Assembly: GCF_022045235.1 (NCBI RefSeq)
Contig: NW_027266286.1
Span: forward strand, 8,246,001 to 8,310,000
Origin: Haliotis cracherodii
Lineage: Eukaryota
Direction of reading: 5' to 3'
Length of the DNA stretch: 64,000 nt
Every line of letters begins with the position of its first letter. The stretch's first letter is position 1. Below are positions 1-64,000 of the stretch, piece by piece. A program made the translations under genes and the position numbers. The notes under the pieces are model-generated. The model was not told the DNA's origin and did no database searches. It was given only the letters and a program-made list of their open reading frames with translations.

Positions 1-2268
1 CAGCCACAGATATTTTACGTCCGTTTCCTAAGATTCACGGAAAGTGTTGAACATTTTTTCGGTACATAAATAAGATAAAACACCTTCGGAAGAGAATGTT
101 CTTGTTTTATCCTACTCATACAGTGTATTTAACGTTCCGAGGGGGACACAACACTCTCTACAAATACTGGGCACAGTTTGGAACATGAATAGTTGCTTCA
201 TTAATTGTTGTTTAACCTGCACTCCAGCTATGACTGCCGTCGGTAAGTAATCTAGTCTGGTGGGTTGATGGAAACACGTTTGCACAGGAACATTGATCTG
301 GTACACGTTTGATAGTCAATAGTGGTCTAAGGATTATAATCAGAGAGAATCTAGAATGCAAACCTATAATCAGGGATTCTGGCATTTAAGGGGTGCGTTT
401 ATAATCATTTAAAGGAATTGCTGCACCTTAGACAGCTGGACGAGCCGATCCCTGCAAATAATCTATGTCTTCGGAATTATGTTCATCAAATAGGAATCGC
501 ATTAAGTCAAACAAGATATCATTTGATGGCCGCATTTAGTACTAACTAACTAAAAGACTGACAATGTTGAGCTGTTGTCAGTGTGAGTATCAACTCTGGT
601 GATAATTGGTAGGAATATGACCAGTGTCCTGACAGGTGAATTTTGCCTGTTTGTTCCATGGCCTTTCACCACCAGTTTGTCATATTGGAAACAGAACTCG
701 AATGTACCTCGAATGCTCCACTGATAATATTTGTGGCCGTAAAATATGAGTTTTCATTTTTTTTAACCTGACTGTAATGTACACCATGCTTCAGAATCAA
801 ATAAAAATCCATGTCTTTTTGAAATGTTCTAGTTGTATCATGTAACAACTTTCTCACTTTCAAACGAAATCCACTGAATACAATGTGTGTGTGTGCTTGC
901 GTGCGTGCTTTTAAGTTGAAGAAAAAATCTGGACTAGCTAAATGTTCTAAACAAGGTATTGAGTGAAAAGGTATTGTTTGGCATGTCCTTCCACATGTTT
1001 TGAAGGGCTGACTGAACAATCAAAGCTTCACATGACCCATCCTGTCCTATTTCTTCAGCACTGTAATCCCCATTTATAAACACAATAAGGCACCCGAGTG
1101 CCAGCAGAAAACACATGATGTATAAATGTAAAGCAGTTGGTCTACAGAGCTGTCAACACACATCCATATAGTCCACCAGAGATTGTATAGATATTTTTGA
1201 ATGTGTGCTGAATCTCTATACCGATTTTTTTCATAAAGTGTGCTTCAACAGTAATACCAGGAACGTTATTTAGAAGATTTATGCTACACTTTAAACCCAG
1301 AAATTGGGAATAAATCATACAGTCTTTCGGCCACTTTATGCTTGTCGTAAGAGGCGACTAACGGGATCGGGTGGCACCCGCCATCACGTCACGCGCCGTT
1401 GTCTTTAATTTCCCCACATAATGCAGTACCATTTTCCATGAAAGTTTTGGTACCATAAATCAATTCTTCCTACAAAGGAATTGTGGTATTTGTGCAAATC
1501 CTTGCAATTCATGAAGCACAAGCCTTTTGATTGTAAACATTTGTTACAACTTACTGGTTTTCACGCCAAGCTGAGATTTGACTGGATACCACTGATAGCT
1601 GAGTCACTGCCAAGTTTATAAGATGCAAGGAAAATGTGTTTGATCCCTGACGTCACCAGTTTCAGGCCCTCTGTGAAAGAACTATCTAAATTTACTATAT
1701 GGGAGATTTCAACTAAGCTGACCCTCTTCTGCGTGTGTCGCAACTTGCATAATTACATAGAGACTAACTCCAAATCTTCTATTCTGTGTGAACCTGACAG
1801 GCACAGAAAGTAATTAGAAGAAACTCGAAAATACTGTGAGTCACACATTCTTCTTATATATACATACAGATATCTATTTGACACTGTTTTAAAAAGAATA
1901 TGCAAACATTCATAGTGGTCGAATAATATTAAACTTCATCCCTACCCTCGTATAAAACTGCAAATGAAAACGATGGCAACAGACATATTGACAAAATTAA
2001 CATGATTTGTATGTGTGGGTAAAAGTGCGACCCTAGAATGTCTCTCTGTCCCTAAAACATACTTTTTATCCCTTCAGCCCAGGCCTTTCTGCAATGCAAA
2101 ACCCCTAAATATAGCAAATGTAGATTTTCCTCAGGTTCAAGAATCTCCCATCTCACTGGGGCTCCTTTTCAATTTAATTGGAATTGTTTCTTTCAAAATT
2201 ATATATTTTCAGAGACTAAGCGCGCGTACATCTAGCACCATCCAACACGACCTTGAACTTTCTTGAAC

Positions 2269-2380
2269 AAAATGGCGGCCAGGAAGTGATTTTTAGAAAT
2301 GATAACGACGATGTTAGCTGTTTGTAAGCAAACTATGATATGTCATGGGATACCTTAGCCCGTGGATACATAAGGTAGGA
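2269..2380 (+). promoter_or_regulatory. Possible promoter or first exon: YY1-like AAAATGGCGGC abutting ETS-like AGGAAGTG, with donor AAG|gtagga at 2375
   Basis: Motif match plus local CpG enrichment (cgcgcg at 2221). No downstream CDS identified. Confidence 0.3.
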
Positions 2381-2904
2381 TCTTCACTATTAATACTTTT
2401 TAAAAATATTTTACATGTATAGCAAGCTATAACCTTGATGTGCTATAGTTTGTTGCTATAGTATTTGAATTAAGGGAGCCACCTCAATTTTCAACTTTTC
2501 ACATGACAAGTACCCTTTGAGACTCATGGTTAATTTTGAACCCTGCTTTACATTTCAGAATATGTGGTGATGCTTAACATTGGTCTTTAATAATTGTTCT
2601 ATAAAGTTCCTTTGAATATTACATTGTCCTCTCACGTCAAACCAACAACATTATACAGTTTATTGTTTGTGGTTTAACACCATTGTCTGCAATATTCCAG
2701 CTGTATGACCATGACCTGTAAATAGTCAAGTCTTGGCCAGATAATCCAGTGACTGATATTTTGAGCTACAATCTACTGATTGACTAGAATGACCTCACCA
2801 CCAGGTCCACACTGTTGGATACAATGACCTGACCACCGGTCCTCACTGTTAGATACAATGACCTGACCAACAGCTCCACACTGTTTGATACAATGACTTG
2901 GTGG

Positions 2905-3170
2905 TTTGGTTTGGTTTGGTTTGTTTGTTGTTTCACGCCGCACTCAACAATATTCCAGCTATATGACAGAGGTCTGTAAAATAATCGAGTGATTAATCCA
3001 GTGATTAATATCATGAGCATCGATCCACGCAATTGGATCGATTACATGGATCAACCAAGTCAGCGAGCCTGACCACCCGATCCCGTTAGTCGCCTTTTAC
3101 GACAAGCATAGTCACCTTTTAAGGCCAGCATGGGTTGCTGAAGACCTATTTTAACCCGAATCTTCACAGG
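2905..3170 (-). mobile_element. SINE-like repeat family A, near-complete copy with (CAAA)n tail
   Basis: Highly similar to copies at 20885-21144 and 55473-55737. Core ttagtcgcct(c/t)ttacgacaagc. Confidence 0.85.
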
Positions 3171-3235
3171 TCAATGACTTGGTGACTGTGCATTCACCTA
3201 ATGTCGTGACCTCCTGATAAATATGGTATACACAG

Positions 3236-3382
3236 AAGTTTGTTTTGTTTGTTCGTTGTTTAACGCCACACTCAGCAATATTCCAGCTATATGGCGGCGG
3301 TCTGTAAATAATCAAGTCTGGCTGGACAATCCAGTGATTGACATCATGAGCATCGATCCACGAGATTGGGATACGATGACTT
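3236..3382 (-). mobile_element. SINE family A, 3' partial copy
   Basis: tttaacgccacactcagcaatattccagctatatggcggcggtctgtaaataatc. Further fragments near 204-300, 1338-1376 (+), 2663-2780, 4047-4160, 13150-13350, 14530-14720 and 29198-29360. Confidence 0.8.
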
Positions 3383-3579
3383 TGGTACTGTGCTAACATT
3401 GAATAGGCAGGTTGAGATATTAAAACTATCTTAAGGTTGCTTTGTTTTGTATTCAGCTTGAATTAACAGTTTCAACGTTCAACGCATATGATGATATGTC
3501 TCCAAGCGTAACAACACATCAGGACTAGAGAATAAATGTGTGCAGGTTGAATTCTGATTTGCCCTGATTTTTTTTCAGG

Positions 3580-3715
3580 AACGTCAGCACCATTCCCATG
3601 CTCCTGGATTTCACCGAAGTGGTAAATTTCTGAGACCTGCATCACTGTGAGCTTTCCTCCCACACCACAAGCTGACACACCCTGATATAACTGCAATAGC
3701 GGCTTTATGCCCAGC
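3580..3715 (-). mobile_element. Interspersed repeat fragment, with a second copy in opposite orientation at ~35650-35775
   Basis: Reverse complement cagttatatcagggtgtgtcagcttgtggtgtgggaggaaagctcacagtgatgcaggtctcaga matches ~35687-35750. Confidence 0.6.
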
Positions 3716-4963
3716 TGTCACAGCACAGAGTGTCCAGTATTCTTTTTCAATACTGACACAAGAATTATCACTCTCATGTAGAAGTTGGGAGCATGGTTTC
3801 TGACAGAAATCTAATATACTTTAACATGCATTATTTTATGACATAAAAATTTGTCAAAATGCTTCTTTACATGTGTTTATACAGAAGTGAGCAGAGTGCA
3901 ATGTCACAAAACAAGCACCATTACTATGCACAACCTCTTCATTATGAGTGGCAGTACAAAGTAGATATAAACCAAGGTAAAGCCCTCACTAAGAGCCATC
4001 TTTAATAAGACAGGGCTGATGCAGAATCTCATTTGCCATTAGATTGGTTGTTTGGTTGGTTGGTTAACGCCTACTCAGCAATATTCCAGCTATATATGAT
4101 GGTGGTCTGTAAATAATAGAGTCTGGACCAGACAATCCTGTGATTGATATCAAGAGCATCGATGAGAGAGGCATGCGTGACCCTATTGTCTAAATTTCCT
4201 TGCATGTGTCAGGTGGGTTGGTTCAAATTCCAGGTCCGAGTATGCTTGAGGTTGTGGAATCGCAGAAATACTCAGTGAATGTTTTCTGGGGTCAAACCTG
4301 ACGAAAAAATTATGTCTCTTGTGTATTCTGGAACAAATCAATATTGTCTTAAATCCTGAGACTTATGGGAACCTGTCCACACATCTCTCCATCCCTGCTC
4401 CTGTAAAACATAACCACAAACCAATTTTTTTGCAAATATTTATAAATTTATTTTACATATTAGTCATATGTTAATAAACAATCACCTGTCACCATTCATA
4501 CACCATTCAATCTCTATACACACAGCACATCTCGTTGCTCAAAACAGTAATCTACAATGTACAAAATGTGGAAACACCAACAAAACAATAGGTCTTCAGT
4601 CTAGTGTACAACACAAACATGTACATGGGTCTAGTATATGGTCAAATGTTTGTCAAAATCAATCCCTCACAAGAGTAAATTGGAATATAATGTTTCAGCT
4701 GCATGAAACAGTTCCATTCTCATGCTTATTTTCATGGGTTAGAGGTCAAGGGAATTGTTAAACTATTCTTAACAATATAAAAGCCTCCGATGTAAATTAA
4801 AGGATAAATGGATCTAACATTAACTGTATCTAACTGTAAACCTAGTGAGGCGAACACATTATTAATATTTGAGCCATCACCTTCCGCGGTAAACTCTCCC
4901 TGACAGTCACCATCACTACACAAGTTCTATTTGTTCAAGAAGTAGTGTCAAGGTAGCTGTATG

Positions 4964-5210
4964 AGCTGTCAGTGTATAACATCTCCCTTGTTTCAACACA
5001 AGGTAGCTGTCGGTGTATAATATCCCCCTTGTTTCAACACAAGGTAGCTGTCGGTGTATAACATCTCCCTTGTTTCAACACAAGGTAGCTGTCTGTGTTT
5101 AACATCTCCCTTGTTTCAACACAAGGTAGCTGTCGGTGTATAATATCCCCCTTGTTTCAACACAAGGTAGCTGTTTGTGTATAACATCTCCCTTGTTTCA
5201 ACACAAGGTA
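4964..5210. repeat. 41-bp minisatellite, ~6 copies
   Basis: aaggtagc recurs at 5000, 5041, 5082, 5123 and 5164 (aaggta at 5205). Confidence 0.95.
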
Positions 5211-8200
5211 AGGTCTGTACTTGATTTCAAGAGGGACGACTGATATGTTTCAATTTAACTCAATGTGAGTATCATTTACACTAAACTACAAAATGTTAAT
5301 CTGCTGGGCACAGACCTTAAATGTTCGGTACATATGTTTTAACCAAAGATGTTTCTTAGCAATGAGGTTTGTTAAAAGGGAAATGTATGGTGGAGAAACT
5401 TGATCAGATCCGACCAGATATAACGTGCTATCATCCCAAAATCTTCATGTTTTCCCTATATACATAAACGTTAACACCAGCACATTCAGTAACACAACCC
5501 AGATTAATCTTCAAAGTAAATCAACAGCATAAACACGAGTCACCTGGTCTTGATAGGACATACAGGAACTGGCAATGAGAATGATTAGCAATGACACACC
5601 TCACCAATAAGAACAGTGTTCACGCAACTGTAATTCTCACAGGAAACAGAATTTGACCTCACAATCTGCATGCTAGCTATTCACTGGGCAATCAATTATC
5701 ATGAAGCAAACACATATGTATCATCAAAAAGTTGTACTTTGTTACAAAAATGATTTGATAAAAAAAGTGATAGTTAAACTCTGTGAATGAGCAATATATA
5801 GCTTGTGCTATGAATATATCAATAACTTGAAATGATTTACGAAAAGCAAATATTCAGTCAAGATGTACTAATGTAATCATGATCAACACAGCATATCACT
5901 CCTTATGAGACTTGTAAACTGAATGTTAGTCATTTACAAAAACCACTGACAGCAAGTTGTAATGTTATTCCTGAGTGTCATATGATCGTATAAGCAGAGG
6001 CAATGAGACACACTCAATATTTCATAGTGACACTTGTTTTTGAAAAGGGATATTCAGTCACAATCACTTTTCAAACAATTATGATAATACTAAGTAAGGA
6101 GGCAGTTCAAAAGTTGGACATTGGATAACAAACTTAATTCCATCAGTTCTGAGACACCACCTCCCCTGGAACTTAGCAGACTTGAAGAAAGAAAAACATG
6201 TGTCAGAGTATCATTGCCTACAGCACTGCACAACAAATATTGCAGCAATGTCAACACAAGACCAAACCATCTTTTGGCACGCTCTTTCTTCCACTTCATC
6301 GTCTGTACAATAATGAGGACATTTAGTTTCAGGGTAACATTCAACAGTTTGAGCTGGTGCTGTTTTACTTGAACAGAAAACACTGAAACGTCAATTTGAG
6401 GGAAATATTACAGATCTGTTAAGGAATTAAGACATCAATCCGACACTGGATTTTGAACTGCTCCTTGACTGACTTCGAGCGACACATCATACAGTAACTG
6501 ATGACCATTAAGCTGTGAGTCACTATTCAATGAGCATTGCTACACAATTAATGATGTAAAACAGATGCAGGAAGCACATGGACATCCAAGCAGTTGGTCA
6601 TTAAAGCAAACTGTCAGTTCAGTTCATACAAGAAGAAAGCTTAAAAAATGGGTGCGTTTTCTACACATAGGGCTAAGTGTCTTTCCATTGGACGTCCTCC
6701 AAATACTGACATGACATATTGAATAGTTCTTTATACTACCACATAAGAATGATCATGTTTCCAGGTGGTTTGAATATTCCCTCTTACCTAAATGGGTTTT
6801 GTTGTTGATCTAAATGGATAGTAGTGCTTGATCCTATAAAGATGTGTGTGCATAGTGGCCAGAGCAACATGAATGATATTGCTACAATATACAATTACAC
6901 TTTTGAACAGAACAATGACACTGTAACATATAGATTTAGAGCAATAACCTACACAAGCTCACAGTCAGATATATAAACACAAACTTAGGAAACAAACCTA
7001 TTTTAGATCATGTAAGGTACTTCTGTAGACTGTTTTGTGACATGACTAACATATCTGTGTTTTATTCTTGATATGGGAATTACAGCTTCTGAACCATAAA
7101 GAAATACTCTTGCATAAATGAAGACATTTACTAGAAATAATCATCTCGCACAATTGATGCCCGATTTCTTTGACTTTGAAACAGAAATGACTCTGGGAAT
7201 TAACAGACATGAAATGAAATTTGCAGGAAATATGCAGACTTACAAATTCATCAAAATCACAGAATGTACCGGTATATCAGAACGCTTCAAACCCACCAGT
7301 TCATGGCCATATATAGATTTGTGTGTTCTGTATAGTATTTGTCATTATTACAAACCTGACTGATGTATATACATGTATCCCAATCTGTAATGTGTGTTAA
7401 TTGTACATGTATATATATTTGTAATGAATGTTGTACACATGTGATGTATCTGTGCATCTTGTGCTGTACATGTGTCTGTATGTAGATAATGCCACATGTC
7501 TTATTGTTCAGCTTCAGGCATAGTCAATCCAAACATTGATTAAATGATAACACAAGATCAAAATGAAACACTTCATTTTTACCACCAACACAAGTCCCAT
7601 TTGTGTTCCTCCTAATAAACAAGTTGACATCCATATATTCTCTTCCTTATGTGTATCACTTCTAAATGCCTTTCAAAGACTTAAATTAATTGTTTTATAA
7701 AACAATACATTCATGGAACAATAATTTTGTCAAATAAATGCCTAATCTATACAAATTAGTCAGGGTGTCTCTGAGACCAATCACATCATGTTAGCCATTC
7801 ATACAAGACCAAATCTGTAGCCTGCGAGTAATGAAGGTGTGGCCTATGGTTGACTGTGTACCTCAATGCCAATACATGTATGTATGTGTCAGGCAATATC
7901 AATTTCACTTGTACCTAAACATTCAGACTTGGACATGGTAGTATTTGTACACAATGATATATCTGTGTGCCTCCATTATCTTCAGATGAATCCTATAAAT
8001 GCATGGTTATGTGTCTATTACAAACTGGACATGATACCTTCTGTTACAGTGTGTGGCAAGGGCATCTGTATGAGGTGAAGCTGGAGCATTGGGTTGAAAT
8101 ATGACACCATTTAACTGTTAAGTGACATGTACTTTATACATATAAAAAACTGAAGTATAAACATGACTTATGGTTGAAGAATCATACAACTGTTTTCATG

Positions 8201-8928
8201 TTTAGAAATATTTGAATTCATCATAACACATGTACACTCCTCTGTACAATTGATGGTTAAACTGTACATGTTGTCTGTACACATGGTCTGTACACATGAA
8301 TAGGAGACATTTGAATCTACACAAGAATGATCATGGACACAATTATCAATATCACAGCTGATCATGCTGTAAGTCAGTTGATCAAGAGAAAGTCAAGACA
8401 GTCATGTACAGTCCATGTTGGAACTTCATATTTCATTCACTCAGGATCACTTTAACTACAGATCTCAGTTAACACTTGGGAGGTGTCCAGTATCATTCAC
8501 TGAAACACACAACTCTCTACAGAACTACATACTCACTATCTTTGAAGCAAAGACTAGACCAAATCTCCAACATAAGTTTGCATTCATATTAAAACTACTG
8601 ACATCCAATGGCAACATCACAACACTAATGGTCAGAATCTCTTCAAATGACCAAATTTTATGTCATGAACATACATAGAAAACAGAATGTAACTCTAAGT
8701 AAACAGAATTAACATATTCTTAGATATAGAAGTAATTGGCTGAGCTATAAAACAGAATCTAGAAATAATTCTACGTTGACCTCACTAAGTACAACCCATA
8801 TACACAAAAAACAACTTTTCTTGAAGTATTTTTCATATATCTGAACAAATATACAAGATTATTTACAGGATTGAAGCAAGTAATGCCATATGTTACGGAT
8901 GGATTATTTTGCTACCGATTCTCTCAGA

Positions 8929-9095
8929 GTGAGTGAGTGAGTATGGTTTTACGCCGCTTTTAGCAATATTCCAGCAATATCACGGCGGGGGACACCAGAA
9001 ATGGGCTTCACACATTGTACCCATGTCGGGAATCGAACCTGGGTCTTCGGCGTGACGAGCGAACGCTTTAACCACCAGGCTACCCGACCGCCCCC
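8929..9095 (-). mobile_element. tRNA-derived SINE family B, full length, with 12-bp TSD gattctctcaga
   Basis: A box (TAGCCTGGTGG), B box (GGTTCGATTCC), (ACTC)n tail, TSDs at 8917-8928 and 9096-9107. Confidence 0.9.
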
Positions 9096-10014
9096 GATTC
9101 TCTCAGAACATGACTGACAGCTCAGAGGATACTGTAACAAAGCAATAAGCATACTCCTGTTCTAATATCAGTGTAATGCCAGCTAAACATACCATACACT
9201 TTCCGTTGAGCACCACCACTATCTCCCCGACTACATGGAGTAGTTTAAACTCTGGATGAACATAACCAGTATTTGGAGGGGGTGAAGTATGAACAGAAAT
9301 CAGCTACATTTGTAAAACAAGGTTGACAACTCTCAGAGTGAAGTTACTTCATATCATATCTTTTGTTAGGCCACAATAAATAAATAACCTGATTTGCGTC
9401 CACATTTCCTGAGGTTGGGAGATTTTGTTTCTTACAGTTTAGTTTCATTAAAACTGTCTTTCTGGAACAAGCTATAATATAGATTACAGAAGGGGGGCAA
9501 TGAAGAAAAAATAGATACCATTGATACCAGTATCAAGTAAAGCTGATTTACAGTGGAACAGGGATATATGTATGACCAATAAATCACTCGCATCTTACAT
9601 TGCTTTGGTATGAAAAGATAAGTTATTGCCAGATATTCTGTTGTTCCATCTGGCAGTGTCATGAAAATACATACAGCATTACCAATCAAGCAACAGAGTT
9701 AAAAGCAACAACTGTATATCATCCACCTATGCACAAGTATAACAACAAATACACATGCATTCTCCATCCGATCTGTCAACAGAACAGCTCAATATATTCT
9801 CATCCTCAGGACCAACACATCTGTATACTAACACAGACACATGTGAGCTTATTGTACTTGTGGGAGTCTGTCCAATACCCATTGTGTCCAGCATGCCTCA
9901 CTCACTCGACTGCCAATGTTCCTTAACTGCTGTTTCTTGTGGTTTCTAATATTGAGCAGGCCACATTATATAGCTGAAATATTAACAGTGGCGTGGCCAG
10001 GACTCCTCCATACA

Positions 10015-10432
10015 ATCCATGACCAGATGCAGTAATAGGCCGAACTGCATGTGACAATCATACATATGTCAGCCAATCCTTGGCCAGAAGCAGTAATAGG
10101 CCGAACTGCATGTGACAATCATACATATGTCAGCCAATCCTTGGCCAGAAGCAGTAATAGGCCAGACTGCATGTGACAATCATACATATGTCAGCCAATC
10201 CTTGGCCAGAAGCTGTAATAGGCCAGACTGCATGTGGCAATCATACATATGTCAGCCAATCTGTGACCAGAAGCTGTAATAGGCCGAACTGCATGTGACA
10301 ATCATACATATGTCAGCCAATCCTTGGCCAGAAGCTGTAATAGGCCAGACTGCATGTGGCAATCATACATATGTCAGCCAATCTGTGACCAGAAGCTGTA
10401 ATAGGCCAGACTGCATGTGGCAATCATACATA
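10015..10432. repeat. 61-bp minisatellite, ~7 copies
   Basis: ccagaagc(a/t)gtaataggcc..actgcatgtg.caatcatacatatgtcagccaatc, period 61. Confidence 0.95.
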
Positions 10433-11229
10433 GGTCAAGCACGGTTCACCTTTTCTTCAGTGCCTTCTTAAAGGGGTACTGCCTATGCATACTGGCCATG
10501 ATCAACTAAACCCTTTGTACATGTACTCTGACAGCACAACAATAATACTGTTCCCTGTGTACTGTTAATGTACATACACAACATATTTCTACACACCTGC
10601 ACACACATTACCATGCACTGTTCTAGGCCATACTCCATACACTGGGTCTCTCTTACACATATGCATGTACAAAAAAGTCTGCACACTTGGACATCAATGA
10701 TCAACTAATACTGTCCAGTGCAATAGTAGGGATATTTTGACTGTACACATTTCTTCTTTACATTTGAAACTGTACATATAAATATGTCAAAACACAATTA
10801 ACTTCCTCCTGTTAATTGCCAGGTATACAATGTAATCATCTGAATCCTTTGTTGTCTCAACTCAACCACCACAGGAAGTACAGTCACTGAAGGATAACTG
10901 TTCCGATGAGTGTGTCGTGGAGGTAATACTTGACGCATGTACTCAGACCTGCAGCATGTACACGAGGTAACTGTTTGGTACCTACCATCATGCAGGGTGA
11001 CAATACTTCATATTCCTCTTTCCAAAGATCTTTCATCAAGTTACATTTCAAGATCCAACATAGTCATTTCGGTCATATGGTACTGCCATTTAAGGGTTGA
11101 CTGACTTCGTCGTCTTCATTCGGATGAAGTAGGTAATACATCTGGGACTGACTTCTGTTGCAAGTACATATAATATGCACTAGGTTACTGACGACATACA
11201 AATGATCAGTTTCTGGACCAGGTTATCAG

Positions 11230-11301
11230 TTGTCCTTGAGATGTTCTGAATGTCAAGAGAGTCCATTGTCCTTGAGATGTTCTGAATGTCAAGGGAGTCC
11301 A
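11230..11301. repeat. 36-bp tandem duplication
   Basis: ttgtccttgagatgttctgaatgtcaag(a/g)gagtcca x2. Confidence 0.9.
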
Positions 11302-12348
11302 GTACAAGAACAAACTCATGAATAGACCTTTCTTTCACGAGGAGATCATGTGCTTGTCATCATGAGGTTCAGTTCAGTGGACCAAGGGTTATCATAGTAC
11401 TCAGGTCATTTATCACTTGTAGTCAGGTAAGAACTGTGGGTTTCATCCATTATTGTAGGACAGGATGCATTTCAATAGAATATACAGCCAATCAAGCCAT
11501 TGATAATTGTTAAATAATCCGTATGTGCATCACAGAGACAACAAGTTTGTCCTACCATAGGGTGAAGTACCGATGAATGTAATAGAGGACATACACATTT
11601 ATATCAAATGTCCAGGTCTTGTGAAACTATAAGAATGTTCATTCAATATCATGTAGAAGAAGCCGAGATCACAATTAAATAATGAAAGCTAAGGGATGCC
11701 AACATACTTGAGGGTTTGGTTGAAACACCATAACCAATGGGGTTGTTGTAATGTAATGAGTGTAGTATAATGTTCCTGATGTCCATGTTGAAGACATTCC
11801 ACATGGAACCATTCAAATACAAGCTGGCCTTGATACAGTGCAAATTAAGTACATTGGATAGTGCCAAGAAAACGTCAAGGTACTGTCTTTTGTATGAATA
11901 AACAACACATATCCAGTATTCTACAAGCACTCTCTTCTAATTTGTACACTGCCAATGAAAGTTTTCTGATTTTCTTTCATTTCATTGGACTGCAAAAGGT
12001 ACCATGAGCTCTTCAATCAGAAACACATCCTTCTTCCACGGGAGGTGATATCTAGTTCTCCCTTGATCATTTCTTCAGACATGGGATCTCGCTTCTTTGA
12101 AGGCTTTCTACAGCATGCCACACAAAGCTTTAGTTGCCCCACAATTATGACTTTAAAATACTGTTCAAGTATACTGTTAATGTGCACAAAGGGGACTCCA
12201 AGTATACTGCAATGGTACTGCACAAGTATACTCCAAACATACGCCATCAACTCATACACGGAAGCGGTGGTGCCCAGTTGTACATAATTGCTTGCTGCCT
12301 GTGTTTAACATATAATTTGAATCCTATATACACTAGAACGAGCCTCCA

Positions 12349-12602
12349 TCATACCATAGAGACCTTCTGACACCGAGGACTCTCTTGAGTCTTCTCCTCC
12401 ATGAGGAGTCTGTCTGTTGTGTTGCACCCTGTCGGAGCAGACACATATCTTACTTCTACATGATCATGATCAGGAGGAGTCCTTTCTGAGCGAAATTTCC
12501 GTCGGTGGTAAAATCCACATATTAAAAGGATGATACAGAAAAATGAAGATATGGACGTCCCTATGGCTATGTGAAGAATCTGTACCCCGGCTGTAGTTGG
12601 AC
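12349..12602 (-). CDS. Terminal coding exon: TM helix (ILHIAIGTSISSFFCIILLICGFY), basic stop-transfer HRRK, cytoplasmic tail ending KVSMV*
   Basis: Acceptor aattccag. The first bases GT complete the sixth LDLa Cys (TGT). Hydrophobic helix followed by basic residues. Confidence 0.88.
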
Positions 12603-15600
12603 CTGGAATTGACATAGACATTGTTGGTCAGTACTGGCCATGTGATTTCAATATTAATTCAAAGTCAAAATATTATGCACATGAAAAATAATCAAGATTA
12701 TGCATGACTGAATTGGTCTTTATGTTATCCTGTTAATATAAAATAATATAACATTTTTAACTGGTTTTTATATACTGATTTTCGATAAATAAAAGAAGTA
12801 TAGAATATGTACAAAGTTATTTGTGTGCAATAAAGGTAACACATTTTATCCTAAATGGTCCAAGTAAAGCCTACGGACCAAAAATGTAAAACCTGTAAGA
12901 ATGATCATCTGAAATTAGGATGTGAAATCTGTAAATGGAATTTGGGTCTTGCTGAAAACAAAGCCATGCATTAGAACATACTGCATATCTTCCATGACAT
13001 ATGTACCAACCTGCCATGTACCAGCACTACTATTTTCAGTGACAAGGTATTTTATTTTGTGGAAAATTTCATGCCAATTTGATTATGACACTTTGACATT
13101 CTGAGCAGAAAACTTAGAATTTAGATCATAACCACCTAGTGAATGCCATAGTCAGCAATATTCAAGCTACATCAAGGCAACATGTAAATAATGAAGTCTG
13201 GACCGTCAACATCAGCATAGGGTCCATGCCACCTGGGTACTATGACACATAACCAGTCACAGCCCGAGAACCATCAATTCCAGGTAAGTCTCCTTTCATA
13301 ACCAGTAATAGGGTGCTGAGATATATTCTAACCTATGTCCTCACAGGTATCATAACCAATTATTTAATCCTCTAAATTTATGTGTGTGTCACTATTAAGA
13401 ATCTAGTAGTGACTTGTTGGCACATGTGTCATGGTTCGTTCACAATCATGGTTATCATAAGAAGCAAAGGCAGTTAGGTTTACAGGCAGTCCTTTCATTC
13501 CAATCACATTCCTGCAGACTGTTGACATCCCCTAAACTACACATGCAGCACTATGATCATCTTCATAATGATGTCAAACTTGTTTAAACAATCCTCATAT
13601 TTCTCAGTGAATGTGAATGTATATAATATAACAGAAGTGTATTTGACATGAAATAGTTAAGGTTGTGAGATTGTGAATATTTAATGGTGCAGTCAGCCAT
13701 ATCACTTATACAGCCATATCAAAGCAACCAGTTTGAAATCAAGGCTGGACCAGGCAAACCATGTCCAGAGCTTGAGCAACAATCCTCATGTAGTAGGGTT
13801 TCAAGTTGGAATCACAATCAGTCAGATGATGGTTCAGTATTGGGCTCTGCCTATGGTGGCTATCTGATCATAATTCTGTTTTATCTTTTTGAAGTCCTTC
13901 TGCCTTGGGGGCAAATTGTGAATATACAGGGCATTAACAGACCAGTGCGTGAAGTACTTGTGGCTATATGAAATCAGGACCAGTCACTTGCCCACATTCA
14001 GACTACAAGTTAATGTATCGGTGACAATGAACTACTTCAACTGTAGGACAACCTTTGAATCCAATAATATTCAAAAGCTGTTGGGTATTTTCTGTTACTG
14101 ATGAGGTTTCAATATAATTTAAAACAACAATGAACATGTTAACCATATTGACTGAACACATGTTATTTCAGCATGCAACAACCATGACACAACTCGGAAG
14201 CCCAAGGAAGTGGGGCAAACACCATGGTAGTATACTGCTGGCGGAGTCTCCAGCTGTCATTGAGGGAACAATCTACCAGTGTGCTGACAATTGTTGAAAT
14301 ACAGCTCTACTTAGCTGATGCATGACTTAATAATGGAACAGAAACTTTAGTTTGGCTGCTATTTGCTTCACAACATCCACAGTTACCATTAGTTATTGAA
14401 GTTATGATCTGGTACAACAAATGTCAAAGGGTGTATTAATTAAGTGACTCTTGGGCTGAAGATAATCTCTTCTGCTCTTCCTAATGAGTAGAATTGTTTG
14501 CCTGACTGATGCAGTGTAATTACTATGTATTACGCTGAAGTCAGCAATAGTTTAACTATGTCATGATGGTCTGTAAATACTCAATTCTGGGTAAGTAAGA
14601 CTATCCAATGAGGTAAAATGACACAATCATCTTGGCTATAAATTGTGACCACTTGACCCTTATTGTGATGTTTGCTCTTGAGATAAGCATGGGATCCTTG
14701 GGACCTATTTAAGCCCTGAATGCCCACAAAAGATAATATTGTGAATATATACTAGATATTAGTCTGCTGTTTTTCCTGTATATCAAGTACACAAGTGAAA
14801 AAACATCACAGACTGTCATGTTGTCAGATGGTCACATAGATTCCCCTAACAAACTCATTGTATCCTGAGATCAATGAACATTATCAGACTGTTGTTCTTA
14901 GGTTCTTTACAGAGAAATACTTGTTTTTCTAACATGTTCTTTGTTTACCGCCTAACATCACATCACAGGTTACTTTCATTGTGTCATTACATTCATGTTC
15001 AAAATATCATAGGAATTTCTCTGCTAGATGTAGAAAAACAAATATAATACCAACAAACACCTAACTTAACCTTCCATTCTTCCCATGTATAAAATATTCA
15101 AGAATGAGGTAAAACCTGCACAATGCCTATGTATTAGTATTTGAAGTATATTTTTCAACAATTGTCATAATTATGCATTGTTTTTCTTCAGAAAGTTGAG
15201 TGTTGAGGAGTTGAACAGGAGGGAGAGCAGGGCAGATAGAGATAAGGTTACATACCATGGGACCCTTCACGGTTCAATATATATACCGTGCCTGATTAAT
15301 GGAAAACAAAATGCATTGGTGGATTGGCATGCACATGACGTATACACGCTAACGCTGAAGCATATTCCTGTTTCCCTCAGCCACAGCACTGACTGGCATA
15401 GTTACGTCCACCCAACTTGCAGCATGTTTTTGTATTGCCTTGTGTCTGGATAACATGTCAAACTGATGACACCATCTTGCACATTTTTGTATTGCATGTC
15501 AAACTGATGATATCATTTTGCACATACTGCATCGCAAAAACTTGCACTGCATATCAAAAATTAGATTATTGCATATAGAAAATATGTTGAGGTAACAGCG

Positions 15601-18600
15601 AGTTTGAAAATATCTATTAGTAATAACTGTTATTTGTTCAAAATGTCAGTAATTAAGTGGTTGACTAATACCTCAAGTTTTATTTATTGAAGACAGGATG
15701 GAAGTATTCTTGGAATGAGGATTAGACACTATATTTATATCTCTGGAAGAGGAAGGACACACATAAATTGTGTCTGTTCTGAAGGACCTCTTCATTGCCA
15801 ACTCTGAGTCACGAATGTAATCTATTCTAAGTTTGAAGAACAATGTTATCATAATCTCTCATCTTAACAAGTGGTTCATGCATAAAACATCCTCTTCATC
15901 ACATCAAATTACCCATATTTATCATATATTGCTACATAAAGCTCAGACAAAATGTGATTCACATCCAGATGACAATAATGATTAAGAACGATCAATAAAT
16001 CCCACAAATTCAATTTGTCAAGACATTAAATTTACTTACAATTATGACCTATTCATTACACAAGATGAAATTTTCAAACATTCCAAAACAACCTTACTAG
16101 GAATAAAATCACTCGTGCATGACCAATAATACCATTAACTAATCTCCCTAAATTGTCACTGTTTGAGTTTTGTTTTTGAAAGTCCAGATTTGGTGTTGGT
16201 GTGACAATACAACTGCAGCTGCCCTGTTGGCTCCTGATGCAAGTATGCCAGTCAGCACTACAGCAGGAAACAGTATGCCCATTCCACCTACCTCAATGTA
16301 AAATAAAATGTGTGAGAAAAAAGGAGTGACAAGTCACACTGAACACAATGACGGCGTGGAAACTCAACATTGATGGTGCTCCGCCTATATCCATGGAAGA
16401 AAGGAAAATAAAATAATACAAATTGGATAGGAAAATACAAGTGCCCATCAGTTTCAATAATTGCATATGAAAGTATCCTATTAGTTCTTGAACCTCTACC
16501 AATGTTGATGCTGTGTCACAATCAGACTATCTTGTCACTCAGTTTCAATTTCCTTAAATGATATGTGAATTTGCTGTTATGTTTATCATATTCAGATTTT
16601 CTTTGAGAACATCTCTCAAAACATCCCTCTTTGAAGACCTACAATCTACCAGTGTGTATTGTGGCTTAAGTTGGACCCCATAGGAACTGTAAAGATTTTT
16701 CATTAAATTTTGTTTTTTTTAATTAAACAATTCAAAATTTTAAACTGATTTATGCCTACCATTTTTCTGTTCTTTAAACAGTTTACTAAACATATCTGGT
16801 TAGGCTTGAAATAATAAAGTAATCTTTTCTCAGGCAATGGCTTTTGAAAATATAGTGTGGGCTGTTGGTGTTTTTTAAATTTTATTTTTGGTAGTTCAAA
16901 CTCGTATGTAACCAAACAAACAGATGTGTAACCAAATAAACAGTTGTGGGAAAGGGCTTCTCTACATGAATGTAAAATACTGAAATACAGTCGGACTTGG
17001 AATATTTAAGGATTTTTAAAAAAAAATTGAAAAATGGAAATAAAAATAAAACATGCGGCACACTTATGATGATGCAGGCGGTGCCTGAGAACCAAGACTA
17101 TTATTATAGACTTGGTTTCACTCCTCATCACAGACGTACTGCAGTCTGAATTGGACGGAAAACGAGAGGTGAGACTTTATTACCCAAATATGCATTAAAA
17201 CAACAACGCCCCTGCCCGCCCACTGCTACCCTGTGCCTATATGGTCGACATCAATCAGAAGAATGATCAATGCACATAGTCGATGTCAAGATAATTACTA
17301 ACAATATTCAGTTATTTCAGTTGATATTACAATTACTTTTGTCCTGTAGTATAATATTTAATGGCTACTTTCCAGCCTACTTTAACACAAAGGTGAGGAC
17401 ACAGTCAATAGAAGTACTGACAGGACAACTGGTAAATCAGCTGTTCAGTATCAGCACCCACTGTTTGATAATTTAAATTATGTATTATGAAGTGAAATTT
17501 TTGCCAACATTTTCTGATTGTGCACTTCTATTTTCATCCCCAAATTAAACAAAAACTGAATATTCTGAGCCGAACAACACAATTTGCATAACCAGCTGAA
17601 ACAAAGAAGACAAGGTGAGCATCCAATGTACCCTGTGCAACACAGCAGTGCTCCCTATATGTACAGGAACACACACTAGCAGTGGTGAAGCAGATGCTGC
17701 TCAAAGATGATTCCCTACTTTCAAATTACAAAACATAAAAAGATCTTGTGTCACAAAACAACATAACATATATGCAATTGTAACTGTCTTAACAGGACAA
17801 CTTAGGACAAAGATCAAATAACAGTTGACTAAAACCAGGGTCTTCTCCAATGAATGAAAACAGACGAAGTGAAAGGGTTAAAGTCACAGTCACGAAAACA
17901 TGACATTCCAAAACAAAACCCATAAATCCTGTCTGCTAGTCCAGGTGTATGTTTCAGTATGGACAGGCTATAACATTGTTTATATGCCAAGCAGAGTAGC
18001 AACATAGTCACTGTTTTTTACTGATCTATTCATATGGTTCTTTCATCACAAGTTTTTCCTAACAGATATTGGAATCTTTTTCAGGAGATGAAAGAGACTG
18101 ATTGTTTTCTGGTGTCAATATTGCCTCAATATTGTAGCATTTCTTATTTTATTTTCTTCAGAGTCAAATTGGGCAAAAAAATTCTATTCTTCTAAAGAAG
18201 ACATACCTTCATATCAAAATAACAAAGAGTGGTATATTGCTTTGATCTCTGCGTTTTGTCTGAACACTTATACCTGTACTTGAATACACAGTGAATTTTA
18301 AGGTTTTGTTTCTGAAATCTTCAGTCTTGGTGTACAAAAATGATCCAATGGTGGTATAGTTACTGTCAAATGTGACCTCCTATGTTAAGATCACAGACCT
18401 TTTTTACCTTTGCAGCTTACCAGAGCACATTATACAGTATTAATACATGTGCAAATGTCACTCTAACATACAGTGCACTGTGTGTCTAGTTAGTCATGAA
18501 TGCATCCATTGGCATACATCCAGAATGGATCGCACAAATGCATCAAACTGATCAGATCCCTGCGTGCACATTTCCATGTGCACTGATGTATCTACACCAG

Positions 18601-21600
18601 GCGGTCAGCAGCATGATACTGACTGTTCAATCCTTTCTAAGTTTGTACAAATAGCACCTAAGAATCAAAATAAGTCTATGTGTGGATAACAAACCAACTA
18701 TCACGTGTCTCTACCATGATGGCTACAGCTACTCTGCTCCAAAATCATTTCTCACATAATGTACTCTCCCACAACTTGGTTGCAATGAGATACTCAGTTC
18801 ATGGTGGAAGGGAGACAACTCTGTCCAACTTACATTCGGCTGTCTCGTCTGACTCATCACCTCGGCCACAGTTGGGTAATTCATTGCACTTCAATTCAGA
18901 CGATATGCAATAGTTGTTTTTAGCACACTTAAAACCAAAGCAGGTATCTGAAACAGAGTATATAAAAGATTCACATCTGAACATAGAAAGTTGACAATAT
19001 TATACATATCCTTGTGGATCTGGCATCACTTTTCACATACAAGGGCATCAAAAGGTGTTGTGATTTAGCTTGAGGAAGTGTGTGGGGAAAAAGCTTCGAC
19101 ATGTTGGCATATTCAGACACTAATTTGTTTTCAGAAGCTTCCATCATCACAAATATTTGTACAGCACCGATTGTGACATCATCATATTCCTTGTACATAT
19201 ATTTATTATATATGTGTTATGTATGTTTCACTGAACCCTTCACCATAATGGACGGAAAACCTGATTGCAAAAATATCTCTACTCAACACAAGCCTAAACT
19301 ATCAAAATAATGTTTCAAAATACTGATAAATATATATATACATGTGTATCGTTACATCTGTAGTGCAAGCAGATCTAGTTGCTGGGCCATAATGCCCAAA
19401 GTTATACTGATGCCCATTACAATAACAACTGCATAGCAGTCTACAGATCTAGAGTTACATCTTCTATCAACTGCCCTGGGGAATGACACTTTAACTCACA
19501 ACTGAACTAATTCTCAGCAGGAAACAATTGTTTCACAAACATGTTATGTCAACACTTACCATCTTCATTGACTTCTGTCCATGATAACTTGAATCCTTTA
19601 CCACCAAGTGACCGAAGTGATGTCACAAATCTGGAACAGATTAAGTCCAGGTGAACTTTTTGTCAATCAAATACATGTATAGGTATCAGAATGAGAGATT
19701 GTTATACAGCAAGTGTGTCGTACTGATTTTATGAAAAGTGTCAGAATCCTTATATTTCCTGAGCAAGAGCAAGGGTAATGCATGAATTTTTACACAAGTT
19801 TAATAAAATCAGTGTAACACACATGAGTGTAATTTCATTATTGTTTATTATTTCTTCCTTCTTTTGAACTCCTCTTTAGAGCAAAGCACTGATCATGACC
19901 GTCATCTAAGAAAACCACAATTATCGCATGACATCAACAATCTTCACCTACGACATCATTTCCAGTGTGAAGTCACTCCAACATTCCGAAACAATACACT
20001 GGTGTGCGTGAAGTGTTTTTTCTAACCCTATGGGTGATAAACAACAATATGTAATCATACTTTGTGCAGTGATTCTAAGCAAATCAAACTGAATGAAATA
20101 ACACATAGAAAAGATGCTGTAAAATGCATGTAACTGAGTTAAACACTACTTTGAACCGTATTCAGTCATATGGTAGCTAAATGTGCAGACAAGCCCAACA
20201 TGGTACATAAAGTAAACCAATACAACTAGACATGGGTATTGTGATGACAAACCAAGGATCATAATCACTTCTGGGTTTTCAACGCATATCAGTTGATCCT
20301 GGCACAGCTAAGGGACATAACTCAATAGTGACCCTGCAATTCACTCTTGAGTTGTATCCCTTAGCTGTGCCAGGATCTACTGATATGCATTGAAAAGCCA
20401 TATGTAAATACCATATGTACCTGCCACATTAAGTGCCTATACTTGAGTTTAAGGGTGTCCAGTTATAAGACAGAGAAATAAAGACTCACACCCAAAGCCG
20501 GAATCTGGTCTTCCTCGATACCTACACAATCCTGGTTATACATTAACTCTATTATCAAAAGTGAAGTAAAAGCTTGATCCCTTACGTTATTCTAAAAGTG
20601 TCCCCCGAAGAGAGGAAAGCTATATTAGTGCCCATCTGGCCACACAGCACCTCGGCAGGCTGCACAGAGTTGATATCACTGTATATTCTCATCACAGAAT
20701 TCTGGCAGCCCGTTTCTGAAACATAAAGGGTTAATCTTCTGCATTTGTTATGAAGGAGCTTCCTTCCACAAGAATCAATTTTCTATCTGAGCAAAACTTG
20801 TTGAAGTAGATAAGTGAGTGAGAAAGTATGGTTTTATGATGCAGCTTTTAGCAATATGCGGGAATAATACACACTATTTGACAGGTTTTGGTTTGTTGTT
20901 TAATGCCGCACTCAGCAATATTCCAGCTATATGACTGCGGTCGGTAAATAATCGAGTCTGGACCAGACAATCCAGTGTTTGACATCATGAGCATCGATCC
21001 ACGCAATTGGGATATGATGACATGCATCAACCATGTCTGTGAGCCTGACCACCCGATCTCGTTAGTTGCCTCTTTCCACAAGCATAGTCACCTTTTACAG
21101 CAAGAATGGGTTACTGAAGACCTATTCTACCAGATTTTACAGGTACACAAATTCAGAGGATTCAGAGAAGATGTTGAAAATCTAGTTAAACTGGACAAAT
21201 GGGGTACATGAAGATCAAAAGGGGAGAGCAGGATAGTAAAATTCAAATACTTGTACACAAAAAACATTTTTTACTGCATACAAAATATCAAATATCCTAA
21301 TGATACATGTAAACATGTTTGACGAGTGGGCAAAAACTCCATTTCCAGTATGATTGATGTGTTCATAAAGAATGGACAATTCAGGTATACTTACGGTCCA
21401 TCTTTCCTTCTAACACGAAGGTAGCTGTTTCTAGGAGTATTTTATTTGTGGGTTTACTGGCTCTAATCGTCCACTGACAAAACGTCTTTGCCTTGTATTT
21501 TCGAGGATAGTCAGGACTTTTTATTATTCCTCCCGATCCCTGACTGTTTATTACATGCTTTCCACATTCTGAAACAGGACAATTGATAGGTAACAGAAAA

Positions 21601-21742
21601 CAGCAGGCACCAATAGAAGCCTTAATGTGTGTGTGTGTGTTGAGTGTGTGTGTATTTGTGTGTGTGTGTTACATGCTTTCCACATTCTGAAATAGGACAA
21701 TTGATAGGTAACAGAAAACAGCAGGCACCAATAGAAGCCTTA

Positions 21743-21781
<39 letters not shown>

Positions 21782-24700
21782 ATGCTTTCCACATTCTGAA
21801 ATAGGACAATTGATAGGTAACAGAAAACAGCAGGCCCCAATAGAAGCCTTAAAGTATGTGTGTGTGTGTGTGTGTGCGTGTGTGTGTGTGTGTGTGTTAC
21901 ATGCTTTCCACATTCTGAAACAACAGGACAATTTATAGGTAACAGAAAACAGCAGCCACCAATAGAAGCCTTAATGTGTGTGTGTTGTGTGAGTGTTGAA
22001 AGTGTGTGTTGTATGTGTGTGTTATGTTTTGTGCGTATTGTGTATGTGTGTATTGTGTTATGTGTAATGTGTGTGTTTCATGTGTATGTTGTTCATGTGT
22101 ATGCGTGGTGTGTATTATGTTGTGTGTAATGTGTGTGTGTTGCATGTGTATGCTGTTTATGTGTTGTGTTGTATGTGTGTGTTGTGTGTATTGTGTGTAA
22201 AATTCTCTTCCCAGAAGCAAATAACAATTCATGCAATCCCCGAGTCCAAGGGTCAAGGTTATAAGTATTGTCTGAAGTTGATATTGCTGATGAGCATTGA
22301 AAGTTAAAGACTTGAAAGTCCAAAGTACACCTTATCAGAAAGTATATTACTCAAAATAAAACAAGGATCACCTGATTATTTCATGTTACTTCAGTTCATC
22401 GGTCAGGATGGCATGACAGATGAACTATAGTCACATGAAAGAATCGAGTTTTTTTAGTTGTACAGTAAAATAAGTTTATAACTAACTCACTTATAACGGA
22501 CTGACGGATATTACAAACTTAATTCTTGGTCCCAGCCATGTGCTGTATTGATGTTGCATATATGCTTATAACGAATTGCGGTTTTAACAAACTAAAATTA
22601 GTGGTCAATTTGAGTTTGTTATAACCATAGTTTACTGCAGATATAATGATTCATTCATCTGACAATCAGTTCAGTGTGATGCATGTGTATGAACCTACTT
22701 CCATATATCTCCTCCTTTGTTTGGAAGTAGTATCTGGCCTTGAAGCCCATCTTGGTAATGGATTTGTTGGAATGGAAGACAATCTTCACCACCCTTGATG
22801 ACGTAAAAGGGCCAGGAGCTATTGTGCCACAATGCCTCTCCACAAGGGAGAAGTTATTTTTGGTATATCCCTCTTCCAGAATCTCCAGGTAGTCTCTTCC
22901 CAGGCACCTGTAATGTATGAAAGCAAGACATTCAGTCTGTGGCTTCAAGTGATGCTACTGTATTGGGGTAAACTTCAATTTGCCAGTATCCTCATCTCAT
23001 CAGGAGGAAATGAAGTTTGTGGCTTAAAGAGATGCTACTGTATTTGGGTAAACTTAAAAGCTTTCAAGTGCCAGTATCCTTATCACATCACTTTATTATT
23101 GCCAAAGGGTCAAGAGCTAAGGGACCAAGGTGACAGAAGTTGATATACAGAGATGCATACCTTAGCTGCCAGGATCACTTTCACCCTATCAAAGAACATT
23201 TTCACCCTATCAAAGAACACTTTCACCCTATCAAAGAACACTTTCACCCTATCAAGGAACACTTTCACCCTATCAAGGAACACTTTCACCCTATCAAAGA
23301 ACACTTTCACCTTATCAAAGAACACTTTCACCCTATCAAAGGACACTTTCACCCTCTCAAAGAACACTTTCACCCTATCAAAGAACACTTTCACCCTATC
23401 ATCCCAAAATAAGATTTTCATTACTTCACAAATCTGGTAAATCTTAAAATTTGTTATCAGTTGTTTGAAGTTATCAGGTAACTTTTAATACATTTTTACA
23501 TTTGAAGCATTTATTTCACTTGAAAGACAATTTTATCCATGAGATCACTTAAGAAACCAGATCGGAGAGATACTTTTACTCATGTTTTTATTTCACTTGC
23601 AAGATAATTATTTTTATGAGATGACTAAAAAACCCAGACCTGACTGTTTTGGAAAATAATTTGTAAACCAAGTAATTAAAACATATAAAAAATAGTACAA
23701 TGGCACTGTAGCTCACTTGGATATGTAGTCAGCAGTTTGAGGACTAACAATAAACTTTAATGATTTGAACAAAATATGATGTCACCATCATGAGAAACAT
23801 ATATGCCAAGTTCAACTCCCTGAGTCTTACTATTTCAGGAGAAGACATTTTCAGAGCAAAATGTGGATTTTGTGAGCACGAGCCATGTTGTAAGTAAACG
23901 GAACTTGTGTACTGAATCCCACAACAACTAAACAAAGTCCAAATTTCATTCAAAATTGGCGCTCATAAATAGGTTTTACAAAATGTCTGCCTCCATGGCA
24001 GCCAAATTGAAAATCAGATTTGAACCTTTGAACAAATTGGGGGTGTCATGGCTGGTACAAACAAGTATGTGAAGTTTCAGCTTCACTGGTTCAGATGACA
24101 AACAAACAGGTCATGACTTTCAGTCAGGTGAACAAGATGACAAAGGGACAGGGTTAGTTGGTTCACACACCCCAGCTGGTTCGGTTGTCTTGCATCTAGA
24201 TCAAATGTATCGAATGATATCAGAACGAAGACGTCATGGCCAGGGCGGAAGATGTATTCACAGGTGAGATCGGTCGGGTAGTTGCCAGGGTGACGTGGTG
24301 TATTGAATGTCCCAGACTGGCCACTGGTGTCATCATACAAGAACTTGCACTGGCCTTCTGAGATGGGAGTCCCTGGGATTGCATAATCTGGAACAAACAG
24401 AAGAAATTATTCTGAAGATGACAACTACTTTGAGAAGACAGTTTTTACACTGGATGAAAATGTGTCGTGTTAGTTTTAAAGGTGAGTTTTAAAGGTGAGC
24501 AAATTAATTGTGTACTTACTATTTTTTATCCATGGCAATAAGGTATCTATTCTGAATGATTGAACATGTTTGAAATAGTTCATGTGGTGATTAGAGACAG
24601 ACTTCGTCAAATTTTCTACAGTGTTTACTACAGGTGGATAAGGAGGGGAATGTGTGCCTCCTTTTTGAATTCCTGGTAGCAAATACATAACACTAGAGGA

Positions 24701-27700
24701 TTGAGTAAAAGATGAAAGGTTTGTATTTGTTATTTATAGCTGCAGAATTAACAGATTGGACCAGAGTGTAGACTGACCCTCTGAGATCTGGGTCCCTGGG
24801 ATTGAATAATCTGGAATAAAAAGAAGAAATTATTCTGAAGATGACAACTAATTGTTAATTACACTGAAAGTAGAGAAGTCTACAGTCAACCCTTGTTTAG
24901 TCCACTTGATCTCCATAACAGAAATACAGAAAACTACATACTGTTGTTTGGTGCTGATATAATCTGGAAGTATTCAAGAATACTATAGATACACTAACTG
25001 TCCCTGAATCACACCATGGAGACAGAATGATGGTTTAACTAGATCACTTCTAACTGGATCGACTTGATCAACCTAACACACAAATTGTGAACTGGAATTT
25101 AACTGAAATATGATTGAATGAAGAGATGTGAAATTCAGCTCGTTTTTCAGCATGCAAAAGGTATTCATAACAGTCATCTATTTGATCACTGACATGTTGT
25201 TTGTGATAGGAAAGTTGGAATACTGATCAGGAAGTACATGTGGATGAGTATATCTACAATTGAATTGACCCTTGAATTGCAACACAACAAGGGTTGACTG
25301 TATGGCATTTGCCAAGAGGCATGTCATGTAGGCATTGAACATGCAACATCACATTTCCAAGTTTTTATATTTACTTATTTCTATTTGGTACAATACAAAT
25401 CTTCAATAAATTGTTCAGCTCAGCTAATACTTCTGTCATGAAAAAACTAGTACAAACCTGATTCCATCTTATTCAATCCTCTTATGTTAAGTATTAAATA
25501 TCTTAAATAAAGATACTGAACATATCTGGCCCTAAGCACTACCATTCAAACAACCATATTCCAAACATGTTCAATCCTTCCAACAGATACCTGGACTCAC
25601 ATGGATAAACATGTCAATGGATTTGCAGAAAGAAAGTCTTGTCAGTAGGTGTCTCCTACACTAGATTGCCTACCTGTAATAAACTTGTACTTGGACATGA
25701 AGCGCCCGCCTTGGACGGCCCCTCGAGTGTCCAGGGTCAGGACTAGACGGGGACCTTGACTCGTCAGAGGTGGGGGTCGCAGTGTCCCGCAGAATTTCTC
25801 CTTCACAGTTCCATCCTTCAGGCGACTATCCTCATTCAGACCAACATATCCAAGTGCACAACTGAAACATTATTTACATATAGTCCAATGTATTGTCATA
25901 AGAATAACATTGTGCATGTGTATGGAGTGAGTGAATGAATGTTGATTTGCAGTCATAATCGTCCAGATATATCCCACCAGTCTAAAGTCTGCACTGTGCA
26001 GACCAGATTTGACTATAGGAGCAATAATCCAGATATATTCCTCCAGTCTACAGTCTGTACCATGCAGACCAGACAACACCAGCAATAATCCAGACAACAC
26101 CAGCAACAATCCAGATATATTCAGCTAGTCTATAGTCTGTAGCATGCAGACCAGACACCAGCAATAATCCAGATAGATCCTTCCAGTCTATAGTCTGTAC
26201 CATGCAGACCAGACAACACCAGCAATAATCCAGATAGATCCCTCCAGTCTATTGTCTGTACCATCCAAACTACACCAGCAATAATCCATATATATCCCAC
26301 ACATCTATTGGCATTACATGACACACAGTCAGTCAGCTTGCACATTGTGACCACCCAACAATCATTGGTTGAATCTTGTGATAAGCTTAATTGGGGTACT
26401 GGTGACCTATTGCAGAATTCTGCCAAGCCTCAAATGTACACCATAAACATATCTTGCTCATATGCTTTCCAAAACTTCTGACTACACATCCAGGTGAGTT
26501 ACATTGCTCACATTGCTACAGTGACAATATATTTTTTTCTATTACTATGATCACAAACTTCTGAAAATGTGTAAAGAAATAAAACAAACATCTGTAAAAA
26601 ATATACCATTCTGTTTCAACTGAAAACATAAAATGACACATCTTAGCCATCTGACACTGTTGCAAAGAGTGATAAGGTCAGAACAACTAAAGAAATATAA
26701 CATGAGATTTTGAAGGAAAACTGTTTCAATATTTGTAGTATGTCTTAATAGATAATAGATATCCAATAGAACCTAACAGATGATTTGTGCACTGCGTCAC
26801 TGGTGTCTTCTCTACTCGTCCACTACAGGTATCAATCAAACAACAAACCTTGCATGTCCACAACTTACTAAGGCATATTCCCTGGTATGTCGAAGTCGAA
26901 GAATAATATCCTAGCTTTCTCCAGATGCTGTCTGTCCATAAGGCCATCCAGGTAGTACCGACAGGTGATGTTTTGAGGGAAGGAGGCCGGATAATTGGGG
27001 GACTTTATTGTGCCATTGGTCTCTTGCTTACTCATTATTCGTTGGTCACATTCTGCAATGATATAAAAAACAAGACATATGAATGTAGTCATGGCAACAG
27101 CAGTGGCGCCTTAGACTAAAAATATAGTCTCCGAAATGAAAAGACTGAAAGTTGTTTTTTCTTCAAATTGTTTAAAAATTTATAACAGAAAGGAGCCAAG
27201 AGAATCTTTCACATTCTGAAACTGAAGAAATCAAGACTTGCATATTTTTGCTTTGGGGTCAGAGAGACTAGCTGTACCTATACTTTAATATGCTACAGTA
27301 TTTCTAAGAGAAGACATGCTCACCAAAATTATATTTTCATCAATTTTGTCATTATCTTCTGAATGTCACCAACACATTATCAATGAAAGGTACACCCAAG
27401 CCCTCATATACTTTGTCTACATCAGACAGTATCTCATGTCTGCTTTCAGAACCAATTGCTTTTAGCTGAGCTACTTTGAGTTCAATAGGTCACACAAAAT
27501 TGTGATTTTAATACTATTTCTGATGTGAAAAAGATTAATACTTGATGTTTAGCTACAAACCTCTTGATGTTTCTATTAACTTCTCGTTCTTTCCACTTAC
27601 ATTATATCAATATTTCCAAAGAGGAAATAACCTAAATTTGTTAGTCTAGTAACTTGTGTCATAATTCATGAAACATAAGTTCTTTTCGAAACCCATGTCT

Positions 27701-30700
27701 CATGTATCCCACAACTACTTAAGTTAATGTGTCCTTAACTAGTCATCTTTGGACATATTATGTTCTCTGTAAGGGGCGGTATTACTATAGTCGCAGCAGT
27801 AAGACAATCTTAACTCCCATACTTTAACACAGACTTACAATAGTCGTAGCACTAAGACAATCTCAACTCCCATACTTTAACACAGGCTTACAATAGTCGC
27901 AGCACTAAGACAATCTCAACTCCCATACTTTAACACAGGCTTACTATAGTCGCAGCACTAAGACAATCTCAACTCCCATACTTTAACACAGGCTTACTAT
28001 AGTCGTAGCACTAAGACAATCTTAACTCCCATACTTTAACACAGACTTACAATAGTCGCAGCACTAAGACAATCTTAACTCCCATACTTTAACACAGGCT
28101 TACAATAGTCGTAGCACTAAGACAATCTCAACTCCCATACTTTAACACAGACTTACAATAGTCGTAGCACTAAGACAATCTCAACTCCCATACTTTAACA
28201 CAGGCTTACAATAGTCGCAGCACTAAGACAATCTCAACTCCCATACTTTAACACAGGCTTACTATAGTCGCAGCACTAAGACAATCTCAACTCCCATACT
28301 TTAACACAGGCTTACTATAGTCGCAGCACTAAGACAATCTCAACTCCCATACTTTAACACAGGCTTACTATAGTCGTAGCACTAAGACAATCTTAACTCC
28401 CATACTTTAACACAGACTTACAATAGTCGCAGCACTAAGACAATCTTAACTCCCATACTTTAACACAGGCTTACAATAGTCGTAGCACTAAGACAATCTC
28501 AACTCCCATACTTTAACACAGACTTACAATAGTCGTAGCACTAAGACAATCTCAACTCCCATACTTTAACACAGGCTTACAATAGTCGTAGCACTAAGAC
28601 AATCTCAACTCCCATACTTTAACACAGACTTACAATAGTCGTAGCACTAAGACAATCTTAACTCCCATACTTTAACACAGGCTTACAATAGTCGTAGCAC
28701 TAAGACAATCTTAACTCCCATACTTTAACACAGGCTTACAATAGTCGCAGCACTATGTCAATCTTAACTCCCGTACAGTACTGGGGACCGACTCCGACCT
28801 AGAATCACTTCCGAGTTGCTCCATTAACACACTGCCACCTACCTGTTCCTATTAAGTGTTCTGCATCAGGTAGGATAAAGTCTGAAATAGAAACATTTGT
28901 TTCTTCTACAATTTGGCAAATATAGAAATGATCATACTTAGTAGTAATGTGTAAGAAAGTAGTTAGAAAAAACATGCAGAGACTTTATCCACGGTCTTAT
29001 CCATTTCAATATGAATGAATGAATGAATGAATGAATGAATGAATGAATGAATGAATGAATGAATGAGAGAGCGTTTCATGCTGCTTCCAGCAATATTTCA
29101 GTAACATCACAGCAGGGCTTCACGCATTGTATCCATCCTAGAAATTCAAACCTTGGTCTTTGGAGTGATATTAACTTCAACCACTACTACAACATTATAT
29201 GTTTGTTGTGTAACACCCAACTCAGCAATATTCCAGCTAGTTGATGGCAGCATGTTAATAATCAAGACTCGACCAGACAATCCAGTGAATGACATTGTGA
29301 GCATCAATCCACATACATCAGGGTTCAGTGACACAATCAACCAATGACCACCTGATCCAGGGATTTCCGTATTTCAGTGTAAAACAAGTTTATCTACTAC
29401 AGATTGACTGTGCAACTGATGTGCCTTTCACTGCATCAAGGCACATGTTTATACTTGGTTAAACATTGACATACTTACCTAACTTGACAATCTGATCACT
29501 GAAGTTATACGTTATGTTAAATCCTTTTCTTGGCACTGTTAAATCACCACTGTTTTCAAGAGGCTGCTTGTCAAACAACACTCTCCCTTGACTTGTAAGA
29601 AACTCTATGTGCAGTGCTTCTCCAGAAGAGTAAAGAATTGTGCTATTGTCATAGTTGCCACAGAACGTGCCAATCACAGGGGCATCATTTGTATAGCCAT
29701 CGTAGATTTTCACGTAATCGTATGGACAACTGGAATACAAAATGTCCATCTTCATACATGATCTCACAGGAACACAAATACATAGAGATCCTTAGCCTGA
29801 AATATTATATTTTATTCATCAACATAAGATGGCTAATGAAATATGGTTTATTTCACGATGAAACATTGTTCTATTATGATGTTATTTCTAGAAATTAAAA
29901 CATACACTCACAATCGATCGGTATTGGAAGAATATGCGGGAAATACCAAACTTAGCCCACCTGTTCATGAAATAGACTTGTCTGACATTGCCAAGGTCAG
30001 ATTTAGGGAATCATCATTATAGCTTGTACATTTAATTACTTCCTTAAAGAGGCTGTATATAATGTTGATATCTCATATAAGAAATAAACAACTTGTGGTC
30101 ATTTTTTTATTGTACAATAGTTAACTCCCATTCATTTATTTTTTAAGTAAAGATGTTGATATATATATATATATATATATAAATAATCTTCTGAAAGACC
30201 TCCAAATTTCTAGTCTTTGATCAACATTTAATATAAGTTGGCAGAACATGAAGACATTTAACTTGTATGGATAACAACTATTGTCTGTAGCCACATTTCA
30301 GGGATTACTGTTGTAGCTATGGAAGATGACTCAGTACCTAGAAAGGTGCAAGCCCTGCAATGCTGCTACAAACAATAAAGAAGTTATCAAGGAAAGTTTC
30401 ATGTCTTCATCCCAGTTTCTAACTACCTTGCAAAGACCCAAAGCGACTACAGTGCATTTCTGTATATATGATTATACCTAAAAAAAATACAAATATGACA
30501 ATCCAGAAATATGTTTTGTGTTTTGCAAGTTCTTCAATTGTAAACCATATATTCTGTGTCTGTTTATGTGGTACCAGTTATTTGTTCATCAGGCAAATAT
30601 ACAAATTCTATGAATATGTTTAAACCCTGTAAACTATGTTGTGCCCCTAACACATTCACACTGAGAACAAGGCACAAAAGATAGCACTACTGCTTTAAGC

Positions 30701-33700
30701 TCTCATAAAATATTTGGTGCACTGTGCACCCTTCCATCAACACTCACTCTTGTCTCTTGGGAGGTAAAATCAAACTTGATCAACTTTTGAATCAGATAGA
30801 TTGTCCTTTCAAGACTTAAAATGTTAAAATTGAATGTCACAATGTTGCTTCATAAGAAACAAACTAAAGATATAGTGCATTTACCCTGAATTAATTTCGA
30901 ATTCAAATGTAGTTAAGTCTCTCAAGACGCTTATCAAATGGGTGAATCTGATACCCAATTGATTCCAAACGAAAGGCAAAAAACATTACAGTTCAAACTG
31001 TTATTCCCTGAAGTATCACTGAAAACAGTAAAGCGTAACGCGAGTCTCTCAAAGAGCCTTCCCAGGAGATACATCCAGTCAGAGTAATTGCAAGTAGTTT
31101 GTGCATCAGGTACCGCATCACCTGAGCTTGTACAGAATAAAAAAGTGTCGCTCATATTCCCAGGCCATCTGTAACTAGCACCAGAATCCATGAACTTACT
31201 ATTCCTCTCCATGGTAGAGGGAGAACTCGATGAAGTGGAGTTTGATCCTCTCCCCGGCCTTGCCCTGCAGCTTGTAGTAGCAGAACATGTTGTCTGCATA
31301 CATGCCGGGGAATGTAGGGGACATGATGAAACCCGTCTTCCTGTTCTCGCTGCGGATGGTGTAGCCGCACATGGCTGGTGGCGCCTCTGTTCCTATATCA
31401 TATACTGCTGGAATGGGGAAAACTGTTAAATCAATCCATACAGTCTAGATTCTGTTAGTGGGTGAAGATACTACTGTGTTAGGGGGAAGAAATAATAAAA
31501 AGTGTCTTTTGTAAATGTCATTTAACTGTATATTTTCAGTTCAATTCAGATTGCATTTTATAAGTTACAGGCTTGAGAGTTATTTTGGATGACATTTTCA
31601 ATTATTGTGGCCAGATGAAAAAAGCATACATAAACTTACATGTATATACTTACAGCGCAAATACTATTAATTATTTTCTTAATTTCTGAATTGCTGTAAG
31701 ATATTACGTGAAAATGATGTTGAATTGAGAATCGTACAATTGTCAGTCATGTTGTCAAATTCTGGAGAAAGCACCAAAGTACTGAAGCTCACCTGGTACA
31801 TGTGCCTCCATAATGCATTCATAAATTCACATAGTTGACTTGAAATTTTTCATGTACAGTTGTGATGTTTGGGAAACTAAGCCATTGAGTGAAAGTGTTG
31901 CTATTAAAACACTTGCAGTATAATAGGATCTATTCACAACGGGCTGACAGAACCACATCACTACAGTCAGCAAGACAACACAGAGTGGTGCAGATGAACC
32001 ACATACATGCCCTGGTTCCTGGCTTTACACTTACATCACAGTGAGCCAGCCAGAGTTTCTTGTTCTACTTCAGTTTCAGCATTAGCCAAGCCATATCACT
32101 CTGCATGGTTTCAAAAATTATTCCAGTCTGGGTTATCAAACCCAAATTTTGGCATGTTGATCCAACACTCTCTCCACAAGGCCTCCCCACTGCCCCTACC
32201 TACACTTAGTCATTTAGCTGATCAATATCAACCTAACTTATTAAATAATTGTTAAACCAAAACATAATGCCAGATTTCACCTCTTTGATACTGTCAACCA
32301 ACCAGTTAACCTTCAACATTGTAACTTAATCTGCAACAGTATGTATAACACTGTTAATGAGCAAGGTCAAGGTGGAAAGTGTCAACTATAAAATATAAGT
32401 AACAAACAAAACATATATGTTGTACCACCTTCACTATCTACAGACATAGATGACTAGGCTTTCAAATGATGGGTTGGCAGCAATACTTAATTATGGATCC
32501 AGTAAACGAGGACATCATCCATGGAAAGGTCTATGCCATGTTTCAGATGAGATGCTGTCTAATATAAAATGTTAAAGCCAGAGAATAACCTGTCTCAGAA
32601 ACAGATTCCACAGGCTGTAAAAGTCAAAATTGCACTGCAAATTATATTTATATATCATTGAAAACCAGTGGCGACACCAAGTGTTCATGAAAAGGGTAAG
32701 CATGAACACAATGGACAACAGACAAGCACACCACAATCCAAGCTCACTAGACCTTTAGCCAAGGTGAGCCAAAAACATGAATATGAAACCTTACCATTCC
32801 ATTAAGGATATCTGACACTCTTTTCCAATATAACACAGGGATTAATGGATGACCAGAATTATGAAACTACTGACACATATCAATTATTAGGAGCACTTCA
32901 CATCACTCTGGCTTGGGAAAGTAGTGTTGTTTGAGTCAATGATCACACCATTAGCACATCTATTTCATCTTATAGGATACTGATTTTGCTAACCAAATAG
33001 TTTTGGTCGGATGAAATAAGAATATAATAATAAATTTGAGTAGCTCAATATTTTATTGTATTGGGGGGAACTTGTATTGGGTTGGTCTATTTCAGGAAGA
33101 AAATCTTTTTATAAAGCAGGATGTCCAGTATTTTGACGGTAACCTTTTGATGTATTCCGTTCTGTGAAGGCTTATCTTAATAATAGACTACATACAATGC
33201 ATTCGATCAATTATTATATGAAAAAGGTAATAGTTACTTCATTTTGTATAATTTTTGTCAAATTTAATAATACTTCAAATGAATCACAAAAGAAGTGGTC
33301 ATCACGTAAAAGTAAACTGAAACTTTTTTAATCTTATTTCTTCAATGTTGTCTGAACTCCCGAAGTCAACTCCATAAACTCAAAACTTAAATGAGTGCTG
33401 CCAAAGCCAACATCACAGTGTCTTCTGCATGAACAAATTATGTGTGTACATGAACATTAGCCATATTGACCTTAAACATGAGACCAACGGAACTTTCCCT
33501 TTTCTGTAGGTATTATACATAAGTCACTCCATCATGAAAGTCTCATACATATATTCAGGCTAATTTAATGTATTTTCAAAATGACAACTTAAATGGGTCA
33601 GTGTCAAATTCAATACTAAAAGAAAGAATTTTTTTTGGTAAAGAAATGAATTCAAGAGATTAATTTTCAAATGCTGTTTGAATAAAAAGCTATTCTAAAG

Positions 33701-36700
33701 ATTTGTTTTCACCAAACGAACTTGTACAAAATGATACTCACAAGGAGAGGTGTGGAATAAGATTACTTACAATCAAAGAAAACAGCCAAACATCTTTTAA
33801 CATTTGTAAATGATCTGGTCTCTAGGAGCATTTAATAGGTCTGCAGTCCAGATGTAATGGCAACAATGTCCATTTGTTTTAAACAAAAAGACAAACAATC
33901 CCAAAACAATGAACACAAACTGCAATTGAACATGATACCTATGAACATTAAAAAACTTTTTTTTAACCTTAGCAATGATAACATTTTGTCAGTATCATCT
34001 TCTCTTTGTTAAATTACTGTAGTTGTAACTTTAGTCACACAATTGTGTATGAAAACAAAAAAGGCATTCTGAATAAGGAAGAGAATGTATGGATGTCATT
34101 CTGAATAGTTCAGCAAAACACCAACTTTTTTCAGTTGATTACTATGTTTCTGACTACAGACCAATTCATCTTGTCAAACTGTTTGCCATAAGAAATCTTA
34201 TCCATGTAAGATTTACTTTACTCATAATTAATAAAAGTTTCATCAAAATATGTCAATGGTTGAAATCATTTCAAATATAATATTGGATCAAATTTTTAAT
34301 GCCAAAACTTGAAAACAAAATTAAATCATTGCAGTGTTCGCTTGAACTGTGGTCAGAATAACTTACATATATAAATAATGGGGTCTAGCAATGATTTCCC
34401 ACAGAATAACCTTTTTGCCTACCACACTAACAGTTTTGGAGTTCTCAAGGTATGACTATACTTTCTACAAGTTCCAGGGAACATGCAATCATACTTGAGA
34501 ACAAATGTGGTCAAGAAAGAATTGTTAATGCAGTCCAAACTTAAGTTTGCCACATAAAAATTGTATGTCTACTTATTTTATTGATTTGACAATCAAAGTG
34601 AATCAGCGGCCTGAAGAATCTTTATATTTTCACAAAAGCAAAAAAAAATGGTGCACCACAATCTCAACTGAACAATTCTTTGAGAACATACAATTAAAGT
34701 CTGAAAACAGTTTTCCTATGAGAACAAAACTATAAACAACAACAGTCTCTGGAGGAATCTATAAAGGCACCAAACTCTTTCAAGAACACAAAACAAACAG
34801 ATAGCAAAGGTTTGCTTATAAGCATTTTTGCTAATCAGTTCGGAAATATTTTTAAAAATCGGTATACTAATATTATACACATGTACTTCTCTGAGTTAGA
34901 TTACTTGTTTTATTTTCCATGAATCTTTCTAGAATCAGACAAAACAAAGTCCTACTTTCTTTACTTTCAAAGACGCCTTTCTTTCTATTTTCAAATTGAT
35001 GTACCCTTCAGTCATGTAACAATCATTTAAGAAACATGTATTGTCAATGCAAGAGAATGATCAGTGTAGACAGATTCCATTTGCCAAAAAGTGCAAAATA
35101 GTTGTGAAAAGTAAATGAATGGATCACTGAAAATCAGTGATGACACCAGGTGTTTGCGAAAAGGATAAGCATGTGTTGCCCTACCGGGAGCACCCACGTG
35201 CACCATTCACACAATTTGCAAAAGTAAGTATATATTGCCAGATGCGGCACAGCACTACTCCTGCAGTACTCCTGACATGGAGGATAATGGTCCAAATTGG
35301 TCTCATCAGTAATTAACATTTTGAAAGAGTGTACAACACACTGATTACAAGGTTCAGAGAAAATAGATAATTCCTATTTTCCTTGATACGGCATAATCAT
35401 AAGAAGTTAAGATTGAGTGGAATCACATCAAAATGGAAGAACATAAAGACTTCACATTTATCACAGGCAAAATGGCGACTACTTTATCATGAATGAAGAG
35501 TAATTAACTGTTTGATAACATATTATTTGTGATATGCCATGTTATGTATTTGCTGCATTGAAACACATCTGTTATTTCTTGATGTTATAATATAGTCCTT
35601 CCTGCATATACCCCTGCAAAACTGCCTTAGTTGTCCAGTGATCATAAGTGAGTGAGTTTGGTTTAACGCTGCTTTTAACAGTTTTCCAGTTATATCACAG
35701 CGTGTCAGCTTAATGTGGGAGGAAAGCCCAAAGTGATGCATGTCTCAGACACAAACTCAGGTATGGTGCTGACCCCACCACCACCCCAAACCCCACCGCC
35801 GGTGATCATGTAAACAACCCAACAGACATCCTTGATTTTACTTGATCTATCACATACTTAATTCAATGCTGTGAGCTAGGTCAGCAAGCAGCTGGAGTAA
35901 TGGAAAGTCAAACATCATTCAATAAAACTGAGCCCTCGCTGAGTTCAAGAACTAACATACTTACAAGCATCAAAGAACTCATAGTATCCTGTGAAGCCGG
36001 TATGCTCCTTTGTAGCATCTGTATAGAAGGAGAGGACGATGAAATTTTTGGTAGACACAATTAAGTTTTGTAAACTCCCAAGTAAATCTCCACAGAAGCG
36101 ACCAGCCAGCTGAGCATCTAGGAGATTCAATGTTTCCCGTTCACTCTTTATTTGTGTGTAGATGTCCAAGTAGTCATGGTCACACCTGAAATATATAACC
36201 ACAGTCAGAATTAGTGCTATCAGTGCTATGTCACGTGACTTTCATTGACTCGGAAAAAGTGTGCGGCTTTTTTCATCGAAGCTGTGTATAGGGGATTTAT
36301 TCTGCCTCACAGAAATCCATGTGCAGCCTGATGTGCTCGTGGTGGGGTATAAGGGATTTATTCACCCGCTGAGAAATTTATTTCTCTCCAAGGCTGGATA
36401 CAAGAAGAAGAAGAAGAAGAAGAAGGAGAAGAAGAAGGAGAAGAACCTAACAGTGTCAGCTTTGGCACTATTGTAACACCATTACACATTATGAGTGTAT
36501 TTTTGTTTACTGCAACACTCCAGAGACAATCCAGAGAATGACCAGACTCCATTATCTGCCCAAACATATTCCATGATTGGGCGTAAAGGGCAAAATAGTG
36601 GTGAAAATTATGTGAATGGATCACTTAAAATCCAGTGAAAGATATTGTGAGCAATGATCCACACACTATGCACTAAGTTGAAAGAACAGAACAAGGGCCA

Positions 36701-39700
36701 TAACTCTGTAAAACAATAATTGACGGGACAAATTTTCGAACTCTGTCTTGACAAGTATCTCTTAGATATGCATTCAAACTTACATTCACATAACTTCAGT
36801 TGTTTCTGAGGAAACTTGTCCCCATTTCATGCAGTTTGCTCTAAAGTTAAAAAGCATGGAGCAAGGGGCAGTAACATCAGGGTGGACTTATGTAGTTTTT
36901 GAGAAAAATTTATCCCCTTTGTGAAATGGACGGACAGGCGAACGGACAAACTCCATTCCTATACCCCTGCCCCACTTTGTGGTGAGGTATAATAACCGGC
37001 TTCAAAGATAAGATAGCTAAAATCATTTAAGGTGAAATAAAAACATACATAACATTTCTTTCTATTTGAATTTTATATTTATCCTATCCTCAAAAATATA
37101 TGAACAATATTCCCTTCATTCCTACTACGATAATTCACATTCCTCTTAACCAGATAGGCAGGGGCACTTAAATCATTGTTTCTTGATAAAAATATTACAA
37201 AACAATTTCCAGCACTTAAAATGGGATACATCATAATGATCTGACTATATAATATTGACTGTCATCACAGAAAATTGTAGTGCTAAGAACAATTGCAATT
37301 TTCCAGATTAAACTTCCATGAAAAATAAACAAGTCGCACAGTGATGAGGACATAAAATCTACACAGGAAGCGATCTGTGGAGTAATTTGTTTAAATACAC
37401 CCAGGAAATGCATGTTTTATTAAAGTCGGAGCTTGTCCAATATGCAATATCCCTGTTTCCTAGTTTACAGCCCCAGAGATAGCTGGCTTTCATGGCATCC
37501 TATTACATTGAAGCCATATTGTCCTTGCTGGACGAATGTGTATGATACGATGATGCTGTTGCTGTGATTGGTTGTAATTGCTGCAGAAATCAAAGCAACT
37601 GTCATAATGTCAACATTACTTCCAGAAAAAGCTTCATGTCTGAAAGATTCTGTTAATTGCAGATAAAATGGACATACTTTGATGTGTGCTCTTGAAGTTG
37701 TTCCACGGAATGAAATTGTTTCAATCAATAATTTCACTGACAGGAATCTTTTAATCTCCTATTGACAAGTAATAATCAAAGATGTGTTTAGATTTTTCTT
37801 TGGTTATTTGGTTCATATTTACTACTCATGGTTTGGAACATTTCCCCATAATTGCCTAATAGTCTGTGGACTTGATGTTTTCTTTAGTTTTAATCATGTT
37901 TGACTTCATGAATTAAGGTTGAGAGGCGGTGATTTTGCATTACATTGGAGCTTCCCATTAGTGTCCTATCAAATATCTAGTGCAAATATGTTAGGCAGCA
38001 AATATACAGCAGTCTTTCAGGAACATTATGAAGGTTAGATTACAATTGCTGTGGAAATACCACCATCATACTGTCCATTCCAGCAATACATGTCCTGTAT
38101 GGATCCCAACACATCGGAATGCCAACTAATCTTTTCTTAAAGTGTTTCTGTTGGTAAATATAAGGGACAAAACCATAATGTTCCATAATCACCTGAAGTC
38201 TCTATCAAATCAATAGAGAGGTGGCTGTCATTAACACATGCAAAGGCAAGTCAATTGTTCCCCTGATAAAACACAGGAACATATGGTCCATGTCAAAGTA
38301 GGGAATTGTATCAGACATCATTTTGGTCACTGATGCGTCAAATCTATAAATGTCTTCAACATGTCTGCCATGAAATGTTTGGAAAGCTTTAATAAGGCCT
38401 TGAATATTGGAACCCTGATGAAAAAACTTTCGAGAAAGAGTCATATGGCGCTCTTTGAAATCTTCACAGAAAGAGCTTCCTTGATTGTACCTCAAAAGTT
38501 ATTAAACGATCGAGGACTCAAAATCCTGGAGCTGCCTGCATATTATTGGACATTAAAGGGACAGTTGCCTAGTGGACAGTTGAAGTCATCCCTCTCGTCA
38601 TAGATTCTATCTAAACATTAAACCAGGCATTTCATTGCTCAAAAATAGCAAAATGATTACCTAGGTCTTGATAAATTAATTATCCCACCACACACCACTT
38701 GTGTTCCCTTTTTTCTTTACTTGATGAAATAAAACCACATTCATAGTTCTACCAAACATTCATGCTTCATGGCAATCGCTTCCATCTTCAGGCAATGCAT
38801 CGTGACCTTATTCAGAAATGTTTAAGGCTAAAGCCTCACCTCCACCATCAATTCACATAGATGCTGACTTCAAAAGGAGATATCCCTGACCCACAGTTTG
38901 ACTTGAAAACCTGATTGAATATAAAGCTCTATATGCAACACCTAGCTAAGATAAGGACATAAATTTCTTATTTGATGCTGCAACATGAGCTCTCCCTCGT
39001 AATAGGCTTGACCACGGCCGTAGGTTTCCACAAGTCATAATACCAAAGGTTAGCAACCGCACAAACTCAGTCAATAATTCATTGGTAAGGATGCCTTCTG
39101 TAGTTAAGCATGTGCTGCGAAGATCTATGGTGAAACTGTTTCTGGTTGATTCACTTAGTGGTCTTTGTTACCTATATTTCTAAGTTCATTTTCATGACAC
39201 TGGAAAAGTCAAACAGGTTTAAAAAGTCACCACTAGTTGTTACATAAAGGCCAAGAGAAAAATATTGCACTAAGTAATACCCGTACATTGTTGTAAAAGT
39301 TGTATGAAGTGGAAGAAATTAAACCTCTCAAGGGGATTCCAAGGTGACACAAGTCCTCAGTAACCTATGCTTGTTGCAGCAGCTGACTGATGGATTGGCA
39401 TCCAGGTGATTTAGTATCATCGTGACTCAACCGTTGGCTGACTGCTCATGTCAAGCACAGGTTTGCCCGACACATTCTGAATTAATCATAGGTTAACATT
39501 AGCTCACTCACCTCAATCAACTGTGAGAATGGATTTCATTATCATTCTAATATTGTCACCGGTATTTACAACCCGTGAAAATTGTGTAGATCAATGTTCA
39601 TGATGTCAATCACTGGATTGTCTGGCCAGTTTCAATTATTTACGGGGGCGGTCGAGTAGCCTAGTGGTTAAAGCGTTCGCTCGTCACGCCAAAGACCCGG

Positions 39701-42700
39701 GTTTGATTCCCGACATGGGTACAATGTGTGAAGCCCATTTCTGGTGTCCCCCGCCGTGATTTTGCTGGAATATTGCTAAAAGCGGTGTAAAACCATACTC
39801 ACTCACTCACTCACTCACTCAATTATTTACAGACCATGGTCACATAATTGGAATATTGCTGAGTGAAGCATTAAACAACAAACAAACCTGTATCTACAAG
39901 TCTCAACTGCAATGTTTGAAACCCATTTCTGGTGTCCCGTGCCATATTGTTGGTATATTGCAGAAAGCAGGGTAAAACCAAACTCACTCACTCACTCACC
40001 CACTCAGGTCTCAAATGCTGCTGCAGGAAGCACACAAGACATGTGTAAGCCAATAAATGTGATGCTGCAGGTTCAATGCCTTTCAGAGAACATGTAATTG
40101 CTATGTTACACATTAATGTCAGTGAATATTCAGGTATGTGAAGGGACCTTGCTCAGTATTTTTTTTATTACTTGCCGTTTACAACTTCTTAAAAATATTT
40201 CACTATTGTGTGATCCACAGCATAATCCAATTGGGTTTAACAGAATAATACTTCGAACACATCAACATTTGACATGTATTAATTCCATACAACGGCCCAC
40301 CTTTAGAATTCATGGGTCTGTTCCACGAAACTATTGTAGTGCTAAGGTGATCGAAACTCCCTTACTGTAACATAGACTTAGTCTTACGACCGACTGTCAT
40401 TGTGCTACATCTCCTTGTGAGAGTTTACAAACATGTCACAATAAACTATGATGTAATTTGTGGAACTTTGTTGCAAGATTAATGGGTGAAACAATGCTGT
40501 GTGACATCAGCCTAGCATCAAGTGTGCATAACCCTCCTCCCAGTGATCTTTCATCTTAACATCATTGAATAAGCGAAGCTAATGTGAGGCAGATTGTCTG
40601 ATTTGCGCAAGGAACATCCAGTTCCTTTGTTATCTGACATAATGAACACGTTGACGTCACATACGCATGATGTCATTCACAAGACATCTTCAAGAGATGT
40701 CATCCTTTTTTATTTGTGGTTGTTTCCTTTCATTACTTACTATCTTAACAATTTTGAACCCTTCTTTCTTTAGGACTGGGTTGTTTCAACATGTTTACAT
40801 GTCTGCTAGCCTGAAAGTACTGAAACAAAGGAATGACTCCCAATGGTTGCCACCAGTGGGGCAGGATACACTCACCTTTTCGTGAACACGTCGTATCATC
40901 ACTATTTGATTGTGATTCATAAACACATGCTCATGATGTCGGAATCCTACAATCAACTCAGCTATTAGCAGATAGGCCTTCTTCTTACGAATATGGAAAG
41001 GGTTTCTTGCTCTTATTTACGTAACATAAACCTTTAGTTCGACATGAACTGTGAACTAGTTGGATTTAACTCAAGGTGTCGACCTCTGCATAGGGCAAGA
41101 TTTATTTGTTGAGTCAGAATAGGGTATTTATAGGATATTACACTCGCTTTAATCTAATATGAAGTTTATGACCCAAGTGAAAATTATTTCAAGCAGGACA
41201 TAAACTTGATATTAAATTGAAGCGAGTGTAATGTTTTATTTATTACCACAAATGTAATTGGAAGAGGATTCAACAAAAACAAACAGTCTCAGTACCGTTA
41301 ACATAGCCACTGACAGAAAGGTCAAAGTTACAATGTTTGTTGATCAAACCACAGCAGAAGTTCACAGCTGTAAAAAATAATTCCCTGGGTTTTTTTTCTC
41401 AGTACAATAAATGACAAAATGTTATGTTGTTGCTAAATTTAAAGTGAATGAGTGAGTTAATGCTTTACGTCACATCAGCAATATTTCAGCCATATCGTGA
41501 CGAGTTCTCCTAATTGAGCAAAAGAGTATTTACCAAATTAATTGATGGTAATCTCACATTATTCCGCCTTAACAACAAGTACCCTGTCACAAGTGCTCAG
41601 TAGACAAGACATCTGTGTATACGCAGCAGACAGAGAGTTCCAGTTTGGCTTTTAACATTTTATTTAGAGGTCACCAAGAGCATCTTCTGAAAATGTCAAC
41701 ATGTCTGATGACAAACAGTGTTTCAAGCGGGAAAGCATCTACTGTTGAAAATGTTTCACTGACTGTTTATTGGATGTACGAGGGTTATTCGTCTTAACTG
41801 GCTCGCTGCAAATGACCATGTCTCAAGGACCATGCAATAGAGTATATTGTAAAGTTAACATGCAGTCTTACAGTCTGTGTTTTTATTTTCATTAATGATC
41901 ATGCACATGAATATGAAATGTTGAACGTACCTGTAGCTCAGCGCGAAACAAGCATTTGTGGCAGTAAAACCACAATCATGTCAAACAGCATGTGTTGCTT
42001 TTCGGTGCTCTTCAGAACAGTTTAGAGAAGAATTTGGTTTCTAACTTTGCAGTTTGGGGATTGTAATTTGTATAATGTCAGTTTAGGGGAAACAGTCCTA
42101 CTGTGTCAGCCTCATCCCAAAGTCCTCTCTCATCCTGAGCCATGTTAACTGGCACACGTGAATTCAGGGAAATAGAAAACTAACTGCAGGAGGCTATTTG
42201 AAGTATGATATGGCTAAACTGCTTCAGTATTTGATCACAAAATTGAAAATCAAAATTACTTCAGTTTGTTATCCATCATCTGGTAGCATTTCTAGGGTAA
42301 CAAAAACAAGGTTTTTGTGTTCGAAATATGAAAGAATGATTGCAGCAAAAGAAGTCCCGTAAAGGTCAAGGTTCACAATCAGCCAATCAAATGCCTAGTG
42401 AAAAGTGAAAAGTAATTTGTGCACGCTTTGCGAGTATCAGAAATATCTGCACCGATATGTTTTACCCCTGGGGGAATAAGTATTGGGAAGCCAGCTTCAA
42501 GGATATGGACTTTTACCATACGATGCGTCAGGGTGTGAGTGCGTGTATTAACCTACTTATACCACGATAGCAAAACCATAAACCAGACTCACCCCCCCTC
42601 ATCTTAATCAATTCATACAACTTAAATAAACCAAATGAATAAGAAAAATATCTACCTGCCTTATCTGAAAGGGAAACGTGTGGTAATCTCATGACAGTGT

Positions 42701-45700
42701 TGCAGGCATACATTTACGGACTGTCGTCACTACCAAAACAGTGTGGTCGTCTTGCTTGTCTATTGGTGACATAAACTTCACCTCAGAGTTTAATTCATAA
42801 TTGACACCTCTTGCCTTATTAAAATTGGATTAAGAGTCAATCTATCATTCCATATGGCATCTTAATGAATCTACTGTGATCAAATGCTATCAACCCTTTG
42901 ATATTGGCTACCATGTGATATGACCTACCAGACAAACATCTTCACACATTGATGGCATTGATGATGTCTGCCTTGATGGTATTTATGAGATCCGTGTTGA
43001 TGGTATTTATGAAGTTTGCCTTGATGATGTTCATATTGATGGTATTTATGAAGTTTGCCTTGATGATGTTCATATTGATAGTATTTATGAAGTTTGCATT
43101 GATGATGTTCATATTGATGGTATTTATGAAGTTTGCATTGATGATGTTCATATTGATGGTATTTATGAAGTTTGCCTTGATGATGTCCATATTGATGGTA
43201 TTTATGAAGTTTGCCTTGATGATGTTCGTATTGATGGTATTTACAAAGTTTGCCTTGATGATGTTCATATTGATGGTATTTATGAAGTTTGCCTTGATGA
43301 TGATCATATTGATAGTATTTATGAAGTTTGCCTTGATGATGTCCATATTGATGGTATTTATGAAGTTTGCATTTGATGATCTCTGCATTGATGGCACTGA
43401 TGATGTCTGTTTTGATGGCACTGATGATGTCTGTTTTGATGGCATTGATGGCATTGATGGCACTGATGATGATGAGGGAACAAAACTGTGTAATTGCACT
43501 GTTGGTAAGTTCTGTCCAGTTCTGGGAATCAGATTTCCAGGTACATGGAACATTTTATATCGTAATTTATTCATTTTTCATTAAAGTCATTGGGAAGGCA
43601 TGATTTCCAGGTAAGTGGGATCTTGACAAGACGGGTTCTTCAGTATATCCAAACATCCCATATTTTAGCATCTGTATGCTGTTCAGAATTTGATGAATGA
43701 AATGTGTTTCAAAACATAAGTCCATGCACCCTTCATTAAATACAAATTATGAAGCTGATGAATATAGCCTGAAGTTGGCAAAACAGTTAATTCTCCATAA
43801 CTTTCATTGACAAACAAATTAGTGTCACTAAAGTAGCCATGTCCCCATCATTTATTGAGCTGTGTATTTAATAAAGATGATTGGTGAATATTGACACAAG
43901 CGATTAAACACACCTGGGTTCAAAGGGCACAACACACAGTTCATTTGATTCAGACAATGACTGCACATACATAAAGGGCTTGAACTTTCAATGGGGTAAG
44001 TAAGAGCCCAGAAAATTTTGATACACAGGGAATTTCTCCTGAATGATACAGAATAACAAATTCCTCAGGTTTAAAACTTAAAAGGGAACAGATTAGTGTT
44101 GCCTTAGGTTATAACATCAGGGTGACACCACGAATAAACAATCCACACAGTCTCGGAAACATTAGCTTGTGCAAAATTTCTCAAAAGGTGACGATTTTGG
44201 CCCATGGGTATTTGACAGTAGTTTGTTTCAGGATTGGGACGAGACAGGTACAGAAACCGGAGAGAGTGAGACCAAGATAGCCAAATAACCTGTTAGAAAA
44301 AACAGGAATGTACATCAATTAAAATTATGTGGAAGTCTTAGATTCCAGCAAAGGGACAAACGTCATTAAGATGGACAATATCAAGAGACAAGCCCCTTTG
44401 TCCTCCAAACTTGTGCTGATTTGACACGCATACATCCATTGATTTGGAATCCTTTGTTCTCCTTTGCTTAAATTTTGTTCAGGACAGCTGTAATGTTTTT
44501 GGCTTTTTTATCTTTTATGTGAGAAGTGCCAAAAAGGTTGGTAGCCAGTTCCTGTAGATAGAAAAACCTGCTAGAATAAACCAGCTCCGGAACTTCAGAA
44601 TTAGGCACGGAAGTAGAGCATGTGTAAGTTCCTGCCTCAAGAGAACAAAGGATCACCTGTGGGCTAATTAAATTACGCACACATGCACATTAGTTTTTGT
44701 TAGGCTTAAGTAAAGATGGCAAATGGCTGTACGTTTAGACCTGGAGCAGAGGACAAGCTATTCATATAGATGGAGACACCAACTCTCTTGGGCTATTCAT
44801 TTGTGCCTATTCATCAGAGACATAATAAACTAGGAAAAAAGTTTGAATGGATGTGTTTTCAAATTGGCTTTATTCCATCATGAGACGAGAGCATCCTCAA
44901 CCAAATATCAGTCGTGTATTTTAGCATGTCAATTGACAACCTATTTAATCAAATTCTCACATGAACAATCTGTTAATTCTAATTTCTGTTAAGTTTACTT
45001 CAAAACCATCAACTTTTTGCAAAATGCAAATATTTCGCTTGATAAAAAGTTTCAATAGTTTCTTGCAAATTAATTTTTGTCATTTTGTTTCATTTTCTTC
45101 AAGTGAGAGATGCTGTGATTATAAAGTCGAGACTTAAAACTTTCTAACAGTTATATCCTGCAGAAATAATTTCTTGCAACAAGTTCATTTCCATAATCAT
45201 AAGCAATCTCTGGTAAAAGCAGAGTCCATTGTATGAGCTTCTTTTTAAGAATCACTATCAAATTGTGATGGTATAAGGTGTTCGCGAATAGGTGAGCAGA
45301 TCCTGCCCTCAGGTGGCACCCATCACAAATACATGCAAAGGCTAGTCAATTGTTCCCCTGAAAAAGCACATGGTAACATATGGCACAAGTTGAAATAGGG
45401 AATTGCATTGGACATCACTCAAATTTGGTAATGTTCTCCACATACCATAAAACATTTTGAAAGGTTTACTGAGGCCTTAATTCATGTTGTAACCTTGATC
45501 AAACAACTCTTGAGCGAGAGCCGCATGATGCCTTTTGATATTCTCATAGAAAGATCATGCTCAGTTGTATCTCAAAAGTTGTGAAATGTCGACACCAAAG
45601 GCTGGAGCTGATGAAATATTGCTCGACAAGTTGACTATTGGGAAGTTGAAGTCATCCCTCTTGTCACACAGTCTTGTCAGAAATAGTTTGTCACTCTGAA

Positions 45701-48700
45701 TCTTTATGAATAGATCTAAATATGAAACCGATGAAACTGTCTCACTGGTCTCGTTTATTGCTAAAGAATATATATATGATTATTTTTTTTGACATATGTT
45801 ATCAAAGTATTCTGAAATGTACTGAATCCAAAGGTTAAACCTTTAACACATATCTACTGCATATAGAACCACAAAAATAAACACAAAAACTTATTCAATA
45901 TCGTCACTATGGTGAGTTATAAACTGAAACATCCATGGCTAATACACTGTCTACATCACCCTAATACATTCATTTGATCTCATCCAAGTCTCCATGCAAA
46001 AAAGCCCGATCCTAAGTTATATATGCAGTTCCAAATAAAAATGACTCTCTGAAGATCATGTTTCACTGACAACACATTAATCTTCCTGCACATTATGAGA
46101 GCAAACTAACATCTACTTCTGATCTTCAGCTATTCTGACATCATTCTAAATTATCTCTGTCAAACTTACAGTTAAAACAGCCAGCGGATTCAATTATATG
46201 AATACCATCAAATCTTGAAAAGTGGGATCGCTTGATTTATTGAAACACTCCAACAGAAAACTACATGGTGCCTCCCTGGCTATGATCAGGAGCCATCATA
46301 GAAGGAGGTCTCCATATGTTTTCATCAATGCCAGTGGGATCAACCCTGAAGTGATATTTCATGGGACTATTCAATCTTGTTTCAACCGTTTCTACATTTC
46401 ACATACCTTCCCAGTCCCTCGTTCAGATGGTTATCCTTATAAATGCAAGAAACCTTTCAATGAACAGATAATGTGACAGAAAAATCACTAAAGGTGCTCT
46501 CCAATGGATTGTAAACTTGTACATGTGTAACAATGCTGTCTTTAGCCCAGTTGAAATGCTCCCTGTGTAGCTCCCTCTACCTTGTGGGGCCACACATGGT
46601 TTGTATACTCAAGTCAAACAGATGGGAAAATGTTGGAAGTTCATGCCAGTGTGATACATGGTCCTAGCCTTGTTATAGGTGCCACAAGATAATGTTTTGA
46701 GTGTTTATGTATCATGTATTACATGTTTGGATATTTATGATAGGTATGATACTGGGAGATAGTGTATCATTCATTACAGGCCTAGTTTGACCATAAAGCA
46801 TCAAGAGCTGTTTCATATTTATGTCCATGCATAAAGATTCAGAGTGACAGGAAACTATCCACAAGACTGTATGACAAGAGGGATGACTTCAAATTTCCCT
46901 TTATGTCTGGTAATAGTCCATCATCTCCAGCCTCTAATGTCGACATTTCACAAAGTTTGACATTCAATTGGGCATTCTCGTTCCACGAAGATTTCTAACA
47001 GTGTCATGTGACTCAAAAGTTGATCAGGGTTACAACATTAAACGCCTCAGTAAAGTTTCAAAAAGTTTTATGGTAGATATGTATGGCACATTTCTAAGCT
47101 TGATGCATCAGTAACCATAATGATTTCCGATGCAATTCAATCATTTAAACTTGAGCCTTATGTCCCCATGTTTTTATTCAGGTGAACAAGTGACTAGCCT
47201 TTGAATGTGTTTGTGAGGGGTGTCACCGGTGGGACATGATATGCTCACCAATTTGCGAACACCTATTATTATCAATATTTGATAGTGACTCATAAACACA
47301 TGCTTATGATATGCTCTAAGATTTTACAGTGGATTCTGCTTGTAGCAGAGCCTGCTTATGATTGTGGAAATGGTTTTGTTGCTTTTCTTTAAAATGTCAC
47401 TGTTAGTAATGCAGTAACCCTACCTATATGAATTAACTGCTTATCGTCATTTAAGAACCACATAGCCCCTGAACAACAAAAACAAAAAAGCCTTTCCATA
47501 ATCATAAGAAATCTCTGCTTAAAGCATTGTACAATGAAATCTAGAATCAACTGAATCATGGAAGAGCATCTCAAGATAGATGGATGATTCAACATAAACT
47601 CAGCACCATTCTTAGTCCCAAGGTAGAAATATCAATATACCATAGGGTAGCCTAGTGGTTAAAGTGTTCGCTTGTCACGCCGAAGACCAGGGTTTGATTC
47701 CCTACATGGGTACAATGTCTGAAGCCCGTTTCTGGTGTCCCCTGCCATGATATTGCTAAAAGCGGCATAAAAAAATACTCACTCACTCACCCCACATATA
47801 CCAAGGAATCCTCCACATACCACAGACTATTTGTAGTTATACACAGACATCGTCTTGGAATAGATTAAAGACACAAGCGGCCCAGACTTCGAGCTCAGCT
47901 GTAGAGTGTTTGGCTCAAAAAAAAAAGGATTCCATCAGCTGAATGAAATTGAAAAGATCGATGTGGCGTCTTAATCTTGTTGGTAAGAGCTATACTGGAC
48001 ATATGTGGTGCCGTTCAGACAGCCTTGGACACTGTACATGGTTACTGTGAACAAACACAGGACTTACCATACAGCCAGTATACCATGCAGAGTATGCAGA
48101 AGCAGCTCACTGTACACAGAGAGAAAAAGCAGAAAAACTATACTATCGTATATGAAGTCTTACAACAATTTTACAGGTGTCACTTTGATGCCAGAAGATA
48201 CACAAGCCCTTCTAAACAATCAATGGGTCTTATGGACTGAGAAGACTAATTATGAAAAGAAGATGTTGATTACATTAACATTTTCAGGATGACTTCCTTT
48301 CCTTTCAGAATTGCATGACAACAAATGTTGAAATGTTTCAGTTCCCACATGGGAAGTGAAGCTCTGGGAGATTACCATGGACGACAAAAGTTATAATATT
48401 GGTGTAAAGAATGTCATAAGACTAGATATCAGGCACCCCACAAATCAATTCATATTTACCATTTGGCGTGTTCAAATACCAGACACATGTAGTAATTGGT
48501 TTTCTGTAGCTAAAGGAAGAGAAGTTGTATTTGCTAATAATCATGAGTTACTGCAGTGTCAATTGTTGTTTTGAAGGAAATAAGTAACAGTGAGTTTATG
48601 ATTAATATCTCAATTTCTTTAATCAGCTATGGTGCCTAGTAACTGGTCTGTGGACAGGATCAGTTAGTGGGGCTAGGAAAGCATGACAAATATCACCATT

Positions 48701-51700
48701 AGAGTTAAGTTAATGCTAGAGTACCATGCTTGAATCTTCTTAGGCCACCTCCCATAACACAATGTCCTCCCTATCATCCTACCTGACTTTCAATCCCCCT
48801 CTTCATCCCCTATTTAGACAACCATGTGTCATACACTGTACCGTCCTAACTCCCCTCAAGGAGTTTCATCAGATTCAAGACTTTGCTGTTCACATGTAGA
48901 CTATTCTATACCAAACATGCCTTATTTGGAAGCAAATTAAGAGGGCCTCAGCCTAGTCCAATTTGCCATCCCACTTTCGCAAACATAATGCTATAATTGT
49001 CCAGTCCTTTTATAACAGATTTATCCTTCAAGACATTAAAAGATGAAAAAAGCTGCTTATCCCTCACAAAATCCTATAAATCTGACATTACTGGGCTTAG
49101 GTTTGATCAAATCTCTGTAATGACTTTCTCCATGGAGCACTGTTTACCCGCTGAGACTTGAATTACCCTCGGGTTTTTTCCAAGAAAATTCTGTACACAA
49201 AATTGCTATTTTGTCATCCAATTACAGCTATCTGCAAGACCTGGACACAAAGCAGAGAAGTTATAATACAGCTTTTCACAGACTTGGCAATAGGCACAGA
49301 TTGTCTCTGATAAAACAATTGCTCCCCTTCCTGACATGAATTACTTGAAGAATCTAGTCCTGTAAGAGCAGAGTGATCATTAAAATAATTCTTCAAGTTC
49401 AAAGTGTTACCTTCATGTCAGTGATGAAATAAACTATGAACATTCAACGTTCACAAATCATGACATTTTCTACTTACATAGCTTTAGTTATACAGTTTGT
49501 AGGAAGGAAAGCCTTTACTTTAAATATATATGGCGTCCATAAGGGCCCTGATCAATAGCCTCATTTCACTGCCATGCCTCATTTGTTGCTTGTCGCTACC
49601 TCGGAAATGGTACCCTTGGAATGGGGACCAGCAGAAAATGTAGGCTCTGGCGTGGTTAACAACTGCAAGGGGTTTTAACACATGAACTGACATCAACGCT
49701 AAACATCTGATGAGATTTCCAAGTCAAATTTGCTGCTGATCACCCTTGAATACTCACTGAAGATCACACGAATATTCTATTGAAGACATTCCAGTGAGAG
49801 AACCTTAGTCTGCTCTTATTGACAAATCGGACCATTTTGTCCATGGTTTTTGTCCATTAATAAGGCATCTTTATATTAAGATATCAGAATAAACTCACAA
49901 TCTGAAGGAACAAAATAGACCTTAATATTCTGAAGATCAGGACATGTGAGAGATGTAATTATTTCTTTCTCCAGCATACTAGTATATCATCCTTCCAAAG
50001 CCTTCAGTTACAAGATTAAACAAGGCACACGATATTACAAGGTACATATGAGATTTGTACTGAACCTTTGGACATGTGGTGGTACATCAACTTGATACTG
50101 AGACAACATCTGTAGCCTGTATATTATGACAATGGTAGGTCGATCCTGAACTAGTATGAGAAGGAGTATTTGTTTGCTAACCAATGTCAGCTAACGGTAC
50201 ATCACCATCTCACTGTTGTTAGTTGTCCTATGTTGATAGCAGTGTTGGTTATGGTGGAGATATAGGAGTGTGGTGATGGAGTTGAATGATGATGATGAAA
50301 CCAGAAAATGACAATGAAGTTGGAGGTGAGGTGAAATGGGGCTTAGAGTTCAAGGTAAGTGCGACCGGTTGGGAAGGATAAACTGTCTGCTATGTCTAAC
50401 ATCTAAACACTAGTCAATAAAATCTTGAGTTGACAAAGCCAAGCTCACACATAGGTGCTGGTTAAAACTGGTACTGTATGCTTAACTCTATACAAATAGT
50501 GAAGGGAAGCAACAAAGGGAGGTAACTGTGACAAATGGCTTATTAATGTTCACCCAATACAATTAGAACAAGTTGTTTTGTTATACAAAATAGTGTTTCT
50601 TTCTAACTTGGAATCAAGTTAATGATTATTATTATTTCTACAAGACTATTCAAGGACTGCCAAGCGTTAAAAACATCTTGGATCTTGATAGCAAGGTTAT
50701 TCTCCTCTGAGAGATGTAATTGTGTCGGTGAATGTGGCCATAGCTGCATTATCATAAATCTCAGCCAAAAAAAGTTGTTTTTTGTTGTTGTTTTTTAAAG
50801 TAACCATTCTAACAAAAAATTACAATAAAACCTTGAACATACCTATCACTTAAAATGATCAGAATCCTTATCACTGCTATTAGTCTCATTTCACCACTCT
50901 GCTTGTATCAAACATTGGATAACTCGATATAGTTTGGGTCAATAGGAGTTAATGGGGTTTCACTGTTATCCTTTTTTGTGTGACCTTCACAATCCCACAT
51001 AACAACTGGACCATCTCGCTATCACAAATTTAACATTTCCAATGCAGCAAAATATCTGTTCAAACATGTGGTTTCTCCTTTAATTTTGACATGTAGGAAT
51101 GGTAATTTCTACCAATCTATCTGTGGCATGTGTGAATACCATTAATCTACAGAATAACTCACTTTGCAACAATTTACATGAGTGATTGTAGAGTTTCTGC
51201 TTCACTTGACATCCACTGCAATATCCCCATAAAATATCATTTGATGTTGGCACTGTGCTTGTGCACACAAGCATGGGGTGTACCAGCAATGCGAGCAAAT
51301 TGCTATAAAACGTTATCGTTAGATATAGGAATATGGCTGGAGATAATGTTCCAGACGACTAGGTTTATTGATCAAGGCATGTCAATGGCATTTTTCTCCT
51401 AATGCAGCAAAGAAAATGCAGGAGATGCCATTCAAAAAACTTTCAATCCTGATATATACTTTCACTGATATGAAAACTAAAAAGCATTTTTATAATGTCT
51501 CCATATTCATCAACCACTTTACTTCTTTCATGAGAAATAACATGAGTGAGTGAGTGTACATATGATGTGAAGCAAGAATGTATGAATATAGATACAAGGC
51601 TTCTGATGAACTTAGAGAATGACTAATTCTCTTATACATTTCTTCAAATATGTCCATTAGAGGCAGTAGATTACAGTCAAGTGCTGACAAAGTCCTAAAA

Positions 51701-54700
51701 CTATCAATAATCATTTGAAATACTGAATTTAATGCCTCACTTCTATCAAATATCTAAACAAAACAACAAATTTCTAATAACTAATTAAGGACCCTTAACA
51801 GAAGCAAGAATTTATCTTTGCTATCAGAATTAGAAGCTTACAATATTGAATTTTTCACAAAAGTAACATAAGCATTTAGGTAAGACAACTATTGTGCCTT
51901 GTAAAGAGCATTGCATCATATTCTTAAACCCATTATCTCCATATGTCCATTAACCACATCCTTGACACACCTTCAGCTAAAAATATACCTTGTTTAAGTG
52001 ATAAAGGTATTAGCACTTAATGGCAGCACAGATCACTGTACTCTGATGCGAAAAACACTCTTCTTCTTACTTATTCATTGAAAAGCTCCAAATGAGAGCA
52101 AAAAAAAATGCCTAATCTACTGTGACTTAAACCCCGAAAGACAATCCCATGGTTGCATGTCTAGTCAAAGATATCCTTGGGGTATTGGTCTACTTTTGGA
52201 ACATGCATATTTAAATGTGTTCATAGAAGAGCGTAAAATTTGGTGCAATTACACCACATCATCTTACCAAGGAAGCTCATTTCACAGCAGGGAATTCCTA
52301 TTTAATTACCTTAATAGCGCTTGGGATCAATAAGGATAATTTTAAAGACCTGGTCTCTACAAATTGAAAAGAGAGAGGGATGAAGCCTGCATTTGGGCAA
52401 TTAATAAGATACCAAATGGGATGTTGTCATGCTGAGGTTTAAGCTTCAGTGTCCTGTATAATCTGCATTAGCCTCTGTAATCTTTCAAGACTTTCTCACC
52501 ATCAATTCCACATTTTTTATTTCTTTTTTCTTTTTCGAACAACAAAATACTGAACAGTGATAGGAGAGTTATGCTATGGGGAGGGGTGTTGCTCACAAAC
52601 CACTGTGACCATTGTGTACGTATAGGGTCACATTATATCATTCTTAGTAGGAGATGCATGCATCAGTCATGTGATGAGATGCTTGAAGGACAAGGCTCAT
52701 TAAAACAATGTGTATTGACAGTGATATGCTAGGGGTCTTTGAAACCACTGAATTTAGATGAGATGAGGTGAAAGGGGGTTTAACTTTGCGTCCAAGATTA
52801 TTGCACTTATATATGCACGTATGTGTGTGGCTGCTTGTACTAGTCCAGACTGATGCCGATTTATAGTGCCAGCTCCGAGATACCGTGCCGCAGTTCAACA
52901 TGAACACCCAACTCAGACACAGTATACCGACTCCAGGCCAACCAGTCATTGTTTTAACCCCTTAATGCCGAGTGCAAGATAGGGTAACAACAAGTACCAC
53001 CATCTTTTAACGTCTTTTAGGTATGACAAGGCGGGGATTGAACCCCAGACCTTCCACTCTCTGGGCGGACACTCTACCACGAGACCAAGAAAGCTGTCCT
53101 GATTTTAGATGAAGTTGTGTATGTTTAGAGCACACCATTAATTTCTCTCAGAATGGGATGCACATTGTCAGATGCTTTAGTCGATGAAGGTGGCTCAGGG
53201 ATGGGTATTAACAGTAAAACCTGTACTGAAATGTATTCACACATTGGCTGTATTGTGATACGTACCAATATGTATAGCATTAACATGGTAAAGAGTCTGT
53301 GAAAGGGATGTGCCCATATTTCTCTTCATATGTTATCAAGACACACAGTACTGCTACTTTGTTTACCTTGCTGTTAGACTCAATTGTACTTCTTGAAATA
53401 TTGTTTACATGTGATGTTTTAAAAAAGACTTCAAATCTGTTCAGCAAGACCATATCTTCATGCATCGCACTGCATAAAGTGAATTGCAATTAGCCAGTGC
53501 ATTGATATATTTTTACATTGATATTCAAGTAATGGAGGCAAATCAATACAAGCAATGGATGAAGGATGCATTGGAAAGAAATACTAATGTTCTTGTACTG
53601 GTTCTGTTTGTTTTGGAGAGTAACTTAATAACAACACGGTGTCAGCATGTTTTGGTGCTGGTGGATGATCCTGTCCAGATGATCATATAGAAGCTGACAG
53701 GTACAATGTTGTGTGTAAGATCAGCTATTGTCTTTCAACATGTGTGCAGTATTAACCCTAGCAACTGTCAGTTTTTTTGTATCTGATTTGGTATTAATTC
53801 ATGGCCACAGTTCTCCTTTCACTTAAACATTAACAATTACATCCAGGAGGTCATAATGCTGTTATTTAACCAATGATGCACTGCAAATCACACTATCTAT
53901 ATCAGTGTATTGATGAGATCAAGACATATGCATGTAATCTGGTACAGGATATAAGCATGGGAATTACAGTAACTTAACGACAGGTGTTAAAACAGAAAGA
54001 GTGCATGTCTAGACCTGCATTCTAATGGATAAACTTTATTAACTGACCTTCAAGAAAATTAATTACTCTAAAAAGTAATAGTCTTGAAAGTCTTTCTGGG
54101 TTACCTCAACTTGAGTAATGAAGACCTGTAAGTGTTACCATGTAATGCCTTGACTTCACAAGTTTTAATGTTCAAAGGCTTTTAATTCATTACGCTTAGA
54201 CACTGAGAGCTCCATGGCCTTGAAGTTGGAATAATTAACCTTTCACAGGCTCACAGGCCAGCTATATGGAGTTTGGCAACTGTGTACCAGGTCATACATC
54301 TGATTACTGCTGTCCAAAACACATTACGTTTTAGCAGTACAAAAACAGTAAGACAACTAATTTAAATTAGTCAAAACCCATTAAAGTTTGCAGTTTCAAA
54401 AAAAACCCTGATAATTTAATTAACCTAAGTCAGTACCAATGTAACTACTCCCTTGTGTCATTATGGAACAGATCCCCTGTGCCCATGTTTGTTGAACTGG
54501 GAGGGGATCAAGGGACAGACAGGCCAAGTACCCTGGTCATGTAGGTTGATGTTCACTCTCTATTGCTCAAGGGGTCGTCTAGTCCCAGCCTGATCACACA
54601 GGTGCTTGTGTAGCCTGTCTCTTCATCAGCACTTATTGCACTTCCTGTTATGCTTATCATCCTGTCATCTCACAACCAATGCAGACATAAACAATCTTGT

Positions 54701-55279
54701 TAACAAAACTGTGTGTGCCAGTTGGAATACAGAGTTCAAAAAGTATTTTACTTAAATATTAGCTTGGTGTGGGAGCCCCGTGGAGATGTTGTTGACAGAC
54801 ATTTACTGATTTTGCTGTAACCATGACTATGAGAATATGGTGCTAACAAACCAATGATCTGAGCAAAACTGGTTTTAGAATCCACTCAGATCCTTGCATG
54901 CCCAGGGGACAAAACTCTCCACAGTGAATCATGGAACCTGAACCTTATATCACTTGGCTACCCCTGACCAACAGAAATCCTTTTTAATTTCTACACTGCT
55001 TCAGTAACAACTTTCATGATATTTCTATTGCCTAGGCGTTAGAATCACATACGATAATACAGTCAATATGATATTTAGTTTGATAAGATACTTACGCAGG
55101 TGCTCTCCCTTGTAACTCGAACTTAGTGAACCGGATTTTCACTCTTTCTGTAGCCCATCCAATGAACTTGTAGATACAGTGTGAATTGCTGGGGTAATTA
55201 CCGGTAATTTTCGACTTTGGAGAATGGAATGTTCCATTTTTGGAATTGCCGTGACGGCTGGACACAATCACATCACAGT
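12349..55279 (-). CDS. sol-1: Multi-exon gene, 5'-incomplete: SOL-1 (suppressor of lurcher)-like protein with 5 CUB + LDLa + TM + PDZ-ligand tail. Join: 55096-55279, 35965-36185, 31200-31407, 29479-29729, 28843-28881, 26869-27052, 25674-25861, 24171-24387, 22699-22907, 21395-21568, 20586-20715, 19560-19630, 18834-18947, 12349-12602
   Basis: All 14 exons have AG/GT boundaries with matching phases; total 2444 nt = 2 nt + 814 codons including the stop. CUB motifs (G.I.SPNYP..Y...C, C.YDY..IYDG, FCG, GF...Y), a 6-Cys LDLa module and a hydrophobic TM segment are present. Segments such as VKLDFI...EHLIGTECDQRIMSKQETNGTIKSPNYP and KYKFITDYAIPGT resemble arthropod SOL-1 as I recall it; the orthology needs phylogenetic confirmation. 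Confidence 0.85.
16292..16384 (-). CDS. Putative alternative cassette exon encoding a GPI-signal-like C-terminus (C-GAPSMLSFHAVIVFSVTCHSFFLTHFILH*)
   Basis: Long polypyrimidine tract + tag acceptor. First bases GC complete the LDLa Cys (TGC). Then 29 codons, TGA, and the donor G|gtaggt. Confidence 0.6.
18834..18947 (-). CDS. Coding exon, LDL-receptor class A module (DTCFGFKCAKNNYCISSELKCNELPNCGRGDESDETAE-C)
   Basis: LDLa Cys spacing and the DESDE acidic motif. The sixth Cys codon is split across the next intron (T|GY). Confidence 0.92.
19560..19630 (-). CDS. Coding exon, end of CUB e (FVTSLRSLGGKGFKLSWTEVNED)
   Basis: GF..SW terminal CUB strand, acceptor gttccag, donor G|gtaagt. Confidence 0.88.
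20276..20396. repeat. Near-perfect inverted repeat (56-bp arms, 9-nt loop)
   Basis: The arms differ at 5 of 56 positions. Confidence 0.92.
20586..20715 (-). CDS. Coding exon, middle of CUB e (TGCQNSVMRIYSDINSVQPAEVLCGQMGTNIAFLSSGDTFRI)
   Basis: Translated by hand. Acceptor gtttcag, donor gtaagg, phase 1 to 2. Confidence 0.88.
20885..21144 (-). mobile_element. SINE family A, near-complete copy
   Basis: Aligns along its length with 2905-3170. Confidence 0.85.
21395..21568 (-). CDS. Coding exon, N-part of CUB e (CGKHVINSQGSGGIIKSPDYPRKYKAKTFCQWTIRASKPTNKILLETATFVLEGKMD)
   Basis: Translated by hand. SPDYP and C.WTI motifs, acceptor gtttcag, donor gtaagt. Confidence 0.92.
21551..22198. repeat. 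Four copies of a ~75-bp unit separated by (GT)n, followed by a degenerate GT-rich tract
   Basis: ttacatgctttccacattctgaaa..ggacaatt.ataggtaacagaaaacagcag..accaatagaagccttaa, spaced 118, 109 and 119 bp. Confidence 0.95.
22463..22637. mobile_element. Tc1/mariner (pogo/Tigger)-type MITE, degenerate
   Basis: ta|CAGTAAAA..TTATAAC ... GTTATAAC..TTTACTG termini with internal ttataac repeats. Confidence 0.65.
22699..22907 (-). CDS. Coding exon, C-half of CUB d (CLGRDYLEILEEG...HCGTIAPGPFTSSRVVKIVFHSN...GFKARYYF)
   Basis: Acceptor attacag, donor gtaggt, CUB motif. Confidence 0.92.
23176..23400. repeat. 21-bp minisatellite, ~11 copies (cactttcaccctatcaaagaa)
   Basis: Visible directly; explains the repetitive ORFs in three frames. 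Confidence 0.95.
24171..24387 (-). CDS. Coding exon, N-half of CUB d (DYAIPGTPISEGQCKFLYDDTSGQSGTFNTPRHPGNYPTDLTCEYIF...FDTFDLDARQPNQLG)
   Basis: Acceptor gttccag. The donor GG|gtgtgt is weaker but is required by the phase 2 start of the next exon. Confidence 0.88.
24883..25300. mobile_element. Tc1/mariner-type MITE with 15-bp TIRs and TA target duplication
   Basis: ta|cagtcaacccttgtt ... aacaagggttgactg|ta. Confidence 0.8.
25674..25861 (-). CDS. Coding exon, C-half of CUB c (CALGYVGLNEDSRLKDGTVKEKFCGTLRPPPLTSQGPRLVLTLDTRGAVQGGRFMSKYKFIT)
   Basis: Not in the ORF track; translated by hand. Acceptor gtttcag, donor CAG|gtaggc, phases fit, locally GC-rich. Confidence 0.9.
25960..26300. repeat. 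Degenerate ~60-bp tandem repeat
   Basis: ccagat...ccagtcta.agtctgtaccatgcagaccagacaacaccagcaataat recurring. Confidence 0.8.
26869..27052 (-). CDS. Coding exon, N-half of CUB c (ECDQRIMSKQETNGTIKSPNYP...CRYYLDGLMDRQHLEKARILFFDFDIPGNMP)
   Basis: Acceptor attgcag, donor gtaagt, SPNYP motif. Confidence 0.95.
27782..28775. repeat. 53-bp minisatellite, ~19 copies
   Basis: ttac(a/t)atagtcg(c/t)agcactaagacaatct(c/t)aactcccatactttaacacag(a/g)c. Confidence 0.97.
28843..28881 (-). CDS. 39-nt coding micro-exon, inter-CUB linker (DFILPDAEHLIGT)
   Basis: Acceptor ctatttcag, donor ACAG|gtaggt. Symmetric phase 1-1. Bridges VKL and ECDQ as in SOL-1-like proteins. Confidence 0.8.
29012..29065. repeat. (GAAT)n microsatellite, tail of a degenerate SINE
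   Basis: Visible directly. Confidence 0.9.
29479..29729 (-). CDS. Coding exon, C-half of CUB b (CPYDYVKIYDGYTNDAPVIGTFCG...RKGFNITYNFSDQIVKL)
   Basis: Canonical CUB motif, acceptor ttccag, donor gtaagt. Confidence 0.95.
31200..31407 (-). CDS. Coding exon, N-half of CUB b (VYDIGTEAPPAMCGYTIRSENRKTGFIMSPTFPGMYADNMFCYYKLQGKAGERIKLHFIEFSLYHGEE)
   Basis: Acceptor ccattccag, donor gtaagt. The CUB frame differs from the frames in the ORF track. Phase 1 in, phase 2 out. Confidence 0.92.
35965..36185 (-). CDS. Coding exon, C-half of CUB a (CDHDYLDIYTQ...GRFCG...FYTD...GFTGYYEFFDA)
   Basis: Acceptor tttcag, donor gtaagt. Phase 2 in matches the upstream exon across an 18.9-kb intron. Confidence 0.92.
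36402..36443. repeat. (AAG)n microsatellite
   Basis: Visible directly. Confidence 0.9.
36685..36995 (+). mobile_element. Probable non-autonomous Helentron-like (HINE-type) element fragment
   Basis: acaagggccataactctg..., (ggac)n-like tract and terminal hairpin atacccctgccccactttgtggtgaggtat. Pattern recognition only. Confidence 0.4.
38205..38620 (-). mobile_element. Degenerate Penelope-like retroelement RT C-terminal fragment
   Basis: Minus strand YDERDDFN... and DFKERHMTLSRKFFHQG..LIKAFQTFHGRH, with frameshifts. Homologous to 45115-45765 and 46800-47390. Confidence 0.7.
39571..39888 (+). mobile_element. SINE family A copy interrupted by a family B SINE
   Basis: Family A sequence resumes after the duplicated tcaattatttac. 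Confidence 0.8.
39644..39818 (+). mobile_element. tRNA-derived SINE family B, full length, with TSD tcaattatttac
   Basis: Close match to the reverse complement of 8929-9095. TSDs at 39632-39643 and 39819-39830. Confidence 0.9.
41137..41232. repeat. Inverted repeat (34-bp arms, 28-nt spacer)
   Basis: attacactcgctttaatctaatatgaagtttatg / cataaacttgatattaaattgaagcgagtgtaat. Confidence 0.8.
42945..43475. repeat. 39-bp minisatellite (~10-11 copies) grading into shorter gatggca(c/t)t repeats
   Basis: ttgatggtatttatgaagtttgccttgatgatgttcata; gives stop-free ORFs on both strands. Confidence 0.95.
45115..45765 (-). mobile_element. Degenerate Penelope-like RT fragment plus 3' region
   Basis: Minus translation LAINETSETVSSVSYLDLFIKIQSDKLFLTRLCDKRDDFNFPIVN (YLDL and DKRDDF motifs). 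Confidence 0.75.
46800..47390 (+). mobile_element. Degenerate Penelope-like RT fragment plus 3' region, opposite orientation
   Basis: cataaagattcagagtgacaggaaactatccacaagactgtatgacaagagggatgacttc (TRLYDKRDDF). Related 3' fragments near 35100-35200 (-) and 57600-57810 (+). Confidence 0.75.
47645..47790 (+). mobile_element. tRNA-derived SINE family B copy
   Basis: gggtagcctagtggttaaag...actcactcac. Degenerate copies also near 29013-29185 (-), 39914-40005, 59439-59580 and 59725-59785. Confidence 0.85.
52762..53099 (-). mobile_element. tRNA-headed SINE family C (V-SINE-like central domain)
   Basis: Minus strand has A/B boxes (tggtctcgtggtagag, ggttcaatcccc) followed by gtcatacctaaaagacgttaaaagatggtggtac...gcactcggcattaagggg. 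Imperfect TSD ga(a/t)tttagatga. Confidence 0.7.
55096..55279 (-). CDS. Coding exon, N-half of CUB a (DCDVIVSSRHGNSKNGTFHSP...NYPSNSHCIYKFIGWATERVKIRFTKFELQGRAP)
   Basis: Acceptor tttcag ends at 55280, donor gtaagt starts at 55095. Phase 1 in, phase 2 out. CUB motif. Confidence 0.9.
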
Positions 55280-55472
55280 CTGAAACCGAGGGAAAAATAA
55301 CATGAGAACTAACAAACAAACCATACAGTGCAAACAAGGTTTCTGTAAACAGTATGCCCATTTCAGCTGTCCACAAGTCAAACACTGCTGCACACAGAGA
55401 ACACCAAACTGACTAACAAAAACATCTGCTTTTTGAAATCCTTACATACTTATTTTACTGTCAGTGTTGGTC

Positions 55473-55737
55473 TTGTTTGTTTGTTGTTTAACGCCACACT
55501 TAGTTATATTATAGCTATATGACTGCGGTCTGTAAATAATCGAGTCAGGAGCAGACAATCCAGTGATTGACATCATGAGCATCGATCCACACAATTGGTA
55601 TATGATGACATGCATCAACCAAGTCAGCGAGCCTGACCACCCGATCCCGTTAGCATAGCATAGCATACAAACATAGATACCACTTATGGCAAGCATGGGT
55701 TGCTGAAGACAAATTCTTTCCCGGACCTCCACGGGTC
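55473..55737 (-). mobile_element. SINE family A copy with an altered core, (tagca)n expansion
   Basis: Aligns with the other family A copies. Confidence 0.85.
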
Positions 55738-58700
55738 CCATCTACTGGTTGACAGGCAGGGTTCAGTTCATACATGGCCAAACAGTCTTTGTTCAAGTCA
55801 TGCTTATTCAGAAATCCATCCAGAATTAACACTTTCATAATCAAAAGCAAGACATCAAAATTTAATTCATTGTTCAAAATTCTGGAAAAGTAATGTCATA
55901 AGCCACAGATATGACATTTCAAAACATATTTGGCTGATATAACATTGTCAAGGTTTCTGTACATAGAGCCAGTGAAACATGATAAACAATATAGGATAGT
56001 ACCACACTTACTCCTCACACATACTGAAAATATTAGGCAGAAAAATTTTGATGAAAAGAAACTTAGTATTATGTATCTATAAAAATGACTTAATATTGAC
56101 GACACTGATCTTAGGTCTTGACAGAATATAATTGCCAATATTCTGAAATCAAAGACTTATGTAAACATTAGTATCAGCTGTAGTCGTTTTGATTGACATT
56201 TAAATCAAACAAAATAGGAACCCTTACAGAGTAAATATTACAGCTACTATTCCACAATTCATTAATTATATCATGGACAATTCTTGCATGGAAAATGTAA
56301 CTGATAGCACTGGGTTTTTTTCTCTCCAAAACTGCAGGATTCCGCTTGGGGTTACTTGATATGCAAACTTAATTAAAGTACAACAGTATTATCACAAGCA
56401 AGTTCGATTTTCTCATCACGGTGATTATCATTAGGGAAAGAATCAATACCGTTGAAACCCAAACCTTGTTTTCTACGTCTAATAACACTCGTTAAGTTTA
56501 AGATGTGTATGTCTGATATTTCAAGAATCTATTCCTGCTGCTGCAATGTGACATGAAAAGATTAATTTGCAAAAAGACATAATAGAGCTTAGTAAAGGGG
56601 GAGACAATTCCCCCTGTCTAAATGTCAGGAAACTGTGTAATTGCAGTGATATCCTAAGATCTACTGATCAGTAATGACACTGACTGCACACCAAACAATA
56701 CTTTGTGTATCAGAGAGGGAAAAACTGCCTATGTAAATGTGGCTTTAATCATGGTTTGGCTGATTAGCTAAGGAGATGTTTAAAGCACAGAAAATAAAAC
56801 CTGGTATGAAAATAGAATTAATCACCATTTCTGATGCAAACTGTGACAGGTTGGAAGTTTTTGGTTTCAAATATATGTGTGCAGTGTAACTGAAATAACC
56901 TTAGGTTTGTTTACTATTTGTGGACAACTTTCCTACCTCTCTGTGGGAGTTATCATGTCAGCCATGATTTATAGGCTGTGATGTTTGTGAACAAGCAACC
57001 TTTGCCATGGCATCTAGAATGATAATGTTTGTGGAAAACTTTCATGTGCTATATGGAGTTTAATACTTGTATATAACTGCCTTATGATGTCAAGAAGTTT
57101 GTGCTATCTACAGGGTTCTTCCTGATGCCAGAAACATCCATATTAGATGCAGATTTAAATAAAAATAGGTAATTAAATTTTGCGATTGCCTGAATGCTGA
57201 CGTAAGTCATCCAGTTTGTTGTTATAAATTATTTACTCAATATTGTTGGAATATGATATATTTTGAAATATACAGAATCTCACAAGAAATAATACAACGT
57301 TATTAATAACTATGGTGTAGATAGACATTAATATGTAATACAGGACTTAGATGCCGCCACCTGTAGCATACAATGAACCTTGATACGTTCAAGATGTCAC
57401 TGAATCTTTGGACACTGAGGAACCCCTACAACGCCCCTCCGGCCCCCAGACATCAGGGTCATCATGACATCAGGGTCAGCATGACACAAGACATGGAAGG
57501 ACAAACCCTGGGTATCATAATAAAACCAATAAAGAAAACTTGGAAATGTCATGATGCACCTTTCATTCCAGTGTAAAATACTAACATAAACTCCTATAAG
57601 TTTTCCTTTGAATTACTGTGCTTTTTTAGCATGAACAATTGACTTGCCTTTGCATGTATTTGTGATAGATGCCACCGGTGGTACAGGACACACTCATCTT
57701 TCCACAAACACCTGGTATCATCACATGATAGTGATTCATAAACAAATACTTATAATATAGTTGGAATCATAAAATGGCCTTTAAACAGAGATTGATTATG
57801 ATTATGGAAAATGTTTTGCCACTTTTATTTATATTTTAATAGACATGTCTACAGTACCAAGTAGTTAGTAAAACTTGTCAGTTATACACAACACATTAAT
57901 GGAAGCAACACCTATAGGACAGAGTTCCTGTTTAAAATCTCTTGTGTCACCTGTTTCTCATTGAACGCCATCAACCAAGAGTCATATGTCCTATAAATTA
58001 CTTCCATATCACCATTAGATTCTTAATATCATGTCTATTTCGCTGCCTGGATCCCATAAGCTGTAATGATCACCCAAATCAAGAACAATCCAGGTAAATT
58101 TGATCCATATTAGTTACAGCTTTATCCTCTTCATATGCTCATTTCCACGCCATGTTACCACACATTCTCTCTCTCAATGCTATTTGTCTTCATCATGCTC
58201 ATAGGCTAGGCACATTAATGAGAGGCTTTGCATCTGTCCACACTTATACTGTTGCTAATTTGCAGACACAAATGCTACAGTGGTGTCACCTCGAGGATGG
58301 TACCTGATAGATCATGGCCGCCCCTACCACACATTCATGTCCACTGAGGAGGACACAAGGATTAAACAGGTAGACGTAGGCAAGTCAGAGAATCAAATAA
58401 TGCATAAATGATATAAGAAAGATGATGTTATGAATCATGTTATGAACATTGCAATAAGGCAGAGTCAGGTCCACTGTCTTATCTATAACTCTTTTTTACA
58501 TTTACTACCCCACCTGAAACCCCCAATTTAGCAACTTGTTCAGACTGACTCTCAAATGCTCCATTGACAGATAGCAGATAGGTTGGTAGACAGCAGAACT
58601 TTTTTCATTTTCTGGTTCTGCAGTGTCTGTCGAACCTGTCTTACAATAAAACTGAGTATTGCATTGACCATAAATCTAATTTTCAAAATGATTTCCCCTG

Positions 58701-61700
58701 ACATATGACATACTTTTTGAAAACAACTAAGAAGAAGCATAATTGAAAGAATATAGAATTGACTGTCATTGGCAATACAGGTTCAATGTTCAACATATGA
58801 CAGCCAGTGTTGAAGTTTCAACTTAATTGCCACTTGCTTGTCACAGCAGCTGCAGGTAAATTGCCCCTGGGTTTGACATATTGATTTTGTGCATAATTTC
58901 AGCACTACATTTTCCTTGTCAGTCAGATGCCTAAATCTACTTAACACCTATTTAGGATTTCAATCAATTTGTTCCTCTTTCGAACTTTCTGAAATAGTCT
59001 CCATTATTGACAAGGATTTAATGCACACACATCCTTGCCAGTAGTGGTGTATAAAGTCTGTTGGAAGATATGAAATCACCTTCTTGCTATAGCATACTAC
59101 ATTTCTACAACCTTTCAACATATCTCTTAACATTTTGGAACAAGTAAAAAAGATTAATTATATTGCTGAAAATAGTAGCACATATGAAAACAATATGATG
59201 ACTCACTCTTCAATCAAGTTAAGAAGAAGTATTACCCAGACATCTGATTTAATGATCATAAGATGAATAATACTCTGTTTCTTCAAGAAAATACAAAACA
59301 ATACTTAATCAGGAACATTCTTTACTATATAATATGATATCAATAAACCCACACACATCAGGAATAAATATTTCAATAATTAGCTTCATCACTATCTAAG
59401 TGTTCGGAATCTCCATTCATATAAATTCAAAGGATCTGGAGCAGCCTAGCGGTTAAATGTTGGTCATCAGGCTGAGGGCATGCGTTCGTTTCTCCACATG
59501 GTACAAAGTGTGAAGCCCATTCTTGGCATCCCTTCTGGAATACAGCCTGCTAAAGTGGCACAGTGCAACACCTACTGACTCAATATTAGTTTCCTCGTTT
59601 TCTCATGATGCTGAAGATTGATAGAGCTCTGATTCCTTTTGGATTACAATGATTGAAAAAACCTCATTTTGGGGCATCTATGTGCTATTATTGTTAAGCA
59701 AAATATCATCGTTGTTGTGAAACATGGGGTAGCCCAGTGGTGTAAGTGTTTGTTTGCATTCACATGACATGAGTTTGATTCCCGGTATTAGTACACACTG
59801 ATCTATGGTCCCTGTTTGTGAAGGCTGATTTCTTTCAGGAAGAATGATTTTCTGTCCTGATGCTAAAGTTAGGTATTTCATGAAAGGCACTGAAATTCAC
59901 CTCTTATGCCATGATGTCAACAACATGATTCAGAGGTATGCCAGCCTGCTAGAATATATATCTAACTGACTTAAAAAAAATCCATTTAATACATCACTAT
60001 GAAATGACATAGTCCTTTAGCAGCTATGACGAAATGACAGTGAGAGTTCATCATAGGACATTCATAATCAATTGATCACATAATCCAGTTGTTTGCATCT
60101 ACAAGGAAGCCTTACTTATGCATGACATTGAAATTGATTGTCTATTCCTATCATTCACACATTGGTGGTAAGGTTAGAGACAATACCCCACTGTGTTCCC
60201 TTTGAGTGTGAAAGACACTCCATGCTTCTGATGTATTGTCAGAGCTGAGGTAAAGACAGACACTCCTTCTCATGTCATTTATAAGGGGATTGAAGAAGTG
60301 AGAGTTGTGTGACATACAGAAACTGGTATTGAACTGTCCATGGTTAGAGTGTCTGGACAAGGTCACACTGACATAGAGATTGAAAGAGGAGATAAATAAT
60401 GGACAAATTGATAAATCCTAATGTTCGCCTGTCATGGCAGTACACTGTACATTCTCATTGGTCTCAATGCAATTACTGTGAGACCTTCCATACAAGTCTT
60501 GAATCTTAACATAAGGTAATGCACGCTGTTAGTTTGGCTTTATGTGTTTGAACAGTATTTCTATAAAGTCATGATGTGGTAGCTTCAAGTAGGAGGCAAG
60601 TCTGAATTCAGGCAGGTCTTAGATGTTAACCACTTCAATGAAACCAAGAAACATTATCAGGGTAAAAAGGGATTCAAACCCAGGATCATAGGTTCAACTC
60701 TTCACAGCAAATAGCTGTGCCTTAGACAACTGGACCATCCATACCCCCTGTACTGTTTAGAACTATATACAAATCAAAAATACAAATTATATCAAATATA
60801 TATAAATATGTATGCAAATGGCTGTATTAAAAAAAACATTTTTAAACAGCAGTTAGAATTAAAAATCTAAAGATTTATATGTGTGAGAAATGTTTTTGTT
60901 TGAAACGTTTCTTCCTACTAAAGCCAAACTTCCACTTTTTAATGAGGGACTAGACAGCTATCTCTACCATGAATTTTTTGTGCTTTTGTTATTTTATTTC
61001 TACTGTTAACTCTATTTGTTGACTACAGCTCAAGTTGCCACAAGATCAAATTAAATCAACAACTACAAGAAAACTTTCACTCAGTTTGGGAGTCACGAAG
61101 AAGGTAAAATTAAATACGCATGGTTTCTTTACCAAAGACAACCTACACACTCCACTCTGTGCACAGCATGAGGTCTCAGCTCATAAAAGTTTAAAAGGTA
61201 GCCAGCAGTTACGTACCCAGATAATGAAGTTAATGAACACAAACTGACTAACCAGTTTTCAAAGGTTAAATGCATCAGACTGATCCTGTACACAAGAGCT
61301 CTAAACTAATTAGAAGCCTTTTGTTAAATTAGTGGTTGGAACCATGCTGGTGGCTGCAGTGATGGCAGAACTAGGACTGTAGGTAGCCAAGACACAAGGC
61401 ATATATACATTTTAGATAAATACTTTTGTGTTAAAGAAACCCTGCAAATTGTTTTTTTACAGCACATTGGACAGCAATATCTCCCTTTTATTAGGCAATA
61501 CTGACTATCCGAATTCCATCGACACCAATCAGGCCATGGTCTGGGCCACTAAAAGGTCACCTCCAACCACCGGAACATATTAACCTTTTTAAGGTGAAGT
61601 CTTCAAAGAATAGAGTTAGCATTAACCCAATTCTAGTTGAAGATGTCACTCAAATGTTTGCTTTCTTTGTAGGTTAACCAAATTTGAACGACAAATTGTA

Positions 61701-62519
61701 TTAAAAAATACTTTGCACATCCCAAAGAAGCATCAACCATGAAAGTAGTGAATTGGAAAAAGGCCAGTCCACATCTGAAGAGGAACCTATTATTCCTGGC
61801 ATCTTGTACCAGAATGTCCCTGGCATTCTAGCATAACCAAAGACTTGTGACATTGTTAGATTTCTTGGTTTTCAACGGTAAAGTAATTAGTTCAACTGAA
61901 GTAGAATTCATGGATGGAAAACTACATGGTTCTTTAAGATAGAAGATTACAAACCAAACTGAATGATAAGGTCAGTGTCCTTTTGCAACCAGAAACATCA
62001 GCCCCAAATCACAAATCCTCCCCCCGCATTCTGACACCATTACCAGTTTACAGAATTTCCTCCTTTCCCTAGACTAGTCTAAAGAGGAAATAGCCAGCCT
62101 AAGAGGGCCAGACCTAATTGTCTGTGCTTCCTCCTTGATTCCTGGTGGCCTGGAACAAGAACACATCACCTGGCTCAACACAGTCTAACAGATCCTCCTC
62201 GCAGGACAAAATACAGACAATTCACTTCTCTGCTTCAGTTGCTGCACCACATTAGTGCTGATGGTCATTTTCTGGCTTGGGGACAGTAAATTGGGGCTTT
62301 AGAAAATCAGTGTTGGTCAACCTTCATGTGACTTGCATGGTGTTGTTACTTTGCTGTCCAATTCTAGCAGATTTGTCCACTTTCTACTGTGTCGTGTAGA
62401 TAATGAATACTGGCGCAGTTTTGTGATGCAGGTGTGTATATTTGTAGAAGACAGAAACACCATTTAATCAGTGTTTTTTATCATCACAGGTGCTGAAACA
62501 TTAGAGGTACCAGGTAACA

Positions 62520-62955
62520 TCTTCTCCATAAAAATGTGACTGCCAAGTTAGGAGTGACATTTCCTCCATACAAGTGATGCCAAGTTAGGAGTGACATCTT
62601 CTCCATACAAGTGATGCCAAGTTAGGAGTGACATTTCCTCCATACAAGTGCTGCCAAGTTAGGAGTGACATTTCCTCCATACAAGTGATGCCAAGTTAGG
62701 AGTGACATCTCCTCCATACAAGTGATGCCAAGTTAGGAGTGACATCTCCTCCATACAAGTGAAGTCAAGTTAGGAGTGACATTTCCTCCATACAAGTGAT
62801 GCCAAGTTAGGAGTGACATTTCCTCCATACAAGTGATGCCAAGTTAGGAGTGACATTTCCTCCATACAAGTGATGCCAAGTTAGGAGTGACATCTCCTCC
62901 ATACAAGTGATGCCAAGTTAGGAGTGACATCTCCTCCATACAAGTGCTGCCAAGC
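62520..62955. repeat. 37-bp minisatellite, ~11-12 copies
   Basis: ctccatacaagtgatgccaagttaggagtgacat(t/c)tc. Confidence 0.95.
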
Positions 62956-64000
62956 AAGGACTAACAGTTCTGACAATGTGATGACTGGTCTACTGCCCAT
63001 ACAGTATCATTATGAAAGTAAATAAATGATTATGGTGAGAACAACTCAAATTAGTCCCAACAACTTCACGATTGTCAGGAGCACTTGGTTAAAACACATT
63101 TTGTACTGAGAATATTCTTGCCTACTGCTTCACAACAGAGCTCAGCCCCTTGTTCTTTCCCCAAAGGTTTACATATGTCAATCAATTCTAGGGGATGGGG
63201 TTTGATTAATGTGGAAGCTCTACAATAACATTGTGAACATTTGCACATATTTATTTGTCTGATGGTCATGAAAGCAGGGTTGCAAGATTATCAGGAGCAC
63301 TTGGTTAAAACAAATCTTGCACTGAGAATATTCTTACTTACTGTTTTACAAGGTAAATGAAAGTGTCTAGACTGTAAATCACTTCATCAAATACTGTGTA
63401 ACTGAGCATCAGTTAGAGACAACATGGGTCTTGGTCTGAGCCGATTCTTGACACCTGCTGTTTGACTTCCCCATGACAGGAGCACATGACCTGATGGATA
63501 AAGGATTTACACTGCAACACTTCAATGTTTTCTCATCATCAACCACTGCAGTTGACTCAGTGGTCATTGCAGAGTTCTAGGTTACTTTAAGTAGAAAGGT
63601 TACGCCCACATCCTTTTTCATTTCAGTGTCATGATGCATTATACTACTACAGGACTTTCTTACAATTAAAACCATTCTAAAGATGTGAACTAGCCAGTAG
63701 CTGTTGGATATCAAGTTGGAAATGTATTGTATTAAGGCACCAACACTGAGTGAACCATATACACCATCACATGATCAACATGAACATTGAGAGACAGCCC
63801 AAAACCTTTGCACTTTAAAGTAAATGAGGAATGTCCTGCTTTCAGGATCATCAGACAAATGAATATGAGCAAATGTTGACAATATAATTGTAGACCTTCC
63901 ACGATAATCAAACCCTGTCCTCCAGAAATGATTGACTTGTATAAACCTTTGAAGGAAGAACAAAGCTGGTGAGTTCTGTTGCTGTTGTTGTTGTTGATGA

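What the first reader, a model, noticed from the sequence alone, without database searches (positions are those of the whole stretch)
16292..16384. Hidden cassette exon that would switch the protein from TM+PDZ tail to a GPI-anchor-like C-terminus
Seen: the LDLa exon ends with a lone T, the first base of the sixth Cys codon. Two downstream exons both complete it: the TM exon (T|GT) and this 93-nt segment (T|GC). The segment has a strong pyrimidine tract, a tag acceptor and a G|gtaggt donor. It encodes C-G-A-P-S followed by a hydrophobic, Lys/Arg/Asp/Glu-free tail (MLSFHAVIVFSVTCHSFFLTHFILH*). Established: small residues plus a terminal hydrophobic stretch is the GPI signal pattern, and a stop 1 nt before the last junction escapes EJC-type NMD. 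Inference: one gene yields both a scaffold-coupled TM form and a GPI-linked or releasable form of a putative ionotropic-receptor auxiliary protein. The exon length is a multiple of 3, so TGA read-through would stay in frame with the TM exon.
Basis: partly seen in the sequence, partly recalled or inferred. Interest (0 to 1): 0.8.

Follow-up and report, generated by a model that had tools for sequence, protein, structure and literature searches.

The report
Real splice switch to GPI-like tail
The 93-base segment is a genuine alternatively spliced exon of an abalone gene related to the worm receptor-clustering protein LEV-10, and it replaces the membrane-spanning tail with a short greasy tail that looks like a lipid (GPI) anchor signal.

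Summary
On the minus strand, 16384..16292 has an AG acceptor and a G|gtaggt donor. It completes the split sixth LDLa cysteine and ends in TGA 1 nt before the donor.

- **RNA evidence:** a 2,291-nt contig of run X8 joins this segment directly to the TM exon with no mismatch. A contig of run X11 skips it.
- **Not hidden:** the window's exons translate at 100% to Haliotis cracherodii RefSeq isoform X4 (cassette tail) and X1 (TM form).
- **Gene family:** 5 CUB + LDLa + TM, collinear with C. elegans LEV-10.
- **Conservation:** the same switch, directly after the sixth LDLa cysteine, appears in database models or transcript contigs of 15 named mollusc species. It also appears in several arthropods and nematodes, and in C. 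elegans lev-10 (906-aa TM form, 840-aa hydrophobic-tail form).
- **Tail character:** the sequences diverge but keep small residues, then a hydrophobic run, then the stop.

GPI attachment itself is untested. No paper in the held library mentions a LEV-10 GPI or short isoform. The scan had two earlier notes on this gene, neither on this exon.

The parts
18834..18947 (-). LDLa exon. It encodes ..TCFGFKCAKNNYCISSELKCNELPNCGRGDESDETAE and ends with T, the first base of the sixth Cys codon. Donor gtaagt at 18833.
   Evidence: sequence; tblastn of P0104 residues 736-774 at 18948-18832, 100%. Pfam Ldl_recept_a at 19.1 bits, below the 24.1 cutoff.
12603..18833 (-). Phase-1 intron of 6,231 nt between the LDLa exon and the TM exon (GTAAGT...CAG). 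It holds the cassette.
16292..16384 (-). Cassette exon of 93 nt. It supplies GC of the Cys codon, then GAPSMLSFHAVIVFSVTCHSFFLTHFILH, stop, and one more base.
   Evidence: sequence. X8 record 24 lies on 16290-16384 and is contiguous with 12100-12600, 0 mismatches. P0102 residues 775-803 at 16382-16296, 100%.
16293..16295 (-). In-frame TGA stop, 1 nt upstream of the cassette's donor.
16385..16420 (-). Acceptor region: pyrimidine-rich tract (75% C/T at -22..-3) ending atatag.
16154..16481 (.). Longest stretch (327 nt) without any difference among the four genomic copies of this region. It holds the cassette with 138 and 97 nt of flank.
   Evidence: With 91 difference events placed at random, a gap this long arose in 138 of 20,000 trials.
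12349..12602 (-). TM exon. It supplies GT of the Cys codon, then PTTAGVQILHIAIGTSISSFFCIILLICGFYHRRKF...CQKVSMV and the stop. It is coding in the TM form and 3' UTR in the cassette form.
   Evidence: P0104 residues 775-857 at 12600-12352, 100%; contigs of X8 and X11 run on to 12100 and beyond.
19552..55319 (-). Upstream coding exons (five CUB domains). Approximate tblastn blocks: 55319-55095, 36184-35966, 31420-31202, 29728-29480, 27062-26844, 25860-25675, 24811-24779 (33-nt micro-exon), 24388-24143, 22906-22670, 21569-21393, 20722-20585, 19629-19552.
   Evidence: Block ends are alignment ends, not verified splice sites.

Best explanation
The segment is a real cassette exon of the abalone orthologue of LEV-10. 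LEV-10 is a type I protein with five CUB domains, one LDLa domain, a TM helix and a C-terminal S-x-V motif.

When the exon is skipped, the LDLa exon joins the TM exon. The protein is then membrane-spanning and ends in ..KVSMV, a class I PDZ-ligand pattern.

When the exon is included, it completes the sixth LDLa cysteine, adds 29 uncharged and mostly hydrophobic residues, and stops 1 nt before its donor. The TM exon then becomes 3' UTR. The product has the whole ectodomain but no cytoplasmic tail.

Inferred: the tail is a GPI-attachment signal. The candidate omega triad is C-G-A, 29 residues from the end, followed by a spacer and a hydrophobic run. Cleavage and exchange for a lipid anchor in the ER would give a form that is uncoupled from PDZ scaffolds and more mobile or releasable. 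This two-tail design is old. It is present at the same position in nematode (including C. elegans lev-10), arthropod and mollusc genes.
For: **Splicing**
- X8 record 24 joins 16384..16290 to 12600..12100 with 0 mismatches. X11 record 9 shows the skipping form.

**Gene models**
- P0102 = XP_071113787.1 (H. cracherodii X4, 803 aa) ends in the exact tail. P0104 (X1, 857 aa) is the TM form. Both match the window at 100% over these exons.
- H. asinina X3 keeps the tail at 26 of 29 residues, against 93.8% for the rest of the protein. The three changes are F>Y, A>V and V>I.

**Conservation of kind**
- Of 260 session proteins with a recognisable LDLa end, 54 have 50 or fewer residues after the sixth Cys. 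Of these, 45 have a hydrophobic 10-residue window (mean Kyte-Doolittle 1.9 or more) near the end.
- Molluscs: Patella, Gigantopelta, Littorina, Pomacea, Biomphalaria, a chiton, Tegillarca, Mytilus, Mercenaria, Ruditapes, Mya, and cephalopod transcript contigs.
- Arthropods: Belonocnema, Ampulex, Vespula, Artemia.
- Nematodes: Ancylostoma, Steinernema, Ascaris, Toxocara, and C. elegans lev-10 (P0256, 840 aa, against P0146, 906 aa).

**Family**
- 5 CUB stretches in P0102 and in LEV-10. They are collinear at 32% over 822 aa.

**Plausibility of a TM-less form**
- The LEV-10 ectodomain alone rescues AChR clustering, and soluble SOL-1 partly rescues sol-1 (passages of PMC9083331).

**Local constraint**
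- The cassette sits in the longest invariant stretch among the four genomic copies.
Against: - GPI attachment was not tested. No validated predictor was available, and my omega and hydropathy rules are recalled heuristics.
- The abalone tail is the least hydrophobic of the mollusc tails (best 10-residue mean 1.98) and carries four His. Its best omega candidate is the structural sixth LDLa cysteine.
- Only 1 of the 4 runs laid shows the cassette in the pieces listed, and 1,194 pieces were not shown. Contigs cannot give isoform ratios, and the runs are only guessed to be RNA.
- The 18834->16384 joint was not seen in reads.
- Some lineages show no such form among the members I read: Magallana gigas (40 of 118 members read), Crassostrea virginica, Dreissena and Octopus bimaculoides. 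Ostrea X5, some insects and one Mytilus model have short tails without a hydrophobic run.
- Many of the supporting proteins are automatic gene models.
- The peptide pattern alone arises by chance in about 19% of random introns.
Confidence: 0.6

Rival explanations
1. The exon is real and conserved, but the tail is not exchanged for GPI. It would act as a short membrane anchor without a cytoplasmic tail. Alternatively it is a degradation or retention signal, or it is clipped, so that the isoform is in effect a secreted or tail-less ectodomain.
For: The tail is 29 residues with His at four places and only moderate hydrophobicity. Several insects and one nematode model end 1-2 residues after the Cys, and one Mytilus model ends 3 residues after it, i.e. 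plainly secreted forms. Engineered soluble LEV-10 and SOL-1 ectodomains work.
Against: Tails in three phyla share small residues 20-30 residues from the end, followed by a hydrophobic run that reaches the very C-terminus without a basic stop-transfer flank. That is the GPI-signal pattern rather than a stable TM anchor. A purely secreted form would not need to keep about 25 hydrophobic residues.
Confidence: 0.25
2. The cassette is a regulatory 'poison-type' exon. Inclusion lowers output of the TM protein, and the truncated product has no role of its own.
For: It carries an in-frame stop and turns the coding TM exon into a long 3' UTR. Flanking intron sequence is invariant among the four copies, as is often seen for regulated exons.
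Against: The stop lies 1 nt from the last junction, which by the 50-55-nt rule (established for mammals; unknown for molluscs) would not trigger EJC-dependent decay. Across phyla the peptide's physico-chemical pattern is kept, not its letters. That points to selection on the protein. Between two abalone species the tail is as conserved as the rest of the protein and keeps its length and stop.
Confidence: 0.1
3. It is a chance pseudo-exon or an assembly or annotation artefact.
For: Such ORF tails arise in about 19% of random introns. The runs are only guessed to be RNA.
Against: There is an exact splice joint at canonical sites in a 2,291-nt contig. There is an independent RefSeq model. The same tail is present in H. 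asinina, and the same kind of tail is present in many phyla.
Confidence: 0.02

Closest known systems
C. elegans LEV-10 (acetylcholine-receptor clustering protein)
   Same: Five CUB stretches in both, then LDLa, then a TM helix. The two are collinear at 32% over 822 aa, E 5e-106. The lev-10 locus also has two database products that diverge directly after the sixth LDLa Cys: P0146 (906 aa, TM) and P0256 (840 aa, ending in a hydrophobic tail). Per the review PMC9083331 (passages), the ectodomain suffices for function.
   Different: The abalone and other mollusc TM forms end in V-S-[IM]-V. The worm TM form does not. No function is known in molluscs. The tails share no sequence.
NETO1/NETO2, Drosophila Neto-alpha/beta and C. 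elegans SOL-2
   Same: CUB + LDLa + TM auxiliary proteins of ionotropic receptors. NETO1 has a class I PDZ ligand. Fly Neto uses alternative splicing to change the C-terminal part (PMC9083331 passages).
   Different: These have two CUB domains, not five. The fly isoforms swap cytoplasmic domains and keep the TM helix. A GPI-type form is not described in the passages I read.
NCAM-120 versus NCAM-140/180, and Aplysia apCAM
   Same: One gene gives TM and GPI-linked isoforms by alternative exon use. apCAM is a mollusc precedent with one TM and two GPI-linked isoforms (PMC2132711 passages; NCAM papers seen only as listing and abstracts).
   Different: These are Ig-superfamily adhesion molecules, unrelated in sequence. 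Their GPI linkage is biochemically proven, whereas here it is predicted.
Soluble SOL-1 (s-SOL-1) and the truncated LEV-10 ectodomain
   Same: TM-less CUB ectodomains that still support receptor function (PMC9083331 passages).
   Different: Those are engineered constructs. Here the TM-less form is made naturally by splicing.

Membership tests
LEV-10 family | Five CUB domains | tested here: met
   Pfam CUB with 5 stretches in P0102 (E 1.4e-81) and 5 in C. elegans LEV-10 P0146.
LEV-10 family | One LDLa module next to the membrane | tested here: inconclusive
   PF00057 at residues 739-774 scores 19.1 bits, below the 24.1 cutoff. The six-Cys and D-x-S-D-E pattern is readable. Orthologues P0062, P0063 and P0070 carry PF00057 in the precomputed list.
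LEV-10 family | Full-length collinear similarity to C. elegans LEV-10 | tested here: met
   266 of 822 identical, E 5e-106, from CUB1 to the TM helix; a mollusc profile finds nematode proteins P0087 and P0088. P0088 finds P0146 at 61%. P0146 is named CELE_lev-10.
LEV-10 family | Type I TM helix with cytoplasmic tail (main form) | tested here: met
   read directly: a hydrophobic run ILHIAIGTSISSFFCIILLICGFY followed by HRRKFR. No TM predictor was run.
LEV-10 family | Clusters levamisole-type acetylcholine receptors | not testable with these tools
   Needs genetics or physiology.
Alternatively spliced cassette exon | Canonical AG acceptor and GT donor | tested here: met
Alternatively spliced cassette exon | Transcripts with the exon joined to the flanking exons | tested here: met
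   the downstream joint is seen in X8 record 24, and the piece ends exactly at 16384. The upstream joint itself lay outside the laid stretch. It is given by RefSeq X4.
Alternatively spliced cassette exon | Transcripts that skip it | tested here: met
   X11 record 9 ends its piece at 12602 and continues elsewhere. RefSeq X1-X3 are TM forms.
GPI-anchored protein (C-terminal attachment signal) | N-terminal signal peptide | tested here: inconclusive
   P0102 starts MYRFENKFVVWTNILLVCLSIGYVSA. This was read by eye; no predictor was run.
GPI-anchored protein (C-terminal attachment signal) | Small omega, omega+1 and omega+2 residues about 20-30 residues from the end | tested here: met
   C-G-A at 29 residues from the end. 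The rule is a recalled heuristic. G-A-P and A-P-S are disfavoured by Pro.
GPI-anchored protein (C-terminal attachment signal) | Hydrophobic run reaching the C-terminus, with no charged flank | tested here: met
   0 K/R/D/E and a best 10-residue mean hydropathy of 1.98. This is the lowest of the mollusc tails.
GPI-anchored protein (C-terminal attachment signal) | Positive call by a validated predictor; PI-PLC release | not testable with these tools
   No NetGPI, PredGPI or big-PI here, and no bench.
NETO family | Two CUB domains + LDLa + TM | tested here: not met
   five CUB stretches.

The most novel reading that the evidence does not exclude
LEV-10-type receptor-clustering proteins of protostomes (nematodes, arthropods, molluscs) carry an ancient splice switch in the intron that follows the LDLa module. 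One branch gives a TM form, which in molluscs and arthropods has a PDZ ligand. The other gives a GPI-anchored form. The lipid-anchored form would be a physiological, scaffold-free, laterally mobile or sheddable organiser of acetylcholine-receptor clusters. This would explain why the ectodomain alone rescues lev-10 mutants. It would also mean that C-terminal GFP knock-ins of LEV-10 see only one of the two forms.
Probability: 0.45. Interest if true: 0.75.

Novelty: new member of a known kind. Interest (0 to 1): 0.6.

Why it matters
LEV-10 is the founding CUB-domain organiser of ionotropic receptor clusters. It is described in the literature I could read as a transmembrane protein.

A naturally made tail-less and probably lipid-anchored form, kept from worms to abalone, would add a second mode of attachment to the model: free of PDZ or cytoskeletal coupling, and releasable. 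It is directly testable in C. elegans, where the b isoform already sits in the databases.

For the scan, it shows that a reader working from raw sequence alone correctly predicted a real alternative exon. As an exon of abalone it is not new, because RefSeq already models it.

Tried and rejected
- **Word-based protein search:** a search with the last 244 residues of the cephalopod short form gave only 3 proteins. A profile of 7 orthologues was needed.
- **NETO membership:** rejected, because there are five CUB domains.
- **TE-derived exon:** not supported. The 401 nt around the cassette has only 4 genomic matches, all copies of the same locus. The abundant repeat in the intron lies at 16827-17105, outside the exon.
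- **Chance pseudo-exon:** the sequence pattern alone is weak, but this reading is rejected on RNA and model evidence.
- **Literature:** searches for 'LEV-10B', 'LEV-10A' and 'lev-10 isoform' found 0 papers. The search 'LEV-10' + 'GPI' found 5 papers, 4 listed. Of these I searched passages only in PMC9083331, where the single GPI mention concerns uPAR, not LEV-10. The other three were seen as listing and abstract only. The search 'Y105E8A.7' or 'lev-10' found 52 papers, 15 listed, none on isoforms by title or abstract.
- **Papers I could not see:** Gally et al. 2004 (PMC3781939) is not held, so I cannot say what it states about lev-10 transcripts. Supplementary figures, such as S2 Fig of PMC7173930 on lev-10 gene structure, were not open to me and may show the b isoform.
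- **TGA read-through:** not pursued, as there is no evidence either way.
Full report
**What is in the sequence.** The gene lies on the minus strand.
- The LDLa exon ends ...GAC GAG ACA GCC GAA T at 18834 and is followed by gtaagt.
- At 16384 a segment begins after a pyrimidine-rich tract and atatag. It reads GC GGA GCA CCA TCA ATG ... CAT TGA G and is followed by gtaggt.
- With the T left by the LDLa exon, this gives Cys-GAPSMLSFHAVIVFSVTCHSFFLTHFILH-stop. The tail has 29 residues and no Lys, Arg, Asp or Glu. The stop ends 1 nt before the donor.
- The TM exon begins at 12602 with GT (again Cys). It encodes a hydrophobic helix, HRRKFR, and ends ...CQKVSMV-stop.

**Is it more than chance?** From the letters alone, only modestly.
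- Among the 258 AG sites in the 6,231-nt intron whose frame closes within 60 codons, this is the only one that restores Cys and yields a 20-45-residue tail with at most one charged residue and a hydrophobic end.
- However, 19% of 200 Markov-random introns contain such a site.
- The donor directly after the stop and the pyrimidine tract add to the case, but the decisive evidence is elsewhere.

**RNA.** I found runs with the TM exon (22 coded runs, all only guessed to be RNA).
- In run X8, contig record 24 (2,291 nt, minus sense) lies with record positions 1642-1736 on 16384..16290 and with positions 1737-2237 on 12600..12100. There are no mismatches. The 2-nt offset is the gt/GT ambiguity of the predicted joint 16292|12602. 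The piece stops exactly at the predicted acceptor, 16384.
- The first 1,641 nt of that contig lie upstream of the laid stretch, so the joint to 18834 was not seen.
- In run X11, record 9 (6,734 nt) ends its piece at 12602 and continues elsewhere. This is the skipping form.
- In X1 and X2, the listed contigs run through 12602 into the intron (unspliced). X2 record 21 crosses the cassette's acceptor unspliced.
- So 1 of 4 runs shows inclusion and 1 of 4 shows skipping in the pieces listed. A further 1,194 pieces were not shown, and contigs give no ratios.

**Gene models and species.**
- phmmer with the TM-exon peptide against 1.84 billion representatives gave 19 hits. A profile of seven orthologues gave 54.
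- The cluster of the Haliotis asinina hit holds H. cracherodii models.
- XP_071113787.1 (isoform X4, 803 aa, P0102) ends ...DESDETAEC-GAPSMLSFHAVIVFSVTCHSFFLTHFILH. XP_071113782.1 (X1, 857 aa, P0104) has the TM tail.
- tblastn puts P0102 residues 775-803 on 16382-16296 and P0104 residues 775-857 on 12600-12352, both at 100%.
- At two positions where H. rufescens differs (..EIYEEGY.. and ..KILIETA..), the window agrees with H. cracherodii.
- The window is therefore from H. cracherodii or a near-identical abalone, and the exon is already modelled. It is not hidden.
- H. asinina isoform X3 has the same tail with three conservative changes (26 of 29 identical, against 93.8% for the rest of the protein). 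Its length and stop are the same.

**What gene is it?**
- Pfam finds five CUB stretches and a sub-threshold LDLa.
- The mollusc profile reaches nematode proteins. One of them finds a C. elegans protein at 61%, which a source names CELE_lev-10.
- The abalone TM form and LEV-10 align collinearly at 32% over 822 residues, E 5e-106.
- The review PMC9083331 (passages read) describes LEV-10 as a type I TM protein with one LDLa and five CUB domains. It is needed to cluster levamisole-sensitive acetylcholine receptors, and its extracellular part alone rescues clustering.
- I therefore file the gene as a LEV-10 orthologue, not a NETO (two CUB domains).

**The same switch elsewhere.** This is the main addition. 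Alternative products that diverge exactly after the sixth LDLa cysteine, and end after a short hydrophobic tail, occur in the following.
- Gastropods: Patella vulgata X3, Gigantopelta aegis X3 (both also start C-G-A-P), Littorina saxatilis X2, Pomacea canaliculata X4 and X5, Biomphalaria glabrata X6 and X7, and B. pfeifferi.
- A chiton: Liolophura sinensis X2.
- Bivalves: Tegillarca granosa, Mytilus galloprovincialis X5 and M. trossulus X4, Mercenaria X5, Ruditapes X8, Mya X5.
- Unnamed transcript contigs of a cephalopod (tail GIGPVISEPLILGLSVLISISVGLILH, which also ends ILH), a caenogastropod-like snail, and a bivalve.
- Outside molluscs: the wasps Belonocnema, Ampulex and Vespula; Artemia; several nematodes. 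In C. elegans lev-10 itself, the 906-aa product has the TM helix and the 840-aa product ends ...ATSSSATVALTILIIVMLVLPAILCAH.

Counts:
- 260 session proteins had a recognisable LDLa end.
- 54 of them have at most 50 residues after the Cys.
- 45 of those have a strongly hydrophobic 10-residue window near the end.
- 9 do not: six end after 1-3 residues, and Ostrea X5 and two Biomphalaria models have polar tails.

No short form was among the members I read for Magallana gigas (40 of 118 read), Crassostrea virginica, Dreissena or Octopus bimaculoides. The counts include redundant isoforms and automatic models.

The tails share almost no letters between classes. They share their make-up: small residues 20-30 from the end, a short spacer, and a hydrophobic run to the last residue with no basic flank.

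The long forms end in V-S-I-V (58), V-S-M-V (31), I-S-I-V (19), V-D-S-V (24) and similar. This S/T-x-V pattern is conserved in molluscs and arthropods.

**Mechanism.**
- Shown: two mRNA forms, and two predicted proteins that differ only after the sixth LDLa cysteine.
- Inferred: the short tail is a GPI-attachment signal, and the sequence-free conservation of its pattern is what such signals show. The lipid-anchored form would keep the receptor-binding CUB ectodomain at the surface but lose the cytoplasmic tail and its PDZ-type ligand.
- The natural precedent for TM/GPI switching by splicing is NCAM. In a mollusc it is apCAM, with one TM and two GPI-linked isoforms (PMC2132711 passages).
- Engineered TM-less LEV-10 and SOL-1 ectodomains function, so a natural TM-less form is plausible.
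- I put the GPI reading at about 0.6, an unprocessed, secreted or tail-less form at 0.25, a purely regulatory stop-carrying exon at 0.1, and an artefact at 0.02.
- Against a purely regulatory role: the peptide's pattern is conserved rather than its nucleotides, and the tail evolves at the same rate as the rest of the protein between two abalones.
- Weak points: no predictor and no biochemistry; the abalone tail is the least hydrophobic of the mollusc set and has four His; its best omega candidate is a disulphide-bonded cysteine.

**Local genomic context.**
- The 401 nt around the cassette and the TM exon each occur four times on the same contig, about 101-106 kb apart.
- The 3.4-kb stretches are about 98.5% alike, and two of them are identical.
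- The longest stretch without any difference, 16154-16481, holds the cassette with its flanks. With 91 difference events placed at random, a gap that long arose in 138 of 20,000 trials. Other invariant stretches of 252 and 230 nt exist, so this is modest support for constraint on the exon and its flanks.

**Novelty.**
- As an abalone exon it is already in RefSeq. As a kind of event (TM/GPI switch by splicing) it is known.
- I could not find in print a link between LEV-10 and a GPI-type or short isoform, or its conservation across phyla.
- Searches: 'LEV-10B', 'LEV-10A', 'lev-10 isoform' gave 0 papers. 'LEV-10' + 'GPI' gave 5 papers; in the one whose passages I searched the GPI mention is not about LEV-10, and the rest I saw only as abstracts. 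'Y105E8A.7' or 'lev-10' gave 52 papers, 15 listed.
- The original LEV-10 paper was not available to me, and supplements were closed, so this absence is provisional.
- A C-terminal GFP knock-in described for LEV-10 (passages) would label only the TM form.

**Verdict.** Observation confirmed. Interpretation supported, except that GPI attachment remains a prediction and the exon is not hidden. Interest 0.6: ordinary as an annotation, but it opens a testable question about a well-studied synaptic organiser.

Noticed in passing
window 12352-12600 and 16150-16550; G000 contig C23 at about 8.15, 8.26, 8.36 and 8.46 Mb (L001-L004): The 3' part of the gene is present four times in tandem, 101-106 kb apart. 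The copies are about 98.5% alike, and two (L002, L003) are identical over 3,401 nt. RefSeq lists an N-terminally shorter 678-aa TM model under four accessions in H. cracherodii, and similar models in H. rufescens. This is either a real recent tandem duplication or assembly redundancy.
   Followed up: partly
window 16827-17105: An intronic stretch is covered by very many contigs in all four runs (summed depth in the thousands), with many loose ends and internal joints. It looks like an abundant, transcribed interspersed repeat.
   Followed up: no
window 24779-24811 (minus strand): A 33-nt micro-exon (acceptor ..ttattccag, donor gtcagt) encodes an 11-residue near-repeat of the start of the next exon. 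It is present in RefSeq X1, X2 and X4 and absent in X3.
   Followed up: partly
window 31391-31420 (minus strand): RefSeq isoforms differ here by ..DAFFPIPAVYDIG.. versus ..DASVYDIG.., an alternative splice choice at the start of the CUB2 exon. Similar variants exist in Patella, Littorina and Pomacea models.
   Followed up: no
window 21551-21975 (minus strand): Three near-identical ORF pieces flanked by (CA)n/His-Thr repeats precede the CUB5 exon.
   Followed up: no
proteins P0035/P0037 (Magallana gigas), P0051, P0052, P0284: Oysters use the same intron for a different event: a 13-residue in-frame insert between the LDLa and TM parts. Ostrea X5 stops shortly after that insert with a polar end and no hydrophobic tail.
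   Followed up: no
protein P0001 (158 aa): A database gene call on this very DNA reads through the TGA after ..KVSMV as Trp. This is a product of a caller using a TGA=Trp code on eukaryotic sequence, not a real protein.
   Followed up: no
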